NCBI GenBank assembly: GCA_963837315.1
Contig: CAWINE010000028.1
Coordinates: forward strand, 470,462 to 534,461
Reading direction: 5' to 3'
Length of the DNA stretch: 64,000 nt
Source of the DNA: an uncultured Chloroflexia bacterium
Lineage (GTDB): Bacteria; Chloroflexota; Chloroflexia; QHBQ01; JADMIH01
This document shows positions 1 through 64,000 of this stretch, piece by piece. Numbering within the stretch: the stretch's first letter is position 1; every line of letters begins with the position of its first letter. The position numbers were made by a program, and so were the translations under genes. The notes below the pieces were generated by a model, which searched no databases, had not been told where the DNA came from, and worked only from the letters and a program-made list of their open reading frames with translations.

Positions 1-615
1 AGGACCGCGAGCAGGCATCTCGCCATGAGCCGCCGCTGTCAGGGCGTTCAGGACCGCCTGCCGAGCTCGGTCCAGCTCCAGGTTCAGTCCTTCGTCTTCC
101 GGTTCGGCCCCTTTGGTTCGTTCCAGCTTCCATGCGACTTGCGAGAGGTAGCTTGCGTCGGCTCCCAGCACGTGGCGGGTGATCCCGTCCAGGTCTCTGC
201 CACCTCCGCGCGGCCCTTTGCGAAGCTCCTTGCCTGCAGCGGCCCCGGCAGCCCCGTCGAAGGCCCGCCAGCAAGCCTCCAGCAGGGCCTGGAAGCGCTG
301 AAGGTCTCCCTCATCGACCGGCTTCGTGTCGGCGGACGGGGCGACATCTGGCACGCCGAAATCGGTGCTGGTGGTGCCCTCAAGCCGCTCTACCACTGTG
401 AAACCGGATAGATCAGCAGGCACCTGGAACCCGAGCTGTGTGGGACTAAGGCGAAGCACCTCGGCGTAACGAGGCCCACAATCAAGGAGAGCTTGCAGCG
501 CTGATACCTCGTCGCGGCCGCCCCGGCACCAGCCCGGCCAGTCGATGGCACCCGCGAACGTGCGCTTTTCCCCTACGACAAGATACACCTCTAGCTGGCT
601 CGAAATTTGCGTCAT
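1..615 (-). CDS. hypothetical protein (N-terminal 205 codons; ORF runs off the window start)
   Basis: ATG at 615-613 on the minus strand follows an SD-like GGAGGAAGG. The frame is open through all 205 codons to position 1, so it has no stop in the window and is absent from the ORF track. The product begins MTQISSQLEVYLVVGEKRTFAGAIDWPGW and has a GC3-rich coding look. I recognise no family with confidence. Confidence 0.6.
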   Translation of the reverse strand, partial: MTQISSQLEVYLVVGEKRTFAGAIDWPGWCRGGRDEVSALQALLDCGPRYAEVLRLSPTQLGFQVPADLSGFTVVERLEGTTSTDFGVPDVAPSADTKPVDEGDLQRFQALLEACWRAFDGAAGAAAGKELRKGPRGGGRDLDGITRHVLGADASYLSQVAWKLERTKGAEPEDEGLNLELDRARQAVLNALTAAAHGEMPARGP

Positions 616-821
616 AGATCCTTCCTCCACCCGGCTTGACAGAACAAATATGCTATAAGCAAGCATGAATGTCAAGTGCCGGTGCGCATATTCTCTCAAC
701 TCTAAATCTGAACTCTTACCCCTGATACGGCATTTGCCACGGCACTAACCACAAGGCTATACTGGTAGACTACAGGTGTCTGCACGACGAGCTACAAAAT
801 GAAGGCGGCTAGCCGGTAAGT

Positions 822-1973
822 ATGAATGCTGACGTGGTGATAGTGGGCGCGGGAATTATCGGCTCTTCTTGCGCGTATTTTCTTGCGCGCTCGGGCCTCA
901 AGGTGTGCGTGGTAGAGCGGGCGGGCCTGGCCGGCGGCACTTCAGGTTCGGGCGAGGGGAATATCCTCGTCTCCGATAAGGACCCTGGCCCTGAGCTGGA
1001 TCTCGCCAGGATGGGCTGCACGCTCTGGAAGCAATTGGCCGAGGAGCTATCCTACGACTTCGAGTTCGAGGAAAAGGGCGGCCTGGTTGTCGCTGAGACC
1101 GAAAGTCACCTTCAATCTCTCCATCGGAGGGTCTCAGAGCTGCAAGCCGAAGGCGTAGAAGCGTCGATGCTGGATGATGCGGGTATGCGTGAAGCTGAGC
1201 CAAACATGGCTCGCGACCTGGCGGGCGCAGCCTGGTTCCCCCAGGACTGCCAGGTGCAGCCGATGTTGGCCTGCGCCGCGTTGATGAAAGCAGCTATATC
1301 GGCAGGCGCGACCCTGCTCGACCACACCGAGGTAGTCGCTATCGAGCGCGACCACACAGGCGCTATCTGTGTCGTGAGCACCACACAAGGCAACAACATA
1401 AGCAACATAAGCACCCCGCGGGTAGTGAACGCAGCAGGTCCGTGGAGCCGGATGGTGGCGGCCATGGTAGACTATGATCTGCCTGTGCTGCCGCGTAAAG
1501 GGCATATCGTTGTAACCGAGCCACTCCCCAAACTTGTGCACCACAAAGTATGGGAGGCCAGCTACACGGATGCGGTGAACAGCAACGAGGCCGCCACCCA
1601 GGTCGCATCGGTAGTAGAGGGCACGCAAAGCGGCACAATCCTGCTTGGTAGCAGCCGCCAGCTTGTGGGCTTCGATCCCACCATAGAGGTAGAAGTCGTG
1701 CGAGCCATCGCCGCGAGAGCCGTGCGCTACTTCCCTTTCCTGGCCTCCGTACACGCCCTGAGGGCCTATGTCGGCTTCCGTCCGTTCTCTCCCGACCATC
1801 TTCCCATCATAGGCGAAGTAGAAGAGGTGCCCGGCTTCTTCGTAAATACGGGCCATGAAGGAGCCGGCATAGGCACCGGTCCAATCTGCAGCCAATTGCT
1901 GGCCCAAACGATTCTTGGTGAAACACCTGCCCTCGATATGACGCCGTTTCGAGCGGGTAGGTGGGAAGATTAA
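822..1973 (+). CDS. FAD-dependent oxidoreductase, DAO family (candidate D-hydroxyproline dehydrogenase beta subunit, LhpB-like)
   Basis: 383-aa ORF with an N-terminal dinucleotide-binding motif VVIVGAGIIGSSCAYFLARSG. It is the first gene of a same-strand cluster with proline-racemase-family, DapA-family, 2Fe-2S and FAD subunit genes. Confidence 0.8.
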   Translation: MNADVVIVGAGIIGSSCAYFLARSGLKVCVVERAGLAGGTSGSGEGNILVSDKDPGPELDLARMGCTLWKQLAEELSYDFEFEEKGGLVVAETESHLQSLHRRVSELQAEGVEASMLDDAGMREAEPNMARDLAGAAWFPQDCQVQPMLACAALMKAAISAGATLLDHTEVVAIERDHTGAICVVSTTQGNNISNISTPRVVNAAGPWSRMVAAMVDYDLPVLPRKGHIVVTEPLPKLVHHKVWEASYTDAVNSNEAATQVASVVEGTQSGTILLGSSRQLVGFDPTIEVEVVRAIAARAVRYFPFLASVHALRAYVGFRPFSPDHLPIIGEVEEVPGFFVNTGHEGAGIGTGPICSQLLAQTILGETPALDMTPFRAGRWED

Positions 1974-1982
1974 GGAGCAGCT

Positions 1983-2990
1983 ATGCGCTTCGATAAACTA
2001 ATCACAGCGGTGGATTCGCACACGGAAGGGATGCCCACGCGGGTCGTGACGAGCGGGTTCGGGGTGATACCGGGCGCGACTATGTTCGACAAGAAGGTGT
2101 TCGTGGAAACCCACCTGGACCACCTGCGAACGCTCCTTATGTTTGAGCCTCGCGGGCACGGTTCGATGTCGGGCTCGATTTTGCTGCCCCCTACCGACCC
2201 CGATGCCGACCTGGGTGTGGTCTTTATCGAGGTCAGCGGTTGCCTCCCTATGTGCGGGCATGGCACCATCGGCACGGTGACGGTTGCCATCGAAACCGGG
2301 CTTATTCCTGCCGTTGAGCCTATTACGACTGTCAAGCTTGACACGCCCGCAGGCCGCGTGGTCGCGGAGGCGACTGTGCAGGATGGGCGCGTGAAGAAGG
2401 TGAAGATTCGCAACGTGCCGGCGTTCCTCTACAAGAAGGACGCTGTCGTTGATGTGCCGGGGCTGGGCGAGGTGCAGCTTGATATCGCTTACGGGGGCAA
2501 CTTCTACGGCATCCTGCCCGTGGAGGAGGCGGGCCTCACCCTGGAGAAGCGCCACGTGCCTGAGCTAATCTCCACGGGCATGAAGATTATGCATGCCGTG
2601 GAAGAGCAGGTGCCGCTGCAGCACCCGCTGGAAGCACGTATCTCGGAGATAAAGCACACCCTCTTTACCGGACCCGCCGACGTGCCTGGTGCGGACGCCA
2701 AGAACGCTGTGATGATCTACCCCGGCACCCTCGACCGCTCGCCCTGCGGCACCGGCACGAGCGCCAGGATGGCTCAGATGTACGCACGAGGTCTGCTCGA
2801 CCTCAACCAGGACTTCGTTCACGAAAGCATCGCAGGGACGTGCTTCACGGGTAGGCTGGTAGAGAAGGTGCAGTTAACGCCGGAAGTGGAGGCAGTTGTG
2901 CCCACTATCGAAGGTCGAGCCTGGATTACCGGCTTCCAGCAGTTCGTACTGGACCCGGACGACCCGTTTCCAGCGGGGTTTCTGCTTTGA
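1983..2990 (+). CDS. proline racemase family protein, candidate 4-hydroxyproline 2-epimerase
   Basis: 335 aa with family hallmarks DSHTEGMPTRVV. A catalytic Cys pair sits in PMCGHGTIG and DRSPCGTGTSARMA. The start is 10 nt after the upstream stop. Confidence 0.85.
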   Translation: MRFDKLITAVDSHTEGMPTRVVTSGFGVIPGATMFDKKVFVETHLDHLRTLLMFEPRGHGSMSGSILLPPTDPDADLGVVFIEVSGCLPMCGHGTIGTVTVAIETGLIPAVEPITTVKLDTPAGRVVAEATVQDGRVKKVKIRNVPAFLYKKDAVVDVPGLGEVQLDIAYGGNFYGILPVEEAGLTLEKRHVPELISTGMKIMHAVEEQVPLQHPLEARISEIKHTLFTGPADVPGADAKNAVMIYPGTLDRSPCGTGTSARMAQMYARGLLDLNQDFVHESIAGTCFTGRLVEKVQLTPEVEAVVPTIEGRAWITGFQQFVLDPDDPFPAGFLL

Positions 2991-3106
2991 CCGTCGGCCA
3001 CCAGCCCACGATAGTCCCGGGCATCAATGGTAAAGTATATCGTAACATCTGAGATGGGAACGCCTTTCGTCTACCCGATCATCACTGTCTAAAGGAGCAC
3101 CACGCA

Positions 3107-3482
3107 ATGTCTTCGACAGAACAGGAGCTAATCCCTTTATATCACCGGTGGATGGAAGCCGTTCAGCAAAAGGATATGGTTGCGCTTGCGCAGAATTCTC
3201 GGTGAGGAGTATACCTACACGGCAAGCAACCAGGGACATTGGTCCCGGCAAGAGTGGCTGGACCAGGTCGCCATCTACAACATACAATCGCTCGAGTTTC
3301 CAAGCATTGAGGTGCGGACCTATGGCGAGGCGGCAGTGGCTCTGGTCGAGTGCAGGCAAGTGGCGACCTATGCAGGAGCCCAGCGCAGCGGAGACTTTTT
3401 GATCACGGATGCGTGGGTGCACAGGGACGGCCCCTGGCAGGTGGTGGCTCGCAGCTCAATTCTGGCCGCAGCCCGGACCTAA
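3107..3482 (+). pseudogene. SnoaL-like/DUF4440 (NTF2-fold) protein, frameshifted
   Basis: SD AAAGGAG precedes ATG 3107, giving MSSTEQELIPLYHRWMEAVQQKDMVALAQ. A stop follows at 3203-3205. The natural continuation (ILGEEYTYTASNQGHWSRQEWLDQV...DAWVHRDGPWQVVARS) lies in the frame of ORF 3180-3482. One frameshift lies near 3180-3200. Confidence 0.55.
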
Positions 3483-3593
3483 AGCCTGCAGATGTGCGAT
3501 CTTTGTAGTAATTCGGCAGAATCCGAAGCAAGATATCCATCCTATGTGCCAATTACCCAACGTTACTTTGTAGCTCTAACAGGAGAGAAGATA

Positions 3594-4466
3594 ATGGCTC
3601 AATTTCCCGGCATCTATGTGGCACTGATTACTCCGTTCACCCAGTCAGGCGAAGTGGACTACCCACGATTGCGCGAGCACGTTGAGTGGATGATCAGCGA
3701 GGGCATACATGGCCTTGTGCCGACAGGCTCGTGCGGTGAGTATGCGGCGCTTAGCGACCAGGAGCGCGCCCAGGTGGTCGAGACGATCATCAAAACGGCG
3801 GCAGGCCGCGTGCCTGTGGTGGTCGGCACGGCCGCGCCTTCGACAGCAAAGGCGGTAGGGTGGGCGAACCACGCCAAAGAGGCCGGGGCAGCCGGTCTGA
3901 TGCTCCTCCCGCCCATCAACTATCGCCCGTCGCGCCGTGAAGTGGTGGCATGGTACGGCGCGCTTTCGCAGGTGGGTCTTCCTATTATCGCCTACAACAA
4001 CCCGTACGATACCTCCACCGACCTCACCCCCGACCTGCTGGCCGAGATAGCGCAGTTCGAGCAGGTCGTGGCGGTCAAGGAGTTTTCGGGAGACGTGCGC
4101 CGCATACCCCAGATACTGGCCGAGACGCGCCTTGAGGTGCTGGCCGGTGCCGATGACGTTGTGCTGGAAAGCCTCCTCGCAGGCGCGACCGGTTGGATAG
4201 CGGGCCTCACCAACATCCTCCCCAGGGAGAGCGTGCAACTATTCGAGCTAGGTCAAGCGGGCAAGGTGGCCGAAGCCAACGAGCTATACAGGCGGCTGCT
4301 CCCCCTCTTCCGCTTCGATGCCCAGCCGATTTTCGTCCAGGCCATCAAATATTGCTTCGAGCTGATAGGCAAACCGGTAGGCCACACCCGCGCCCCACGC
4401 CTGCCCCTCGACGAGGTCACCCGCAAGAAGGTCGAAGCAGCGTACGCGCTGGCGAGTGCAGGATGA
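3594..4466 (+). CDS. DapA (dihydrodipicolinate synthase) family lyase; candidate pyrroline-4-hydroxy-2-carboxylate deaminase (LhpC-like)
   Basis: ATG 3594 (MAQFPGIYVALITPF) follows AGGAGAG. The product has DapA-family features (GLVPTGSCGEYAALS, VAVKEFSGD). The longer ORF from 3492 lacks an SD. The functional call rests on context with the epimerase and dehydrogenase genes. Confidence 0.8.
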   Translation: MAQFPGIYVALITPFTQSGEVDYPRLREHVEWMISEGIHGLVPTGSCGEYAALSDQERAQVVETIIKTAAGRVPVVVGTAAPSTAKAVGWANHAKEAGAAGLMLLPPINYRPSRREVVAWYGALSQVGLPIIAYNNPYDTSTDLTPDLLAEIAQFEQVVAVKEFSGDVRRIPQILAETRLEVLAGADDVVLESLLAGATGWIAGLTNILPRESVQLFELGQAGKVAEANELYRRLLPLFRFDAQPIFVQAIKYCFELIGKPVGHTRAPRLPLDEVTRKKVEAAYALASAG

Positions 4467-4572
4467 TTGCGGATTGCGGATTGCATTCTTTACCGCCAAG
4501 ACGCAAAGAACGCTAAGGTTCGCCAAGGTTTTTATGGGTATAAGCAGTAAGCAGTAAGCAATAAGCGGTAGG
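4466..4572. repeat. composite short-tandem-repeat block (ATTGCGG x3; CCAAG/GCG 8-9-mers; TTTTTATGGG; AGTAAGC x3)
   Basis: The block reads gattgcggattgcggattgc, then ccgccaagacgcaaagaacgctaaggttcgccaagg, then tttttatggg, then taagcagtaagcagtaagcaataagc. Read in reverse complement, it contains the same CATAAAAACC+CTTGGCG module seen at 10060-10270 and 36255-36520. Confidence 0.8.
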
Positions 4573-4579
4573 AGCTAAC

Positions 4580-4912
4580 TTGACAGACTTGCGTGTACCC
4601 GCCGATCGTGACATTGCGGGTGTAACCCGTGGTGTTCCCTTCGAGTTCTTTTTTGAGGGGAAGCCTGTGAAAGCCTACCCTGGCGAGACTGTGGGCGCGG
4701 CTTTGATGGCGGCCTGGATCATGACTTTCCGCACTACGCGACGGGGCGGGAGGCCGCGAGGGATCTTCTGCGGCATCGGGGTATGCTTCGATTGCCTGGT
4801 GGTTGCGGACGGGAGGCCGAACTTGCGCGCCTGTGTCACTCCGGTTGTTCCAGGGATGGAGGTGCGGGTGCAAAACGGCAGCGCCGGGGATGCGTATGGC
4901 GCCGGAGACTGA
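4580..4912 (+). CDS. (2Fe-2S)-binding small subunit of heteromeric amino-acid/opine-type dehydrogenase (LhpF-like)
   Basis: 110 aa from a TTG start 5 nt after TAGGAG. A Cys cluster (CGIGVCFDCLV...LRAC) is typical of the small Fer2_4 subunits that accompany DAO-family beta subunits. Confidence 0.7.
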   Translation: MTDLRVPADRDIAGVTRGVPFEFFFEGKPVKAYPGETVGAALMAAWIMTFRTTRRGGRPRGIFCGIGVCFDCLVVADGRPNLRACVTPVVPGMEVRVQNGSAGDAYGAGD

Positions 4913-6326
4913 AGTCGCTATAGTCGGGGCTGGGCCGGCAGGCTTATCCGCCGCCTATGCCGCTTCGCGGGCGGGCTGCAGAGTTACACTGGTGGATAGC
5001 TATGCGCGGGCGGGCGGGCAATACTACAAGCAGATGCCCGCTCAGTTTCGCGCCAAATCGCCCGGCTCGCTGCATCACGAGTTTGCCCGAGCGGAGAGGC
5101 TCTTCTCGGCTTTGCAGAGAGATAGCAACGTTACTACCCTCACAGGCACTACTGTCTGGTCGGCTCGGGCGTCCACCTCTGACGATGCTGTAACCCTTTA
5201 TCTGGATAGCGGTGATAAGAGCAGCGAACTGGCTGCGCGGAAGGTGGTGCTTGCGCCCGGTGCGTACGATCGCGCTCTGCCTTTCCCCGGCTGGGACCTG
5301 CCCGGCGTGATGACGGCGGGCGCGATGCAGACGCTGGTAAAGAGCCAGCGAGTGCTGCCGGGACGCCGGATCGTGCTGTCAGGGTCGGGTCCATTCCTGA
5401 TGCCGGTGGCTGCGGCGCTGGCCCAGGCGGGGGCCCAGGTGCTTGGCGTCTATGAGGCCACGCGCCCGCGCCAATGGGTGCGCCACGCCTTGCAAGCGTG
5501 GGGCCACTGGGACAAGCTGCGCGAGGCACAGGGCTATCTGGGCATTTTGAGGAAGCACCGGGTGCCAGTGGAGTTCGGGCGTGCCGTAATCCGTGCCGAA
5601 GGCGAAGGGCAGGTAAGGAGCGCGGTGGTAGCGCGTCTCAAAGCCGATTGGTCGCCTATCGCCGGGAGCGAGCAATTCATCGACGTGGACTCCGTGGGCG
5701 TCGGCTACGGCTTTGTTCCTTCGACCGAGCTGGCAAACCTGCTCGGTTGCGCCCACCAATATGACACGTTGCAGGCTGGCTTCTTCGTAAAGCACGATGA
5801 CGCCATGGAGAGCAGCCGCAAGGGCATCTTCGTGGCCGGCGAGATAACCGGTATCGGTGGATCGGCGGTAGCGCGCCTGCAGGGAGCAATCGCAGGCCTG
5901 GCAGCGGCTCACCGGCTAGGGCATTTGAGCGCCGAGCGAGCGCGAGCAGCTATAGCTCCGCGCCGGAAAGAGCTACAGCACCAGCAGTCGTTTGCCAGGC
6001 TGCTGCATCGACTGTACGCAGTGCAACCTGGTTGGAGGGAATGGCTGACGCCGGAAACCACCGTCTGCCGCTGTGAAGAAGTGATCTACGCCAAAGTGGA
6101 AGAAGCGATCAACCAATTCGGTGCAAGCGACGTCAAGACCGTGAAGAGTCTCACGCGCTGCGGTATGGGTCTCTGCCAGGGCCGCATCTGCGGCCCCAAC
6201 GTCGCCGCTATCACCACCGCTCTGAGTGGTCGACCTCCTGAAGAGGTTGGCACGCTCTCAACCCGTCCGATCGTCAAGCCCATAAGCCTCGCCGCCCTGG
6301 CGAGCACCAACCAACCTGATATGTAA
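4890..6326 (+). CDS. FAD/NAD(P)-binding oxidoreductase alpha subunit with BFD-like [2Fe-2S] domain (LhpE / opine oxidase A-like)
   Basis: ATG 4890 overlaps the upstream stop. It carries the Rossmann motif VAIVGAGPAGLSAAYAASRAG, a second nucleotide site VLSGSGPF, and a C-terminal CRCEEV...TRCGMGLCQGRIC motif. Confidence 0.8.
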   Translation: MRMAPETEVAIVGAGPAGLSAAYAASRAGCRVTLVDSYARAGGQYYKQMPAQFRAKSPGSLHHEFARAERLFSALQRDSNVTTLTGTTVWSARASTSDDAVTLYLDSGDKSSELAARKVVLAPGAYDRALPFPGWDLPGVMTAGAMQTLVKSQRVLPGRRIVLSGSGPFLMPVAAALAQAGAQVLGVYEATRPRQWVRHALQAWGHWDKLREAQGYLGILRKHRVPVEFGRAVIRAEGEGQVRSAVVARLKADWSPIAGSEQFIDVDSVGVGYGFVPSTELANLLGCAHQYDTLQAGFFVKHDDAMESSRKGIFVAGEITGIGGSAVARLQGAIAGLAAAHRLGHLSAERARAAIAPRRKELQHQQSFARLLHRLYAVQPGWREWLTPETTVCRCEEVIYAKVEEAINQFGASDVKTVKSLTRCGMGLCQGRICGPNVAAITTALSGRPPEEVGTLSTRPIVKPISLAALASTNQPDM

Positions 6327-6338
6327 TAAGAGTAATCT

Positions 6339-6530
6339 TTGGGGGACACCCCCAAACCCCCGGCAGGGGAGCGCCCCTGCACCCCCTCTTTATGGGGAGC
6401 GAGACTTATGCAGGACACCCCACCCCCGGCAGGGGCGCTCCCTTGCACCCCTTTTCCAACTTCGAGAATGGAGAGATTTTGGGGACACCCCAAACCCCCG
6501 GCAGGGGAGTACCCCTGCGCCTCCCTTTAC
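6339..6530. repeat. array of three ~45-bp GGGGACACCCC-AA-CCCCGG-CAGGGG-N4-CCCCTG-CACCCC elements (period ~70 bp)
   Basis: Copies lie at about 6341-6386, 6412-6452 and 6481-6527. Each holds two short hairpins (GGGG-ACA-CCCC and CAGGGG-AGCG-CCCCTG). The same family recurs four times at 48975-49255. Confidence 0.85.
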
Positions 6531-6644
6531 CCGCCTGCATTCCGCATATCCGCAATTCGTCTGTCCTGTACTACTGCTGTGCGGTACAAAAGTACGCGTG
6601 GACAATCTATGCACGGGCAGTCATACTCCTGTATAATAGCGGCG

Positions 6645-7754
6645 ATGAAGAGTGGTAACGCAGGCATGGCGGACGCTGTGGAGGCTAAAGAGAGTATAGA
6701 GGTAAGCGCATACAGTCAGGCCGGGGTGGATATCGATGCGGGTGCGCGAGCGGTCGAGCTTATGCGAAGGCACGTGCGCTCCACGTTCGGACCTCGTGTG
6801 CTGGCCGACCTGGGACACTTCGGTGGCCTATACGCATTGAGCGACGATCCGAACGGACAGGTGTTGGTCGCGAGCGCTGATGGGGTCGGTACCAAGCTCA
6901 AGCTGGCCTACGCGCTCGGAACGCACCGCAACGCCGGGATGGATATCGTCAATCATTGCATCAACGACATCCTGACCTGCGGAGCCAGACCCATCTTCTT
7001 CCTCGATTACATAGCATCGGGGAAGGTTGTACCTGAACAAATAGCCGAAGTGGTAACGGGCATGGCTGAGGCGTGCCGCCAGGCGGGCTGCGCTCTGCTG
7101 GGCGGCGAGACCGCCGAGATGCCCGGCATATACCACGATGGCGAATATGACGTGGCGGGATTCATCGTCGGTACTGTGGCGCGAGACAGGCTTCTGCTGG
7201 GCGAGAGCATAACGTCGGGAGACATAGTGCTCGCTCTGCCGTCGAACGGATTGCACACCAACGGCTACTCGCTGGCGCGCAAGGTGTTCGGCCTTGAAGG
7301 CAACCACGAGCAGATGCGAGAGCGCCTGAACAGATACGAGCCGGCGTTGGGCCGCACCCTGGGAGAGACCCTGACCGAGCCTCACCGCTCTTATCTGCCC
7401 GAGGTAGCTCCTCTGCTCGATCTACCGGAGCGCCCGATCAAGGGGATGGCCCACATAACGGGTGGAGGTCTGGTTGATAACATTCCGCGCATTCTGCCTG
7501 AAGGCTGCGCCATAGAGCTTGACGCAAGCGCCTGGCAAGTACCGCCGGTATTCCGCCTGATCGAGAAGCAAGGGCGCATATCGCCGGACGAGATGGCGCG
7601 AGTATTCAATATGGGCATCGGCATGGTGCTGGTGACGGCCCCTGAAAATGTGCAGATGGTTATCGAGAAGACGCCGGGCATCATGAGCATAGGCAAGGTC
7701 GTTAAGCATGAGAGTGGCGGCCGAGTGCAATGGGCGGCGGACGGTGAGCAGTGA
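6645..7754 (+). CDS. purM: phosphoribosylformylglycinamidine cyclo-ligase (AIR synthetase)
   Basis: PurM signature regions are present: [36 protein letters not shown] and HITGGGL. ATG 6645 lies 7 nt after TATAAT (6632-6637); ATG 6666 is an alternative. The ORF-track start at 6339 reads through the repeat array. Confidence 0.9.
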
Positions 7755-7787
7755 GAAGTAAACGGTGGGCGGTTGGCAGTAGCCGGC

Positions 7788-8492
7788 ATGGTTAATCCGC
7801 AATCCGCAATTGGACCGTCCGCAATCGGCAATCCGCAATACGGGGTCCCCTCCGGGGCGGACCGTCCGCAATCCGCAATCCGTCTAGGGGTGCTGGTATC
7901 GGGCGGAGGCACCAATTTCCAGGCTATCCTGGACGCCATCGGGCGGAGAGAGCTTGACGCCGAAGTTGCGCTGGTGATCTGTAACCATAAAGAGGCATTT
8001 GCCGTCACGAGAGCCGAGCAGGCAGGAGTGCCGGTAGAGGTCCATACGCAAAAGGAGTACGGTTCGAGAGAGGCGCACCAGAAAGCCATCGCGGACAGCC
8101 TCGACAGGGCGCAAATTGACCTGGTGGTGTGTGCGGGTTGGGATAGGGTCTTTACTCACGAATTTGTGGAGAGGTTCCTGGGGCGTAACATCAACGTCCA
8201 CCCCGCTTTGCTTCCCTCCTTCGCAGGTGGCCTTCACGCGATCAGGGACGCGCTGGAATATGGTGTGAAGGTGACGGGCTGCACGGTCCATTTCGTCACG
8301 CACGACCTGGACGCAGGCCCTATAATATTGCAGGCGGCAGTGCCGGTCCTGCAGGATGATATAGAAGAGACGCTCGCTGCGCGAATACATCTAGAGGAAC
8401 ACCGGCTGCTGGTGGAGGCAATCAGGCTCTACGGCGGCCAACAGTTGCGAATAGAAGGGCGTAGGGTAAGAATAACGAGTTATGAGTTATAA
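7788..8492 (+). CDS. purN: phosphoribosylglycinamide formyltransferase
   Basis: The conserved core starts at RLGVLVSGGGTNFQAIL and includes VCAGWDRV and NVHPALLP. The start is uncertain, because the only canonical in-frame starts (7773 TTG, 7788 ATG) read through CCGCAAT repeats. Confidence 0.85.
   Translation: MVNPQSAIGPSAIGNPQYGVPSGADRPQSAIRLGVLVSGGGTNFQAILDAIGRRELDAEVALVICNHKEAFAVTRAEQAGVPVEVHTQKEYGSREAHQKAIADSLDRAQIDLVVCAGWDRVFTHEFVERFLGRNINVHPALLPSFAGGLHAIRDALEYGVKVTGCTVHFVTHDLDAGPIILQAAVPVLQDDIEETLAARIHLEEHRLLVEAIRLYGGQQLRIEGRRVRITSYEL
7795..7881. repeat. CCGCAAT heptamer-derived repeats at the purN 5' end
   Basis: The region reads aatccgcaatccgcaattggaccgtccgcaatcggcaatccgcaata ... 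gaccgtccgcaatccgcaatccg. The same heptamer occurs at 4466-4484 (reverse complement), 36962-36999 and 37855-37900. Confidence 0.8.
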
Positions 8493-8518
8493 GTTACCCA
8501 GAACCAACTCATAACTCG
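8476..8518. repeat. heptamer-arm hairpin (GAGTTAT units) overlapping the purN stop
   Basis: cgagttatgagtt (8476-8488) pairs with aactcataactcg (8506-8518). The purN stop codon (8490-8492) lies in the loop. Confidence 0.7.
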
Positions 8519-8532
8519 GAACTAAGGTACCA

Positions 8533-9084
8533 ATGCTAGCCGAAAACGGAAAGAACGCAGCAAACCTGGCAGGTGACAATAGCGAGAGGATAGAGCCGCG
8601 CCCTAACCTTAGCCTCATCGTGAGCGAAGACGACGGCAGGCGAATTCGCCGCCAGCTTGACCGCATGATCATGGAGGCCGGGGCCAGCACCACCATGCTG
8701 CTCGACAAGAGCGGCGAGGTTATCTCGGCGCGTGGCGACCAGTTGCCGAAAGACCTGGACGTGATGGGTGCCTTGCTGGCGGGCACATTCGCGACCTCAC
8801 GAGAGATTGCGCGCATGAGGGAGGAAAGCGAATTTCATACGTTGCTCCAGCAGGGCTCGTTGGAGAATACGCTGACCGAGCTTGTGGGGGAGTCGTGGCT
8901 GATATCGGTCATTTTCGGCAAGAGCACCCATGTGGGCCTGGTGCGCGACCTCACCCGGCAGATAACGCCGGAGCTAGAGGCTGTGCTGCTGCAAGTGCAG
9001 CGCCGCAGCCGCAATATGTCGGGTCTGAACCCGTCGTTCCGCACCTCCGTAGAGGATACGATTGACCTATTGTTTAAAGACTGA
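8533..9084 (+). CDS. mglB: Roadblock/LC7 domain protein, MglB-like GTPase-activating partner
   Basis: 183 aa with a Roadblock-like core (STTMLLDKSGEVISARGD...LLAGTFATSREIA...WLISVIF). It lies directly upstream of mglA on the same strand. Confidence 0.65.
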   Translation: MLAENGKNAANLAGDNSERIEPRPNLSLIVSEDDGRRIRRQLDRMIMEAGASTTMLLDKSGEVISARGDQLPKDLDVMGALLAGTFATSREIARMREESEFHTLLQQGSLENTLTELVGESWLISVIFGKSTHVGLVRDLTRQITPELEAVLLQVQRRSRNMSGLNPSFRTSVEDTIDLLFKD

Positions 9085-9089
9085 GGAGA

Positions 9090-9236
9090 CCAAGTTGTCA
9101 GTTGTCAGTTGTCAGTAGACGGACGACCGACAACCGACTAAGGCTGATAGCTGAACGCTACGGTCTACTGACAATAGTTCGCTTCGCTCATCAACTGACA
9201 ACTGACAACTGACAACTTGGTCACAAACTGACAACT
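9090..9236. repeat. nested heptamer-arm hairpins (GTTGTCA / TGACAAC runs) between mglB and mglA
   Basis: ccaagttgtcagttgtcagttgtcagtagac (9090-9120) pairs with gtctactgacaa (9163-9174) and with caactgacaactgacaactgacaacttgg (9192-9220). The element fills the mglB-mglA spacer. Confidence 0.85.
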
Positions 9237-9246
9237 AGGGGAAACT

Positions 9247-9822
9247 ATGGCACTGATAAACGTTGCAACCAAAGAGATCCATTGTAAGCTCGTCTACTAC
9301 GGCCCGGGCCTCTCTGGTAAGACCACCAATTTGAAATACATCTATGCGACCGTGCCGGGGCAGGCGCGAGGCGACCTCCTTTCCATCGATACGGAAACCG
9401 AGCGCACGCTCTTCTTCGACTTCTTGCCCCTCGACCTGGGCAAGGTGCACGGCTACCAGGTGCGCTTCCATCTCTACACGGTACCTGGACAGGTACTCTA
9501 CGAGCGGACCAGGGTTGCGGTGCTGAACGGCTCGGACGGGGTGGTCTTCACTGCGAACTCGCAGCGATCCAAGCTGGGCGAAGACGTCCGCTCCCTTCAG
9601 GAGTTGGCCCGCAACCTCACCCAGCAGGGCAAGCGCTTCCTTGAGTTCCCGATGGTGATGCAATACAACAAGCGCGACATGCCCGACGCCTTGCCTCTCC
9701 CCGTGCTCGAAAAATACCTCAACTCGATGCACGTGCCCGCCTACGAGTCCGTAGCCTCCAAAGGCGTCGGCGTCTTCGACACTCTGCGAACGATAAGCAA
9801 GATGATCGTGAGTAAGTTGTAA
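9247..9822 (+). CDS. mglA: Ras-like small GTPase MglA
   Basis: 191 aa beginning INVATKEIHCKLVYYGPGLSGKTTNL (P-loop). Also present are switch II TVPGQV, NKRD, and an MglA-type C-terminus. Confidence 0.85.
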   Translation: MALINVATKEIHCKLVYYGPGLSGKTTNLKYIYATVPGQARGDLLSIDTETERTLFFDFLPLDLGKVHGYQVRFHLYTVPGQVLYERTRVAVLNGSDGVVFTANSQRSKLGEDVRSLQELARNLTQQGKRFLEFPMVMQYNKRDMPDALPLPVLEKYLNSMHVPAYESVASKGVGVFDTLRTISKMIVSKL

Positions 9823-9843
9823 GATTGTCATAGGTGGTTTACA

Positions 9844-9873
9844 AGGGCGGGCCGGTGTGTCCGCCCTGTTTCA
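9844..9873 (+). terminator. intrinsic terminator after mglA
   Basis: Stem AGGGCGG / CCGCCCT with loop gccggtgtgt, followed by gttt. It lies 22 nt after the mglA stop. Confidence 0.55.
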
Positions 9874-10059
9874 TTGCTTGCCGCAGATGGAGTTCGCGGT
9901 CAGTTCGCGCCCATAGGGTACCTTCTCATGAGCGCAGACTTACCCAGAGATTATCGTAGCGCTGCGAACTGAGCAGAAGGATCAACCGGGAAATAAGAAC
10001 AGCACGGACAAGGTCACGGACCCAACCTGGATAAAACGTAATAACTCCCAATAAACTCT

Positions 10060-10270
10060 GTGCTCTCCATGATCTCTGAGCTCTCTCCAATTCAAACCCA
10101 TTAAAAACTTCGTGACCTTCGTCGGTCAAACCCATAAAAACCTTCGTGATCTTCGTGTCCTTCGTGCTCTTCGTGATTCAAACAATAAAGACCTTCGTGA
10201 TCTTTGTGCCTTTGTGGTTCAAACCGTAAAATCCTTGGCGTCTTGGCGTTGAAAAACGGTCGCTTCCCAG
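10060..10270. repeat. modular repeat array: TTCAAACC-N-ATAAAAAC-type separators alternating with runs of CTTCGTG / CTTTGTG / CTTGGCG / CTCTGTG 7-9-mers
   Basis: Four separators are caattcaaacccattaaaaa, ggtcaaacccataaaaac, gattcaaacaataaagac and ggttcaaaccgtaaaatc. Each is followed by 2-5 tandem short units. The array is homologous in reverse complement to 36255-36520. Confidence 0.85.
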
Positions 10271-10338
10271 CGCGAATTGCCCACCCCTCGCATCTAATGT
10301 ACAATGCAACCTGACACTACGACCGAGGAGACATACGG

Positions 10339-11997
10339 ATGCAGGAGAAACAGGCAAACAGAGCTATCAACGCGATTATCAGCGTATCAGACCCCACGAA
10401 CCTCGAGATTCTGGGCAAAGCCCTCAGTGAGATGGGCGCGAATATCTACGCAACGGGCGGCACCAAAGCGCGCCTGCAGTCGGTTGGGGTGGACGCCCAT
10501 TCCATCAGCGACCTTACCGGCTTTCCGGAAATCCTGGGCGGGCGCGTCAAGACCCTGCACCCGGGCGTCCATTCGGGCATCCTGGTCAAGCGCAACGACC
10601 CGGACCAGATGGCCCAGCTTGCGGAGCACGGCCTCAGCACAATTGAGCTTGTAGCATGCAACCTCTATCCCTTCGCAAAGACGATCGCGAAGGAGGGTGT
10701 CACGTTGGAGGAGGCGGTCGAGCAGATAGACATCGGCGGGCCCACTATGATACGCGCAGCCGCCAAGAACTTCACCTCTGTGGTAGTGCTCTCGGACCCC
10801 GCCGACTACGCAGCCGTAATGGCCGAGTGGCGCGACCGGGGCGATCTGAGCCAGGAGACACGACAAGCCCTGGCAGCCAAAGCCTTCCGCCACGTGTCGG
10901 AGTATGATGCGCTGATCGCGGAATACCTGGGCGGAATGCGGAATGGGGAATTCGGAATTCGGAATAAAGACCAACCGGGCAGCATTCCGAATTCCGAATT
11001 CCCCATTCCGCATTCAGAGGAGTTGCCGAATAGGATTACGCTCGATTTGAATAGGGTGCAAGCCCTCAGGTATGGCGAGAACCCTCACCAATCGGGGGCC
11101 CTTTACAGCGACAACTTGCCGGTGACGGGTGCAACCCTGGTGGGATCGCTCAAGCAGTTGCAGGGGCCCGAGCTGTCGTACAACAATCTGATGGACGCGG
11201 ACGCTGCGCTGGCCCTTGTACGCGACTATACAATGCCCGCTGTGGCAATTATCAAGCACGCGGGACCTTGCGGTGTGGCTTGCGGGAGCGACGGCGACGA
11301 CCTGGCGGATGTGTTCGGTATGGCGCTGGCTTCCGATCCTGTATCGGCGTTCGGAGGGATCGTGGGCATCAACAGGCCCGTGGATGGTAGGCTGGCCGAG
11401 CAGATAGGCAAAACCCGCTTCGATCTGCTAATAGCTCCCTCCTTCGATGAAGAAGCCATCGACAGGCTCGCCCGCAAGAAAAACCTCCGCTTGCTGGCCG
11501 TGCCTGACGACAATGTCAGCCGCCGCGATGACGATTTCGCGAGCAAGCTGAGTTTCCGGCAGGTGAGCGGCGGCTTCCTCGTGCAGACACGAGACGCTGT
11601 GAATTACGAAATCCTCCTGGAGCCGGCCACTCTGCGCCATCCCACACTCGAAGAGATAGCCGACCTCGTCTTCGCCTGGAGGGCCGTGCGGCACGTCCGT
11701 TCCAATGCTATCGTGTTCGCCCGTAAGCTGGCCACCGTAGGCATCGGCGGCGGCCAGACCAGCCGCGTCAATTCGGTAAAGATTGCAGCCGAAAAGGCAG
11801 GCGACCGCGCCAGGGGCGCAGTAATGGCCTCAGACGCCTTTTTCCCTTTCCCCGACGGAGTTGAGGTGGCGGCAGCAGCAGGCGTCACCGCCGTGATACA
11901 GCCGGGAGGCTCGGTCAACGACGACGCCGTCATAGAGGCCGCCGACACGGCCGGCATTGCGATGGTCTTTACGAAGAGAAGGCATTTCAGGCATTAG
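10339..11997 (+). CDS. purH: bifunctional AICAR formyltransferase / IMP cyclohydrolase
   Basis: 552 aa with an MGS-like N-domain (ISVSDPTNL...GGRVKTLHPGVHSGIL, IDIGGPTMIRAAAKN) and an AICARFT domain (LRYGENPHQ, ELSYNNLMDADAA, VIQPGGSVNDD...FTKRRHFRH). SD GAGGAG precedes the ATG. Confidence 0.95.
   Translation: MQEKQANRAINAIISVSDPTNLEILGKALSEMGANIYATGGTKARLQSVGVDAHSISDLTGFPEILGGRVKTLHPGVHSGILVKRNDPDQMAQLAEHGLSTIELVACNLYPFAKTIAKEGVTLEEAVEQIDIGGPTMIRAAAKNFTSVVVLSDPADYAAVMAEWRDRGDLSQETRQALAAKAFRHVSEYDALIAEYLGGMRNGEFGIRNKDQPGSIPNSEFPIPHSEELPNRITLDLNRVQALRYGENPHQSGALYSDNLPVTGATLVGSLKQLQGPELSYNNLMDADAALALVRDYTMPAVAIIKHAGPCGVACGSDGDDLADVFGMALASDPVSAFGGIVGINRPVDGRLAEQIGKTRFDLLIAPSFDEEAIDRLARKKNLRLLAVPDDNVSRRDDDFASKLSFRQVSGGFLVQTRDAVNYEILLEPATLRHPTLEEIADLVFAWRAVRHVRSNAIVFARKLATVGIGGGQTSRVNSVKIAAEKAGDRARGAVMASDAFFPFPDGVEVAAAAGVTAVIQPGGSVNDDAVIEAADTAGIAMVFTKRRHFRH
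10934..11015. repeat. perfect 32-bp-stem / 18-nt-loop heptamer-arm hairpin lying in frame inside purH
   Basis: Arm 10934-10965 is gaatgcggaatggggaattcggaattcggaat. Arm 10984-11015 is its exact reverse complement. The element translates as MRNGEFGIRNKDQPGSIPNSEFPIPHS in the inter-domain linker. Confidence 0.9.
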
Positions 11998-12805
11998 ATA
12001 CCGGAGGACCCTGGCTGATCCGCTCGCGCACCTGCTGCATCCCGCCCGGCGCCTCCCACATGCTTTCTATCCACCAGGTGGCCCCCGCCTCGGCGAAGGG
12101 TGCTACTTTTGCTATGGCTTCTTCTGGGTCTCCCGGCGATACTCCCTCAACGACAATGTCAAAAGGCCTATCCGCCTTCCTGTAACGGGCAACGAGCGCG
12201 GCTATTTCGCGCACATCGTCGGGCGTTAGCTCGCCAAAGCCTTCGGGCCCCATCTTGGCGGGCAGAATACCATCCCATCGCAGGGCGCGCTCCAGTGACT
12301 TCGGGCGGGTCCATGCTGCCACTACCCATATTGGCACGCGTGGCTTCTGCAGAGGAGTGTACGACCAGGAGTTGTCCCAATCTACCTGGTAGTGCTTCCC
12401 CTCGTACTTGAATGGCGTTCCTTGCCACAGCCGCTCTATCACTTCCAACCCCTCGTCCATCAGCTCGGCCCGCACCATGCGATCCGTTGCTTCGCCCACC
12501 TGTGGAAAGCCCGTGTCGAGCGCCCCAAGGCCCACCGACAGCACGGCCCGCCCGCCGGACAACCTATCAAGGGTCGCCACCTCACTCGCCAGCTTCCAGG
12601 GTCGTCTACGCGAAGGAGGGGTGAGGAGCGTGCCCAGTCGCACCCGCTTTGTGCGCTCGGCTATAGCGCCCAACGTTACCCATGCGTCCGTGCCGTACAG
12701 CGTTTCGGCCACGAACACGCCATCCCAACCCGCATCCTCGATTTCCTGGCCTATATCCACTATTTCAGGCACGTCGCCACCAGGGATCACGAAACCATAT
12801 TGCAT
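11987..12805 (-). CDS. LLM-class (luciferase-like) flavin/F420-dependent oxidoreductase
   Basis: Start ATG 12805 (MQYGFVIPGG) follows AAAGGCAGG. LLM features are present (AGWDGVFVAE, RVRLGTLLTPPSRRRPW, ATLDRLSGGRAVLSVGLG). It is a paralog of 26850-27686. Its 3' end overlaps the purH stop by 11 nt, convergently. Confidence 0.8.
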   Translation of the reverse strand: MQYGFVIPGGDVPEIVDIGQEIEDAGWDGVFVAETLYGTDAWVTLGAIAERTKRVRLGTLLTPPSRRRPWKLASEVATLDRLSGGRAVLSVGLGALDTGFPQVGEATDRMVRAELMDEGLEVIERLWQGTPFKYEGKHYQVDWDNSWSYTPLQKPRVPIWVVAAWTRPKSLERALRWDGILPAKMGPEGFGELTPDDVREIAALVARYRKADRPFDIVVEGVSPGDPEEAIAKVAPFAEAGATWWIESMWEAPGGMQQVRERISQGPPVSNA

Positions 12806-12985
12806 AACCGCCTGCCTTTCTGCATTAGAGTAGATAAGTGAGGTGTAGGCATACTGCTCTACCCCAACTTTTCTACAGTCTAACACTTTATTCCTGCCAC
12901 CCCTTGTCAGCTTTTCTTGCGGCTCTCTTGCAAAGATGAACGGTTCATCCTGGTCCTGTGGCACTTAACCGCCCACGAAATGCGG

Positions 12986-13014
12986 CTGACCCCTGACCCC
13001 TGACCCCGACCCCT
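12986..13014. repeat. CTGACCC heptamer run
   Basis: ctgacccctgacccctgaccccgacccc. Confidence 0.6.
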
Positions 13015-13137
13015 ATTTCATTTGTAGACTCTCTTTTCTCCACCACTAATCTGAACACTTACGTATGGCATGTCCGTCGCCTGGGCAACACAGAGTGATA
13101 TAATTCTCTGGAGCAGGCATCGGGATGGTAAAAGCTT

Positions 13138-14542
13138 ATGGTCAAAGGCGATGGCGGCGCGATCATTGAGACCGGTGCAACAGAGGCCATGCTCGATCGC
13201 CTGTCGGACGCAGGCATTCGTAGCGTCCTTGCGGAGCGTATCGGTGGCCTGGGCGACAGCGCCGGCCTCGTGGTCGGCGTGCTGGGGCCGCATTACCGGA
13301 GCGTCATCGCATTCGGCCATAGGAGCGAGCGCGACCTACGACCGTTAGATGGCGACACCGCTTTCGAGATCGGTTCAATCACCAAGGTCTTCACGGCGCT
13401 GCTGCTTGCCGATATGGTTCAGCGGGGAGAGGTCGCCCTTGCGGACCCGGTGGCGAAATATCTCCCCACAGGCATGGAGCTCCCTGAACCGAGCGGCCGC
13501 TCGATTACCCTTCTGGACCTTGTCACCCATACCGCCGGTTTGCCGTTCATGACCGGCGAGCCGGCAACGTTTACCGATCCTGATGCCGTTAAAACCTGGG
13601 CGGCCTCGCTTCATGAGGTCCTCGCCCGTATAGAGATCCCACGACGCATCGGTGTTGACTGGGAGTACTCGAACATCGGTTACTGGCTACTGGGGGAGGC
13701 TCTCTCGTTTCGAGCCGGAATAAGTTATGAAAAACTCTTGCGCGCTCAAGTCCTCAATCCACTGAGGCTGAAGAGCACAGCCCTTACTCTCTCCCCATGG
13801 CTGGAGGCAAAGCTCGCCGTCGGCCACGATGCGAGCCTGCGGCCGGCTGTGGCCATCTCCGACGTTCCCATGTTCGCCGTGATGCCTGCTGCCGGTTCCC
13901 TCGTTTCGACGGCCAATGACCTGTTGATGTTCCTGGCCTTAGCGATGGGCTTCAAACGTTCGCCCCTCGCGCCCACGATGGCTGCGATGCTGGGCTCGCG
14001 CCGTCCTACGCAGGAGCCGAGTGTCGAGCAAGCATTGGGTTGGCTGGTGATGAGCAAGGGCGATGACAGGCTGATTTACCACGACGGTGGCACGTTCGGA
14101 TTTGCCAGCTCCGTAGCATGGGACCCAAAGAAGCAGGTCGGCGTCGTCGCGCTCTCGAACCTGGTGGGAGACGTGAGCGATATTACCCGGCATCTATTGC
14201 GGCCGGAAACCCCGTTGGCACGACCGATTACGACCATGCACGTGGAGATCGAGCTTGATTTCGTCCGTGCTCGCTGCCTATGCCGGCCGGTATGAAGCGC
14301 AGGGCGAGGGGGTCTTCGCGGTCGCTCTTGAGGGCAATTTCCTGACAATTCAAATGCCCCCGGACTGGGGCCTTCCCAGGTTGCGCCTTCGCCCGGAGGG
14401 GCAATACGATTTTTTCACAGCGGAGCTTCCACTTCGGGCCACATTCGAAACCGGCAGCGACGGGCGAGCCAACGGACTGCTCATATACCCTCCACGAGGA
14501 CAATCTGCGGTCCACGCGGACCGGCTACCTTCGGCTATGTGA
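13138..14542 (+). pseudogene. serine hydrolase, S12 family (class C beta-lactamase / R61 DD-peptidase-like), frameshifted near the C-terminal domain
   Basis: Motifs are SxxK in FEIGSITKVF, YxN in YSNIGY, and HDGG in place of the K/HTG box. The body ORF 13138-14295 ends in out-of-frame residues. The expected C-terminal beta-sandwich (LAAYAGRYEAQGEGVFAVALEGNFLTIQ...) continues in ORF 14255-14542. The frameshift is at about 14260. Confidence 0.75.
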
Positions 14543-14637
14543 GAAGCGCCGGCGTCGTGAGAAAGCTGGAATCCCCTGCCATATTGCATATCTGGGGCTC
14601 ATTTCAACATTGGTGCTAACCGGTGAGAGATGCAGTG

Positions 14638-15057
14638 CTACTCTGCGTAGGCCTGATCCTCACCTGCTGCGCTGTAGCCAATATTCCAGATGTAGCCGTC
14701 AGGGTCCGCGAAGGACCCGCCGTACCCGCCCCACTGGAGCTTAGCCGCGGGCTTGAGGATCTTCCCGCCTGCCTTCCTGGCCTCGTCCAGGATCTCCTCG
14801 ACGCGTGCTTCGCTGCGCACGACGTAATTGAAGACGACGCCACTGAAACCGCTGCCGTCGCCCTCGGGGCTGGCCCCCACCATGTCGGCCAAGCCCTCGC
14901 GGCCATAGAAGCCGACGAGCGAGCCGCCGTGGGGAACGAAGAAGACCGAGATCTTGTAGTCGCTCTGGACCTTCCAGCCGAGACCGTCCACGTAGAAGCG
15001 CTTCGATCGCTCCATGTCCTTGACGCCAAGCAGGATTGCGCTAACGTGCGAGTTCAT
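14638..15057 (-). CDS. VOC (glyoxalase/bleomycin-resistance/dioxygenase) family protein
   Basis: 139 aa with a typical VOC pattern (ILLGVKDMERSKRFYVDGLGW ... FADPDGYIWNI). Confidence 0.8.
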   Translation of the reverse strand: MNSHVSAILLGVKDMERSKRFYVDGLGWKVQSDYKISVFFVPHGGSLVGFYGREGLADMVGASPEGDGSGFSGVVFNYVVRSEARVEEILDEARKAGGKILKPAAKLQWGGYGGSFADPDGYIWNIGYSAAGEDQAYAE

Positions 15058-15074
15058 GATTGGTTCCTCCTACT

Positions 15075-15572
15075 TCATCGAATTGGGTGGAGCTCGAAGA
15101 CACGTCGGCCTTTGGCAGCTGCCACAGGATGGTTGAGATCGACCCCATCGACAAGGCGAATGAACAAGGCACCGCCCGGTATGCTTCGCGCCGCAGGGCC
15201 AAGAAAGTCGCGAAAGAACTCAACTCGCTGTGCCGGGTCCAGCTCGGTCGCGCGCACTTCTTCTGTCCGGTGGCGCGTGGTGATGGTCGCGCTGCCGGCT
15301 GCACGTAGATTGCGCACCCATTGGACCTCGCCCCATGGTGCCCAGACCCAACGCCTGCCTGAGGCCCTGATGACCGCCAGAGGCGTGGTGCGAGGCAGAC
15401 CGCTTTTCCGCCCGCGAATGGTTACGAGCCGATTGGGGCCAAGGGGGACGCCATGCACCAACAGGAACTTGAGGATCGAACCGAAGAACAAGACACGCCG
15501 CGGCGCGACGGCGGCGTTGGTGGCGTCGGCGGAACTGGCATGGCTACCTGAGCTGCCAATTCGATCAGTCAT
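15075..15572 (-). CDS. nitroreductase/quinone-reductase family (DUF385) deazaflavin-dependent oxidoreductase
   Basis: 165 aa containing LVTIRGRKSGLPRTTPLAV...WVRNLRAAGSATI, characteristic of the DUF385 / F420H2-dependent reductase family. SD AAGGAG precedes the ATG. Confidence 0.7.
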   Translation of the reverse strand: MTDRIGSSGSHASSADATNAAVAPRRVLFFGSILKFLLVHGVPLGPNRLVTIRGRKSGLPRTTPLAVIRASGRRWVWAPWGEVQWVRNLRAAGSATITTRHRTEEVRATELDPAQRVEFFRDFLGPAARSIPGGALFIRLVDGVDLNHPVAAAKGRRVFELHPIR

Positions 15573-16116
15573 TCTGTAGCTCCTTTTTCTGTTGATATTC
15601 CATTTGAATCATGGTATCAGAACTACCCAACGGAGAGGGCCCGCAAGACCTGTGCCACATCGATACGACAACCCGCTAGTTTGCTCGGGGGTTGAGTAGA
15701 TCTCTGCGATACAACGACCTAGTTTCTCGACAGGTGTTGCGAGCATCTGCGCCTCAGGGCAAAAAGCGCTCGGCTCCTGATCACGTCTTATGCATCCTCC
15801 TTGGCGATGGGCCATGAGGTGAGGTGTCCCCCTTTGTCGCCCAATTCGGGAACTTCAATACCCTGTAGGCCGAGCAGCAATGCAATTGGTTGCTGCCCCC
15901 TCTAACTTTGAGTTGCACAGGTTGATATCTGAACCAACCTGCACCTATTTACACCGGCACACATGCGGGTTGATGATATACCTGGCCCGAGCGCTGATGG
16001 GAGCAGGGCTAGCCGCTGCGCGCGGAGTGCCGAATTGGGTGGTTAATGGGACTGCTTGCAGGTGGTGTTACAACTCCTTCTGCTCTGTTGATAGGGGAAA
16101 GTGTCAGGATCACCTG

Positions 16117-17172
16117 TTAGCCACTGCATCTCAGCTTTGCCGACTTCCTCATGCTCGCAGGTGCCTTGCTGCTCGCCGCCGTATCAAATTTCAGGCAATT
16201 GATAATACTATTTTCAACAGTATCGCTCAGGGCGTGTTCTGTGTAATAGGCGGTGTGCGGAGTAATAAGCACATTCGGGTATTTTGCTAACTGCAACAAC
16301 GATTTGTTTTCAATGGGTTTGTTTCTGCAGTCCGCGTAGAATATTCCCTCCTCTCCTTCGAGGACATCCAACGCCGCGCCGCCTAGTTTGCCGCTTTCCA
16401 ACGCCAAAATAAGCGCCGCGGTATCAAGAAGTGAACCGCGTCCAGTATTGATAATAAACGCGCCGCGCTTCAGTTGCTCGATACGTTGACGATTTAAGAG
16501 ATGGTGTGTCTCCGCGTTAAGTGGTGTATGGAGCGTTACAATATCGCTCTGCTGTAACAATTCATCAAGAGGAACGTAATCGGAGTTCGCTTCGCTCATG
16601 GTTTTGGGACGATGGTCACAGGCTAATATACGGCAGCCAAAACCCCGCAGCCTGTCTATAACTGCTGCGCCAATGCGTCCTGTTCCAATTACCCCAATGG
16701 TCATATCGCGTAATTCTTTCCCGCGTACATCATTCAATCTGAAGTCATGCACATCTACACGGCTGATAATGGATTTTGCATTGCGCACCGCCATCAGCAT
16801 CAGCATTAGTGTGTAATCAGCCACGCTATCGGGTGAATATGCGATATTTTCAACGGAAATGCCAACGCTCTCTGCGTATTTCACATTGATATGGTTATAT
16901 CCAATGCTTCTTGTGGAGATATACATGACGCCGGCCTGGCTAAGGGCGAGAAGAATGCAATCTGTGACTTGAGTTTTATGACTGACGCTGATGCATCGAT
17001 TTCCAAATGCCAGTCCAATATTAGCTTCAGATACCGCTGCATCAGTGATAGTTGGCGTAACGCCAAAGCGAGGCGCCACCTCTCGGAACAGAACGGCCTC
17101 GTCCTGTCCGCATCCATAAATTGTAATTCCCATTTTGCGGGCCGCTGTTCGTGCTGGTTCGCTGTAGGTCAT
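16117..17172 (-). CDS. vanH: D-specific alpha-keto acid (pyruvate) reductase VanH; the likely true start is the internal ATG at 17133
   Basis: The product is collinear with VanH: GITIYGCGQDEA, YISTRSIGYNHI, AYSPDSVADYTLMLMLMAVRN, GVIGTGRIGAAVIDRLRGFGC, GKLGGAALDVLEGEE and ITPHTAYYTE. The first 13 codons are homologous to the non-coding leader of the ligase gene. The last ~14 codons are antisense to a vanS-like fragment. Confidence 0.9.
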   Translation of the reverse strand: MTYSEPARTAARKMGITIYGCGQDEAVLFREVAPRFGVTPTITDAAVSEANIGLAFGNRCISVSHKTQVTDCILLALSQAGVMYISTRSIGYNHINVKYAESVGISVENIAYSPDSVADYTLMLMLMAVRNAKSIISRVDVHDFRLNDVRGKELRDMTIGVIGTGRIGAAVIDRLRGFGCRILACDHRPKTMSEANSDYVPLDELLQQSDIVTLHTPLNAETHHLLNRQRIEQLKRGAFIINTGRGSLLDTAALILALESGKLGGAALDVLEGEEGIFYADCRNKPIENKSLLQLAKYPNVLITPHTAYYTEHALSDTVENSIINCLKFDTAASSKAPASMRKSAKLRCSG

Positions 17173-17255
17173 GCCTCCAGTCTAGGCAGCATGGTGTTGC
17201 CGGCACGTATGTGGTTTTCGATATCTTGACGATATGCGCCAGCTCGTATCATGTC
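17145..17255. promoter_or_regulatory. copy 1 of the duplicated bidirectional van control region (between vanH and murF)
   Basis: About 100 bp are near-identical to 20612-20715. The shared core is cctccagtct.gg..gc.tggtgttgccggcacgtatgtggttttcgatat...gacgatatgc. It includes CGATATCT / CGATATGC direct repeats 11 bp apart (17219-17237) and a TATCAT -10-like box. Confidence 0.7.
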
Positions 17256-17448
17256 GGTGGCAAGACCGGTACGACGCTCATCTCAATCCCAACCGGTTAT
17301 GCGCTCGACTCGACCATCGCCTCGCCCGGATCATAGTCGGGCTTTGCGCCGGTCGAGGATCCCGCCTTCATCATGCTGGTGAAAATCGGATCAGCCAATA
17401 GATGAGCGAAGCGAACTACTTCGCTCATCGACCCGCTGGGAGGACGAT

Positions 17449-18960
17449 GTGTTCACAATCGACGACGTACGCAATGCGCTGAGCGACTGCCTGAAAGGGG
17501 AGCGTCCCGGCGCCGCCGGCGAGTTCACCGGTGTAACCAACAACTCCCGCGTGGCGAAGCCGGGCGAACTCTTCGTCGCACTCACCACCCCAACCGGTTA
17601 TGCGCTCGAGGTGCGAGACGGCCACGACTTCATCAGCGATGCTGTGGCACACGGCGCGACGGGCGTCATCGTCCACAATGAGGAAGTCCTGCTGCCGGAC
17701 CACGTCTGGGCCTTCCTGGTTGACGATACGAAGCACGCCATCGGCGAGCTAGCCCGCGCCTGGCGATCGCGCTTCGACGTTCGTGCTATCGCCATCGCCG
17801 GCAACGTCGGCAAGACGACGACGAAGGATCTGACGGCGGCCGTGCTGCAGGGCTGCGGCCACACTGTGCTCAAGAGCCCCATGAACTTCAACGATGAGAT
17901 CGGTCTGGCCATGACCCTGCTCCAGTTGGACCCAACCTATGCGGGCGCAACTCTCTCGGAAGATCACAGCTCATTGAGCGGACGGCGAGCTCGCGGCCCA
18001 GAGCGCACCACCGCTCCGTCCTTCGTCCTCCGGCCAACCGGAAGATCACGAGCATATGACCGGGCCGTGGTGGAGGTCGGCATGTTCGAGCTAGGTGAAA
18101 TCCGCCGCCTCTGCCAAATTGCGCAGCCGCAGATCGGCGTCGTGCTCAACGTCGGCCCGACGCACCTCGAACGCCTCGGCAGCATGCAGGCGATCGCGGA
18201 GGCAAAGTCAGAGGCCGTGCAGGATCTCCCCGCCACGGGCTGCGCCATCCTCAACGCGGACGACCCCATGGTGGCAGCCATGTCGCCGAAGACGCGAGCG
18301 CGGGTGCTGACCTTCGGAGTCGGGACGCACTCGCAGGCGGACTTTCGCGCGTCCGAGATCCAGAGCCACGGTCTGGCCGGCGTGGAGTTCACGCTTGGCT
18401 GCCTCGACCGCAGCCTTCGGGTAAGGAGTCCGCTGCCCGGTGCCGACCTCGTGCCCAACGCGCTCGCCGCGCTCGCCGTCGCGGTGGCGGACGGCGCCAG
18501 CGTCGAGGAGGCGGCCCAAGCGCTGACCTGTGCTCAGGTTAAGCCTCGGCTCCAGGCGAAGATGGCAGCCGGCGGCGCCACGATCCTGGACGATTCCTAC
18601 AATGCCAACCCGGCCTCGATGATGGCGGCACTGGACGTGTTGCGCGAGATGACGGGCCACCGCTACGCCCTGCTCGGCGACATGCTGGAGCTGGGCTCGG
18701 CGGAGACGGACGGGCATCGCTCCGTCGGCGAGCACGCCGCCCGCATCGTCGATGCGCTGTTCACGGTCGGGCCGCGCGGCGTGCAGATCGCAGCGGCGGC
18801 CAGGGCGGCGGGCGCCCGCACCGTTTGCCACTTCGATACGAAGGAAGAGGCTGTCGAGGTACTACGCGCCAACCTGGGCCCAGGCGACGTGCTGCTGGTC
18901 AAGGCCTCGCACGGCCTGGCCCTCGGCACCATAGTGGCGGAGCTCACCAGTTATATGTGA
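17449..18960 (+). CDS. murF: UDP-N-acetylmuramoyl-tripeptide--D-alanyl-D-alanine (or D-Ala-D-Lac) ligase MurF
   Basis: 503 aa from a GTG start 4 nt after GGGAGGA. MurF motifs are present: NSRVAKPGELFVAL, DGHDFI, IAIAGNVGKTTTKD, VVEVGMFELGEI, NVGPTHLERLGS, ILDDSYNANPASM and LLVKASHG. It is GC3-rich, unlike the flanking vanH and vanX. It carries two apparent in-frame insertions. Confidence 0.9.
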   Translation: MFTIDDVRNALSDCLKGERPGAAGEFTGVTNNSRVAKPGELFVALTTPTGYALEVRDGHDFISDAVAHGATGVIVHNEEVLLPDHVWAFLVDDTKHAIGELARAWRSRFDVRAIAIAGNVGKTTTKDLTAAVLQGCGHTVLKSPMNFNDEIGLAMTLLQLDPTYAGATLSEDHSSLSGRRARGPERTTAPSFVLRPTGRSRAYDRAVVEVGMFELGEIRRLCQIAQPQIGVVLNVGPTHLERLGSMQAIAEAKSEAVQDLPATGCAILNADDPMVAAMSPKTRARVLTFGVGTHSQADFRASEIQSHGLAGVEFTLGCLDRSLRVRSPLPGADLVPNALAALAVAVADGASVEEAAQALTCAQVKPRLQAKMAAGGATILDDSYNANPASMMAALDVLREMTGHRYALLGDMLELGSAETDGHRSVGEHAARIVDALFTVGPRGVQIAAAARAAGARTVCHFDTKEEAVEVLRANLGPGDVLLVKASHGLALGTIVAELTSYM

Positions 18961-19561
18961 TGGGTAAGTCAAAATATGTGTCCGGATAAGGTTCGTGTTT
19001 CAGTGTGTAATGCCACCACTCGCAATCGTATGAATTAAAACCGCAGTCCTCCATGATAGAACAAAGGTATTGACGGTTTCTCGCTTCGACTTGCGTGATT
19101 CCTTTTGCTCCATGATGTGAGATTGGATCCATCAAATCAAAGTCACCGCCCATTGGAGCAAGTTCACCGGTAGCCAGATGATAAAGCGTCAAGTCAACTG
19201 TGCTGCCCCGACTGTGGCCCGACTTAGCGGCCACATATCCTTTTTCAAACATCTCGGATCTGTCAATATTCGGATAGTGTCTTAGTTTCGTCCGGCCATC
19301 CTCCGGCTGTTTTGACCAGCGCAGAAAGCAATCTACGGCGCGTTGAGGGCGATAACCATCCCAAAGAAGCAAGCCAAAGCCAAGGGATGCGGCCTTTTCT
19401 CGCGCTCTTTCCAGGGCTGCGCACAAAGCCCTCGTACCGACAATTCGATTTGCCACATATCCGTCCACCGGTTTGCCGGTAAAGTTATCCCATGTGGCGT
19501 ACTTAGCATCCCAACGTATTCCGGATACAAACTCGTCTACAAAGACAAAATCATCTTTCAT
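18944..19561 (-). CDS. vanX: D-Ala-D-Ala dipeptidase VanX
   Basis: 205 aa with IRWDAKYATWDNFTGKPVDGY, LLLWDGYRP, SGHSRGSTVDLTL and DCEWWHYTL (zinc ligands and catalytic residues of the VanX family). Its start overlaps the ligase stop (ATGA). Confidence 0.92.
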   Translation of the reverse strand: MKDDFVFVDEFVSGIRWDAKYATWDNFTGKPVDGYVANRIVGTRALCAALERAREKAASLGFGLLLWDGYRPQRAVDCFLRWSKQPEDGRTKLRHYPNIDRSEMFEKGYVAAKSGHSRGSTVDLTLYHLATGELAPMGGDFDLMDPISHHGAKGITQVEARNRQYLCSIMEDCGFNSYDCEWWHYTLKHEPYPDTYFDLPITYNW

Positions 19562-20598
19562 CGCCGGTTTCCTGTCAATGTCAACGACACAATCCGGTCG
19601 ATCACTTCGGCCAACGGCAACCCTGCGGCTGCCATCATTCTCGGATAACGGCTGTATGAGGTCATACCAGGCAAAGTATTAACCTCGTTAAGGATCACTT
19701 TTCCATCTTCCTTCAGGAACATATCAACCCGCGAAAGTCCCCTGCATCCCAGGGCGCGATATAGGGCCTTTGCTGTCTCCTGAACGAGCAAGCGCGCCTC
19801 TGCCGAAATGTCAGCGGGAACGATTGCTGTTGAGTTTTCGGAACCGCTTTCAGGCTCACTCTCCTGATGGATTCTGAAAAAACCATGAGATAGAGAGATT
19901 CGATCTACCTCGCCTGCAATCAAATCCCTATCGTTCCCCAATATCGCACACCCCACCTCGCTGCCGACGACAGCCTCTTCAATCAACACCTTCGAGTCAT
20001 ACTGTCTTGCGGTTTCCACCGCACTGAGCAATTCTTCTTTTCGAGATACTTTACTGACGCCGAAAGATGAACCCGAACGGGCCGGCTTCACAAAGACGGG
20101 ATAAGTAAGCCGGTCGGGATCAATATTCTCGTTCGCCGCGACAGTCCAGAAATTCGGCGTAGCAATTCCCGCGCTTCTAGCGACGATGTAAGCAAGGGAT
20201 TTGTCCATACACAGAGCAGAACTTTGGACATCGCAGCCCACATAGGGGATGCCGGAAAGCTCCAACAAACCTTGCATCGCGCCATCCTCGCCAAGTTTGC
20301 CATGCAGAACGGGAAACACCATATCCAAACGGATCGTTTCGTATTGTCCCTGCTCCAGAACAAGCAATCCGTGGACGCTTCTGTCCGGTGACAGCGCAGC
20401 CGGACGGCAACTGCCGTTTTCCCAATTTGCATCAGGGCCGTCACAAAGCTTCCAAGCGCCGCTCTTCGTAATCCCGATATAGAACGGTTCATACTTTTCG
20501 ATATCCAGGTTTTTTGCGACCTCTTGCGCAGATTTAACGGAGATGGGATGTTCTTCGGAACAGCCACCGAATATAATTCCGATCTTCAACCTATCCAT
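19558..20598 (-). CDS. vanA: D-alanine--(R)-lactate ligase, VanA/VanB type (allele not assignable by eye)
   Basis: 346 aa, near-collinear with VanA/VanB: IIFGGCSEEHPISVKSA, EKYEPFYIGITKSGAWKLC, FPVLHGKLGEDGAMQGLLELSGIPYVGCDVQSSALCMDKSLAY, YPVFVKPARSGSSFGV, GSENSTAIVPADIS and NEVNTLPGMTSYSRYPRMMAAAG. SD GGAAG lies upstream. Confidence 0.92.
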   Translation of the reverse strand: MDRLKIGIIFGGCSEEHPISVKSAQEVAKNLDIEKYEPFYIGITKSGAWKLCDGPDANWENGSCRPAALSPDRSVHGLLVLEQGQYETIRLDMVFPVLHGKLGEDGAMQGLLELSGIPYVGCDVQSSALCMDKSLAYIVARSAGIATPNFWTVAANENIDPDRLTYPVFVKPARSGSSFGVSKVSRKEELLSAVETARQYDSKVLIEEAVVGSEVGCAILGNDRDLIAGEVDRISLSHGFFRIHQESEPESGSENSTAIVPADISAEARLLVQETAKALYRALGCRGLSRVDMFLKEDGKVILNEVNTLPGMTSYSRYPRMMAAAGLPLAEVIDRIVSLTLTGNRR

Positions 20599-20611
20599 GC
20601 TGCTTTCTTCC

Positions 20612-20724
20612 TTTCAAACTGGTTCGCTCATGTCCTGCCTCCAGTCTGGGCCGCGTGGTGTTGCCGGCACGTATGTGGTTTTCGATATGCCGACGATATG
20701 CTACCCGCTGGTATAATCGAGAGT
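20612..20724. promoter_or_regulatory. copy 2 of the van control region: divergent ligase/vanR promoters with a candidate response-regulator site
   Basis: CGATATGC direct repeats at 20683-20690 and 20694-20701 are spaced 11 bp and overlap the -35 position. TATAAT lies at 20712-20717, 7 nt before the vanR ATG (leaderless geometry). The palindrome TGCCGGCA lies at 20661-20668. Confidence 0.6.
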
Positions 20725-21420
20725 ATGCGTGTGTTGATCGTCGAGGACGAACCCTATATGGCAGAAGCCATCCGCGATGGCCTACGCCTGGCAGCGATCG
20801 CCGCCGACATCGCCGGTGACGGCGACACCGCTCTGGAGCTGCTGAGCATCAACGCCTACGACATCGCCGTCCTCGACCGCGATATCCCCGGCCCCTCCGG
20901 CGACGAGATCGCCAAACGCATCGTCGCCTCCGGCAGCGGCATGCCTATCCTCATGCTCACCGCTGCCAACCGGCTCGATGACAAGGCCACCGGGTTCGAG
21001 CTCGGCGCCGACGACTACCTCACGAAGCCGTTCGCACTCCAGGAACTCGTGCTCCGTCTCAGAGCACTCGACCGCAGGCGGGCCCACAACAGGCCGCCCG
21101 TGCGAGAGATCGCAGGCCTGCGTCTGGATCCGTTCCGCCGCGAGGTCTACCGCGACGGCCGCTACGTCGCGCTCACCCGGAAGCAGTTCGCAGTGCTCGA
21201 AGTCCTCGGCGCTGCCGAAGGCGGAGTCGTCAGCGCCGAGGAGCTACTGGAACGGGCATGGGATGAGAACGCAGACCCGTTCACCAACGCCGTGCGCATC
21301 ACGGTCTCGGGACTGCGCAAACGGCTCGGCGAACCCTGGATCATCGCCACCGTGGCCGGCGTCGGGTACCGCATCGACACTCAACCAGACACCGGGCGTG
21401 AGGAAGGAGACCGTGGATAG
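20725..21420 (+). CDS. vanR: OmpR-family response regulator VanR
   Basis: 231 aa with a receiver domain (MRVLIVEDEP...VLDRDIPGPSGDEI...ILMLTA) and a winged-helix domain (LTRKQFAVLEVL...VRITVSGLRKRLG...GVGYRI). It lies divergent from the ligase and is followed by a sensor kinase. Confidence 0.85.
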   Translation: MRVLIVEDEPYMAEAIRDGLRLAAIAADIAGDGDTALELLSINAYDIAVLDRDIPGPSGDEIAKRIVASGSGMPILMLTAANRLDDKATGFELGADDYLTKPFALQELVLRLRALDRRRAHNRPPVREIAGLRLDPFRREVYRDGRYVALTRKQFAVLEVLGAAEGGVVSAEELLERAWDENADPFTNAVRITVSGLRKRLGEPWIIATVAGVGYRIDTQPDTGREEGDRG

Positions 21421-22516
21421 AGCCCCTGGTTTGAGTGTTCGCCTCAAACTCACCCTCAGCTACGCCGGCTTCCTCATGCTCGCAGGTGCCTTGCTACTCG
21501 CCGTCGTGTGGGTGTTCCTGCTGCGTTACGTACCCGACCGTCCGATCATCGCACTCGGGTTCGTTCCCAACCGTTCCGACCTCCTGGACGCTTTCGCTCC
21601 GAGGGCAGCCGCAATGGTGGCGTTCTTGCTGGTGTTCGGTCTCCTGGGAGGGTGGCTTCTCGCCGGCCGCATGCTCGCCCCCTGACTCGCATCACAGACG
21701 CCACACGCATGGCCGCGAACGGATCGCTTTCCCACCGGATCGAGTTGGAAGGCCGTCAGGACGAGTTCCGCGAACTCGCCGACAGCTTTGATGCCATGCT
21801 CGCACGGCTCGAAGCCCATGTCGCCGAACAGCAGAGATTCGCAGCCAACGCCTCCCACGAGCTGCGCACCCCGCTGGCGATCACGCAGACACTTCTTGAC
21901 GTGGCCCGCAACGATCCGAACCGTGACACCGGCGAACTCGTCGAGCGCCTCCACGCCGTCAACACCCGAGCGATCGACCTCACTGAAGCATTGCTCCTGC
22001 TCAGCCGCGCCGACCAACGGTCCTTCACCCGAGAACACGTCGACCTGTCCCTCATAGCGGAAGAAGCCACTGAAACGCTCCTCCCTCTCGCAGAAAAACG
22101 CGGCCTCACCATCGAGACCTCCGGCGACATAACCCCCACCATCGGCTCGCACGCGCTACTGCTGCAGATGACCACGAACCTCGTGCAGAACGCGATCGTC
22201 CACAATCTGCCTACATGGCACCGTGTGGGTCACGACCAGCATTCACCCCAAGCGTGTGGTGCTCACTGTCGAGAACACCGGTGAGAAGCTCACCCCACAT
22301 TTAGTTTCCACGCTTGTCGAGCCGTTTCAACGCGGCACCAAGCGAATACGCACCACACCCGCAAGCGGGTACCCGGCAGGTGTCGGCCTCGGCCTGGCAA
22401 TCGTCAAAAGCATCACCCAGGCACACGACGGGACCCTCACTCTCACCCCACGGGCCGCTGGGGGGCTCCGCGTCACGGTGCAGCTACCCGCAGCGCCACC
22501 GCACGCTGGCAGATGA
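21413..22516 (+). pseudogene. vanS: sensor histidine kinase VanS-type, two frameshifts
   Basis: A GTG start overlaps the vanR stop. The TM1-loop-TM2 region ends at a stop at 21685, in a C5 run. HAMP, the H-box (ANASHELRTPL) and the N-box (NLVQNAIVHN) continue in the frame of ORF 21508-22284. The G-boxes (VENTGEKL..GLGLAIVKSI) lie in the frame of ORF 22223-22516. Confidence 0.8.
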
Positions 22517-22678
22517 CGATCAAGGGAAGGCATCTGATGAGCTCGAAGCGGCCAGGCAGTGCCGCCGCCAACAGATTTGTGCTACGATGAGGTGAAAACT
22601 CTCACTTTCTTAGCACGACTTTGCACATTTCCAACCGAATAGGCTATGGCTAGAACCCAACAACAGACGGAGTAGGCG

Positions 22679-23287
22679 ATGCGCGATGCGCAATCCATTG
22701 CGTTGTTCATTCCAACAGCGGCGCACCCGCTCGGACCCTTCCTGGTCTGGCGGGCTACACAAGATTTTATAGAACTGCCCTGGAAAGAGTTCGGAGTGCT
22801 TGAGCTTACTGCCCTGCCCACTATCCGGCAAGAAGACTGGCTGCCGAAACTCCAAGCCGCTGACGCCCTGCTGGTGGGAGGTGGCGATCCCCTGTATCTA
22901 TGCTACTGGATGCAGCAGTCCGGCCTTGCGGACCTCTTGACTGGGCCGTCGCTGCGCGAGATGGTCTATGTGGGACTGAGCGCCGGGAGCCTGGTGATGG
23001 CCCCCAACATCGGGGAGGACTTCGTCCGCTGGAAGCCGCCAACCAGTACCGGTACCGGTGGCGACAGCGACAGCGACAGTGATAGAACGCTGGGACTGGT
23101 TGATTTTGCTATCTATCCGCACCTGGATCACGAGGCTTTGCCGGAAAATACCATGGCTAACGCAGAAAAATGGGCCGCCGGTATGCGGGTGCCGGGGTAC
23201 GCGATTGATGATCAGACCGCCCTCAAAGTGACCAACGGGACCGCCGAAGTGGTCTCCGAAGGCCATTGGAAATTATTTACGCCCTGA
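22679..23287 (+). CDS. peptidase S51 (dipeptidase E-like) / type 1 glutamine amidotransferase-like protein
   Basis: 202 aa with FIPTAA, LLVGGGDPLYL, a nucleophile elbow VGLSAGSLV, and FAIYPHLDH. The N-terminus looks short for the family. It carries an internal repeat-derived TSTGTGGDSDSDSD segment. Confidence 0.7.
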   Translation: MRDAQSIALFIPTAAHPLGPFLVWRATQDFIELPWKEFGVLELTALPTIRQEDWLPKLQAADALLVGGGDPLYLCYWMQQSGLADLLTGPSLREMVYVGLSAGSLVMAPNIGEDFVRWKPPTSTGTGGDSDSDSDRTLGLVDFAIYPHLDHEALPENTMANAEKWAAGMRVPGYAIDDQTALKVTNGTAEVVSEGHWKLFTP

Positions 23288-23428
23288 ACTCGACTGGCCC
23301 TGAACTCGACTGGTCTGAAAGCAGGGCCAACGGTGGCCGGAAAGTTCCCAGAAGATGAGTGAGGGTACATTGCGGGCGCTGCGGCCTCGCGCCCGCAGCA
23401 GCCACTGCAGGCACAAGGAGCATGAACG

Positions 23429-25314
23429 ATGGCCGAAAACGATAATCCGATTTTACTCCCCTATCCGCGCTCGCTCACTCGCTCGGCTGGGCAGCATGTC
23501 TTACGGCCTCGCCGGCGCGTTATACTGGAAGGCGCTATGGCGCAGGAGCTAATGCCCGCCGGACGGCGACTGCAAGCCCAACTGGGCAAGTTGGCCGGTC
23601 TGGATTGGGAGATAGCCGCAACGCCGCTGGGCCCGGCCGAAGAGATCGGCGCGGTGTTGCGTCTGGCGCCGGGCACCGCCGACCACGAGCAGGGCTACAG
23701 GCTGACCATTTCGCCCGAGCAGATACTGATCGAGGCGCCGGAGCCGTCCGGAATTTTCTACGGTACCTGCACGCTGGTACAGCTTGTGGCACAATATGGC
23801 CGGACGCTGCCTGCCGTGCAGATAGCGGACCGGCCCGATTTTCCGGCCCGTGGGGTCATGCTAGACATCAGCCGCGACAAAGTGCCGCAGATGGACACGC
23901 TTTACAGCCTGGTCGATATGCTGGCCGGCTGGAAAATCAACCAGCTGCAGCTCTACACCGAGCACACCTTCGCCTATCGCCGGCACCCCGACGTCTGGGC
24001 CGAGGCTTCGCCGGTGACCGGCGACGAGATCCTGGCACTCGACGCCTTCTGCCGCGAGCGCTATATCGAGCTGGTGCCCAATCAGAACACCTTCGGCCAT
24101 ATGGAGCGCTGGCTGAACCATGCCCCGCTATGCGGTCGCTGGCCGAAACCCACGAAGAGTTTCGGTGCCATGGGGAGGTAAGATGCACGGGCCGTTCAGC
24201 CTCTGCCCGCTGCGATCCCGGCAGCCTGCAGCTCGTGCGCAGCCTGTTCGACGAGTTGCTGCCGCATTTCAGCAGCAAGCAGTTCAACGTCGGCTGCGAC
24301 GAAACCTTCGACCTGGGGCAGGGCCGCAGCAAGGACGAGTGCGAGCGTCGCGGCACCGAGCGCGTCTACCTCGACTATCTGCTACAGGTCCACAACGAAG
24401 TCGCGGAGCGCGGCTACACCATGCAGTTCTGGGGCGACATCATCGTGCAGCACCCCGACCTGGTCCCCGAGCTGCCCAGGGAAGCATCGCGCTGGAGTGG
24501 GGCTACGAGGCCGACCACCCGTTCGAGGAGCACGGCGAGCAGTTCGCCGCGCTCGGGCATCGCCTTCTACGTCTGCCCCGGCACCTCGTCCTGGTGCTCT
24601 ATCGCCGGGCGCACCGACAACGCCATCGGCAACCTGCGCAACGCCGCCGAGAGCGGGCTGAAGAACGGCGCCGTCGGCTATCTGAACACCGACTGGGGCG
24701 ACATGGGCCACTGGCAGGTGCTCCCGATCAGCTTCCTGGGCTTTGCTGCCGGTGCCGCCTACTCGTGGGCGCTCGAGGCAAACCGGACGATGGACGTGCC
24801 GGCTGTCGTTAGCCTGCATGCCTTCCGCGACCCGACCGGCGCCATGGGCCGCGTCGCCTACGACCTGGGCAACGTCTACAAGTCGGCAGGCGTCCTGATG
24901 CCCAACTCGTCCCTACTTTTCTGGACGTTGCAACGCGATTTCGCCCAGGAGATGGCGACGCGAACGGGCGGGACGGTCGATTACGCTTCCCCGCTCGCTG
25001 CCATAGACAAGGCCATGGCGCCCATCGCCACGGCGCGCATGCAGCGCCCCGACGCGGCCCTGATCCTTGCCGAGTTCGAGAACACCGCCCGTATGCTGCG
25101 CCACGCCTGCCGCCGCGGCCAGCTTATCTACGACGATAGGGAGCGCGCCGATCCGGCCGCCACCAAACAGGCGCTGGACGACGACCTCCGCGACATAATC
25201 TGCGAGTACGAGCGGATCTGGTTAGCGCGCAACCGGCCCGGTGGCCTGCGCGAGAGCGTCGGGCGTCTCCAGTCTGCTCGGCTCGACTACAGACCAGTGA
25301 CCGGTGACCAGTGA
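23429..25314 (+). pseudogene. GH20 beta-N-acetylhexosaminidase-like glycoside hydrolase, multiply frameshifted
   Basis: The N-terminal and catalytic barrel start is in ORF 23429-24181 (RPDFPARGVMLDISRDKVP...INQLQLYTEHTF...NQNTFGHMERW). The sequence then alternates between three frames (LAETHEEF; PWGGKMHGPFSLCP; CDPGSLQLVRSLFDELLPHFSSKQFNVGCDETFDLG; IALEWGYEADHPFEEHGEQFAA; GIAFYVCPGTSSW...). There are at least five frame changes between about 24125 and 24560. Confidence 0.75.
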
Positions 25315-25380
25315 CTAGGGACTAGGGGCTAGTGACCAGGCATGCGCGGTCACTAGCCCCTAGCCCCTAGTCACTGGTCA
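25305..25380. repeat. heptamer-arm hairpin (CCCCTAG / GTGACCA units) overlapping the GH20 stop
   Basis: tgaccagtgactagggactaggggctagtgacc (25305-25337) pairs with gtcactagcccctagcccctagtcactggtca (25349-25380). Confidence 0.85.
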
Positions 25381-25421
25381 GCATCACCGAGCAAACGACT
25401 AATTCGAAGGGAGAGGCGAAG

Positions 25422-26594
25422 TTGGAAACGAGAACCGAACCACAGATTGAGGCGATCCGACAGGAACTACCTGTGCTAGAGCGGCTGGTATATCTGAATA
25501 CAGGCACGGCGGGACCGCTGCCGCGCCGGACCGCCGCAGCGATCACCGCCGCGAACGAACGCCAGCTATTGGACGGCAGGGCCAGCTACAGCGTCTATAT
25601 GGAGGATTACTTTCCCCTGCTCGACGATGTGCGGGCACGCTTTGCTCGTCTATTGGGTGCCGATGTGGGCGAAGTGGCGATCACTCATCACACCACCGAG
25701 GGTATGAACATCGCTATCTGGGGTCTGAATTGGCAGCCCGGCGATGAAATCGTGGTAACCACTCATGAGCACGATGCGGGTCTATTGCCGGCCTACGCGG
25801 TGGCGCGCCGGTTTGGGTTGGGCTTACGCATAGTTGATACGAGTGGCGATGATGCCGACACGGTCGCGGCGGAGATCATTGGCGCGCTCTCACCACGCAC
25901 GCGTCTGGTCGTGATATCGCACGTTACCTTCACCACGGGAGCGGTGCTGCCCATACAGGCCATCGCCGCGGCGGCCCACCGGCAAGGAGCGCTGGTCGCC
26001 GTGGACGGCGCGCAGTCGGCGGGCGCGATACCGGTAGATGTGCATGCGCTGGACATCGACTTCTACGCCGTGCCAGGGCAGAAGTGGCTGTGTGGGCCTG
26101 AAGGCGTGGGGGCCCTGTATGTCCGCAAGGCCTGCCTCAGCGCGTTAGCCCCAACCTATATCGGCGGTTTCGCGCTACGCGACTTTGAAGCAGTGGACCT
26201 GACGGGTAACTTTCTGCCCGCGCCCGACGCCCGGCGCTATGAGCAGAGCAGCCTGTACTGGCCTGCGCTGTATGGGATGCGGGAGAGTTTACGCTGGCTG
26301 GAAGAGGATATCGGCTGGTCGTGGATGTTTGCAAGAACGGCTGACATGACTGCGCGTTGCCGGGCGCTGCTGAGCGAGCTGCCCGGTGTCACCTTGCACA
26401 CGCCGGCCCAGCAGGGATCGCTTACGGCCTTCAGTGTGGCGGGGCTGGAGGCGCAGGCCACGGCCACAAAGCTAAGCGAACAAGGTATTATTATCCGCTC
26501 GATCCCGCACTACAACTGGCTTCGGGTGGCGACGGGCTTTTTCACAACTGAGGCCGATTTGGAGCGCCTACGGGATGGGCTGCTCGGCCTGTAA
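25422..26594 (+). CDS. aminotransferase class V-fold PLP-dependent enzyme (cysteine desulfurase / epimerase-like)
   Basis: 390 aa from a TTG start after AGGGAGAGG. Class V features include YLNTGTAGPLP, HHTTEGMN, SHVTFTTG and DFYAVPGQKWLCGPEGVG (PLP lysine region). Confidence 0.8.
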   Translation: METRTEPQIEAIRQELPVLERLVYLNTGTAGPLPRRTAAAITAANERQLLDGRASYSVYMEDYFPLLDDVRARFARLLGADVGEVAITHHTTEGMNIAIWGLNWQPGDEIVVTTHEHDAGLLPAYAVARRFGLGLRIVDTSGDDADTVAAEIIGALSPRTRLVVISHVTFTTGAVLPIQAIAAAAHRQGALVAVDGAQSAGAIPVDVHALDIDFYAVPGQKWLCGPEGVGALYVRKACLSALAPTYIGGFALRDFEAVDLTGNFLPAPDARRYEQSSLYWPALYGMRESLRWLEEDIGWSWMFARTADMTARCRALLSELPGVTLHTPAQQGSLTAFSVAGLEAQATATKLSEQGIIIRSIPHYNWLRVATGFFTTEADLERLRDGLLGL

Positions 26595-26849
26595 TGACAC
26601 CGCTGGCGAACTCCTATTCAGCGGTATTGTTTTGCGAGGTCAGTGATCTTTGTCATAATTCGCGTAAACGCGGCTGTGCTGGCGCTGCACTTGGACATTT
26701 TCCGCTAACACGCCTTGCTCAAATGTTCGGCTGGCAAACACCGTTTTTGCCACCTGGCCCGACCGGCTCTACAGCGCTTTACAGAGCCAATACCCTCGGG
26801 CGCCAACAATCCGAGCGCTTTATGCCCGGAGCGTGGCTTATCCTTAACA

Positions 26850-27686
26850 CTAGCTGCCTGGCGGCCCCTGCCGTATACGTTGGCGCATCTGCGCCAGCAA
26901 GTCGCGCCCGCCGTTGATCCATTCCAGCCACCAGGTAACGCCAGCCTCGGCATAGGCCGCTACTTTAGCGGCGGAAGCCGGATCGTTCCCGCTTGTTTCG
27001 CCAACCGCACTCACATCGAACGGCTTATCGGCGTCGCGCAGTTTCGAGATATAAGGCAAAATCTCGCGGTAGTCCTGCGGGGTGAGATATTTCACGCCAC
27101 CCTCAGCTGCGACCCCATCCCAGCCTGCGCTGCGGCGAAACGGCTTTTTGTGCGGCCAGACCCCACCGACCCAGATTGGGATGCGTGGCTGCTGAACTGG
27201 GCGCGGCAAAAACTGGGCGTTCTTCACTTGATAGTGCGCGCCGTCAAAGCTGAACGGCTCGCCGCGCCAAAGTCCAGCGATGATAGCTAGCGCTTCGTCC
27301 AGCAATTCGCCGTGGGTTTTATCGTCGGCTGGTTCGCCAAACGCGCTGAAGTCGCCATGCCAGTCGCCGCCGATGCCTACGCTCAGGATCAGTCGCCCGT
27401 TAGAAAGATGGTCGATCGTGGTCGCCTGCCGCGCCACGGTCCACGGTCGGCGGCGCGGCAGCGGTGTGATCATTGTGCCGAGCCTGACACGGCTGGTAGC
27501 CAACGCAATCGCCGCTAGCATAACCCACGGGTCACCAACCGGCTGGTTTTGCGGATCTGTCCAGAGAATGTTGTCCGACAGGAAAAAACCATCCCACCCT
27601 GCTTCCTCAGCCTCGCGCGCCAAATCAGCTACCAATTTCGGGTCAGAGGATGTGCCAAAATTAGGCATATACAAGGCATATTTCAT
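26850..27686 (-). CDS. LLM-class flavin/F420-dependent oxidoreductase (paralog of 11987-12805)
   Basis: 278 aa with AGWDGFFLSD, RVRLGTMITPLPRRRPW, TIDHLSNGRLILSVGIG and IPIWVGG. Confidence 0.8.
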   Translation of the reverse strand: MKYALYMPNFGTSSDPKLVADLAREAEEAGWDGFFLSDNILWTDPQNQPVGDPWVMLAAIALATSRVRLGTMITPLPRRRPWTVARQATTIDHLSNGRLILSVGIGGDWHGDFSAFGEPADDKTHGELLDEALAIIAGLWRGEPFSFDGAHYQVKNAQFLPRPVQQPRIPIWVGGVWPHKKPFRRSAGWDGVAAEGGVKYLTPQDYREILPYISKLRDADKPFDVSAVGETSGNDPASAAKVAAYAEAGVTWWLEWINGGRDLLAQMRQRIRQGPPGS

Positions 27687-27911
27687 TTCATATTCCTTCT
27701 GAGCTTAGCCCGACAGGGATGGCATACGGATCATATCATAAATTAACCTGTACAGATACCGCTGGCAATTAAGCCAGTCCACGCCGAAGCGGGTAACTGA
27801 GCGAGGGTTCGCCAGCGCCGTGCCCCTACGACATTCTCTCTACCTCATGTCTGAACCGTTGCTCAAAATCTAATGTACTACAATAAATTACTGATGAGGG
27901 AGAAATCTTAA

Positions 27912-28520
27912 ATGAGGAAAATCATCACTACTACATTCATTACCCTTGACGGCGTTATGCAAGCTCCAGGTGGTTACCGGAGGAAGATACCTTCAAATGG
28001 ATTTAAATACGGAGGTTGGCAGGTTGGCTGGGATGAAGATAAGTAGCGGACAATATAATGGACAGATTTATGGCTGCTCCTTTTGAGCTGCTCTTAGGAA
28101 GACGCACATATGATATTTTTGCTGCTTACTGGCCGAATCACAAAGAAGTACCGAGTGTGGCAAAGCCATTCAATAGTGCGAAAAAGTATGTTGTCTCACA
28201 TAAACCTTTTGAACTCTCTTGGAACAATTCTGTGCTTATTACAGGAGACGTTGTGGCAGAAATAAAAAAGCTTAAAAATTCAGACGGTCCTGACCTGTGG
28301 GTGTATGGTAGTGGCAATCTTATACAAACGCTTCTTAAACACAATCTAATAGATCGAATGCACATCTGGACATTTCCCGTTACTATCGGCACCGGCAAAA
28401 AATTATTCGCCGAAGGCACACAACCGGAACGCTTTAAACCGGTAGACTGCAAAAATTACAACGACAGGCGTAATATTTGCAACCTACGAACCCTCAAACC
28501 CGCTCAAACCAACATCATAA
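27912..28520 (+). pseudogene. dihydrofolate reductase family (RibD C-terminal domain, YwjB/YyaP-like) protein, three frameshifts, low GC
   Basis: MRKIITTTFITLDGVMQAPGG follows GAGGGAG. FKYGGWQVGWDEDK is in another frame. LLLGRRTYDIFAAYWP...YVVSH...LWVYGSGNLIQTLLKHNLIDRMHIWTFPVTIGTGKKLF lies in ORF 28058-28579. The expected C-terminus KITTTGVIFATYEPSNPLKPTS is again out of frame. The gene is visibly AT-rich compared with its neighbours. Confidence 0.7.
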
Positions 28521-28715
28521 TAAAATTAAGAGTACCTTCACTAATAAGCAGAATTATTTATCAAAATAATCCCATGTAGTCAACCAGTGCCAGCAATGAG
28601 CCTCGATTGCGAGTTGCTGTGAATTCGCCAACGGTATCAGCAGCGGATCGGTTATGGACGTTAGCGGGCTGGGTAATATGCTGTGCGCTACGCCTGGTGT
28701 AGTCTCCGGTGATTT

Positions 28716-29504
28716 ATGAGACTCGAAAATTGGAGTGCGAAAACTGTTTGCCTATTCGCCGGGCACAACGATTATGTCGCGGCTGAACGTGCTGATGCTT
28801 TCCGCCCCCTCGCCGAAGCTCTGAAACGCCCAGGCGGTGCGGTGGGCCGCGGTCCCAAGCGGCACTATGTGGAGATCCACCCCGAGGACATCAGCGGTTT
28901 CGTAGACATGGCGATGCACCCATGGGTAATTGCTGTAAACGAGGCGATTCTCGGCCCAAGCTACAAGATCGTGGAGATAGGCTTCGACGTGCCGAACCCG
29001 GGGGCGGTCCATCAGCCGTGGCACCGCGACTTCCCGTCCCCCAAAGAGACTGTGCTCGGGAGGCGATTGAACTCGCTCGCTTTCAACATAACGGGAGTGG
29101 ACGTTACAGAGGATATGGGCCCGTTTGAGATTGCGCCAGGCACCCAGTGGGACGAGTCGCCGGAATTTGAACACGGCATGTTCCCGCCGAAGTCCTTCTA
29201 TCCGCGCTACGAGGAACGCGCCCAGCAGAAGATGCCCAGGATGGGCGACATCTCCGTACGCTCTGCCCTTACCATCCACCGGGGCACAGCCAACCGCTCT
29301 GATAAATCGCGCCCTGTTCTCGTGCTCGGCGCTGACGCGCCGGACGCTCGCAACTCCGAACGTCATGACCTGCAGATCACAAGGCGCTTTTATGAGACAC
29401 TGCCCGAGTATTTACTCCAGCATCTCACTTACAGGCTTGTCGACGAGTTGGAACCTATCCATCAGGGCCACACCATCGAAGGGTTGATGATGGGCGAGGC
29501 ATAG
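28716..29504 (+). CDS. phytanoyl-CoA dioxygenase (PhyH) family Fe(II)/2-oxoglutarate oxygenase; N-terminus possibly disrupted
   Basis: 262 aa with HQPWHRDFP (HxD iron site), FEIAPGTQ and LTIHRGTANRS (distal His/Arg). The first ~40 residues are atypical for the family, so an upstream frameshift or truncation is possible. Confidence 0.65.
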   Translation: MRLENWSAKTVCLFAGHNDYVAAERADAFRPLAEALKRPGGAVGRGPKRHYVEIHPEDISGFVDMAMHPWVIAVNEAILGPSYKIVEIGFDVPNPGAVHQPWHRDFPSPKETVLGRRLNSLAFNITGVDVTEDMGPFEIAPGTQWDESPEFEHGMFPPKSFYPRYEERAQQKMPRMGDISVRSALTIHRGTANRSDKSRPVLVLGADAPDARNSERHDLQITRRFYETLPEYLLQHLTYRLVDELEPIHQGHTIEGLMMGEA

Positions 29505-29513
29505 CATATAGCG

Positions 29514-30083
29514 CTATTTGCTGTAGGTGCCCACCAACTCGCCGTACGCAAGTACGTGCTTGCCCATCGCACTTTCGACCTGGCTTTTGTCAGCTCCGGG
29601 AGCCAGGCCAGGGTCGGTATCGAGAGCGTAGATCTTGATGTGGTAGTGGTGCGTGCCGTTGGGAGGGCAGGGGCCGGTGTAGCCGATCTTGCCGGAGCCG
29701 TTGCGACCCTGCTTGCTGCCGTCGGGCAAAGTGGCATCTGTGGACACGTTTTCGGGCAGCGACAGCGTGGTGGGCGGCAGGTTATAGAGCACCCAGTGAA
29801 CGAAGGTGCCTCCGGGCGCGTCGGGGTCGTCCATTATGAGGGCGAAGCTCCTGGTGCCGACTGGCGGCGCGCTCCATTGCAGAGGAGGCGAGAGGCTTTG
29901 CCCATCACAGCTGTACTTCTTCGGTATGGGCTGCTGGGCAGCGAAGGCAGGGCTGGTGAGCGCTAGGCTCTGTGCGGGCCCGCCTGCCGGCAAAGGCGTG
30001 CTTGAGCCTGTGTCGCATGCCGACATGACAAGCACGGCCAGCGCGCAGAGGCCGGCGAAGCAGGCCAACCCTGGTCCTGTCAT
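29514..30083 (-). CDS. YbhB/YbcL (PEBP, Raf-kinase-inhibitor-like) family lipoprotein
   Basis: 189 aa with a lipobox-like signal peptide (LAVLVMSAC) and a PEBP core (SFALIMDDPDAPGGTFVHWVLYN, GYTGPCPPNGTHHYHIKIYALD). Confidence 0.8.
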   Translation of the reverse strand: MTGPGLACFAGLCALAVLVMSACDTGSSTPLPAGGPAQSLALTSPAFAAQQPIPKKYSCDGQSLSPPLQWSAPPVGTRSFALIMDDPDAPGGTFVHWVLYNLPPTTLSLPENVSTDATLPDGSKQGRNGSGKIGYTGPCPPNGTHHYHIKIYALDTDPGLAPGADKSQVESAMGKHVLAYGELVGTYSK

Positions 30084-30084
30084 C

Positions 30085-31764
30085 CTATTCGCGGAATATA
30101 CTCCCCGCCACTTCCTCTGAACTCGCAGCTTCTTCGTACTGTATAGCTTCCTGATGGTTGTTACTGTAAGCTTTCACCGCTTTGACGAAATCGCGGAAGA
30201 GGGGGTGGGGGCGCGTGGGGCGGCTCTTCAGCTCGGGGTGGAACTGCGAGGCCACGAACCAGGGGTGGTTGCGTAGCTCGATGATCTCGACAAGCCTGCC
30301 GTCGGGCGAGAGGCCGGAGACGATCAGGCCCGCTTCGTGCATGCGCTCGCGGTAAGCGTTATTGAACTCGAAGCGATGGCGGTGGCGCTCGTAGACGACC
30401 GATTCGCCATAGGCCCTGGCGGCTTTGGTGCCCGGCACCAGGTTGCAAGGATAGAGGCCCAGGCGCATCGTGCCGCCCATGTCGGCGATGTCGCGCTGGT
30501 CGGGCATGATGTCGATCACGGGGTCCGAGCAGCGCTGGTCGATCTCGGTGGAGATGGCGTCCGGCAGGCCGAGCACGCTGCGGGCGAACTCGATCACCGC
30601 CATCTGCATCCCATAGCAGAGGCCCAGGTAGGGGATGTTGATGCTCGCGGGCGTATTGCGCGGCCAGGATCTTGCCGTGCACGCCCCGGTCGCCGAAGCC
30701 GCCCGGCACGAGGATGCCGTCCGACGCCCGTCAGCATCTCTTCGGGGTCGCCTTGCTCCAATGCCTCGGTGTTGACCCAGCGGATCTCGACTCTGGAGTT
30801 GTTGTACGCGCCGGCGTGCTGCAACGCCTCGGCCACGCTCAGATAGGCGTCGTGCAGCTCGGTATATTTGCCGCAGAGGGCGACTGTGACGGTCTCGCGA
30901 GCCTGGTCCATGCGCGCCACGGTCTGCTCGCCAGCCTGAGCAGGTCGGGCGCGTGGCCGCCCAGGTTCAGCTTCTCGACGATATATTCGCCCAGCCCGCG
31001 CGTCTTCGAGCAAGCAGCGGCACTTGGTAGATATTGGGCACGGTGGGCAAGGGGATCACCGCGCGCGGCTCCACGTCGCAGAAGATGGCGATCTTGGCGA
31101 TGATGTCTTCCTCTACCGGCGAATCGGAGCGGCAGAGGATAACGTCGGGGTTGATGCCGATAGAGCGCAGCTCTTTGACGCAGTGCTGGGTCGGCTTGGT
31201 CTTCAGCTCGCTGGTGGCGGCGATTTACGGCAGGAGGGTCAGGTGGATATAGAGGACGTTTTCGCGCCCGGCGTCGCGGCGCATCTGGCGGATGGCTTCG
31301 AGGAACGGCAGGCCCTCGATGTCGCCCACCGTGCCGCCGACTTCGACTATCACCACGTCGGGAGCGCCTGTGCGGGCCACGGCGGCGATGCGCGACTTGA
31401 TCTCGTTGGTGATATGGGGGATGACCTGGATGGTGCCGCCCAGGAAATCGCCGCGCCGCTCGCGCTCGATCACCGACCGGTAGATGCGGCCGGTGGTGAC
31501 GTTTGATGCCTGGGTGAGGTTTTCGTCAATGAAGCGCTCGTAGTGGCCCAGGTCGAGGTCGGTCTCCGCGCCATCGTCGGTCACGAATACCTCGCCGTGC
31601 TGGTAGGGCGACATGGTGCCGGGGTCGACATTGATATAGGGGTCAAGCTTCTGGAGAGAGACGGTGATGCCCCGGCTCTTCAGCACGCGCCCGATGGAGG
31701 CAACGGTGATACCCTTGCCCACGCTCGAGGCCACGCCGCCCGTCACGAATATGTACTTCGCCAT
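30085..31764 (-). pseudogene. pyrG: CTP synthase, one in-frame TAA plus about five frame changes
   Basis: The N-terminal synthetase domain is intact ([19 protein letters not shown] ... IHLTLLP). A TAA at 31225-31227 replaces the conserved Tyr of LVPY. Recognisable segments then fall in alternating frames: [27 protein letters not shown]..., [60 protein letters not shown], and [17 protein letters not shown]...[10 protein letters not shown]...FHPE. Confidence 0.85.
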
Positions 31765-31789
31765 CATTTCTCTCCCTCCTTTTGTCAAA

Positions 31790-31856
31790 ACACAAAACGT
31801 AAAACGTAAGGCATCAATGAAACCTTACGCTTTACGTCCTCCGTTTTACGTTTTCC
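31790..31856. repeat. heptamer-arm hairpin (AAACGTA units) upstream of pyrG
   Basis: acaaaacgtaaaacgtaaggc ... gccttacgctttacgtcctccgttttacgtttt. Confidence 0.75.
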
Positions 31857-32214
31857 CTTACGCTGCCGCCGCTCTCGCCTTTTTCTTCGGGAACGATAAT
31901 GATATTCACGCCCGCCGCAACATGCAGGTTACCGAACTTGTCATCCAGGATATCGAGGAGACCCTTGAATTCCTGCGTACCGTATATACCTCTGTATAAA
32001 TGCCCAGCGGGTTGGTGCCTATATAGCTCACGAACTCGGCGTCCGGATATTCGGCCTTGACCGCTCTTATTATACGATTTAATACGTCCTGGATGCGCTC
32101 ATCCTGAAGGTCAATATGCACTAATTGCTCGGTGATAACCGGCCGTGTGCCGATGGACGTTGGGATGCTCCAAAACCACACCCGAAAACTCTGCCTCTAC
32201 TCCTGCTGGTTCCA
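31832..32214 (-). pseudogene. small hypothetical protein, apparently frameshifted
   Basis: The central part is ORF 31906-32181 (PVITEQLVHIDLQDERIQDVLNRIIRAVKAEYPDAEFVSYIGTNPLGIYTEVYT). A plausible continuation (QEFKGLLDILDDKFGNLHVAAGVNIIIVPEEK) is in another frame. The only SD-linked ATG (32214) is in a third frame. No family recognised. Confidence 0.3.
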
Positions 32215-32332
32215 TGCCTGCCTCCTGGGAACGGACTGAAGTTCAAGAATTGAGAACTGAGAATTAATTGGTCTTCGAGCTGCCAACGGTTGCTCTATAT
32301 TAAGAATCTCAGACCTCGACTTCAGTCATCTT

Positions 32333-32975
32333 TCACGTTCTCGCCTCCAACACAATTACCTGGGTGGTCTCGTCCAGGTCTGACGACTTGATGGTCAGTT
32401 TGTCCTGGGGCGTCAAATCTTTCAGGCCCATCTCTTTTGTGAACTTGTCGAGCGTGTCGAGGTCGAGCGATTCGCGGCCTGTGGAGTAGTGCATCGGTAT
32501 GACGATTTTCGGCTCCAGCTGGCTGATGACCTCGCTCGCTTTGTTCGCCGTGAGAGCGGTATGCCCGCCGACCGGCACCATTACCACGTCAACGTCGCCC
32601 AGCGCCTCGAGTTGGTGCGAGTTGAGCGTGTTGCCCAGCGCGCCGAGGTGGCACACAACAAGATCGTCAAGGTGGAAGAGGAAGATATTGTTGCGTCCCA
32701 GTTTCTTGCCGCCTTCGCTCGTCGGCGAAAGACCATACGCCGGTAACGAAGATGCCTTTGACCTCGTACTCGCCCGGGCCCTGGATAACGAACGGCTCGC
32801 CCTTGATGCCTGTAAGGGTGTTATGGTGGGGGTGTTCGTGGCTGATCGTAACGATATCGGCTTTCTGGTTGAGTGTTCCCAAACCCAGGCTTCTATCGTA
32901 CGGATCGGTGATGATCGTGGCGTCTTTGCTCTTGATGCGGAAGCAGGCGTGTCCCAGCCATGTGATTTCTGCCAA
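32333..32975 (-). pseudogene. metallo-beta-lactamase fold hydrolase (UPF0173-like), one frameshift
   Basis: The N-terminal half is ORF 32667-32975 (MAEITWLGHACFRIKSKDATIITDPY...ADIVTISHEHPHHN). The C-terminal half is ORF 32333-32656 (HLGALGN...VDVVMVPVGGHTALTA...IVIPMHY). The frames differ, with the junction at about 32700. Confidence 0.75.
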
Positions 32976-33101
32976 TTGTTTCTATCTCTCTTTCATAGGC
33001 AGAAGGCGCATAACTCTTTTTCTGCTAACTCGCACATTTTCCAAAACGCCTTCCGCAAAAATACCATGTAATTGTACCAATCCAGGGGTTTTGCACGCAA
33101 C

Positions 33102-33181
33102 TGTGGATAAGTGGAAAACAGCCCCTTTCTCCTTCCAATCATACCACAAAGTGGAAAATCTGTTCTAAAATATGTGGAAAA
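33102..33181. promoter_or_regulatory. cluster of four same-orientation DnaA-box-like 9-mers
   Basis: The 9-mers are TGTGGATAA (33102-33110, perfect reverse complement of TTATCCACA), AGTGGAAAA (33110-33118), AGTGGAAAA (33150-33158) and TGTGGAAAA (33173-33181, fits TTWTNCACA). An AT-rich run ataatatatatta follows at about 33210-33222. The cluster lies in a 320-bp divergent intergenic region. Confidence 0.45.
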
Positions 33182-33294
33182 CCATATTGACACATGCCTG
33201 TACGTGACATAATATATATTACAGAACCGATGTTCTAAACAAGTGCCCGAGAGTGATGAGCGTTTTAGAGCGTAGAAGTCAGGAGCGAGAGAGA

Positions 33295-34253
33295 ATGAAA
33301 GAGACTAAAAGGACCAAATTGAGCAAGATACTGCTTGTCTGCTGGGGCATTGCGCTCGCGCTGGCAAGCTTCCAGTCCGTTGCCAACGCTGCCGGTGCAC
33401 AGGCCGGAAACCCCTACCCGTACGGACAATCAACCTACTGGGCCTGGCAGAACAGGCCCGACTTGCCTGCCGATCTGGGCGTGGCTGCGAGCTGGGCTAA
33501 AAACGCTATCGCGGCGGGCTTCCCTGTGACCGAGTACCCACGACGCGGTGATATCGCCGTCTTCCAGCCGGGCGTGCTGGGAGCTGATGCACAGGTGGGC
33601 CGCGTGGCAATGGTCGAGCAGGTGCTCGAGGATGGCACCTACCGGGCCAGCGAGATGGACGACAGTGACTGCACGGGCAACATGGCCAACTGCGGGCACA
33701 TCAACAACAGCAGCTATTCGATAGCGCCGGGTACAAGCTTCATACATTATAAGGTGGATAGTCGTACCACCTGGGGCTTCGCCAGCGGGCAGGCGGGTTG
33801 GACCCGAACAGACCTGGCAGCCGGCAATTCAGGCGGGCCGGGCTGGTATTACCCTCTCGCGGGCAACAACCCTCATCTGGACAGCCCGCAGCTTGATGTG
33901 CCGCTCGATTACAGCTATAACGCCATCGAAGTGGAGATGGTGACCGGGCTTCCCGTGGCCGACCCCACTATAAAGGTCTACTTCGCAACCGAGCAATCAC
34001 CCAACTTCAGCGACGACAAGTCGGTGACGATAAAAGGCGAGGCGACAGGCGAATTGAAGACGTACCAGTTCTACTTCGGCGATAACCCGGCCTGGAAAGG
34101 CACGTTGACCGGCCTGCGCCTCAACCCGGCGGGACCGCGGCACGACAGGCGGCGTAAGGGTAGACCGCGTGCGCCTGGTGCAAATTGACCCACCCGCCCC
34201 GCAGGTCACCGTCTTCTCAAACAGCGCGAACGACCATGGTGGACGCCAGCGCT
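33295..34253 (+). pseudogene. secreted CHAP-domain-like protein with substituted catalytic residues; C-terminal frameshift
   Basis: ATG 33295 follows AGGAG. The signal peptide is KILLVCWGIALALASFQSVANA. The CHAP-like core is NPYPYGQSTYWAWQNR ... GDIAVFQPG...VGRVAMVEQV. The expected C-terminus (GVRVDRVRLVQIDPPAPQV...) is out of frame after about 34135. Confidence 0.6.
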
Positions 34254-34298
34254 GAGTGGTGGATGGGACGAGTTCGTGTCGCAAAACCCTTTCCCCTT

Positions 34299-34397
34299 GT
34301 CATTCCTCGCTTCGCTCGGAATCACTATGGGCAGCAGTATGCCTGGAATTCCAAGCGAATATCTCGCATAGTGATTCCGAGCGAAGCGAGGAATGAC
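34299..34397. repeat. perfect 31-bp inverted repeat with a 37-nt loop (MITE/REP-like)
   Basis: gtcattcctcgcttcgctcggaatcactatg (34299-34329) pairs with catagtgattccgagcgaagcgaggaatgac (34367-34397). The termini TTGTCATTCC resemble those at 59326-59466. Confidence 0.85.
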
Positions 34398-34473
34398 ACT
34401 TCTTATCTTGGTTGCTGTGCTTGCAACGATTTATAGGATGCACCACTAAGCGTGGCCGACTCCATCGACGAGT

Positions 34474-36247
34474 TCACCCCTCAAACGCCACCCGTACCAC
34501 TTTCGCCCGAATCTCTTCCTCCATCTCCGCAATCTCTCTTTTCAAGCGCTGAATCACCTCTTCGATCGCCACTATTGCTGTTTGAGTTGAATCTCGCCGC
34601 TTTAGCTCGGCCCCGCCCTGCGCCAGCGAGCGGTCGCCAAGTGTCAGCCGCAAAGGTATACCTATGAGGTCGGCGTCATTGAACTTGACGCCCGCCGAGC
34701 CTTCGCGGTCGTCGTAAAGCACCTCGATCCCGACCGCCTGCATATCGCTGTAGAGTTTCTCGGCTGCCATGCGCGCAGGCCCGTCATCCTTTGCTAGCGA
34801 AACGAGATGCACCTGGTAGGGCGCAATGGTGATAGGCCACACCAGCCCCCGCTCGTCGTTGTGCGCCTCGGCGACACAGGCCAGCAGCCGTCCAACCCCG
34901 ATTCCATAGGAGCCCATTATTATGCTCTTCTGCTTGCCATCGTTGTCCAGGTAGACGGCACCCAGTGCATCGCTGTATCGAGTGCCAAGCTTGAAGATGT
35001 TGCCTGCTTCTACTCCGCCCGAAAGGTGCAGAGGCGCAGCCGCAGCTCGGGCAAGCATCGCCCTCTTTGGCCGCGGCGATGTCCGCCACCAGGTCAGCTT
35101 TGTAGTCTCGCCCGTAATTCACGTTGATGTAGTGGTACCCGACCTCGTTGGCCCCGGCCACCAGGTTGGGCGACTGAGCCACGGCGTCGTCAACCACAAC
35201 CAGCGCATCTTTCACGCCGATGGGCGAGCCGTAGCCTGGCTGGGCACCTCTCGAAGTTATCTCCTCCTCCTGGGCAGGGCGCAGCTCCATGGCTTTCACG
35301 ACGTTCGCCAGCTTGGTCTCGTTCACGTCCATATCGCCGCGCACCACGGCGAACACGAATTGTTCCCTCTCGGTCTCGCCTTCTCGTAACTTCGCCACCA
35401 TGAACACCGCCTTGGCAGTCTTCGAGGCCGGGATATCGAGGAACCGGGCCAGGGCGTCAATGGTGGTCGACGCCAGGCGTGGCGACCTTCTCCATAGGCT
35501 TCGGCTCCTCTGTGCGGCGCGACCGGCTTGCGAAATAGTGCCACCTGCCTGTTGGCCGAATATCCGCAGTTGTCGCACAGCACCAGCGTATCTTCGCCGA
35601 TCGGGGTCAGGTACATGAACTCGTGCGCCAGGCTCCCGCCCATCATCCCGACATCCGACTTCACGGCGATCACCGGCAGGGCGCAGCGGTTGAAGATATT
35701 GAAATACGCCTGGTAATGCGCCCGGTACTGCTTATCGAGCCCTTCCAGATCGGCGTCCAGGCTGTAGCTATCGAGCATAGTGAACTCGCGGGCGCGTATC
35801 AGCCCGGCGCGCGGCCTGGGGTCGTCGCGCCACTTGGTCTGGATGTGGTAGATAAGCTGGGGCAATTGCCTGTACGATCTTATCTCTTTGCGGGCCAGGT
35901 CGGTCACGACCTCTTCGTGGGTCATCGCCAGCGCCATATCGCGCCCCGTTTTCTCCACAAAGCGCCCAAGCTCCGGCCCAATCGAGTACCAGCGTCCCGT
36001 CTCCTTCCAGAGATCGGCAGGGTGCACGACAGGCATAGTCATCTCCTGCCCGCCCAGCGCGTTGATCTCCTCGCGCATAATATTCTCGATCTTGGTCATC
36101 GAGCGCCTGGCCAAGGGGCAAATAGCTGAAAATGCCCGCCGCCAATTGCCTGACAAATCCCGCCCTCAACAGCAGCCTGTGGCTCGCCACCTCCGCCTCC
36201 GACGGCGCCTCGCGCAAGGTCTGGCTGAATAACTGGCTCATTCTCAT
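34474..36247 (-). pseudogene. proS: proline--tRNA ligase (bacterial type with INS editing domain), at least four frameshifts
   Basis: [46 protein letters not shown] runs from 36247. The sequence then passes through the frame of ORF 35323-36156 (motifs 1-2: ...[23 protein letters not shown]...), a short EEPKPMEKVATPGVD segment, the frame of ORF 34784-35578 (editing domain), and the frame of ORF 34474-35058 (GNIFKLGTRYS...MGSYGIGVGRLL...anticodon-binding domain). Confidence 0.85.
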
Positions 36248-36254
36248 TGGTTAC

Positions 36255-36520
36255 GTTTCTACTTCTTACTTCTTACTTCTTCAACGCCAAGACGCCAAGA
36301 CGCCAAGGTTTTTAACGGTTTGAACCACAAAGACACGAAGAGCACAAAGTTCACGAAGGGTATTATGGGTTTGAATTGCAGCGATCACGGAGTACTCAGA
36401 GATCACAGAGGATATTATGGTTCAACCCCCATAAATAATCTTGGCGAGCCTTGGCGTTCTTGGCGTCTTCGAAAAACCGTCGTCCGTCTACCGACAACTG
36501 ACAACTGACAACTGACAACT
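36255..36520. repeat. modular repeat array, reverse-complement homolog of 10060-10270, lying between the T-box terminator and the proS start
   Basis: On the minus strand it reads cagttgtcag x4, cgccaag units, ggttgaaccataata, CTCTGTGATCTCTGAG..., caattcaaacccataatac, CTTCGTG/CTTTGTG units, ggttcaaaccgttaaaaac, CTTGGCGT x3, and agtaaga x3. Confidence 0.85.
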
Positions 36521-36522
36521 GG

Positions 36523-36795
36523 CACAAAAAACGCCCCCGCCCCGGTCAAGGGACGAGAGCATGAATCACTCCCGCGGTACCACCCTGATTGTCACATTTG
36601 TGGCCTGTGACCGCTCCTGGTTATTGCTTGCGTGGGAACCGCCCACTCCATCCTACTTGCTCGACCTTGAGCTTTCTTCGGCGGACCGCTCGGTGGCGGG
36701 TTCGTCGCGGCAGGTGTTGCCGGGCTTGCACTCTCTCCGGTTCGCTGTAACCCTTGCTGCGCTTACTATTCCACTTCAACGCGGGCATATTCGAT
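36523..36795 (-). promoter_or_regulatory. T-box leader (tRNA-sensing riboswitch) with a CCC (Pro) specifier, upstream of proS
   Basis: Minus-strand elements, given in plus-strand coordinates:
- GTTGAAG..AATAGTA (stem I base)
- AGAGAG bulge (36731-36736)
- specifier GAA-CCC-G (codon at 36698-36700)
- AAGTAGG, and the T-box sequence AATCAGGGTGGTACCGCGGG (36571-36590)
- terminator CTCTCGTCCC-TTGACC-GGGGCGGGGG followed by CGTTTTTTGT (36525-36560). Confidence 0.8.
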
Positions 36796-36953
36796 TGTGA
36801 CCATGCTACCAGAGTTTCGAGATCCAGGTACAGACGTCCAGATCCCTTGCCTTATGCAGATATAGAGTGGACTATGCGACGCTTACTGCCCTCTGCGGTG
36901 AATTACGGTCGCCCTACTTTGAGTTGTGACCAAGCGCCGATGTATAATATCCC

Positions 36954-37659
36954 ATGCTCTCCGACCAATCCGCAATCCGCAATCCGCAATCCGCAATCCA
37001 TATCGTTCCTTCAATCCTCTCAGCCGACTTCGCCCGGCTGGGCGAGCAGGTGCAGGAGGCTGTGAAGGCCGGGGCGGGGCGTATCCAGGTGGACGTCATG
37101 GACGGCCATTACGTGCCCAACATCACGGTCGGTCCGGTTGTGCTCGCTGCAATCCGCCCTTATTGCTCCGTGCCCATAGAGTGCCACTTGATGATCGAGC
37201 ACCCTGAGGCTTTTATCCATGATTTCGCCGAAGCGGGAGCCGACATCATCATCGTCCACGTCGAAACGGCTCCGCACCTGCACCGCGTTGTCCAGCAAAT
37301 CCGCGCCGAGGGCAAAGGCGTGGGGGTGGCTCTCGAATCCATCCACGCCGCTGGTGGACCTCGAAGAAATCCTGGAATATATCGATATGGCCCTCGTCAT
37401 GACCGTCAACCCCGGCTTCGGCGGGCAGGAATTCATCTATTCGATGCTGCCCAAAATCAGCCGCCTTCGCGCAACTATCCAGGAGCGCGGCCTCCACTGC
37501 GACATCGAAGTGGATGGCGGCATCCATGAAGGCACAATCCGCCAGGCAGTCCAGGCGGGCGCGAACCTGCTGGTCGCGGGGTCCGCCGTCTATGATGCGC
37601 CCGACGGTGTAGAAGCCGCGATGCAGCGGCTCCGCTCCGCTATAGAGGAACCCAAATGA
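36954..37659 (+). pseudogene. rpe: ribulose-phosphate 3-epimerase, one frameshift
   Basis: [40 protein letters not shown] and IIIVHVE are in ORF 36954-37529. [32 protein letters not shown]...DIEVDGGI...LVAGSAVY are in ORF 37219-37659. The junction is at about 37335. The N-terminus reads through (CCGCAAT)x4. Confidence 0.85.
36962..36999. repeat. (CCGCAAT)x4 run inside the annotated rpe 5' end
   Basis: ccgaccaatccgcaatccgcaatccgcaatccgcaatcc. Confidence 0.85.
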
Positions 37660-39514
37660 CCACACTCAAGCATGCCGTCAGCACGGCGGCTGAAACGCTA
37701 GCCACCACACTTCCCCACTGGGACATGGACACCATCTTCCCCGGCCTACAATCGCCCGAATTCGAGGCAGGCTTCCGCCATGTCACCGAATCCATAGACG
37801 GCCTCACCGAGACTATTCGATCGCCATAACGTGCGCTTGCTAACTGCCGAAGAACAATCCGCAATCCGCCATCGTCCTTCGTCCTCGGAATCCGCAATTG
37901 ATGAGGTAATAACGCGGTTCAACACCGTCCTTGAAGAGTACCGCACTATCAGCGCCTATATCCAGTGCATACTCAGTACCGACACCCGCGACAGCGTGGC
38001 CCTTCACCGCGCAAGCGAGATGCAGGCTCTAGGGCGTGCGCATCTCCCAGCTTGGCACGCGGTGGACGGCCTGGATAGGCTCGCTTGACGTTGAAGTCCT
38101 CATCGAGCGCTCTCAATTGGCCCGTGACCATGCCTTCAACCTGCGCAAAACCCACCGGCGCGCACGACACCTCATGTCCCCTGCCGAGGAGAACCTGGCC
38201 TCCGAGCTCTACCTTAGCGGCGGCAGCGGCTGGGAAAAGCTGCACATGAGCGTGTCGTCACAGCTTGCTGTTACCGTCGAAATGCCCGGCGGAGAGAAGC
38301 GCGAGCTGCCCATGAGCGCCGTACGCAATCTCGCTTTCGACACCGACCGCGAGGTACGCCGGCGCGCCTACGAAGCCGAATTGGAAGGCTGGAAGAGGGC
38401 CGCCGTGCCTCTTGCCGCCGCCCTCAACGGTGTGAAAGGCGAGGTCAACACCCTCTCGCGCCACCGCCAGTGGGACTCGGCCCTCGATGAAGCCATCTTC
38501 GACAGCAATATCGACCGCCAGACCCTCGACGCCATGATGGAGGCCGCACGCGAATCGTTCCCCGACTTTCGCCGCTATATGCACACTCGCGCCCGCATGA
38601 TGGGCATCGAGCGCCTCGCCTGGTACGATATCTTCGCGCCTGTAGAAGGCAGCACCAGCGCCTGGAACTATTCGGACGCCAGGGCCTTCATCGTCGAGCA
38701 GTTCGGCAGTTATTCAAGCAAGCTGGCGGGCCTTGCCGATCGCGCCTTCCGCGATAACTGGGTTGACGCCGAGCCGCGTGTCGGCAAGCGCGACGGTGCA
38801 TACTGCACGCCCATCCGCAACGACGAATCTCGCGTCTTCACCAACTACAAGTCGAGCTACGGAGGCGTCAGCACTCTCGCCCACGAACTGGGGCATGCCT
38901 ACCATAATATGGTCAAGGCCGGCCGCACCACCCTCCAGAAGAGCACCCCCATGACGCTGGCCGAGACCGCCAGCATCTTCTGCGAGACCATCATCCGCCA
39001 CGCCGCCATGAAGGATGCTCCGCGCGAAGAGCAGGTCGCGATACTGGCCCAATCGATCCAGAATAGCTGCCAGGTAGTCGTTGACATAACCAGCCGCTTC
39101 CTCTTCGAGAGCCGCCTCTTCGAGAAGCGCCGCGAGCGCGAGCTGACCGTGGACGAGCTTTGCGACCTCATGCTCGACGCCCAGAAAGAGACCTACGGCG
39201 ACGGCCTGGACCAGACCAAGCTCCACCCATATATGTGGGCCGTCAAGCCCCACTATTACCGGACCGGCCTCTCCTTCTACAATTTCCCCTACATGTTCGG
39301 TCTCCTCTTCGGCCTCGGCCTCTACGCCCAGTACCGCCAGGACCCCGACACCTTCCGCCGCAGCTACGACGACCTCCTCTCCTCCACAGGCATGGACGAC
39401 GCTGCCACCCTGGCCGCCCGCTTCGGCATCGACGTCCGCACCCCCGCCTTCTGGCGCTCCAGCCTCGACATCATTAGAGCTGATATAGAGGAGTTCGAGC
39501 GATTGGTGGGGTAG
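37656..39514 (+). pseudogene. pepF: M3B oligoendopeptidase F family metallopeptidase, at least two frameshifts
   Basis: ATG 37656 overlaps the rpe stop (ATGA), giving [40 protein letters not shown]... up to a stop at about 37828. The continuation is in ORF 37831-38088 and then in ORF 38036-39514, which carries the zinc site TLAHELGHAYH and the rest of the M3 fold. Confidence 0.8.
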
Positions 39515-39527
39515 GGATCATAGGGCA

Positions 39528-40034
39528 ATGACCCAACCGCAGGACAAGTACCTCAAGCTGAAGCCACTGTCGCCAACTCCGGGAGAGGAGATATGCTCTT
39601 GCCCTGAATTCTCCGCCCATCAAGTTGATGTGTGCACTCGGGTACAACCCCATACATTGCATGAACTGCAACCTAGAGGTAGACCCGGCATCTCTTGATT
39701 TGCCCACCGAGCTGGTTCGAAGAAATCGCTTACTGGCGATGGGTTCATAATTCTATTGACAATTTGTGGTTAGCTTCTGGCGAATATGAGGAATGGGCAC
39801 GAACCCAACTATCTGACATATCCAATCCGCTCAATCAAAGTGGCCGAGATATTCAGGCTTCTCTGAGTCCAGATACGACTCTGCTATTTTTGGTACTTTC
39901 AGGACCAATCCGCCGACGACTATGAGCCACTAGAAATATGTCCCTCTTGCGGTGCACGATTGAAGCTATATTCTGAAGGCATCTTCGAGCAGCGTATTTG
40001 CGATGTTTGTAACATAGTTGTGCCGGGAGCGTGA
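39528..40034 (+). pseudogene. zinc-ribbon protein (DUF2310-like?), at least three frameshifts
   Basis: The segments MTQPQDKYLKLKPLSPTPGEEICSCPEFSAHQVDVC, ALGYNPIHCMNCNLEVDPASLDLPTELV, EEIAYWRWVHNSIDNLWLASGEYEEWARTQLSD... and YYFWYFQDQSADDYEPLEICPSCGARLKLY...CDVCNIVVPGA lie in different frames. The family name is tentative. Confidence 0.4.
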
Positions 40035-40062
40035 CTCCTCGTTTTCAGGACCATAATCTCTA

Positions 40063-41172
40063 ATGCAGACACCCATGATCAGTTTCCTACCAGGTGCACC
40101 GAGCTAAGCCGCCTCTTCTACTACGAAGCGGTCCTGCCCATCCTCGAAACGCACTTCCCCACCTTACCACACGCTGCCGCCCACATGGGTGATGGCAGCG
40201 ACGTACTCGGTTTCGACACGCCCATGTCTACCGACCACGGCTGGGGTCCGTCCGTTACTCTTTTCCTTCGGGACGAGGATATCCACCTTGGCCCCAGGAT
40301 CCTGGAGGTTATGAGCGAGAACCTGCCCTACACCTTCCACGGCTACTCAACCCATTTCGGCGACTCGCCAGCCGAGCCGGGCACGCCCGTCCTGGAAACC
40401 ATCGCAACGGGCCTTATCAACCACAAGGTGTTCGTAACCACGGTCGCTATCTTCGTGCAGCGTCACCTCGGCTTCGATCTCGACCGGCCCATTGAACCCG
40501 CCGACTGGCTTACCTTCCCTTCCCAAAGTCTCCGGGCCATCAAAGCGGGCACGGTCCACCACGACGGTGTGGGCGAGCTAACCGAAGTGCGCGAGCGCTT
40601 CGCTTACTACCCGCACGACGTCTGGCTCTACCTGCTGGCGTCCGGCTGGCAGCGCATCTCCCAGGAGGAGCACCTCATGCCCCGCGCCGGCTACGTAGGC
40701 GACGAATTAGGCTCATCGATCATCGGCTCCCGCCTGGTCCGCGATATCATGACCCTCTGCTTCTATGTAGAGCACCAATACGCGCCTTACCCCAAGTGGT
40801 TCGGCACCGCCTTCAAACAACTCTCCTGCGCCCCCGACCTCACGCCCATCCTCACACGCGCCCAGCTAGCCGCAACCTGGCAGGAGCGCGAAGCTGCCCT
40901 GGTAGATGCCTACGAATACGTGGCTCGCGCTCACAACGCCCTCGGCATCACCGAGCCGCTCTCCGAGAGCGTCACGCCGTTCTTCGGTCGCCCTTTCAAG
41001 GTGCTGTTTCGCCGAGCGCTTCGCCAAAGCCATAGTCGCCCGCATCACCGACCCTGCCGTGCAACGTATCGCCTCCCGCCGCCTTATAGGCAGCATCGAC
41101 CAGTTCAGCGACAGCACCGACCTACGCTCCTCCATAGAGTGGCGCGAGGCCCTGCGTAAGTTGTATACTTAG
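40063..41172 (+). pseudogene. DUF4037 domain protein, two frameshifts
   Basis: ATG 40063 (MQTPMISFLPG) is out of frame with CTELSRLFYYEAVLPILETHFP...HMGDGSDVLGFDTPMSTDHGWGP (ORF 40185-41159). The C-terminus FAERFAKAIVARITDPAVQRIASRRLIGSIDQFSDS...LRKLYT is in ORF 40906-41172. Confidence 0.65.
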
Positions 41173-41248
41173 GTGGTTGACAGGCTCGCCCTGTCCGGGG
41201 TCTGGGGTGTCGCCAGTTTCCCTTCAAAATTACAGGGGAGAAGTAATT

Positions 41249-41476
41249 ATGCCCATCTACGAATATTGGTGCCCCGAATGCCGAGCGGCCTTCGAGAAGC
41301 TGCGCCCCATGCAGTCCAACGACAGCGAAGTGACTTGCCCGCGCTGCGGCTCCAAAGTGAAGAAGATGCTGTCGGTGGTGGCAGCAATCGGACGCTCCTC
41401 CGGCGACGAAAGCTACGCCTCGGGCGGAGGTGGCTGCGGCTGCGGGGGCAATTGCAGTTGCCGAAGTAACAACTGA
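41249..41476 (+). CDS. FmdB-family zinc-ribbon protein (putative regulatory CxxC protein)
   Basis: MPIYEYWCPECRAAFE...VTCPRCGS follows GGGGAG. A Gly/Cys-rich tail GGGGCGCGGNCSC follows. Confidence 0.8.
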   Translation: MPIYEYWCPECRAAFEKLRPMQSNDSEVTCPRCGSKVKKMLSVVAAIGRSSGDESYASGGGGCGCGGNCSCRSNN

Positions 41477-41479
41477 GAT

Positions 41480-41531
41480 CCATAAATGAAAAAGGCGATG
41501 AGAGGCCTCTCATCGCCTTTTTCATTTATGG
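41480..41531. terminator. perfect 26-bp-arm palindrome acting as a bidirectional terminator
   Basis: ccataaatgaaaaaggcgatgagagg pairs with cctctcatcgcctttttcatttatgg. It sits between the convergent FmdB-like and methyltransferase genes. Confidence 0.7.
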
Positions 41532-41536
41532 ACCAT

Positions 41537-42340
41537 CTATATCCGAGTGCCCCGCACGGCCCACGCCCGCGCAATCAAGTCAATCGAGCCATCTTTATTA
41601 ATAGGCAATCTGGCGTGTGTGCGCTCTCGCAGCTCTTCTCGCTTCTCTTCACTTAGCGACATCGCGTAGCGCGGCGCGGGAGCCTGTCCGCCTAGAAATG
41701 GCGACCAGAAGTCGTTGAAGTCGCGGAAGTGAGTGGGTGCGTCGATGGCCCGCACTTCTACATCTGCAAGTCCAGCATTCCGAAATAGCTCTTCAAGCGC
41801 TTCCGGCTTGCACAGTGGAAATCGCGCCCCCTCGTCCAGTTCAGTCGCATCCGGATTGAGCGCCACCGCCGCGTCCCAGAAATAGCGCATCATCTCCATT
41901 TTGCCTGCGTAGTCCCACACATAGAGTGCCACTGTACTGCTCGACCGTGTCACCCGCGCCATTTCAGCGACCATCGTTGCCGGCTGCGGCACGAAATTGA
42001 GCACGAGCCCCGATACTGTAACGTCGTAACGCCCATCCTCGTCAGGCAGCGCTTGTGCATCGCCCACTCCAAATGTGACCCTCTTATCCTGGATATGATC
42101 GCGAGCGAATTGCACAAACCCTTCCGATGGGTCAATGCCTCTAACTTCGCCGGGCGAAGCCATCTCCAAAATAGTCTGGCTCAGCGCACCCGTGCCGCAG
42201 CCAGCGTCGAGCCACTTCTGCCCCTTCGGCTCGTCGAGCCATGCCAGGAACTCCCTGGCAACAACCCTGCTCCACCGCCCCACGTAAGGCTCGTACAGCG
42301 CACCACTGGCCCACCTTTCTTTATCCTTTTTCCCTTCCAA
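41537..42340 (-). CDS. class I SAM-dependent methyltransferase
   Basis: 267 aa with motif I WLDAGCGTGALS and post-I GIDPSEGFV. Confidence 0.8.
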   Translation of the reverse strand: MEGKKDKERWASGALYEPYVGRWSRVVAREFLAWLDEPKGQKWLDAGCGTGALSQTILEMASPGEVRGIDPSEGFVQFARDHIQDKRVTFGVGDAQALPDEDGRYDVTVSGLVLNFVPQPATMVAEMARVTRSSSTVALYVWDYAGKMEMMRYFWDAAVALNPDATELDEGARFPLCKPEALEELFRNAGLADVEVRAIDAPTHFRDFNDFWSPFLGGQAPAPRYAMSLSEEKREELRERTHARLPINKDGSIDLIARAWAVRGTRI

Positions 42341-42671
42341 TTTTCAATCTCCTCATAGGCGATCTTTACACAGAGCCACAATATCCTGGCGCTATGATAC
42401 CAGAATAGCCAATCATGTCGATCCCCGTATCCATCTAGATAATTCACCAATAATTCACCAACAACCACCGATATTTGCGCCCTCTAGTGGTATGGTTTCG
42501 AATTGGAGGTGTTCAGGTCTCGTGGCAGTTGCGCGCTCGCACGCATGATGCTATAATGAATATTGGCCTTCATAAGGAGTGTTTTCTAGCATGGTCGGTA
42601 TAAGAGAGGCTGGCGATAATTTCTCAATGGCTTCCCATAACTTGACGCAAGAGGTCTCAACACAGCCTTTT

Positions 42672-44135
42672 ATGACTGAATACCTGACCACCATCGGCCT
42701 GGAAGTACACGCACAACTCCTTACCGAGAGTAAGATGTTCTGCGGCTGTGACGCTAACATCGCCTACGCCGCCCCCAACACCCACGTCTGCCCTATCTGC
42801 CTCGGTATGCCCGGCACCCTGCCCGTCATCAACGCCGAAGCTCTCCGCAAGACCCTCCTTACCGGCCTGGCCCTCAACTGCACCATCCCTACGCTCTCCA
42901 AGTTCGACCGCAAGAACTACCCTTACCCTGACCTCATGAAGGGCTACCAGATCTCGCAGTACGACCTCCCTCTTTGCATACACGGCCATCTTGAAGCCGA
43001 AGAGACCGACGCCCGCGGCAATCCCATTCGCACCTTTCGCGTCGGCATCATCCGCGTCCACCTGGAAGAGGATACCGCCCGTCTGCTGCACCGCACAGGC
43101 CCAGACGGCGTCCCGTACAGCCTTATGGACGTGAACCGCGCGGGGCTGCCTCTCATGGAGATCGTCTCCGCGCCCGACATCACATCGCCCGACGAAGCCC
43201 AGCTCTACCTGGTACAGCTTCGCCACCTTTTGCGCTGGATCGGCGTATCCACAGGCAACATGGAGGAAGGGGCCTTCCGCGTCGACGCCAACGTATCTGT
43301 GCGCCGCGCCGACCAGACGGAATACGGCACCAAGGTCGAAGTGAAGAACATGAACTCCTTCAAGTCGGTGCGCGACGCCCTCAAGTACGAAGTCGAAAGA
43401 CAAATAGGCGTGCTTGAGAGTGGAGGCCGCATCGTGCAGGAGACGCGCGGCTGGGACGACGCTCGCAACGTCACCCTGTCGCAACGCACCAAAGAGCAGG
43501 CCCACGACTACCGCTACTTCCCTGAGCCCGACCTGCCGCCCCTCACCTACGGAGCCACCGACGAGCAGCGAGAAGCCCTCCGAGCCTCCCTACCGGAGCT
43601 TCCCGAAGCCCGCCGCGACCGCTTTATCTCTCAATTCGGCCTATCACGCCACGATGCCACCCAGCTTGTAAACTCCCGCGCCATCGCTGATTACTTCGAA
43701 CAGACAGTCCGAGGCGGGGACACCGAGCATGCACGCATCGCTGCGGGCTTCGTGATGAACAACCTGCCCAATCTGCTCGGAGAAGCCAACGTCTCGATCG
43801 AGCAGAGCAAGCTGACTCCCGGACGCCTGCGTGAGCTTGTCGACCTGGTGGCCGGCGGCACTATCAACCTTAATATAGCCCGCACTATTATCCCCGAGCT
43901 TTTCGCATCGGGCGAATCGGCCACGGACCTCGTGAAGGCACGCGGTCTCGGCGTGGTAAAAGACGAATTGGCCCTCGAAAAGGCGGTGGACGAAGCCCTG
44001 TCCGCCAACCCCAAAGCGGTGGCCGACTACCTGGGCGGCAAAGAGAGCGCGTTGGCCGCTTTCTTGGGTCCCATCATGAAAGCAACTCGCGGCCAGGCCG
44101 ATGCCAACTGTGGTCCGAGAGTTGCTTCGCCGTAA
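42672..44135 (+). CDS. gatB: Asp-tRNA(Asn)/Glu-tRNA(Gln) amidotransferase subunit B; last ~10 codons frameshifted
   Basis: ATG 42672 gives MTEYLTTIGLEVHAQL. The motifs CPICLGMPGTLP, KNYPYPDLMKGYQISQ, VNRAGLPLMEIV and RCDANVSV-like (RVDANVSV) are present. The consensus C-terminus ANVVRELLRRKLEGLRASG is in the +1 frame from about 44107, which would move the true stop to 44161-44163. Confidence 0.88.
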   Translation: MTEYLTTIGLEVHAQLLTESKMFCGCDANIAYAAPNTHVCPICLGMPGTLPVINAEALRKTLLTGLALNCTIPTLSKFDRKNYPYPDLMKGYQISQYDLPLCIHGHLEAEETDARGNPIRTFRVGIIRVHLEEDTARLLHRTGPDGVPYSLMDVNRAGLPLMEIVSAPDITSPDEAQLYLVQLRHLLRWIGVSTGNMEEGAFRVDANVSVRRADQTEYGTKVEVKNMNSFKSVRDALKYEVERQIGVLESGGRIVQETRGWDDARNVTLSQRTKEQAHDYRYFPEPDLPPLTYGATDEQREALRASLPELPEARRDRFISQFGLSRHDATQLVNSRAIADYFEQTVRGGDTEHARIAAGFVMNNLPNLLGEANVSIEQSKLTPGRLRELVDLVAGGTINLNIARTIIPELFASGESATDLVKARGLGVVKDELALEKAVDEALSANPKAVADYLGGKESALAAFLGPIMKATRGQADANCGPRVASP

Positions 44136-44147
44136 ATTGGAAGGATT

Positions 44148-44220
44148 GCGGGCGAGTGGTTAGTGGCCAGTGGCCAGTGGCTAGTCGTTCTAACCACTAA
44201 CCACTAACCACTCGTCCCGC
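44148..44220. repeat. heptamer-arm hairpin (GTGGCCA / GTGGTTA units) after gatB
   Basis: gcgggcgagtggttagtggccagtggccagtggctag pairs with ctaaccactaaccactaaccactcgtcccgc. Confidence 0.85.
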
Positions 44221-44265
44221 CCTTGTATACCAGACACCAAATAAACTCAATGAGGAGAACTACCA

Positions 44266-45525
44266 ATGCCGGAAACAATCGTCAAGCCTAATCCCTATCA
44301 CGTCGCGGTCGAGCAGTTTATGATCGCCGCCGACAAGCTGAACCTCGATGAGGGGATGAAGCAAATATTATCCAAGCCCAAGCGCGAGCTGACCGTGAAC
44401 TTCCCCGTCCGCATGGACGACGGTAGCTACAGGGTCTTCACGGGCTATCGCGTGCAGCACTCGCTCACCCGCGGCCCTGCAAAGGGCGGCATCCGCTATC
44501 ATCAGGACGTTTCTCTGGACGAAGTGCGCGCCCTCGCCATGTGGATGACATGGAAGTGCGCTACAGTGGGCATCCCCTATGGCGGAGCCAAGGGCGGCAT
44601 TATCGTTGACCCCAAGAAGCTCAGCCTCGCGGAGACCGAGCGGATGACCCGCCGCTTCGCCGCCGAAATCGCCCCGATCATCGGCCCCGAGGTCGACATC
44701 CCCGCTCCCGACGTGAACACCAACTCTCAGACGATGGCCTGGATCATGGACACTATCTCCATGATGCGCGGCTACCCGATCCCCGGCCTTATCACCGGCA
44801 AGCCAATCGCCCTCGAAGGCTCGCTCGGACGCAACGAAGCGACCGCACGCGGCCTCCAGTACGTTGTGCGCGAAGCCGCCAAGACCAAGAATATGAGCCT
44901 CCAGGGCGCTCGCGTGGTCGTGCAGGGTTATGGCAACGCAGGCGCGATCGCGGCCCGCCTCCTCGCAGAGGATGGCGCCATCATCATCGCGGTGTCTGAT
45001 AGCCGCGGCGGTATCTACAACTCCAAGGGCATTGATCCCAACGGCGCGCTCCGCTACAAGCAAGAGCACGGCACCCTCTCCGGTTTCGCCGGCTCGGACG
45101 ACATCAGCAACGAAGCCATCCTTGAGGTCGAGTGCGACATTCTTGTGCCCGCCGCCCTCGAAAGCGTTATCACAGGCCGCAACGCCGACCGTATCAAGAC
45201 CAAGATGATCGCTGAGGCCGCCAACGGCCCCACAGGCCCCGAAGCCGACCGCATCCTGCACGATAAGGGCATCATGGTCCTCCCCGACATCCTGGCCAAC
45301 GCCGGTGGTGTTACCGTCTCCTACTTCGAGTGGGCGCAGAACATCCAGGGCTATTACTGGGCCGAGGATGAGGTCAATGTGAAGCTTGAGCGCGTAATGA
45401 AGCGCTCCTTCCAGGACGTTTACGAGACGGCAACCAATAGCTCGGTCGACATGCGCACCGGTGCTTATATGCTGGCAATCTCCCGCGTCGCGGAAGTCAC
45501 CCGCTTGCGCGGCATCTTCCCGTAG
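44266..45525 (+). CDS. gdhA: Glu/Leu/Phe/Val dehydrogenase family, glutamate dehydrogenase
   Basis: 419 aa with GPAKGGIRYH, the catalytic Lys region IPYGGAKGGI, and the NAD(P) site VVQGYGNAGA. SD GAGGAG lies upstream. Confidence 0.88.
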   Translation: MPETIVKPNPYHVAVEQFMIAADKLNLDEGMKQILSKPKRELTVNFPVRMDDGSYRVFTGYRVQHSLTRGPAKGGIRYHQDVSLDEVRALAMWMTWKCATVGIPYGGAKGGIIVDPKKLSLAETERMTRRFAAEIAPIIGPEVDIPAPDVNTNSQTMAWIMDTISMMRGYPIPGLITGKPIALEGSLGRNEATARGLQYVVREAAKTKNMSLQGARVVVQGYGNAGAIAARLLAEDGAIIIAVSDSRGGIYNSKGIDPNGALRYKQEHGTLSGFAGSDDISNEAILEVECDILVPAALESVITGRNADRIKTKMIAEAANGPTGPEADRILHDKGIMVLPDILANAGGVTVSYFEWAQNIQGYYWAEDEVNVKLERVMKRSFQDVYETATNSSVDMRTGAYMLAISRVAEVTRLRGIFP

Positions 45526-45540
45526 TCCGGCTTTCGTTGA

Positions 45541-45583
45541 AGCATAAAAAATGGGACCGCTCAGCGGTCCCATTTTTTATGCT
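45541..45583. terminator. bidirectional hairpin terminator between gdh and the desaturase
   Basis: agcataaaaaatgggaccgc-tca-gcggtcccattttttatgct, with A and T runs on both sides. Confidence 0.75.
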
Positions 45584-46651
45584 TTAGCCTTCATGGGCAG
45601 CGACGAATTTGCGCCGCCGCAGAGGCGCTGAAGTTTCGTGCAGGCATTGCAATATCTCTACAAACGACTGGCGAACGCCTGTTACATGGTAGGAAACGTC
45701 ATGTTCGGCGCAGAAACGCCGGGTCATTTCGGCGGCGTCCCGAAGCTTGTTGCGGGGCATGCCTGGAAAGAGATGGTGGGCGGCCTGGTGGTTCAATCCA
45801 CCATAAAGGAAATCAATTAGGGGTGTGGAGCGGACGCTGCGGGCGGTGAGCACCTGCTTGCGCAAGAAGTCCATCTGCTCGTCATCTTCGCCCACCACGA
45901 GCATACCTTTGTGGTTGGGAGCGAATACTGCCCCTATGAACAGCCCCAGCAGCCCTCGGTGCACCAAAATGAAGGTCAATCCGAGCCACGGCCCGAGCAG
46001 CAAAGGTAAACCCACGTAATAGAGGACGAAGTGCGCCCAGAGCATAGCAGTATCGGGTAGGTGCCACCTGTAGCGCTTGCGGATCATAAAGATGACCGAT
46101 GAAATCTGCATGCTGTAGGTGGTGAAGGTGAGCGCCGGGAAGAAGAGGTAAGCCTGGTAAGCGGTGAAAATACGCGCCAACCCGGTCTTGCGCAAAGCCT
46201 GCTCTTCAGAGAATGCCATAAAAGGGATCGTTATGTCGGGGTCCATCCCATCGTGGTTGGGGTTGGCGTGGTGGGCGTTATGCTTGTCGTTCCACCAGCC
46301 AAGACTCATCCCCACCAGCAGATTGGCCATCAGCATGCCCACCCAGTTGTTCACGCGGCTTGAGCTGAACACCTGCTTATGGCCGAAATCGTGTGCCAGA
46401 AAGCCCAACTGAGCGCACACAAAGGCCAGGTACGGCGCAACCAGCAAGCGCAGCCAGCCGTCCAGCAGGAAGAGCACAACCACCCCGGCAGCGAACAGGC
46501 CCAATGTATAGGCCATCTTGATTCCGTAATATCTGCCCTGTGGGTTGAGCAGCCCGGCATCTCTGACGCGGGCTTTCAACGCCCCGTAAAGATTCTTGTT
46601 TATCGACGTGGAATCTTGCGCGCGCCTACCTTGTAATTCGATTGCAGCCAT
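45584..46651 (-). CDS. membrane fatty-acid (acyl-lipid/acyl-CoA) desaturase
   Basis: 355 aa with three His boxes (HDFGH, HNAHHANPN, QAAHHLFP) and predicted TM segments between them. Confidence 0.85.
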   Translation of the reverse strand: MAAIELQGRRAQDSTSINKNLYGALKARVRDAGLLNPQGRYYGIKMAYTLGLFAAGVVVLFLLDGWLRLLVAPYLAFVCAQLGFLAHDFGHKQVFSSSRVNNWVGMLMANLLVGMSLGWWNDKHNAHHANPNHDGMDPDITIPFMAFSEEQALRKTGLARIFTAYQAYLFFPALTFTTYSMQISSVIFMIRKRYRWHLPDTAMLWAHFVLYYVGLPLLLGPWLGLTFILVHRGLLGLFIGAVFAPNHKGMLVVGEDDEQMDFLRKQVLTARSVRSTPLIDFLYGGLNHQAAHHLFPGMPRNKLRDAAEMTRRFCAEHDVSYHVTGVRQSFVEILQCLHETSAPLRRRKFVAAHEG

Positions 46652-46856
46652 TACTTACTCCTATTTGCAGTCCCCAGGGCGACTGTTGATGCTTCTCTGA
46701 AGAGCGCGCCAGGAACACCATGTCACTCTTCAGCCTGAGTGGTAATACCTTCCCGCAAAAGGAGAGCCCGGATCAGGGGAAACAAAAAGAGCCTGAAGAT
46801 AATCAGGCTCTCAAAAGCTTCAATAAGAGGGGCGGTTAGATATTATCTACCTCTTG

Positions 46857-46885
46857 ACTATAACACCGCCAACTAGCAATGTCAA
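46857..46885 (-). promoter_or_regulatory. sigma-70-type promoter for the desaturase (TTGACA-17-TATAGT)
   Basis: The minus strand reads gTTGACAttgctagttggcggtgtTATAGTcaag. This implies a ~200-nt 5' UTR containing the hairpin gagcctga-agataa-tcaggctc (46789-46812). Confidence 0.5.
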
Positions 46886-46933
46886 ACAAAGTGAACGACG
46901 TGAGAGTTCAGATTTGGGGTGGAGAAAGTCTTG

Positions 46934-47015
46934 TAGGGGCAGACCCACGTGTCTGCCCTGCTCGGATAGAGAATTCTGCAACCCCGCCAGGGCAGACACG
47001 TGGGTCTGCCCCTAG
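46934..47015. repeat. inverted repeat of a 27-bp GC-rich element (TAGGGGCAGACCCACGTGTCTGCCCTG)
   Basis: The arm 46934-46960 has its exact reverse complement at 46988-47015. Each arm is itself a near-palindrome around CACGTG. Confidence 0.85.
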
Positions 47016-47232
47016 ACCTTTAATCTGAACGCATACTGGAACGACACAACAGGGCGGATGCAACGTCGAGAACCTGCTCAGAATGACAAGGGCGTAGGAC
47101 GAAGGACGGAGATGGCGCTCCAGGCACCGACTTTGCATCACCCTGCAAGTGACAGGGGCAGGGCAGATCTATCCGGCGTGCGGCGCTATGATATAATCTC
47201 CTTTACCACCTACAACGATGAGGAGGCCACCC

Positions 47233-48496
47233 GTGGCAGCAGAGCAGGCAGAGAAACCTAATCCTTATCAGGTCGCGGTCGAGCAGTTTATGATCGCCGC
47301 CGACAAGCTCCACCTCGATGAGGGGATGAAGCAGATATTGTCAAAGCCCAAGCGCGAGCTGACCGTGAACTTCCCCGTCCGCATGGACGACGGAAGCTAT
47401 AAGGTCTACACAGGCTATCGCGTGCAGCACTCGCTCACCCGCGGCCCCGCAAAGGGCGGCATCCGCTATCATCAGGACGTTTCTCTGGACGAGGTGCGCG
47501 CCCTCGCCATGTGGATGACATGGAAGTGCGCCACGGTTGGTATTCCCTATGGCGGGGGCAAAGGCGGCGTCATCGTAGACCCGCGTCAGCTAAGCCAGAA
47601 CGAGCTGGAGCGCCTCACCCGCCGCTTTGCCACCGAAATCTCTCCTATCATCGGCCCTGAGATAGACATCCCGGCTCCCGACGTGAACACCAATGCCCAG
47701 ACGATGGCCTGGATCATGGACACTATCTCCATGATCCGCGGCTACCCGATCCCCGGCCTCATCACCGGCAAGCCCATCCCGATCAAAGGCTCTCTTGGCC
47801 GTACCGAGGCCACCGCTCGCGGTCTGCAATATGTCGTGCGCGAGGCAGTCAAGGCGAAAGGCATGAGCCTGCAAGGCGCTCGCGTGGTCGTGCAGGGCTT
47901 CGGCAACGTCGGCGGCAACTCGGCCCGCCTCCTCGCTGAAGACGGAGCTGTCATCATCGGCGTCTCCGATGTATACGGTGCTCTCTACTCTTCCAAAGGC
48001 ATCGACCCTGACGCCGCCACCGACTACGCCCTCAAGAACGGTCGCCTGACCGATTTCCCGGGCACCGAGCCTATCACCAACGCCGAGCTACTCGAGCTTG
48101 AATGCGATATCCTTGTGCCCGCCGCGCTGGAAAGCCAGATTACCGGCCAGAACGCAGGCCGTATCAAGGCCAAAATGATAGCCGAAGGCGCGAACGGCCC
48201 CACAACGCCCGAAGCCGACCTTGTGCTTTACGACAAAGGCGATCATGGTCGTCCCCGACATCCTCGCCAACGCAGGCGGTGTTACCGTCTCCTACTTCGA
48301 GTGGGCGCAGAACATCCAGGGCTATTACTGGGCTGAGGATGAGGTCAACGACAAGCTGGAGCGCGTAATGAAGCAGTCCTTCAACGACGTTTACGACATA
48401 GCCACCAGCCGCAAGGTGGACATGCGCATAGGCGCTTACATGCTTGCGATCTCCCGCGTCGCCGAGGTCACGCGGTTGCGCGGCATTTTCCCGTAA
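47233..48496 (+). pseudogene. glutamate dehydrogenase paralog, one frameshift
   Basis: GTG 47233 lies 6 nt after GAGGAGG. The product is about 90% identical by eye to 44266-45525 in the first ~300 nt. The body is ORF 47218-48336. The C-terminus ([23 protein letters not shown]...RLRGIFP) is in ORF 48221-48496. The junction is at about 48240. Confidence 0.8.
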
Positions 48497-48508
48497 GTAT
48501 TCAGAATT

Positions 48509-48572
48509 CCGGTGCCCAACAAAAGAAAGATGGAGCGCATCAGCGCTCCATCTTTCTTTTGTTGGGCACCGG
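48509..48572. terminator. perfect 30-bp-stem hairpin, bidirectional terminator
   Basis: ccggtgcccaacaaaagaaagatggagcgc-atca-gcgctccatctttcttttgttgggcaccgg. Confidence 0.7.
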
Positions 48573-48575
48573 GTC

Positions 48576-48902
48576 TTAGCTGTCGTTCTTGCGCTCCGGG
48601 TGCGAATCGTCGCTGACCCAGTCGCCGGCGCCCGGCCCGGCTGCATTGCTGCTGAGGCCGGTCGTGTCGCCCCAGCTACCGCCGCTGGGCGTGTGGCTGT
48701 CGGGGTCCATGCCCCCACCCGTGTCCACGCCGGAGTCGTCCCAATCCGAGCGGTCTTCCCCCGACGGCCCACCCTTGACTTGCTTTGTAACATCCATGGT
48801 GGGTAGCTCTTCGGCGTTAGGATCTCCAGTGCCCGTTCCCCGGCTTTCAGCTACCTGTGTATAGTCTTCGAGATTATCCTTGTCACTGTTCTGGTGGGTC
48901 AT
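48576..48902 (-). CDS. small acidic Gly/Ser/Asp-rich, predicted disordered protein
   Basis: 108 aa from an ATG 6 nt after AGGAGG. There is no hydrophobic segment. It shares the motif G-S/N-WGD with the next gene. Confidence 0.6.
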   Translation of the reverse strand: MTHQNSDKDNLEDYTQVAESRGTGTGDPNAEELPTMDVTKQVKGGPSGEDRSDWDDSGVDTGGGMDPDSHTPSGGSWGDTTGLSSNAAGPGAGDWVSDDSHPERKNDS

Positions 48903-48974
48903 ATCGTGCCTCCTGATCTAGTGATTTACCTTCCAGGTCGCTGTGCAACTTCTACTAACCAATTAAAGATTGGA

Positions 48975-49255
48975 TGGTTTTGGGGACACCCCAAGCCCCG
49001 GCAGGGAGATCCCTGCACCCCCTTTTGTCGCCAACTTGTTAGTAATGGAGGTATTTTGGGGACACCCCAAGCCCCGGCAGGGAGCCCCTGCACCCCCTCT
49101 CCACGATAGCCTGTTAGAGAATAGAGGGAGTATTGGGGACACCCCAAGCCCCGGCAGGGGAGCGCCCCTGCACTGCTTCTTCACCATGGCCTGTTAGAGA
49201 ACAAGAGATACTGGGGACGCCCAAGCCCTGGCAGGGACCTCCAGGCACCCCTTCC
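48975..49255. repeat. array of four GGGGACACCCC...CAGGG-N-CCCTG...CACCCC elements (period ~75-78 bp)
   Basis: Copies lie at about 48982-49022, 49056-49096, 49134-49177 and 49213-49250 (the last degenerate). The family and orientation match 6339-6530. Confidence 0.85.
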
Positions 49256-49308
49256 CCAACTTAGAGTGACCATACGCAGGCCTCTGCTCTTCCGATGTGG
49301 GGGTTTAT

Positions 49309-49968
49309 TCAGTTTTGGCCACTGGTGGTGGTGTTCTCACTCAGACCTCCGCCCAGGCTGGCTCCCGGGTCGCCCCAATTGCCTCCTGTCCCCGTAGAGG
49401 AGCCCATATCGAGCGCGCTGCTGCCTCCGGTGCTCGTGCCCATGCCGACGCCCGATGTACCGCTGTCAGCGCCTGCTCGGCTGTCGCCCATCATCTCTCC
49501 ACTGTTGCCCATGTCCGTGGCTCGCCCGCTATGCCCGCTACCACGCGCATCGCCTCTTTCGCTGCTCTTTCCATAACCGGTATTCGGCTCGTTTTCACCC
49601 ATGTCGCTAACGTCCGGGCCCCCGCTATCCGGCAGCGGCTCGCCCATACTGTACCTGTTGCCGCCGTCTATGCCAGACCTGGCTTCACGGCCGGTGTTAC
49701 GGTCATTTTCGCCGGTGCTGCCCATATTGCTGTTATCTCCGGCGTCAGCGCCGCCCCCGGTCCGACCGCTGCCGGCCATCTGGCCGCCGCTGCTGTAACC
49801 GGTGCCCATGCCTGTATCCTGATCACCATAACCTTCTGTGCCACTCGTGCCTACCGGCACGCTGGTGCCGCTGGTCAGTGTTTCCAAATCGCCACCATTG
49901 CCCCGGTCGCCCGAGCTGGCGTCCCGGTCTCGCATCTTTCTGTTGTCAAGCTCTCGAAAAGTCCCCAT
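49309..49968 (-). CDS. Gly/Ser/Asp/Met-rich, predicted disordered protein
   Basis: ATG 49968 (MGTFRELDN) lies 7 nt after AGGAGG. The product has 219 aa of low-complexity D/G/S/T/N/M sequence with repeated DMG/GMG motifs. Confidence 0.6.
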   Translation of the reverse strand: MGTFRELDNRKMRDRDASSGDRGNGGDLETLTSGTSVPVGTSGTEGYGDQDTGMGTGYSSGGQMAGSGRTGGGADAGDNSNMGSTGENDRNTGREARSGIDGGNRYSMGEPLPDSGGPDVSDMGENEPNTGYGKSSERGDARGSGHSGRATDMGNSGEMMGDSRAGADSGTSGVGMGTSTGGSSALDMGSSTGTGGNWGDPGASLGGGLSENTTTSGQN

Positions 49969-49997
49969 ATCCGCGCCTCCTTTTTGCATAAGGCATC

Positions 49998-50300
49998 TCA
50001 GTGATGGCTGTGGTCAGGTGCGCCGTCCTTGCTGTCTATACGCCTGACACCGCCCGACTGCTCTTCAGGTGTGAGGGTCAAACTTTGATCCTCCTCCACG
50101 TCCGGGTCGAGGTTGCGTCCGATATCAACGCTTTTGCCGTGCAGCCGGTCGCCCGTGCTCAGATCGTCCCTTTGCCTGTTAATCTCCATCCCCTCAACGC
50201 TGTCCATCACATAATCTTGCCCAGACCTCTCCTGGTCAATGCCTCTGTTGCTTATACCTACGCCTTCTTCTTCCTTTTGCTCGCCCTGGTTACTATCCAT
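49998..50300 (-). CDS. small acidic, predicted disordered protein
   Basis: ATG 50300 (MDSNQGEQKEEEG) lies 8 nt after AGGAGG. The product is 100 aa, highly charged, and ends in HSHH. It lies 29 nt upstream of the next gene on the same strand. Confidence 0.55.
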   Translation of the reverse strand: MDSNQGEQKEEEGVGISNRGIDQERSGQDYVMDSVEGMEINRQRDDLSTGDRLHGKSVDIGRNLDPDVEEDQSLTLTPEEQSGGVRRIDSKDGAPDHSHH

Positions 50301-50396
50301 TTTCCATGCCTCCTTGTGGCGATTTTTACTCTCTGCTTCCGTACGCATTCTTATCCACCCCAACGCTTCGGCACAAGTCATGCCAACGCACAAATG

Positions 50397-50469
50397 GTAC
50401 CGTTAGCAACAATAAGAGCAAAGGGGCCGCGCAGACGACCCCTTTGCTCTTATTGTTGCTAACGGTACG
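50397..50469. terminator. perfect 30-bp-stem hairpin (12-nt loop)
   Basis: ggtaccgttagcaacaataagagcaaagggg-ccgcgcagacga-cccctttgctcttattgttgctaacggtac. It lies downstream of the propeller gene and upstream of the disordered-protein genes. Confidence 0.65.
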
Positions 50470-50525
50470 CTCCTCGCTACAACTGCGAAATCGCAAGTTA
50501 GACAAGCGACAGACACCGATCCACT

Positions 50526-51978
50526 TTACTGCCCCAAAGAAAGCTCGAGTATTCTGTTGCGTCCGGCCTCAGCGATGTACAATTCGTTGCCCAGGACTCC
50601 CAGGCCGTGGGGCAGATTCAGACCCGATGTCAGTGAGGTTAGCTTGCCGCTTGCCGGGTCTATGCGAGCGATCTCGCCGCCCAGAGAGTTTACATATATG
50701 CTGCCGTCGGCACCCACCACCACGTCGTCGGGCTGGAATATGGTTGCCAGTCGCGTGTGAGAGCCGTCCTTGTTCACTTTGTCCACGACATTGCCGAACT
50801 CTTCGGCCACTATTATCGTCCCATCCGGCTCAACTGCTGCCCCCGTAGGGCGCACGAACCCGCTCGCGATCGTTTGGAGGCTGCTGCCGTCGCGGCTCAT
50901 TCTCAATAGCCGGCCGTAGGGGCTGTCGGGGATGCAGTATGTCGCCGGTTGCCGGGTCAAGCCCCAGGCCGTCCACGCCATCCTGGCCTGTGTCGTTCAC
51001 CAGTTGGCGCAGCACTTTCTTCGCACCTGTTTGCGGGTCGACCTCGATAATTCGGTTGGTCTTCTGCTCTGCCACGATTAGAGCGCCATCCTTTGCCACG
51101 ATAATACCTTCGGGCTCGTTGAAGCCGGTCGCCAGCACGCGCGGTGTGCCGCCGGGCGTCAGGATGTTGAGGGCGTTGTTGCCGAAATCCCCGAAGATAA
51201 TATCGCCTGACGGGGTGACCGTGAGATCGTCCGGACTGCCGAAGCCGCTCGCAAGGGTTTGCAAGCCGGTTTTGGGAGGCGCCAGGTTCTTGGCCTGCTC
51301 GGCACCCAGCCTGCCCAGGAGCACCTCGTACTGGGTGCCCTGGTTTTCCGGGTGGTACTCAAAGCGCTGGCGCTCGAAATATTGCACCAGGTAGCTCTTG
51401 CCGTCGTCCTTACTCACTTCCATGAAAGGCTGCGAAAGAGGGTAGCCGAACTGCCTGAGGCCGCCCATGCTATTCCAGGCGGCGGCTATGGCCTGCCCAC
51501 CGGGGCTGCTGTCGCCCAGCGTGTGCCCGGTCTCGGAGAACCAGGCCACCGAGCCGCCAGGGTTGCTCACGGTCTGGAATGGAGCCTGGTTTTGCTCGCT
51601 TTTCGCCGCCAATGTGCCGAGAAGCCCTAACAGCACGTTGTTGGGCGCTGTATATTCCGGGTGATATTCAAAGCGTGCCCGCTCGAACCATTGTGTCATG
51701 TACGTTTTGCCGTCGGTGGGAGATATTTCATTGCGCTCGGTAGTAATCGGAAGGCCATTGATATACAGGCTATCGGCGAACGAGCGTCCTCCCTGCCAGG
51801 CGGTCCAGAAATCCCCGGTGACGGTGATGCCGGTCTGCCCGAAGGTATAGCTGTCGCCGGCTGCGAGCGCCGATAAGGACGCCCCATGCGGCGCAGCCGC
51901 CGTTGCAAGCGTTGTGGCCAGCAAGAGCGCAACGCTAAAGGCAACGCGCTTTGTATGGGCCAATTTTGATCTGTTCAT
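50526..51978 (-). pseudogene. secreted protein with QxFERxRFEYHPE repeats and a C-terminal SMP-30/NHL-like beta-propeller, one frameshift
   Basis: The signal peptide is MNRSKLAHTKRVAFSVALLLATTLATAAA. There are two WFERARFEYHPE / YFERQRFEYHPE modules. Propeller blades (GDIIFGDFGNN, GALIVAEQKTNRI, GTIIVAEEFGN, GSIYVNSLGG, LYIAEAGRNRI) are split between ORF 50830-51978 and ORF 50526-50981. The junction is at about 50940. Confidence 0.7.
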
Positions 51979-52444
51979 TATTCCTTTGCTCCAGTTCTAT
52001 GACGTGTGATTGGCATTTTTATCACGTACCCCAAAAACTATATCCTTAACATCATATTATGTGCCCCTAACGTTGGGAAATGATTGGAGGGAATCCGTCC
52101 AGGCTTGCCGCCTGCCTGATAACGTTTTGAGCCAGGGGCAGGCGTTGTGCATAGAAAAGTTGGCCCTGTTCATCGTAATCTTCTCCTCCGGTGCCTTAGC
52201 GCCGTATCAAAAGTGCTGGAGACATGGCGAGCGCCTGTCTACCCGCTCATTATAGTGGAGCCTCGGGCCGGTTCGGAATGGACAACGCCCGGTTCAGGTG
52301 GGACAAGAAAAAGCATGACAAGATACCATTTCAGAGTAGCTTATGCAAATTCAAAGTGTAAGCCCCAGAAAATGGGCCCGTCTGGCGGAAAGCATTTGGC
52401 TGCGGACGACCCTCGCAAAGCTCAGAAACGTGGGGACGAACGGA

Positions 52445-52481
52445 CCCGGCCCGCCAAACACATTGTGTTTGGCGGGCCGGG
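52445..52481. terminator. GC-rich hairpin downstream of the spondin_N-like gene
   Basis: cccggcccgccaaacac-att-gtgtttggcgggccggg. Confidence 0.55.
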
Positions 52482-52506
52482 CAGATACCAAATTGTCCGG
52501 TGAGTG

Positions 52507-53985
52507 CTAGCGCCTGCGTGTCGCGGCGCGGCGCAGGGTGAGGCCGGCGAAGACGAGAACCACAGACAATAGCATTGCTAAGGATGCTACAAGCCACATG
52601 GTCGTGTCGGCTGCGCCTGTCGTGGGCATACCAGGCACAGGGTTACCGGCAGCACAGGGTTAGTAGTGCCTGGCGTGCTGGAGCCAGGTGCGCTTGGGCT
52701 GGTGGAGCTGACATCCTTTATCGTGAAGCGGGCGACGGGGCCTGTCCATTTGAAGTCGGGAGTAACGTCAGCTTTGCCGGTGATGCCGGGGTGCAAGCTG
52801 ATCGGCTGCGGGGGAGTGGTGTTCGGTCCATGGAACTTGCCCCCGAATGGCGGTCCAGGCACGTCGACGGCCAGCTCGGTGTTGTCTTCGGCACCCGCAT
52901 CATAGGCCACAGTCTCTGTGGTGCCGTCCGTAAGTGGCACGCTATCGAGGCCCGTGAAACCGTCGTTGGTCTCGATCAGCATGGTGGCTGCCGAGAGTGT
53001 ATCGCCGTCTTTAGCGGTTATTCTGACCGTGATGCCATCCCCCGGCAAAAGGTGTGCGCCTGTGGTCATAACGGCAGTAGCCTGGCTTTGCAGCTCAGCG
53101 GCAAGCATGTCAGGCATCCCTTCTCTGGCCAGCAGTGCCGTGCCGGGTGAGGCCACCTGGCCAAGCTGCCAGGCGTGAGCCGATGCGGGGTGAGTGGCTA
53201 TCACAAGCGGAGACAACCCTTGCTTCCCCGAGTTGATGTTCATGACGGTCACATCGTACGTCTTCACGCCCGCCGGCGCGGGGATACTATTGCCAGGGCT
53301 AACCGAGCCCGGCGCGGCAGGAGCTGGATGCGTCCACTGCCTTGATGGTGAAGCGGGCGACGGGGCCTGTCCACTTGAAGTCGGGAGTAACGTCAGCTTT
53401 GCCGGTGATGCCGGGGTGCAAGCTGATCGGCTGCGGGGGAGTGGTGTTCGGTCCATGGAACTTGCCCCCGAATGGCGGTCCAGGAACGTCGACGGCCAGC
53501 TCGGTGTTATCTTCGGCACCCGCATCGTAGGCCACAGTCTCTGTAGTGCCGTCCGCAAGGGGTACACTGTCGAGGCCCGTGAAGCCGTCGTTGGTCTCGA
53601 TCAGCATGGTGGCTGCCGAGAGTGTATCACCGTCTTTGGCCGTTATTCTGACCGTGATACTGTCGCCGGGTAGAAGGTGTGCGCCTGTGGTCATAACGGC
53701 AGTTGCATTGCTTTGCAGCTCAGCGGCAAGCATGTCAGGCATCCCTTCTCTGGCCAGCAGTGCCGTGCCGGGTGAAGCAAGTTGGCCAAGCTGCCAGGCA
53801 TGCACCGAAGCGGGATGAGTGGCTATCACAAGCGGGGAGAGGCCTTGCTTGCCCGAGTTGATGTTCATCACAGTTACATCATACATCTTCATACCCGCCT
53901 GGGCGGCAGCGCGATAAGGGGCCACCAGCAGTGCCAGTAGAGTGAGGGCCAGTAATCCGGTAAGCAGACGTTTCTGATTCGACAT
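52507..53985 (-). pseudogene. secreted protein with two tandem spondin_N-like domains and a C-terminal PTTG-TM-RRR sorting-type anchor; at least two frameshifts
   Basis: ATG 53985 (MSNQKRLLTGLLALTLLALLV) follows AGGAGG. Two ~200-aa units (YDVTVMNINSGKQGLSPLVIATHP...MLIETNDGFTGLD...PDFKWTGPVARFTIK) are encoded by a ~626-bp tandem duplication. The inter-unit junction (about 53330) and the C-terminal segment GMPTTGAADTTMWLVASLAMLLSVVLVFAGLTLRRAATRRR (about 52620 to 52507) are out of frame. Confidence 0.7.
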
Positions 53986-54340
53986 TCTTTGCCTCCTGTT
54001 TGTGTGTACCGGCGTCATCACCGGTCGAATAATGTGCCACTATCAGTAGCACGAAGGAGGCCATTCAGCGCTGATTTTATTACGGCAGTATTACAGTTTG
54101 GTTACATTTTGGTCGAACGGAATCTGCTAGTAGCTCCGGGCTGTTAAGTTCAGAAGTGCCGAAGGAGAGAAAAATTAGCGCCCGTCCTAAAACACCAATT
54201 GCGGGCCGGTCGCCTGAGCATCAGCCGATTTACGGCAACATAACAGTAGCGGGCGATTGCCGTGGCCTGGGATGCCGGCTTGCCAATCTAGTATCAGGTT
54301 GGGTTATGAAATGCGTCAGGAAGGCTTCTATTTGCCCCAT

Positions 54341-54379
54341 GGAGATAGGGGATGGGGGAGATAGGGGAGATACGGGGAG
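54341..54379. repeat. GGAGATAGG-type short tandem run
   Basis: ggagataggggatgggggagataggggagatacggggag. Confidence 0.6.
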
Positions 54380-54609
54380 CAAGAGGCATTCCCTGGCTTC
54401 CCTCGCCCTCCAGAAAGGCGCCCATAAAGTTGACGGCATCTAGATAACAGATTATGCTGTTTGTTGCCAGGTTGGCCGCAAGAAGTCAGCTCTTGAGCCA
54501 AAGGGCCACTGAGTTATTCATCCGCGATATGGTTTGCATAACACTTACTATGATATGTCGTTATGATTAATATTATGGCTATCTGCTCGCGCAGAAAGAA
54601 AACATCTTA

Positions 54610-56631
54610 ATGGACCAGCATCCTGACGGCTCGACGCCCGTGAACGGCATGGAGCGCCTCCTCGCGGGCCGCTACCTCCTCCGCGACAAAATCGGAGAGG
54701 GTGGGGCTGCCGTGGTCTACCGCGCCCTCGACCAGCGTCTCGACCGCGTGGTCGCCATCAAGCTCCTTCGTCCCCAGTTCACCACTGACGAAGCTTCGCG
54801 CAAACGCTTCCTCAACGAGGCGCGCACAGCGGCGGGCCTCAACCACCCCAATGTGGTTGACATCTACGATTTTGGAGAGAACCCCGACGGCTCGATGTTC
54901 ATTGCCATGCAATACATCGAAGGCCAGAACCTGAAGGACTTCCTCCACCGCCGGGGCCGCCTGTCGCCCGCTGACGTGGTCGCAATTATCCCGCAAGTGT
55001 GCCAGGCCCTTACTGCCGCCCACTCACGCGGTCTCATCCATCGTGACGTGAAGCCCCAGAATATCATGATCGATAACAAGGGCAATGTTCACCTCACCGA
55101 TTTCGGCATCGTCAAAGCCCTTTCCGGACCTGAGCTTACCCAAACAGGCATGACCTTCGGCACAGCCGCCTATCTTTCCCCGGAGCAGGCAACCGGGGAG
55201 CCCATCGGCCCGGCATCCGACGTGTACGCTCTCGGCTGCGTGATGTACGAAATGCTTACCGGCTCGCCCCCTTTCACGGGCGACAACCCCGCAGTAGTAG
55301 CATATAAGCAGGTGTGGGACCAACCGCGCCCTCTCCACGAGTGGGCGCCGGAAGCGCCGCCCGCTCTCGAAAGCATTATCATGCGGTGTCTGAACAAAGA
55401 CCCCGCGCGCCGGTACCCAAGCGCGGCCGCACTCGGCACGGATCTGACCAACCTGGGCTCTGCCTTCAACCAGCCTACCCAGGCCGTCAGTCTTGGCTCT
55501 CTCGCTGCCCAGGGCAAGGGAGCTACCCCGCCCCGCGACGCCAGGCCCAGCGCCGAGATGTCCCGGCCCATACCGATGCCGGCTTCACCCTCGTCTACCA
55601 CCGTCCCGCCCGTCAGGGTCCAGACCACCAATCTGACCGGCGGCCAGGTGACGCGCCGGGTCGATCCGCCGCGCTCAGGCACACCTCTCCCGCCCCGCGT
55701 TCAGGTGGTCAATCCTGGCAGCCGGGTCAGCAATGCGTGGCTCCCTGTGGCTCTGGTGGCAGTAATCCTGGGGGTGCTGGTTTGCGCCCTCGCTGCATCG
55801 CAAGGCAATCTCCTCAGTATCCTCGGCAGCAGCTCCACACCCACCCCGCCCCCTGGCGTCACAACCGCCACGCCGGTCCCACCAACTCCAACCCTTGCAC
55901 CTATCGTAGTGGTTACGGCCACGAACACTCTTATCCCTGCTGCTACGGATACGCCCGTGCCCGAAACCACTGCGACTGACACTGATACACCGGTGCCTCC
56001 TACCGACACGCCGCTACCCACTATACCCACCCCTCCCACAGTAACACCCGAGGTATCTCCAACCGACACCCTTGGAGCCGGGGAGGCCACTTTTATCCCA
56101 TCTCAGCCAACCATCGCTCCGCCGCTCACCTTCCAGCCTTTCAACACTCCTACGCTGCCTCCGATAATCCTTTTCACACCGGTTCCTTCGGGATCTAACT
56201 CGGTAACCATAAGTGCGCTCTCTTTCCAGGGGGGGTTCACGAACCCGGGAGGCTACCACCTGCGCAATCCTCAGTGGGTATATGGCCAGGGCACCCAGTA
56301 CCACACCATGAGCGCCTCATTCGCTATCAGCGACAAGCCCAAAGGCCCTGCTGATCTTGCGGTTGTGGGCGTCAACTCCGAAGATGCTCCCAAATGCCAC
56401 CTGCGCGTGCTCGTCAACGACCAGGTAGTTTTCGACGGCTCCGATCCTCTCCCCAATGACAATACGGATGGCCCGCAAGCCCCAGGCAACTGGGGCACGG
56501 CCCACTTCCGCATAGGTCCCAATATTCTTCAGCAAGGGAACAATACGGTCACTTTCATCAACCTCGACCCCAGCGACAAAATCAATTATCCCATCTTCAT
56601 AATGATCAACTCCGTCACTCTTACATGGTAA
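54610..56631 (+). CDS. Ser/Thr protein kinase with a TM helix, Pro/Thr-rich linker and an extracellular C-terminal domain
   Basis: 673 aa with Hanks motifs GEGGAAVVY, VAIK, HRDVKPQNIM, DFG and SPEQ. The TM segment is WLPVALVAVILGVLVCALA, followed by a PT-rich region and a ~170-aa C-terminal domain. Confidence 0.88.
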   Translation: MDQHPDGSTPVNGMERLLAGRYLLRDKIGEGGAAVVYRALDQRLDRVVAIKLLRPQFTTDEASRKRFLNEARTAAGLNHPNVVDIYDFGENPDGSMFIAMQYIEGQNLKDFLHRRGRLSPADVVAIIPQVCQALTAAHSRGLIHRDVKPQNIMIDNKGNVHLTDFGIVKALSGPELTQTGMTFGTAAYLSPEQATGEPIGPASDVYALGCVMYEMLTGSPPFTGDNPAVVAYKQVWDQPRPLHEWAPEAPPALESIIMRCLNKDPARRYPSAAALGTDLTNLGSAFNQPTQAVSLGSLAAQGKGATPPRDARPSAEMSRPIPMPASPSSTTVPPVRVQTTNLTGGQVTRRVDPPRSGTPLPPRVQVVNPGSRVSNAWLPVALVAVILGVLVCALAASQGNLLSILGSSSTPTPPPGVTTATPVPPTPTLAPIVVVTATNTLIPAATDTPVPETTATDTDTPVPPTDTPLPTIPTPPTVTPEVSPTDTLGAGEATFIPSQPTIAPPLTFQPFNTPTLPPIILFTPVPSGSNSVTISALSFQGGFTNPGGYHLRNPQWVYGQGTQYHTMSASFAISDKPKGPADLAVVGVNSEDAPKCHLRVLVNDQVVFDGSDPLPNDNTDGPQAPGNWGTAHFRIGPNILQQGNNTVTFINLDPSDKINYPIFIMINSVTLTW

Positions 56632-56666
56632 AAAGAAATCCCCGCCGCGGCGGGGATTTCTTTTTA
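56630..56666. terminator. bidirectional terminator between the kinase and trkA
   Basis: aaaaagaaatccccgcc-gc-ggcggggatttcttttt. Confidence 0.75.
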
Positions 56667-56687
56667 TTCACTTTACCTGGTCCGGTC

Positions 56688-57347
56688 CTAGCTGCCGGTC
56701 ATCATCTGCCGGAACTTGTCCTCGCTCTCTTTGTTCGCGAGGGCTATCACTTCGTCCTCCGGTTTGAGGAGCGTATCGCCCTTGGGCAGGATCATGCTCC
56801 CGTCGCGTATCACTGCCGAAATAATTACGGTGCTCGGGAAGTTGATCTCAGCCAGCGTCTTGTTCGCTACAGGCGCGCCCTCTTCCACGGTGGCTTCCAC
56901 GATAGCGATCTGAGCGTGCTTTAGTGTCATCAAATGCACCAGCCCGCGCTCCGGTATCTCCTGCTCGATAACACTCAGAATAATATTGGTGGCCGACACG
57001 GTCACATCGATGCCAAGCTTCCTGAATATCTCTTCATTCTTGGGATTATTCACGCGGGCAATCGTGCGCGGCACGTTGAATAGCCTTTTGGCAGTCTGGC
57101 ACACCACCAGGTTATCCTCGTCGTCACCTGTCACAGCCACCACCACGTCGGCCCGCGCCGCACCTGCCGCCTCCAGGGTTGCAAGCTCCGCTCCATCTCC
57201 TTCTACCACTACAGAACCGAAGCGCTCGCCGTAAGTAGCAACCTTCCTGGGGTTCTTCTCGATAAGCAATATCTCGAACCCCTCGTTCACCAGTGTCTTG
57301 GTGAGGTAATACCCCACCTTCCCGCCGCCCACGACCAGTATGTACAT
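56688..57347 (-). CDS. trkA: Trk/Ktr potassium-uptake system NAD-binding component (TrkA-N plus TrkA-C)
   Basis: 219 aa with MYILVVGGGKVGYYL (Rossmann) and a C-terminal RCK_C region (HAQIAIVEATVEEGAPVANKTL). Confidence 0.8.
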   Translation of the reverse strand: MYILVVGGGKVGYYLTKTLVNEGFEILLIEKNPRKVATYGERFGSVVVEGDGAELATLEAAGAARADVVVAVTGDDEDNLVVCQTAKRLFNVPRTIARVNNPKNEEIFRKLGIDVTVSATNIILSVIEQEIPERGLVHLMTLKHAQIAIVEATVEEGAPVANKTLAEINFPSTVIISAVIRDGSMILPKGDTLLKPEDEVIALANKESEDKFRQMMTGS

Positions 57348-57356
57348 TGATGTCTC

Positions 57357-57413
57357 CTAGGGGCTAGGGGCTGGGGGCTAGTAGGTTTCTAGCCCCCAGC
57401 CCCTAGCCCCTAG
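57357..57413. repeat. heptamer-arm hairpin (GGGGCTA / TAGCCCC units) between the two trkA-type genes
   Basis: ctaggggctaggggctgggggctag-taggttt-ctagcccccagcccctagcccctag. Confidence 0.85.
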
Positions 57414-57423
57414 CCACTTCGTC

Positions 57424-57999
57424 TCAACTATTCCTGTTGAACAATCCCCTTATGCCCTTACCGTTTTGCTCGGTCCTATGCTCGGGGTGGCCCGGCACGT
57501 CTATATGGTTGGGGTGGCTTGCAAGGGGTCCTGTCGGGTTGCGACCCTCGCTTATCTGCGTGCCTATAGGCACCGTGTTGGTGGGCCTGGGCTGCTCGGC
57601 CAGAGAGTTCAGTATATCGCGGGCCGTGGTTGACACCAGCGTAGTAGGGCATATCGTCTCCAGCCCGAGCTCGTGGTAGAGGCTTTCGCGCCCAGGGTCA
57701 TAAATACGCGCCAGCACGTGCGGCACGCCGAATATCTCTTTAGCTATCTGGGAGGCCATGATGTTGGTATTGTCATAGTTGGTGACAGCCGCGAACGAGT
57801 CGGCCCCTTCTATACCCGCAGCCTTCAGCACATCGGCGTCTATGCCTGTGCCGAGCACTGTGTTCCCTTTGAAGGTCTCAGGAAGCCGGTCGAATGCCTC
57901 TTGATTCGAATCGATTATGCTGATCTCGTTCCCCTCTGCTTCCATAAGCTGTGCCAGCCGCGCACCTACGCGCCCACAGCCAAGAATTACTACTTTCAT
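57424..57999 (-). CDS. TrkA-N (RCK N-terminal) domain protein
   Basis: 191 aa with MKVVILGCGRVGARLAQ and an RCK_N fold. There is a Pro/His-rich tail and no RCK_C. Confidence 0.75.
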   Translation of the reverse strand: MKVVILGCGRVGARLAQLMEAEGNEISIIDSNQEAFDRLPETFKGNTVLGTGIDADVLKAAGIEGADSFAAVTNYDNTNIMASQIAKEIFGVPHVLARIYDPGRESLYHELGLETICPTTLVSTTARDILNSLAEQPRPTNTVPIGTQISEGRNPTGPLASHPNHIDVPGHPEHRTEQNGKGIRGLFNRNS

Positions 58000-58011
58000 T
58001 GATTTGCTCCT

Positions 58012-58095
58012 AAGTTGTCAGTTGTCAGTAGACGCTTATGCTCGGTCGTCGGTCGTCCTTCGTCTACTGACAACTGACAACTGACAACTGACAAC
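58012..58095. repeat. heptamer-arm hairpin (GTTGTCA / TGACAAC units)
   Basis: agttgtcagttgtcagtagacg ... cgtctactgacaactgacaactgacaactgacaact. The heptamer is the same as at 9090-9236 and 36491-36520. Confidence 0.85.
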
Positions 58096-58100
58096 TCCGT

Positions 58101-58589
58101 CTAACACGTCTCCGGCATTGGAGCGCGGCAGATATAGACGCGGCAGGCGGCGTGCTTCATGACGTATGGTATCGTGCGGCCCAGGTCAAGCTCACCGAGC
58201 TTCTTCTGGTAGTCGGTTGCCATCACTATGAGCTCGGTGCCGCTTTCCCGCGCCATGTCCACAATAGCAGCGCCCGCGCTGCGGGCCTGCAAAATGGAAG
58301 CGTCAACGTCAAGCCCCATGTCTCGGGCCACCGCTTCGGCGTGGTCGAGGGCCTTTTCACCCTTCTCTACCTGCTCGGTAAGCTCGGCATCCAGGGGCAG
58401 GGCGTGCGGCACCTGTACCACATAAACCACGTCTATCGTGACAATGCGCCCCTTGTGCTTCTTGGCAGCTGCGTAAGTATATGCGAGACGAATCGCTTCA
58501 TCGTCAATTTCCGCGCCTTTCACTGCTACCAGGATCTTCTTTGCTTTGTTTTCATCTCCGTTTGCACGGTTGAATATGTTGTTAGCCAA
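58101..58589 (-). CDS. universal stress protein (UspA family)
   Basis: 162 aa with KILVAVKGAEIDDEAIRLA and a C-terminal ATP-binding-type GTELIVMAT...GRTIPYVMKHAACRVYI. Confidence 0.8.
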   Translation of the reverse strand: MANNIFNRANGDENKAKKILVAVKGAEIDDEAIRLAYTYAAAKKHKGRIVTIDVVYVVQVPHALPLDAELTEQVEKGEKALDHAEAVARDMGLDVDASILQARSAGAAIVDMARESGTELIVMATDYQKKLGELDLGRTIPYVMKHAACRVYICRAPMPETC

Positions 58590-58871
58590 TTTTCCTTCCC
58601 TTGCAATTCAGGTATCGCGTGCGACTTTGCTTTTGCGGCAAGGTGCATCGCTTTAAACTCTATACAAATATATACGTAATAAGGTTGCCGATGTGACGGC
58701 GAGCCGCACCCTCAGCCCCCAGGCGGGCTACCTCCCGATCCTGGAGAGCGCGCGCCAGGTGTTTGCGCCCTGCGTGCTGCCAGGTTGGTCGGTGCTAAGA
58801 GGAATGGGCGGGTGAAGTGGTCATGCTCGCGCGTTCGCAAAGAGACAGAAGCTGCATTGACCGTGAAAGGG

Positions 58872-58925
58872 TGGAATGCCCCGCGGCTGTTATTCCGCAT
58901 TCCGCATTCCGCATTCCGCAATTCG
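58872..58925. repeat. (CATTCCG)x4 heptamer run with a short complementary arm
   Basis: ggaatgccccgcggctgttattccgcattccgcattccgcattccgcaattcg. The unit is the same as in the purH hairpin arms. Confidence 0.75.
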
Positions 58926-59551
58926 ATGCCGGTGCCGGTGGAATAAGCGTATATAAGCTCCGCTCCCGCCGAGTGAAGGTGAGAGCCATGCTTCGCCATC
59001 ATGGAGTATAGAACTCCAACCGGCAGGTTGATGCTAATCTTCATACACTATGGGGCATAAAAGCCTGAGCCAGGCAATTATCTTTCAAAACTACCCTTCA
59101 TGCCGTGCCGAGCGATGCCCCGGTAACTCGGCCTTCTTTCCCCAGGCATGTCTTGTGCAACCGCCGAACCATGCCTGAATACCTTTCCTGATCCCTCTCG
59201 AACATTTATATCACAAGTTTATATTATAGCACTCGAATGTGGAAATCGCAACCGACTTACACACAATCCACAGGGCCAACTCATCCAAAATGAGCATGAT
59301 GCTGGGGCAAAGGGATGCTCTCTCCTTTGTCATTCCGAGTAATCATGACCCTGCGGGCCATCATCGCCAATGAAAATGAAGGAGTATTGGGGACAGCACT
59401 ATGCTCGGCATTGTTAGCCATTCTTGCACCCGGTATTCCTCAGCTGCACTAGCGAGGAATGACAAACTAGGCTTCGTGCCTCCTTCACATCTTTCCCAAT
59501 TTAGATGACTTTGCCCTGGCACCATCCAGGCTCTCCAAAGCTGTTGCAACG

Positions 59552-62500
59552 CTACCGCCCGGCATTATCCTTGGCTGCAGGAATAGCGCAGTCAGGGAAG
59601 AAGGTATTGCCTTCTATCTTCGAAGTCTGCCCCCTTGTGGCGTTGTTATTGGGCCTGAAGTACGGCAGATTGGCCGGAGGTATGCATGGCTCACCCGGTT
59701 CACCGCATCGGTAGCCTGCCATGATAGAGCGGGTGACCAGTCTATACGTGTACGTGTAGTAGGTGCTGCCTATGGGCACATCCTGGAATTGTCGCCCGGT
59801 GGGCGCATCGCCGAACTCGGCTGCGTTAGCGTCTATCTTGGTGATCTGCCCCCTTGTGGCGTTGTTGTTGGGTCTGAAGTATGGCAGATTACGGGGCTGC
59901 ACGCATGGCTCGTTAGGTCCGCCGCATGCATAGCCGCTGATATATCCCCTCGACGCAAGTCTACCAATGTATAGCTGGAAGGTAGAGCCTACAGGTACAT
60001 CCTGGAACATCTGGGCGGGCTGTGGGTCAGAGAAGCCGGCGGCGTTAGTCACTATCTTGGAAAGCTGCCCCCTGGTCACATTGTTATTAGGCTTGAAGGT
60101 ACCGTCAGAGTAACCGTTGATAATGCCCAGGCAAGCCAGGCAGTGGATGTAGGGATAGAATGTGCTGCCCACAGGCACATCTATGAAGGTGAGCGTGCAG
60201 GCTCGGGGCTGGCCAAAAATGAGCTTAACGCCATCTTCTATGATCCAGCCGTCAGGACGGGCCAGCTTGGACTGCTCGGGCGAGCCTGCGAGCACGCACA
60301 GCACATTGGTGAACAGGCCATTTGCGCCCTGCTGCACGCCTACGGTCTCGCTCGACTCAGGGTCGATCTGGCCGTAGATGAGGTCGAATTGGTCACTTCC
60401 CTCGTACAACCTTATCTCGAAATTCACCCCTGAACCCATGAGTCGCGCGGCTCGCCATTCGATATTGAATATACGATTAGGAGTAGTGCCGCTCACAGAG
60501 GTGAAGATGCCGCAGCCTGTGCAATCGGTTACAAGGTCGTCCCAGTAACCGAAGATAGCGAAGTCGGCGGCACCGGTCGGCAGGCAGGTGTTGGCAGAGG
60601 GATTCGAGTTCGAGATGAAGCCGAGGGTGCCGTTGGAGCCGAGCGTGGCCGACGAGAATTGCTGCCCGTAAAGGGTGGCCGGGAAGGGCAGCACTATAGT
60701 GTTCTCACAATTGTCACAGTGGTTACCTGTGTCGGTTGTGCCGGGCACAATAGTACCGGTTGCCGCTACGAATACGTAATCGGTGGCCGCCGGCCCGGGA
60801 GTGCTTGTCGCCGTGGCGGTGAAATTGGGGTCTGGAGTGTATGTGGCGGTGGCGGTTGCCGAGGGTGGAGGGCAGATGGTGCTGTAGTGCTCGATAAGTG
60901 TGCCGTCGAAACTCCCTCCGGCGTCGGTATGTGCCTTTCCCACTGCCCACACGTCGGTGGCGGATACCTTGCCCAGGCCCTGCAGGAAATACTTGGTGGA
61001 AGGCGGCTCGCCGGCCCCGCTGACTAAGGTCCAGGTCGTGCCATCCCAGTGCACAAAGGCGTTCTCACTGACCGCCCATACGTTGTTGGACGATATCGCC
61101 GCTACGTCGGTCAGCTCGCGATTGCAGCATGGCAGAGGCATAGTCACCACCGACCATGACGTGCCGTTATAATGCATGGCCAGGGGCAACCCGCTCCCAT
61201 CGGTCGTATAGCCCACCGCCCAGATGTCGGTGGCCGATACCGCTGCTACCCTGTACAGCACGCCTGATACCGCAGCCGGATTGTTAAACCGGGTCCAGGA
61301 GGTGCCGTTCCAGTGCATGAAGAGTGGCCTGTTGGCGTCTACCTCTCCTACCGCCCAGATATCGTTTGCGGACACAGCCGCCAGACCCTGCAGGCTATCC
61401 CGGTTTGGTAGGATAGGCATTGCAACTTGCGCCCATACCGAGCCATTCCAATGCAGTGCGAGCGCCTGTGTTCCTGCGCCTTGTACGTAGCTTCCAACAA
61501 CCCATACGTTGCTTGATGACACCATGCGTACGTCCCGAATGCCTCCCACGGGAACGGTGATAGCAGGGGAAGCCGCCAGGCTCCAAGTGCTGCCGTCCCA
61601 ATGTTCGAGGAGTGGCTGGTGACCTGTCGCGGTCGGTGAGTCGTAATCGCCCACCGCCCACGCATCGCCCGGTAAGGCCGCAACACCACCCATAGAAACG
61701 TTGTTGGCCGGTGGGCTTGACAGGATGCTCCACTTGGCGCCATCCCAGTGCTCCATAAGGGCAACGGCTGTGGGATTGGGTGATGTGTAATCGGCGCTTG
61801 TGCCCACCGCCCACACGTCGTTTGCCGCTGCGGCTGCCACGTCAACAAGAGCGTTACCGTTCATGCCGCTTGGATTAGGGCTATCCACCGAATTCCAGGC
61901 AACACTGCAGGTAGGTATAGGTGTAGCTGTGGCAACAGGAGCCGATCCGTCAATCGAGGAGACGAAAGCTTCGACGCCGCCGCTGGAACTCGGCTGGTAC
62001 GGGCTTTGGATTGGGAAATCGGTCGAGAGAGTGCTTCCCGTTACGTAAGACTTATTCGCGCCGTCGGTGGCTCCGCCAATGCCCACATCGTTCGCAGTCC
62101 CCCCCAGGAAGGTGGAAAAGACCAGGTTGTTGCCGGCAGCACCCAGAATGAGGGCGAACGCATCACCGCCGCCCTGGTAGGTCTGTAGCGAATTCATCTG
62201 CGGGAAGGTGCTTGAGCTCGTGCTGCCGACGACGTGCGCTCTGCCGGTGTTGTCTACAGATATATCGGCTCCTTCGCCTGCTCCCCCGGCACCAAAGCAT
62301 GTAGAGTAAATCAGACCATTGCCTGCGGCGTTGAACTTGGTGACGAATGGGCCGGCCACGCAGCTTTGATATGGGTTCAGGGTTGGAAAGTCGGTGGAGT
62401 TGGTCTGGCCGGTCACATAAGCGCTGCCGCTGGCATCAATATCAATGTCGCGCCCATAGTCGCAACAGCCACTGCCACCCAGGTAGGTAGAATAGATGAG

Positions 62501-64000
62501 CGAAGGGCCACCGACCAGATTTGTGTTCACTTTAGCGACCCAAGCATCGGTGCCTACAGTGAGGGTGGGGTCGTAAGCATTGACAGTGGGGAAGTTGGCG
62601 GAGGAGGTCTCACCTGTAATGTAGGCATTGCCCGAACCGTCGGCTGCCACGCCGTGGCCGGGGCTTGAGGCTGCGCTGGTGCCACCATAATCCGAGCTGC
62701 TCCCACCCAGGTAAGTCGAGTAGATTAGCGAGGCGGCACCGGCCCGAGTAGTATTCACCCTGGCCAGGAAGGCGTCAGTGGTGCCGCCCCCGTACGTCGC
62801 CTGGTAAGCGTTCACCAGGGGGAAGCCGGTCCCGTTTTGTCCTGTGTTGCCGGTTATGTAGGCGTTGCCTGACCCGTCTACCGCAACACCGTAGGCGTAG
62901 TCGTTGACGGTGCCACCGAAGTACGTGGAATAGAGCAGTGTTGAGCCGGTGGCATTGAGCTTAGTCAAGAAGGCATCTAAACCATTGCTCGTAGGTTGGT
63001 AAGCATTCTGGGTAATTGGGAAGTCAGTGGAGCTGGTGTAGCCTGTTATGTAGGCGTTGCCCGCGCTATCCACCGCAATGCCGTAAGCGCTATCAGTGAC
63101 TGTGCCGCCCACATACGTGGAATAGGCAACCGTTCCGTTGGCGTTGAACTTGGTAACAAAGGCGTCCGGGGTGCCGTGATTGGTTGGTTGGTAAGGGTTC
63201 ACAGTGGGGAAGTTGGTTGAGCCGGTGAAGCCTGTTATGTAAACGTTGCCCGACGGGTCCGCGGCGACGCCGTATGCTTCATCCCGGCCGGTGCCACCCA
63301 GGTAGGTGGAGAAGATAAGGCTTGGATCGATGGTCAACGGCTCAGCGCGATCATATGCCCCCAGGGCGAAGCCGACGGTGCCGTCAGATCCCAGCACAAA
63401 GTGGACTTCGACGGGCAACCTGCCGGCGCTACCGCTACCGCCCGTCTGCCACGCTAATGGTGCTTGCTCGGTCAGGAGAGGCTCCGAACCGGTGCCATCT
63501 ACGAGGAGATCTCCTGATTGGTCCAACTCAAGCCTGGCAGCGCCTGTATATCGCCACCTGATTACGCTGGGATCGGCCCCTGCCGCCAGCGTATATGTGC
63601 CTTTGAGAACGCCCTGCGTACCCCCGAAGTTTAGGGTTATGCCATCGTAGAGGCCGTTGTAGCTGATACCTGCATATGTGGGCAAGTTGTTGTGCCAGCT
63701 CGCCGGATTATTGCCTATAAAGTAGCTCACTCTGGAGGGTAGCTCCGAGCCTGCGCTGACCACCGCTGCCGGGCTCGCGCCGACAAAGTCGAGGCGCACT
63801 GCATTCGTGTCGGACGCGCCCATATCGGTGCCCAAGGACGAGCCGGGCGATTTGAGCGCAAACGTCGCCCCTGCCTGAGTGAAGAAGAGCACGCCCCCCG
63901 GCGCATGCGCGACGAAACGAACTGACGGATCGGTCTGACCTCCGTTCGGCTCGAAGGAAAGCGACTGCCTGCCTGCAAGCTCCTGCGCGGATGAGAGTGA
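59552..64000 (-). CDS. giant cell-surface protein with SBBP beta-propeller repeats, a 7-fold HW(D/N)G..W / WAVG repeat region and three C-terminal SLH domains (5' end beyond the window)
   Basis: The frame is open from position 64000 (SLSSAQELAGRQSLSFEPNGGQTDPSVRF...), which is upstream of the ORF-track start at 63892. Multiple AYITGxTxSxDFP..., DAF(V/L)(T/A)K(L/V)N units are SBBP-like. About seven repeats have the form xxHWDGxxWxxV...DVWAVG. Three SLH modules are present (FxDVPxGSTF..Y(I/T)..L...GxxxGY). No frame disruption occurs across 4.4 kb. Confidence 0.85.
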   Translation of the reverse strand, partial: SLSSAQELAGRQSLSFEPNGGQTDPSVRFVAHAPGGVLFFTQAGATFALKSPGSSLGTDMGASDTNAVRLDFVGASPAAVVSAGSELPSRVSYFIGNNPASWHNNLPTYAGISYNGLYDGITLNFGGTQGVLKGTYTLAAGADPSVIRWRYTGAARLELDQSGDLLVDGTGSEPLLTEQAPLAWQTGGSGSAGRLPVEVHFVLGSDGTVGFALGAYDRAEPLTIDPSLIFSTYLGGTGRDEAYGVAADPSGNVYITGFTGSTNFPTVNPYQPTNHGTPDAFVTKFNANGTVAYSTYVGGTVTDSAYGIAVDSAGNAYITGYTSSTDFPITQNAYQPTSNGLDAFLTKLNATGSTLLYSTYFGGTVNDYAYGVAVDGSGNAYITGNTGQNGTGFPLVNAYQATYGGGTTDAFLARVNTTRAGAASLIYSTYLGGSSSDYGGTSAASSPGHGVAADGSGNAYITGETSSANFPTVNAYDPTLTVGTDAWVAKVNTNLVGGPSLIYSTYLGGSGCCDYGRDIDIDASGSAYVTGQTNSTDFPTLNPYQSCVAGPFVTKFNAAGNGLIYSTCFGAGGAGEGADISVDNTGRAHVVGSTSSSTFPQMNSLQTYQGGGDAFALILGAAGNNLVFSTFLGGTANDVGIGGATDGANKSYVTGSTLSTDFPIQSPYQPSSSGGVEAFVSSIDGSAPVATATPIPTCSVAWNSVDSPNPSGMNGNALVDVAAAAANDVWAVGTSADYTSPNPTAVALMEHWDGAKWSILSSPPANNVSMGGVAALPGDAWAVGDYDSPTATGHQPLLEHWDGSTWSLAASPAITVPVGGIRDVRMVSSSNVWVVGSYVQGAGTQALALHWNGSVWAQVAMPILPNRDSLQGLAAVSANDIWAVGEVDANRPLFMHWNGTSWTRFNNPAAVSGVLYRVAAVSATDIWAVGYTTDGSGLPLAMHYNGTSWSVVTMPLPCCNRELTDVAAISSNNVWAVSENAFVHWDGTTWTLVSGAGEPPSTKYFLQGLGKVSATDVWAVGKAHTDAGGSFDGTLIEHYSTICPPPSATATATYTPDPNFTATATSTPGPAATDYVFVAATGTIVPGTTDTGNHCDNCENTIVLPFPATLYGQQFSSATLGSNGTLGFISNSNPSANTCLPTGAADFAIFGYWDDLVTDCTGCGIFTSVSGTTPNRIFNIEWRAARLMGSGVNFEIRLYEGSDQFDLIYGQIDPESSETVGVQQGANGLFTNVLCVLAGSPEQSKLARPDGWIIEDGVKLIFGQPRACTLTFIDVPVGSTFYPYIHCLACLGIINGYSDGTFKPNNNVTRGQLSKIVTNAAGFSDPQPAQMFQDVPVGSTFQLYIGRLASRGYISGYACGGPNEPCVQPRNLPYFRPNNNATRGQITKIDANAAEFGDAPTGRQFQDVPIGSTYYTYTYRLVTRSIMAGYRCGEPGEPCIPPANLPYFRPNNNATRGQTSKIEGNTFFPDCAIPAAKDNAGR

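Follow-up and report, generated by a model that had tools for sequence, protein, structure and literature searches.

The vanH gene of a rearranged van cluster in an uncultured Chloroflexia bacterium ends in coding sequence that is foreign to the enzyme, an antisense copy of the part of vanS that encodes its first transmembrane segment (TM1). The tail is an old, inherited rearrangement scar common to a group of related van clusters, rather than the trace of a recent move in this genome, and the scar is apparently functionless. Our preferred account, to which we assign a probability of about 0.65, is that of an inherited functionless scar: a copy of the regulatory region would have been pasted into the vanH/ligase overlap, and recombination between promoter copies would then have reshuffled the modules of the cluster. 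All coordinates below refer to the window, the whole 64-kb stretch of DNA that was analyzed. The features of the window that bear on this account are as follows.

16037..16129, flank downstream of the vanH stop; 80-82% identity with loci L001, L164 and L167 for the flank alone, homology ending at ~16037
16087..16129, plus strand, putative decayed remainder of vanS nt 1-42, holding the last 4 vanH codons and the stop; based on the spacing of GTTGATAG and comparison with G015/L176 and L178
16117..17172, minus strand, vanH (predicted VanH D-lactate dehydrogenase); NF000492, 547.8 bits (cutoff 540); longest ORF 351 aa
16130..16182, plus strand, S', copy of vanS nt 43-95 coding TM1; 91% repeat, 0/100 shuffles, alignment with the vanS of three loci and eight S'-type vanH tails
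17137..17253, P1, candidate VanR-type two-way promoter cassette between vanH and murF; D1 repeat, 90% identical to P2, with the MTYSEPARTAAR leader and the direct repeat CGATAT-N5-CGATAT; copies in L144, L066 and L084
17449..18960, plus strand, murF paralogue, divergent from vanH; TIGR01143, 354 bits; protein 78-86% identical to the murF products of L066, L144 and L084
18944..19561, minus strand, vanX; profile search
19558..20598, minus strand, D-Ala-D-Lac ligase gene, VanI/VanA-Sc/VanO-like; profile search
20599..20618, minus strand, remnant of a canonical vanH 3' end, last ~7 codons (TTTGAAAGGAAGAAAGCAGC), before the ligase ATG; matches the canonical vanH 3' end of L003 at 26 of 27 nt
20619..20717, P2, second promoter cassette copy, between the ligase gene and vanR; 90% identical to P1
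20725..21420, plus strand, vanR, VanR-O-like response regulator; NF033118, 461 bits, under the cutoff of 505
21413..22516, plus strand, vanS, VanS-O-like, source type of S'; GTG start at 21413

The 3' end of vanH is an antisense piece of vanS

A direct repeat on the plus strand (family D3) pairs window positions 16130-16182 with vanS 21455-21507; 48 of 53 bases are identical (91%), with an exact match of 27 nt at the core. A 39-nt core of S', with up to 3 mismatches allowed, occurs at two places in the window, S' itself and vanS, and matched in none of 100 dinucleotide-preserving shuffles. An earlier note on this DNA had reported about 5 mismatches in 52 for the same pair, and the match is both real and significant. 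S' is a copy of vanS nt 43-95. Since vanH lies on the minus strand, S' is read antisense, as the C-terminal tail of VanH (residues ~331-347). The ORF ends in ...NCLKFDTAASSKAPASMRKSAKLRCSG*, exactly as the earlier note had it, and the vanH|S' junction falls at 16183/16184. The canonical VanH end, FE(S/R)RNQHG, follows straight after NCLKF, in agreement with the note's placing of the end of homology directly after NCLKFD.

S' is 80-92% identical in nucleotide sequence to about 20 other vanS genes, in register with the gene, as expected of a homologous vanS fragment. The TM1 sequence is retained in about 20 vanS genes whose adjoining vanH has a normal end, which sets the direction of transfer as vanS to vanH. 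Continuity of the vanS fragment with adjoining parts of vanRS, as in a pseudogene remnant, is seen in two relatives, L178 and L084. The nature of the site given in the earlier note, a recombination junction that joins the extreme 3' end of vanH to an oppositely oriented fragment of the vanS 5' end, therefore stands; the age that the note gave it and the moved segment that it was said to bracket do not, as set out below.

The body of the enzyme is whole, as far as can be judged from conserved residues. The match to NCBIfam NF000492 (vanH_gen), above the curated cutoff, covers residues 16-330, and the VanH core spans residues 14-330, followed by the foreign tail. The NAD-binding GxGxxG motif (G163-T-G-R-I-G168) and the catalytic residues R245, E274 and H306 are invariant in 19 homologues, by which the core is taken to be intact. 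The modeled fold matches D-lactate dehydrogenase structures (E = 3e-58), with solved chains aligning up to about residue 326-343. In the AlphaFold model the last helix comprises residues 312-335, and pLDDT is below 50 at residues 1-11 and 337-351; the tail is thus predicted to be disordered. The MTYSEPARTAAR leader at the 5' end of the ORF belongs to the promoter cassette and also precedes VanY-like, mltG-like and other ORFs, and the true VanH start is probably M14. The foreign tail makes up the last 16-22 codons of vanH, so that an annotation of a 351-residue VanH includes some 13 leader codons and 21 tail codons that lie outside the enzyme and should be flagged. The vanS gene of the cluster should likewise be flagged as broken: compared with three relatives, it is frameshifted twice, having lost 1 nt from a C-run at ~21677 and 2 nt at ~22212.

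A canonical vanH-ligase-vanX arrangement was present in 80 of 80 species-representative GTDB genomes (protein search) and in most metagenome loci. The vanH gene of the window lies outside this place, 1.8 kb beyond vanX and behind murF on the opposite strand, and does not form the single vanHAX unit with overlapping stop and start. The GC content of vanH, the ligase gene and vanX is 47-53%, that of murF and vanRS is 63-70%, and that of the genome is 58%.

The junction is shared by diverged relatives

The comparison covered the contigs of the closest VanH proteins in a set of 5.8 billion proteins, 160 further vanH loci, and one genome of the same genus. The closest VanH proteins carry the tail too (for example, DTAASSKAPASMRNPA, DAAASSKVPASIRKRA, and DTPASSKVTASIRKPVQLRCSG), and more distant ones end in FE(S/R)RNQHG; the vanS-derived tail is not private to this genome. 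A junction at the identical nucleotide (AAATTTGA|TACGGCGGCGAG...) was found in L084, L165, L166, L001, L164, L167, L168, L169, L176, and L178, and likewise in the genes for proteins P0006, P0010, and P0040. L176 is the locus of G015, the sole one of 24 same-genus genomes to have vanH. In all, at least 11 contigs, independent of one another and drawn from metagenomes or genomes, carry the junction; they are 78-92% identical in DNA, too far apart to be one strain, and represent four gene contexts. The tail was conserved in no ortholog lacking a vanS-like match; tailed orthologs carry vanS-like DNA themselves, the tail being that DNA. We conclude from its presence across such diverged relatives that the junction is old and inherited.

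Apparent full-length matches to the tail in L014, L051, L063, L065, L086, L087, and L162 come from tblastn alignments that read on into the ligase frame, and they do not represent true tails. L002 was set aside as a junction case; the 150 nt inserted there between vanH and the ligase gene are unrelated.

When 169 VanH cores were placed in a maximum-likelihood tree, one group took in 11 of the 12 S'-tailed proteins (SH-aLRT 87, not starred), which also holds P0003, a protein with the vanR-derived tail (R') described below; S'-tailed L168 lies outside it. The S' label requires 2 changes on the tree, and its clustering was equalled by 5 of 500 shuffles. A single origin of the S' tail is thus allowed by the tree, though not shown.

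Two readings can be weighed at this point. The genome is a draft in 28 contigs, 84% complete, and the cluster contains repeats, conditions under which a chance similarity or a chimeric assembly might come to mind; given the shuffles above, and the identical junction in independent assemblies of other samples (JGI, ENA, Logan, and GTDB genomes), which rules out an assembly artefact, we give this reading practically no credence. The second is the reading of the earlier note, in which vanH changed its place in this very genome, the segment that moved being delimited by the scar (16183) at one end and by the promoter copy (17255) at the other. In its favor, the two repeats are genuine and have diverged to a similar extent from their partners (91% and 90%), and vanH is truly out of its canonical place. 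Relocation in this genome is nevertheless very improbable. The junction predates the split of the whole vanH clade, as its four contexts in relatives attest. The unit shared with L001, L164, and L167 extends over 16037-17251 and so contains the scar and ~90 nt beyond it, instead of ending there. Moreover, G015 carries the same vanH|vanS' junction with no P1 before vanH, which means that the two supposed brackets differ in age, and copies of P are general in these clusters, with three in L144.

Remnants of the regulatory region beside S'

Given that the junction is inherited, what lies behind vanH in each relative bears on how it arose; the length of the scar remnant varies by lineage. L178 retains vanS nt 1-95, less 10 internal nt, together with ~12 nt from the 3' end of vanR, and an IS fragment follows; G015 has vanS nt 1-95 behind vanH. 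In the closest relative, L084 (91-95% nucleotide identity over murF-P-vanH), vanR is deleted and vanS nt 21-95 directly abuts a further copy of P, behind which, at the contig end, lies an ORF starting MTYSEPARTAARRTRSTILAAS. L168 (78% nucleotide identity) has the same layout as L084, murF on the minus strand, P, vanH, a decayed scar, P, and a membrane protein gene; the N terminus of the membrane protein resembles that of a VanY-like gene (PF02557) located directly after murF-P in the Chloroflexia metagenome-assembled genome L066. The ORF behind P in L084 is cut after 28 codons, and either a VanY-like gene or a second vanH is possible.

The window and L001, L164, and L167 have a clear vanS nt 43-95. 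The flank before it aligns poorly with vanS, but contains GTTGATAG at the spacing of the vanS start: in the window this motif lies at 16087-16094, 43 nt before CTCAGC, and its vanS counterpart, GTGGATAG, lies 42 nt before CTCAGC. Because G015 and L178 have a clear vanS nt 1-95 at this place, we read 16087-16129 as probably the 5' end of vanS (nt 1-42) in strongly decayed form. Within the window alone, the sequence left of 16130 was aligned pairwise (MAFFT) and locally to P1, P2, the L084 flank, and the 3' end of vanR; judged against shuffles, no significant vanR-vanS homology emerged, and the 92-nt flank 16037-16129 showed no significant similarity to P, vanR, or vanS. When all loci and the whole genome were searched with blastn and tblastx, L001, L164, and L167 alone matched this flank. 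These three are orthologous solo-vanH loci adjoining a RibD_C-like gene, and their homology with the window covers 16037-17251. From the shared blocks, the window joins the tail-side flank of the L001/L164/L167 group to the side of L084 and L165 on which murF lies.

A sister junction with vanR and a vanH remnant before the ligase gene

In five further loci (L144, L147, L106, L108, and L177), the VanH body ends at the same nucleotide and continues into antisense vanR, nt ~58-1. These genes resemble vanH of the window in the breakpoint and in having an antisense regulatory piece and a promoter copy behind vanH; they differ in the partner, vanR nt ~58-1 versus vanS nt 95-1, and in the length of the tail, which is 7 residues (ERMASAR or ERMAFAG). 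Gene order in L144 is vanS and vanR on the minus strand, P, an mltG-like gene, vanH, the vanR' piece, ~105 nt, a P copy, leader', the ligase gene, vanX, a murG-like gene, and murF on the minus strand with a third P copy. In both L144 and L147, antisense vanR nt ~58-1 behind vanH is followed by the P copy, leader', a remnant of the TTTGA type, and the ligase gene, and the insert, flanked by 5 duplicated nt, is directly visible. TTTGA is kept twice, once where the vanH body ends and once where the remnant upstream of the ligase gene begins; it is the 5-nt duplication that flanks the inserted regulatory copy.

Upstream of the ligase gene in the window, the P2 leader (…AGCGAACCAG) is joined at 20618/20619 to TTTGAAAGGAAGAAAGCAGC-ATG, a junction common to L144 and G015. 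The vanH remnant at 20599..20618 carries the ribosome binding site (RBS) of the ligase gene. P itself is a candidate promoter cassette, a repeated element of 70-115 nt with a direct hexamer repeat, and copies lie upstream of vanH, ligase, murF, mltG-like, and vanY-like genes. A direct hexamer repeat is of the kind expected for a regulator of the OmpR family.

L177 and L084, the one with the R' tail and the other with the S' tail, are equally close to the window. That both junction types lie at one and the same nucleotide of vanH calls for two independent events at this site or for an exchange of tails by recombination.

Proposed origin of the scar

The scar would be the surviving end of a copied regulatory region that comprised vanS nt 1-95, vanR, promoter P, and the first ~16 nt of the leader. 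In the ancestor of the vanH clade, this copy would have been pasted, in the opposite orientation, into the tight vanH/ligase overlap (AAATTTGA|AAGGAG..ATG), possibly through two switches of template, with 5 nt separating the point of departure from that of return. Such an insertion would have split vanHAX: vanH would keep its own promoter and gain an antisense-vanS tail, and ligase-vanX would gain a private promoter copy and retain the last 7 vanH codons with the RBS. Recombination between directly oriented P copies could then have excised a [P-vanH-S'-vanR] circle, leaving vanR-P-ligase-vanX, the right half of the window. Integration of the circle at the P before murF would give murF-P-vanH|S'-(vanR)-P-vanY, which is the left half of the window; the layout of L084 and L168 is the expected product of integration at the murF promoter. 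The present order, S'|vanH - P1 - murF - vanX - ligase - P2 - vanR - vanS, would result, and the redundant vanR-vanS' remnant would have eroded differently in each lineage. The vanH|S'-vanR-P-ligase arrangement proposed as the first stage was seen in one piece on no contig compared; L144 has the vanR' variant only. What the sequences show is the junction, its occurrence in relatives, the vanH remnant kept ahead of the ligase gene, and the P copies that adjoin S' in relatives; the order of events and the recombination mechanism we infer from them.

The coincidence of the S' and R' breakpoints may be explained by selection. An insert would spare both the last VanH helix and the ligase RBS only within ~5 nt, the canonical vanH ending inside the RBS, and one can argue that selection for the single site that leaves the VanH fold and the RBS whole brought the two breakpoints together. 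In this account the same constraint makes all three breakpoints of the scheme coincide.

A deletion alone offers another route to the junction. Starting from vanH-ligase-vanX with a convergent vanS-vanR, the stretch from the vanH end to vanS nt 96, with the ligase gene, vanX, and most of vanS, would have been deleted in one copy of the cluster, and the other copy would have lost vanH, a reciprocal loss after duplication or a second acquisition. The starting point, vanH-lig-vanX facing vanS-vanR, is the commonest layout among the 160 loci mapped, and one event would produce the correct orientation, placing vanS nt 95 against the end of vanH with vanR and P farther out, the arrangement found in L178 and L084. 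This route requires, however, two independent deletions with ends in the same 5 nt (TTTGA), which the model does not constrain, and it leaves L144 unexplained, in which vanH and the ligase gene are still neighbors with only the vanR'-P insert between them. We therefore consider it possible but unlikely. We rejected an inversion between the end of vanH and vanS nt 95, since it would abut vanS nt 96, and not nt 95, to vanH.

The tail varies as neutral sequence

Among seven close sequences, variable sites at the first, second, and third codon positions numbered 7/4/7 in the 16 tail codons, compared with 18/15/39 in the last 100 codons of the vanH body. Overall variability of the tail (37%) is that of body third positions (39%). 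By this measure the tail, although translated, appears to be unconstrained and to evolve neutrally. The TAG stop of tails ending in PA* is the antisense of a vanS Tyr codon; it is mutated in the window and in L001, where the ORF runs 6 codons past the lost TAG, or 7 with the codon that replaced the stop.

We weighed whether the scar is functional, with the 3' end of vanH mRNA acting as an antisense RNA on the vanS 5' coding region or with the tail altering VanH. The vanH and vanS RNAs are complementary over 53 nt (47-48 pairs), with a predicted duplex energy of -110.7 kcal/mol, and the tail is in frame in all relatives. Several observations nevertheless make a function highly unlikely: variation in the tail is as rapid as at third codon positions, with no codon-position bias, so that the tail is not conserved beyond the neutral rate as an antisense regulator should be; it has decayed to ~60% identity in L168 and L169; the solo-vanH locus L001 has no vanS on its 7 kb of contig; vanS is twice frameshifted in this genome; and the tail is predicted to be disordered. 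A search for structured RNA was equally negative, with no Rfam match at E <= 1 over 15000-22600, no tRNA, no terminator-like site found, and a fold of the vanH 3' region no better than that of shuffles (z = 0.5). The more specific proposal, that the vanH 3' end is kept for pairing with vanS mRNA, so that induction of vanH would feed back on the amount of the sensor kinase, is accordingly a very long shot.

Relation to known van clusters

In Streptomyces it is normal for several promoters to depend on VanR. In Streptomyces coelicolor, one vanRS pair reportedly drives several units through a repeated promoter type, with murF-like and other cell wall genes in the regulon (work attributed to Hong et al., 2004). 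The cluster in the window would resemble that regulon in having repeated copies of one candidate promoter type before several units. It differs in that vanHAX, a single operon in S. coelicolor, is split, and in that the promoter copies carry dragged-along pieces of vanR or vanS that betray the way in which they were copied.

In the vanI cluster of Desulfitobacterium hafniense, vanXmurFvanKWARS, vanH is located elsewhere on the chromosome (Kruse et al., 2014; PMC4229326). The two clusters are alike in having murF inside, and the ligase of the window passes the NCBIfam VanI cutoff (707.6 bits against 700). In the window, unlike D. hafniense, vanH is in the cluster, with its own candidate VanR-type promoter and a vanS-derived tail; no such junction is described for D. 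hafniense (PMC4229326). The van loci of Ktedonobacteria are rearranged, with murF and VanY-type carboxypeptidase genes, and Ktedonobacter sp. SOSP1-52 has a vanH-vanA fusion (Andreo-Vidal et al., 2022; PMC9689679). They share with the window an origin in soil bacteria outside the Actinobacteria, rearranged van loci, and oddities at the vanH/vanA boundary. They differ in that vanH and vanA are adjacent and vanX tends to be lost, and no vanS- or vanR-derived tail is reported (PMC9689679); the Ktedonobacteria VanH ends in FERRPSCLGTPPSTKMVI. A limited literature search found no report of antisense vanS or vanR tails on vanH, or of promoter copies with such fragments.

The cluster in the window is an unusual variant of a known resistance cluster, and split clusters, such as vanI, are already known. 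The scar is an ordinary molecular fossil, of value for showing how an operon as tightly coupled as vanHAX can come apart. A copy of the promoter that belongs to the regulator, with bits of vanR or vanS attached, would have been inserted at the one spot that spares both flanking genes, and the repeated promoters would then have served as recombination handles for the vanH, ligase-vanX, murF, and vanY-like modules. These events have a bearing on the view of vanHAX as one unit in movement and evolution (PMC4229326, PMC9689679), and also on why some clusters, such as vanI, are without vanH.

Foreign sequence at the vanH 3' end in related loci

A second type of foreign VanH tail, reading ERMASAR or ERMAFAG, was observed in five comparison loci on other contigs or genomes (L144, at 5254-5521, and L147, L106, L108 and L177). 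These tails correspond to antisense vanR, nucleotides ~58-1, and the vanH nucleotide at which they are joined is identical to that of vanS', the antisense vanS 5' piece that serves as the vanH tail in the window. In L177 the vanR-derived tail lies within a murF-promoter cassette-vanH context that is 90 to 95% identical to the window. Locus L002 (8950-9140), from a Bacillota MAG, carries an insertion of ~150 nt between NCLKFEQRHS and the canonical vanH end, ERRKQHG, and this is a further disruption of the vanH/ligase boundary. Downstream of vanH in L178 comes a vanS'-vanR remnant, and immediately past it an rve_3 (IS3-type integrase core) fragment (1060-1308).

Gene fusions and the promoter cassette

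The VanR-type promoter cassette contains a conserved short ORF start, M-T/N-Y-S/R-E-P/S-A/P-R..., at the following positions:

17137-17172, window
14952, locus L066
~2680, locus L168
~2920, locus L144

It is joined in frame to whichever gene comes next (vanH, VanY-like, mltG-like or membrane protein), and could be a leader peptide or merely a conserved 5' UTR. The locus of same-genus genome G015 (L176, contig C73) has the order vanR-promoter cassette-ligase-vanX-vanH-vanS', with no murF in between; here a single 596-aa ORF (1626-3416) continues stop-free from vanX through a GNAT-like N-terminal fragment and the 3' portion of the long vanH leader into vanH.

State of murF, vanS and vanR

The window murF includes ~108 nt (17947-18054) missing from murF of loci L084, L165, L177, L144 and L066; all murF BLAST alignments were interrupted at 17946/18055. 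Relative to L144, L066 and L089, the window vanS has a 1-nt deletion at ~21677 (a C5 run in place of C6) and a 2-nt deletion at ~22212 (CTGCCT--ACATGG versus CTGCCTGAACAGGG), the latter of which is no homopolymer error. About 178 vanS codons, the HisKA region among them, are out of frame; vanR is intact.

Probable left edge and origin of the van genes

On the minus strand, 15779-15890 holds the 3' fragment of a DinB-like gene, its last ~36 codons ending ...GLQGIEVPELGDKGGHLTSWPIAKEDA and a stop. Complete DinB-like copies occur elsewhere in the genome (C8, ~36.6 kb; C11, ~78.1 kb), and the point at which the fragment is cut off, ~15890, is probably where the acquired van region begins on the left. 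The DNA of vanH (16184-17136) and of ligase/vanX (18954-20618) is 86 to 94% identical to Bacillota and Actinomycetota counterparts, the Bacillota examples including Candidatus Formimonas warabiya and Syntrophomonas MAGs; the GC content of the three genes is 47 to 53%, versus 58% for the genome, and they were found in only 1 of 24 same-genus genomes. Together, these sequence comparisons point to horizontal acquisition of vanH, the ligase gene and vanX, from which vanRS and murF differ in composition.

Follow-up and report, generated by a model that had tools for sequence, protein, structure and literature searches.

A perfect heptamer hairpin in the trkA-trkA spacer

The DNA analysed was a stretch of 64,000 nucleotides from an uncultured Chloroflexia bacterium, referred to here as the window. 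Two trkA-like genes on its minus strand (57424-57999 and 56688-57347) are separated by a spacer that is filled by a single element:

57357-57413, minus strand: hairpin, (CTAGGGG)3.6, 7-nt loop, (CCCCTAG)3.6

The sequence of this element is CTAGGGGCTAGGGGCTGGGGGCTAG / TAGGTTT / CTAGCCCCCAGCCCCTAGCCCCTAG, and its two 25-nt arms, which are separated by 7 nt, are complementary at 100% of their positions. The RNA fold had an energy of -60.8 kcal/mol, compared to -31.0 +/- 3.5 kcal/mol for shuffled versions (z -8.6), and none of the 200 shuffles matched it. These data confirmed the CCCCTAG hairpin that the initial annotation of the sequence had placed at this position. The hairpin begins 10 nt past the upstream stop codon and the next start codon lies 9 nt downstream, with the Shine-Dalgarno sequence AGGAG overlapping the final bases of the hairpin. 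The arm has only three G-tracts. The end of the operon is marked by a canonical palindrome of A-run, stem and T-run at 56629-56666.

Hairpins and one-armed arrays across the window

The initial annotation had proposed that at least twelve loci share one design. Eight true heptamer-armed hairpins, with RNA fold z-scores of -4.9 to -10.4, were identified at 8476, 9090, 10934, 25305, 31790, 44148, 57357 and 58012, so that eight of the nine loci listed as two-armed were indeed exceptional hairpins, but about nine others proved to be one-armed arrays. The hairpins additional to that in the trkA-trkA spacer were:

8476-8518, plus strand: hairpin, GAGTTAT GAGTTAT ... ATAACTC; z -5.9
9088-9236, plus strand: composite hairpin, outer arms (AGTTGTC)3 and (GACAACT)3, 57-nt interior; z -9.5
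10931-11015, plus strand: hairpin, 32-bp perfect stem, units GGAATGC, GGAATGG and GGAATTC; -63.3 kcal/mol, z -9.8
25292-25380, plus strand: hairpin of GACCAGT, GACTAGG and CTAGGGG units in mirrored order; z -10.4
31790-31856, minus strand: AAAACGT units in a degenerate hairpin, close upstream of the N-terminal pyrG fragment; z -7.05
44148-44220, plus strand: hairpin in the gatB-gdh spacer, left arm of GTGGTTA and GTGGCCA units, right arm (TAACCAC)3; z -7.4
58012-58096, minus strand: hairpin in the usp-trkA spacer, (AGTTGTC)n ... (GACAACT)n; z -4.9

Several of these hairpins are closely fitted to the ends of the genes around them. The left arm of the 8476 hairpin contains the purN stop codon (8490-8492), and the next gene, encoding a Roadblock/LC7 protein, starts 14 nt beyond the stem (8533). 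The 9088-9236 hairpin occupies the spacer between that gene and a downstream 191-aa gene (start 9247), and the left arm of the 25292-25380 hairpin contains the stop of an upstream ORF, which, with the purN stop, bore out the proposed overlap of these elements with stop codons. The 58012 hairpin begins 4 nt past the usp stop, has AGGAG immediately 3' of its stem, and has a 26-nt interior that itself contains (TCGGTCG)2. For the 31790 hairpin the transcribed strand folds far better than its complement (-31.4 vs -16.7 kcal/mol; 5 G-U pairs); the 44148 hairpin has its better fold on the non-transcribed strand.

The one-armed arrays were:

4465-4484: (GATTGCG)2.9, beginning at the stop codon of a DHDPS-family gene; kept in the orthologous sequence L081
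4541-4570: (TAAGCAG)4.3, reaching the Shine-Dalgarno sequence of a Fer2_4 gene (TTG start, 4580)
7794-7882: three AATCCGC arrays in the purM-purN spacer
12986-13014: (CTGACCC)4, between divergent genes
36260-36281: (TACTTCT)3.1, followed directly by (ACGCCAAG)3 at 36284-36307
36493-36521: (GACAACT)4.1, preceded by CGTCGTC CGTCTAC
36966-36999, plus strand: (CAATCCG)4.9, after the ATG (36954) of a ribulose-phosphate 3-epimerase ORF and before its first conserved residue
37855-37873: (CAATCCG)2.7, from the tandem-repeat scan
58892-58920: (ATTCCGC)4.1; fold no better than shuffles, z -1.5

The last of these, with four ATTCCGC copies, had been listed as a hairpin at 58872-58925 and is one-armed. 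Runs previously noted at 4466, 7795, 12986 and 36962 were confirmed as period-7 arrays, and a supposed heptamer run at 54341-54379 was found to have a period of 9. The graded units ahead of the 36493 array recur ahead of the array at 58066, the two stretches being 93% identical over 43 nt. The 36966-36999 array is apparently translated as an N-terminal extension of the ribulose-phosphate 3-epimerase.

Period, position and polarity of the arrays

A census of exact runs of at least 16 nt identified 23 of period 7 in the window, far beyond chance: 50 dinucleotide-preserving shuffles averaged 0.14 such runs, with no more than 1 in any of them. Period 4 was at background (14 vs 14.0 in the shuffles), and the values were 7 vs 4.2 for period 5, 1 vs 0.06 for period 8 and 2 vs 0.02 for period 9, with a mild enrichment at period 6 (9 vs 1.0); periods 10-15 had no exact runs in the window. 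TRF returned about 30 period-7 rows and an independent, looser scan 30 period-7 arrays, 14 of which had a reverse-complement partner within 150 nt. The heptamer array is the primary feature, and not the hairpin, because about half of the arrays are one-armed. The other half or so are convergent inverted pairs, with the G-rich array first and its reverse complement second; such pairs are long perfect palindromes in DNA and very stable stem-loops in mRNA.

At least a dozen distinct units are present in the 64 kb. Several recur at unlinked loci: AGTTGTC at 9090, 36493 and 58012, CTAGGGG at 25305 and 57357, and AATCCGC at five sites. The suggestion that these elements share an architecture and not a sequence was correct insofar as one period-7 palindromic design is built from several units, but was too strong in that units recur, both within the window and in 32 metagenomic CTAGGGG hairpins (see below). 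Most units (e.g., AGTTGTC, GAGTTAT and AAAACGT) have no G-tract, and the 57357 arm, with three, has fewer than the four or more G-tracts of a potential G-quadruplex.

Six of the eight hairpins are in same-strand spacers. A hairpin starts between 23 nt before and 12 nt after the upstream stop codon and ends 9-45 nt before the next start, and the same stop-to-start placement was seen in L110 and L123. The context previously described, gene ends and operon spacers, was right for all of the hairpins except that at 10934-11015, which is in frame within purH. ORFs contained only short, two-copy runs and two arrays, those of purH and the N-terminus of the epimerase gene rpe. The G-rich arm was 5' in 16 of 19 independent hairpins. 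Among all collected loci the ratio of G-first to C-first was 41:0, a count biased by the way in which the loci were chosen.

Viral contigs scanned with both arm orders gave no match, Rfam covariance models at gathering thresholds gave no matches (0) over the whole window, and a tRNA scan of the window found none. The interior motif CGCTTCGCTC was not enriched (11 matches vs 8.2 expected). We considered and rejected a cyanobacterial origin for the DNA, as HIP1 occurs only four times in the 64 kb and the named homologs are from Chloroflexota/Chloroflexia.

A hairpin translated within purH

The 10931-11015 hairpin is translated in frame within purH (10339-11997), where it adds a linker insert of about 28 amino acids, GMRNGEFGIRNKDQPGSIPNSEFPIPHS. 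The unit is not a triplet, and the total length of the insert happens to keep the frame. In the search for purH relatives, identity among the matches listed was 43-51%, with the best at 49-50%. Throughout the clade this linker is a hot spot for insertions, and a candidate rule that this site always holds a hairpin was rejected, the inserts in relatives being of non-hairpin sequence. Stop-free versions of these elements can survive in frame in tolerant protein linkers such as that of PurH.

Rickettsia palindromic elements (RPE) are 100-150 bp long and conserved in sequence. The purH insert resembles them, and the tandem repeats in Borg ORFs (PMC9879509), in that a repeat or palindrome in frame within a gene adds a peptide that is probably disordered. 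The Borg repeats in ORFs have unit lengths that are multiples of 3 (PMC9879509), unlike the non-triplet unit of the purH insert.

Turnover in relatives and occurrence in metagenomes

Turnover of the arrays was followed by comparison of orthologous spacers in a relative at 84-92% DNA identity. In the orthologous sequence L084, the trkA spacer hairpin is kept at the same site with the same loop core, with TCAGGGG/TGACCCC replacing CTAGGGG/CCCCTAG in the arms; the CTGACCC unit of the window's 12986 array is that of the right arm of this orthologous hairpin. Likewise, the hairpin at the purN end has GAGTTCT/AGAACTC in L081 in place of GAGTTAT/ATAACTC. The usp-trkA and Roadblock spacers of the relative keep their AGTTGTC arms and differ in their interiors. 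The L084 usp-trkA spacer contains GATGAGCGAAGCGAACTATTGTC, whose reverse complement is at 9167-9189 in the window, a 23-nt interior segment that is not made of heptamers. The 4541 array is conserved in L081 with fewer copies, and about 70 nt of the 7794-7882 region is missing there. The 25292-25380 hairpin is missing from the orthologous L081 spacer, which holds an unrelated segment of similar length and not an empty site.

A more distant relative that is free of heptamers has, in its trkA-trkA spacer, an unrelated GC-rich hairpin (z -3.6) that is not built of repeats. Two of the three spacers examined in relatives without the heptamer hairpin had no significant structure, and selection for a stem-loop is therefore not general.

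The preference for period 7 was also seen outside the window. Relatives L087 and L088 each had seven period-7 runs and none of periods 5, 6, 8 or 9, and 186 kb of metagenomic matches contained 108 period-7 runs, compared to 18, 29, 7 and 4 for periods 5, 6, 8 and 9, respectively. Run density was 0.32 per 10 kb in 80 distant purH loci vs 3.6 in the window. Public soil metagenomes yielded 32 distinct CTAGGGG hairpins, which had 22 mismatches in 838 stem positions and in which variants were mirrored between the arms; many of them had a common central palindrome, GGGAAGAGCGCTCTTCCC. The same arrays also turned up in 39 metagenome contigs and in JGI assemblies made independently from relatives. Heptamer arrays are hyper-abundant in this soil Chloroflexota lineage.

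Comparison with known repeats

Knowledge of heptanucleotide repeats in bacteria goes back to 1990. The initial annotation had not recognised the elements as a described class, yet comparable elements are already on record as the STRR repeats of cyanobacteria (PMC2670836) and the convergent heptamers of Xanthomonas (PMC4692102). The arrays match both in period, G-first polarity, placement in co-oriented spacers and fast turnover.

In X. campestris and X. axonopodis, convergent inverted pairs of GGGAATC heptamers are found preferentially between co-oriented ORFs, no more than about 50 bp from the stop and the next start, and vary between sister species (Rehm et al. 2015, PMC4692102). As in Xanthomonas, the unit here is 7 nt in 2 to many copies, a large share of the arrays are G-first inverted pairs able to form stem-loops, few of the arrays fall in coding sequence or between divergent genes, and the same intergenic sites are occupied in sister species with extensive variation in length and sequence. 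However, the Xanthomonas repeats are essentially one unit family, chosen for its G-quadruplex potential, whereas at least a dozen units were found here and many of them are incapable of forming a G-quadruplex. The host also differs, being a member of the Chloroflexota and not the Gammaproteobacteria, as does the presence of a hairpin that is translated within an essential gene.

In filamentous cyanobacteria, hairpins in intergenic regions are built from 7-bp STRR repeats (Mazel et al. 1990; Jackman and Mulligan 1995; summarised in PMC2670836). These are located between co-transcribed genes (hupS-hupL, nif) in intergenic regions described as "highly variable but structured", and have been proposed to act in transcript stability, translational coupling or termination (PMC2670836). 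The window shares with them several 7-bp units per genome, dispersed intergenic copies and hairpins, and differs in that the host, whose homologs are from Chloroflexota/Chloroflexia, is not a cyanobacterium. Its units are 1-3 mismatches from what we take to be the STRR1-3 sequences, and are not those units.

Direct repeats of TAACTGA are known from Beggiatoaceae, cyanobacteria and Bacteroidetes in sets of 2-6 copies, mostly a few nucleotides upstream of starts (MacGregor 2015, PMC4679880). The array (GACAACT)n can be read as (CAACTGA)n, one base different and alike in placement and orientation, a resemblance that is close to chance. Unlike the TAACTGA repeats of 'Maribeggiatoa', in whose genome only 1 of 170 sets is an indirect repeat, the unit here is mostly in hairpins.

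REPs are conserved over 20-40 bp, bear a GTAG or CGTC tag and are linked to RAYT transposases; they are thought to stabilise mRNA and to modulate differential expression within operons. The hairpins of the window are similar to REPs and REPINs in being dispersed extragenic palindromes in operon spacers, and differ from them in their tandem heptamer arms of many sequences, the lack of a common tag in the hairpins and the lack of a RAYT among the approximately 56 window ORFs scanned. They differ from MITEs in having no flanking direct repeats and in that the 25292 site in L081 is not empty.

Origin and function of the heptamer arrays

Considering these comparisons together, we think it reasonably probable that the elements are heptanucleotide tandem arrays of the STRR or long-SSR kind, generated by slippage and arm-to-arm copying, with some acting as REP-like intercistronic hairpins. 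Complementarity between the arms is complete over 32 nt at 10934 and over 25 nt at 57357, although units within an arm match by just 88-90%, with their order mirrored; the stems are almost wholly Watson-Crick, and their two strands fold about equally well. Because variants are mirrored, units were swapped in both arms in the relative and stems are Watson-Crick, the sequence favours generation at the DNA level, by slippage and the copying of one arm from the other, which was one of the mechanisms that the initial annotation had suggested. Under this proposal, replication slippage with a 7-nt step would grow, shrink and homogenise the arrays, and the second arm would be made and kept identical by copying from the other, possibly via intramolecular template switching, snap-back synthesis or hairpin-templated conversion. 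Loci would draw their units from a limited genome-wide repertoire, and one unit type could replace another at a given locus. Hairpins would be retained chiefly at places that can accommodate or benefit from a strong stem-loop, namely the spacers of co-transcribed genes, between the stop codon of one gene and the ribosome-binding site of the next. By analogy with REP and cyanobacterial STRR hairpins, their most likely role would be in the segmental stability, processing or translational coupling of mRNA. A slippage hypothesis for period 7 is attributed in later papers to Mrazek (2007).

Several observations count against slippage and arm copying as a full account. The complete replacement of the spacer at 25292-25380 relative to L081 is not easily explained by in-situ mutation, which also leaves unexplained the interior segments shared by unlinked loci; both look more like inter-locus copying or mobility. 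Neither the G-first polarity nor the fact that the period is exclusively 7 follows from slippage and snap-back synthesis alone, and the stronger non-transcribed-strand fold at 44148 is a further point on that side.

We therefore weighed other explanations. That the hairpins are non-autonomous mobile elements of a REPIN or MITE-like kind, each unit family being a lineage copied by a transposase encoded elsewhere and orthologous sites differing by element replacement, is in our view unlikely. Mobility would account for the recurrence of the AGTTGTC, CTAGGGG and AATCCGC families at unlinked loci, the preceding graded units common to two AGTTGTC arrays, the interior that 9167-9189 and the L084 usp-trkA hairpin have in common in inverted orientation, the wholesale replacement of the 25292 hairpin and the central palindrome common to many metagenomic CTAGGGG hairpins. 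However, target-site duplications were seen at none of the eight hairpins whose flanks were inspected, there are no conserved termini across families, unit copy number is freely variable and half of the arrays are one-armed. No transposase, nuclease or Y1/RAYT-like domain was found among the approximately 56 window ORFs scanned, which also gave no backing to the unknown dedicated enzyme that the initial annotation had offered as a second possible mechanism, and the viral contigs had no matches. In addition, the retention of the trkA loop core while units differ fits in-situ change better than re-insertion. We regard it as rather improbable that the arrays are binding sites for a sequence-specific nucleic-acid-binding protein, such as a translational regulator, with the hairpins a by-product or a means of masking the sites. 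The 3' arms and several one-armed arrays (4541, 8476, 9090, 57357 and 58012) do end 9-14 nt before starts, entering the Shine-Dalgarno sequence, and the (CAACTGA)n reading is one base from the Beggiatoaceae TAACTGA repeats proposed to be sites of the S1/Csp/CsrA type (PMC4679880). Compared to random heptamers, the units of the window are also slightly nearer to those already described (p about 0.03), but when rotations and both strands are taken into account, resemblance to within one base is near chance (random mean 2.24 vs 1.86 observed), and as this is barely better than random it was not used as evidence of homology. At least a dozen units in 64 kb, with swaps at orthologous sites, are hard to fit to one binder, perfect palindromy would hide single-stranded sites, and arrays also occur after stops, between divergent genes and within coding sequence.

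An active, polar synthesis, in which a telomerase-like enzyme, reverse transcriptase or primase-polymerase working at breaks or stalled forks extends 3' ends by templated G-rich heptamers and the joined ends become a convergent pair, is very improbable. In its favour, the period is exclusively 7, and the G-rich array points to the centre on both strands in 16 of 19 hairpins, as it does in the Xanthomonas pairs, all of which were described as "convergent". CTAGGGG, TTAGGGG and TTAGGGA also resemble telomere repeats, and similar units occur in distant phyla. Yet no candidate enzyme was present among the scanned window ORFs, many units (AGTTGTC, GAGTTAT, AAAACGT) are not G-rich, the graded variants CGTCGTC, CGTCTAC, CGACAAC and TGACAAC better fit mutation and slippage, and the polarity could equally stem from selection at the RNA level. 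Lastly, ordinary intrinsic terminators or assembly artefacts are scarcely credible explanations. Strong, GC-containing stems at gene ends are consistent with termination, but no T-tract follows any heptamer hairpin, a terminator scan called none of them, and they are located inside operons directly ahead of ribosome-binding sites; genuine A/T-run palindromes are present elsewhere in the window (41479-41532, 45540-45584 and 56629-56666). The terminator reading was thereby effectively refuted. The assembly apparently carries indel errors, with several genes split, but the recurrence of the arrays in the independent JGI assemblies and the 39 metagenome contigs speaks against an artefact.

Significance

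These findings extend heptamer repeats to a soil Chloroflexota lineage, and it is the host that is new. The exclusive period of 7, the strand-symmetric G-first polarity and the occurrence of similar units in unrelated phyla might point to a specialised, polar activity of DNA synthesis or repair, writing heptamer arrays at 3' ends and yielding palindromes where two such ends join; we consider it highly doubtful that such an activity replaces passive slippage. Were it so, the gene in question would best be sought in soil Chloroflexota, whose sister lineages include both heptamer-rich and heptamer-poor ones. The purH case is of interest as it indicates that a palindrome of -63 kcal/mol can live in frame within an essential gene, and that a single protein linker is a clade-wide hot spot for repeats.

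The organism is uncultured and the practical value of the window is as a comparative data set. Genomes that are 84-92% identical keep a hairpin at the same spacer and swap its unit in both arms, which constitutes a natural experiment. Together with the unrelated hairpin in the heptamer-free relative, the unit swap would imply that arms are copied at the DNA level and that a stem-loop has probably been retained at at least one site.

Period-7 Repeats in the Window

Exact periodic runs of at least two units plus two bases were counted in the window and in 50 dinucleotide-preserving shuffles. Period 7 was represented by 23 runs, versus a shuffle mean of 0.14 and a maximum of 1, and the excess over shuffled sequence on which the initial annotation had staked its proposal is therefore real. 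The counts for the other periods were 9 for period 6 (1.0 in shuffles), 7 for period 5 (4.2), 1 for period 8 (0.06) and 2 for period 9 (0.02); period 4 was at background (14 versus 14.0), and no exact runs of periods 10–15 were present. Tandem Repeats Finder returned 59 rows for the whole window, about 30 of them with period 7, and a mismatch-tolerant scan identified 30 period-7 arrays, 14 of which had a reverse-complement partner within 150 nt.

RNA folding of the transcribed strand revealed eight loci that were far more stable than shuffled sequence (z −4.9 to −10.4), none of 200 shuffles folding as well as the native sequence at these sites.

Hairpins of exceptional stability by RNA folding against shuffles (start position in the window), with gene context from Pfam annotation of the window ORFs
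8476: spacer between the purN end and a Roadblock/LC7 gene
9090: spacer between the Roadblock/LC7 gene and the next, 191-aa gene
10934: within purH
25305: spacer between a 569-aa ORF and an aminotransferase gene
31790: degenerate hairpin
44148: spacer between gatB and a glutamate dehydrogenase gene
57357: spacer between trkA and trkA
58012: spacer between usp and trkA

Two further loci that had been listed with these did not hold up: 58872–58925, described as a hairpin, is a one-armed (ATTCCGC)4 array (fold z −1.5), and 54341–54379, described as a heptamer run, has a period of 9 by Tandem Repeats Finder. The core observation stands, recounted as eight hairpins and about nine one-armed arrays.

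Structure and Placement of the Hairpins

The flagged hairpin at 57357–57413 (CTAGGGG CTAGGGG CTGGGGG CTAG / TAGGTTT / CTAG CCCCCAG CCCCTAG CCCCTAG) has arms of 25 nt that are 100% complementary and separated by 7 nt. The stems of the hairpins are almost entirely Watson-Crick, with 0–3 G-U pairs, and folding energies are near equal on either strand. The sole exception is the hairpin at 31790 (−31.4 kcal/mol on the transcribed strand versus −16.7 on the other), where the difference arises from five G-U pairs. Variant units in one arm recur in the other in exact mirror order. In the purH hairpin, for example, GAATGCG GAATGGG GAATTCG GAATTCG GAAT faces ATTC CGAATTC CGAATTC CCCATTC CGCATTC, so that 32 of 32 positions are paired, yet the units within one arm match only 88–89%. 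Because independent slippage in two arms would lose this mirror order, we infer that one arm must have been templated on the other.

Six of the hairpins sit in spacers between same-strand genes, and the purN stop codon lies inside the left arm of the 8476 hairpin, bearing out the initial annotation as to placement at gene ends and overlap with stop codons. The hairpins fill these spacers: each starts somewhere between 23 nt ahead of and 12 nt past the end of the upstream stop codon and stops 9–45 nt short of the next start, with a Shine-Dalgarno sequence directly 3′ of the hairpin in 5 of 7 cases. None of the heptamer hairpins has a T-tail and a terminator scan called none of them, and we consequently rejected their reading as intrinsic terminators. 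A classical palindrome of A-run, stem and T-run is found at the end of the usp-trkA-trkA operon (56629–56666). The window had no Rfam family matches, and no tRNA genes were found in it.

The window also contains numerous perfect or near-perfect non-heptamer palindromes with arms of 18–33 nt, mostly at gene ends (34298–34398, 41479–41532, 45540–45584, 46934–47014, 48509–48572, 50397–50468, 52445–52481 and the operon-end palindrome). Several, including those at 41479–41532 and 45540–45584, are like the operon-end palindrome in having an A-run ahead of the stem and a T-run behind it, and resemble bidirectional terminators. Long perfect palindromes are thus not confined to the heptamer loci but are general in this genome.

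Host, Relatives and Metagenomic Hairpins

With 58.9% G+C and only four HIP1 sites, the window is not cyanobacterial. The TrkA homologs (74–82% identity) were from MAGs named as Chloroflexota or Chloroflexia, and a cyanobacterial origin was rejected on these grounds. A 557-kb contig encodes an identical TrkA protein. Syntenic contigs of relatives were found through exact-protein look-ups. Two of them, L081 and L084, belong to a close relative; they are 84–92% identical to the window in DNA and equal it in heptamer richness. Among contigs of more distant relatives (L082, L085, L086, L087 and L088), L087 and L088 have seven period-7 runs each and none of periods 5, 6, 8 or 9, and L085 and L086 (66% G+C) have no period-7 runs. 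As a control, distant purH loci among the matches listed had 0.32 period-7 runs per 10 kb versus 3.6 in the window.

A metagenome scan for (CTAGGGG)2-N5–35-(CCCCTAG)2 matched 39 contigs, mostly from soil and of 52–71% G+C, with 32 distinct hairpins (median stem 25 bp; 838 stem positions, of which 22 are mismatched). Here, too, variant units (TTAGGGG, CTAGGGA and TTGGGGG) were mirrored between arms. Period-7 runs in these contigs numbered 108 versus 18, 29, 7 and 4 for periods 5, 6, 8 and 9. Same-strand ORFs flanked the hairpin in both contigs checked, and one contig was judged from RtcA to be Chloroflexota. No genes were common to the window and the 39 contigs; the recurrence of the CTAGGGG hairpin in such unrelated surroundings indicates that the units form sequence families, recurrent across loci and genomes. 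The proposal that the hairpins are defined by architecture rather than sequence therefore holds only in part: several units share one design, but the units recur as families. Many of the metagenomic hairpins (e.g., L098, L110, L113 and L117) have in common a loopless central palindrome, GGGAAGAGCGCTCTTCCC, which may mark a sub-family of conserved sequence among other soil Chloroflexota.

Turnover at Orthologous Spacers

The trkA-trkA spacer reads (CTAGGGG)3-CTAG-AAACCTA-(CCCCTAG)3 in the window and TCAGGGG TGAGGGG TCAGGGG CTAG-AAACCAGAGC-(TGACCCC)4 in L084; site, flanks and loop core are shared and the unit differs in both arms. At the purN end, GAGTTAT/ATAACTC in the window corresponds to GAGTTCT/AGAACTC in L081, within flanks about 95% identical. 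The comparison of orthologous spacers that the initial annotation had proposed thus showed unit swaps in both arms. Other sites had changed differently. In the usp-trkA and Roadblock spacers, the AGTTGTC/GACAACT arms are kept in the relative and the interiors differ, one 23-nt stretch inside the L084 usp-trkA hairpin being the reverse complement of window positions 9167–9189. In place of the 25292–25380 hairpin, L081 has an unrelated, unstructured segment, and the trkA-trkA spacer of L085 and L086 has an unrelated GC-rich hairpin (z −3.6). The trkA site thereby has a stem-loop in three lineages, with three different sequences. These comparisons suggest that a site usually keeps its hairpin even though the hairpin sequence changes fast, and that some exchange occurs between loci.

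Heptamer Arrays in Coding Sequence

The purH hairpin (10931–11015), which has a perfect stem of 32 bp (−63.3 kcal/mol), is in frame with purH (10339–11997). It codes for about 28 residues where the IMP cyclohydrolase and AICAR transformylase domains meet, a segment that M. tuberculosis PurH lacks. Two of the three sense frames of this hairpin are stop-free, whereas stops interrupt at least two frames in each of the intergenic hairpins. Among 32 aligned PurH proteins, all members of the 70–92% identity clade had a hypervariable insert of about 10–55 residues at this linker, and four more distant homologs had none. Several inserts are translated heptamer arrays (e.g., TQNSKLKTQNF), and PurH length varies even inside single 90% clusters. 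The inserts of L081 and L082 are degenerate at the DNA level; L087 and L088 each have two different, non-complementary arrays, (AGGAGTC)3 with (ATTCAAA)n and (CGGACGA)4.7 with (AATCCAA)4.4, respectively. The clade-wide inserts and the arrays in L087 and L088 mark the linker as a hot spot for heptamer arrays, in which the perfect hairpin of the window represents a young state.

In the rpe ORF, a (CAATCCG)4.9 array (within 36954–37002) separates the ATG from the first conserved ribulose-phosphate 3-epimerase residue and appears to be translated, extending the protein at its N terminus. If so, it is a second heptamer array in coding sequence.

Other Repeats and Gene Anomalies

A second dispersed family has tandem units of about 66–77 nt (core TTTTGGGGACACCCCAAGCCCCGGCAGGGGAGCGCCCCTGC), each with two short palindromes, GGGGACACCCC and GCAGGGG..CCCCTGC. 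It occupies 6323–6518, 48962–49236 and 59378–59410, with three copies upstream of purM, 3.3 at 48981–49236 and a single one near 59378. Just upstream of purH, a block of 34- and 51-nt repeats (10092–10216; AACCCATAAAAACCTTCGTGATCTTCGTG...) includes four copies of a 9-nt repeat, CTTCGTGAT. An 8-nt motif, ACGCCAAG (reverse complement CTTGGCGT), is tandem or recurrent at three unlinked intergenic sites adjoining heptamer arrays (4499–4530, 10234–10249 and 36284–36307). A 70-nt segment at 17168–17237 recurs at 20632–20701 (90% identity), upstream of 2-hydroxyacid dehydrogenase and of the D-Ala-D-Ala ligase region, and may serve both as a regulatory sequence.

A pair of glutamate dehydrogenase genes separated by about 3 kb (44284–45524 and 47254–48495; 86–93% DNA identity) looks like a recent tandem-like duplication with a truncated second copy. 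Some conserved genes are present as separate, split or truncated ORFs: pyrG (31225–31788 and 30085–30609), a class II aminoacyl-tRNA synthetase (35323–36156 and 34474–35058), rpe (36954–37529), the gdh copy (47218–48336) and a histidine kinase (21508–22284). This suggests frameshifts from assembly indel errors, or real pseudogenes. The repeats are unaffected by any such errors because they recur in independent assemblies, and an assembly artefact was rejected for the same reason.

Origin and Possible Role of the Hairpins

Based on these comparisons, replication slippage would make and homogenise the heptamer arrays, and intramolecular template switching, or conversion templated by the hairpin, would produce the second arm and keep it corrected. 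Sequence comparisons support both steps: the mirrored variants and the unit swaps fit the slippage and template switching suggested initially, but whole-spacer replacement, shared interior segments and the polarity of the arms are not predicted by slippage alone. Among the heptamer hairpins of the window and L081–L127 that the query had not selected, G exceeds C in the 5′ arm of 22, and C exceeds G in that of 3. When four hairpins orthologous to window loci and two that were query-selected are left out, 19 independent hairpins remain, 16 with the G-rich arm 5′ versus 3 with the opposite order (two-sided binomial about 0.004, our own arithmetic). A viral contig scan had no matches for either the G-first or the C-first order. 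An arm, loop and reverse-complement arm read identically on both strands, so the G-first order is intrinsic and not tied to transcription direction, and neither slippage nor snap-back predicts it. If the C-rich arm came out first, it would present a site for Rho loading, which may be why the G-first order prevails. Three other explanations, each less likely overall, would better account for the polarity, the shared interiors and the spacer replacements: mobility of a REPIN- or MITE-like kind, arrays of protein-binding sites, or an active, polar synthesis process. Slippage with arm-copying remains our preferred explanation. Once formed, hairpins would be retained in operon spacers and act on mRNA like REP or STRR stem-loops, a role to which their placement, the stem-loop retention at the trkA site and the one strand-specific degenerate hairpin point.

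Although the initial annotation recognised no described element class with these properties, the class is known from cyanobacterial STRR sequences and Xanthomonas convergent pairs. In many bacteria, no other long simple repeats are as over-represented as those of heptanucleotides, which one proposal attributes to polymerase slippage over a 7-nt contact (Mrazek 2007, as cited in PMC4679880 and PMC4692102). The 7-bp STRR repeats form hairpins between co-transcribed genes (PMC2670836). In Xanthomonas, 70–75 of about 185 GGGAATC arrays are convergent inverted pairs, mostly between aligned ORFs and at most 50 bp from a stop codon or the next ORF, and sister species have pairs at the same intergenic sites with extensive variation (PMC4692102). 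TAACTGA repeats closely precede start codons in Beggiatoaceae, cyanobacteria and Bacteroidetes (PMC4679880), and Geobacter metallireducens also has heptanucleotide families (PMC2700814). The window units are only marginally closer to described units than are random heptamers (p about 0.03), and we therefore take the resemblance to be one of kind rather than of homology. New here are the lineage of the host, the diversity of units, the clear concerted replacement of units and the in-frame hot spot in purH.
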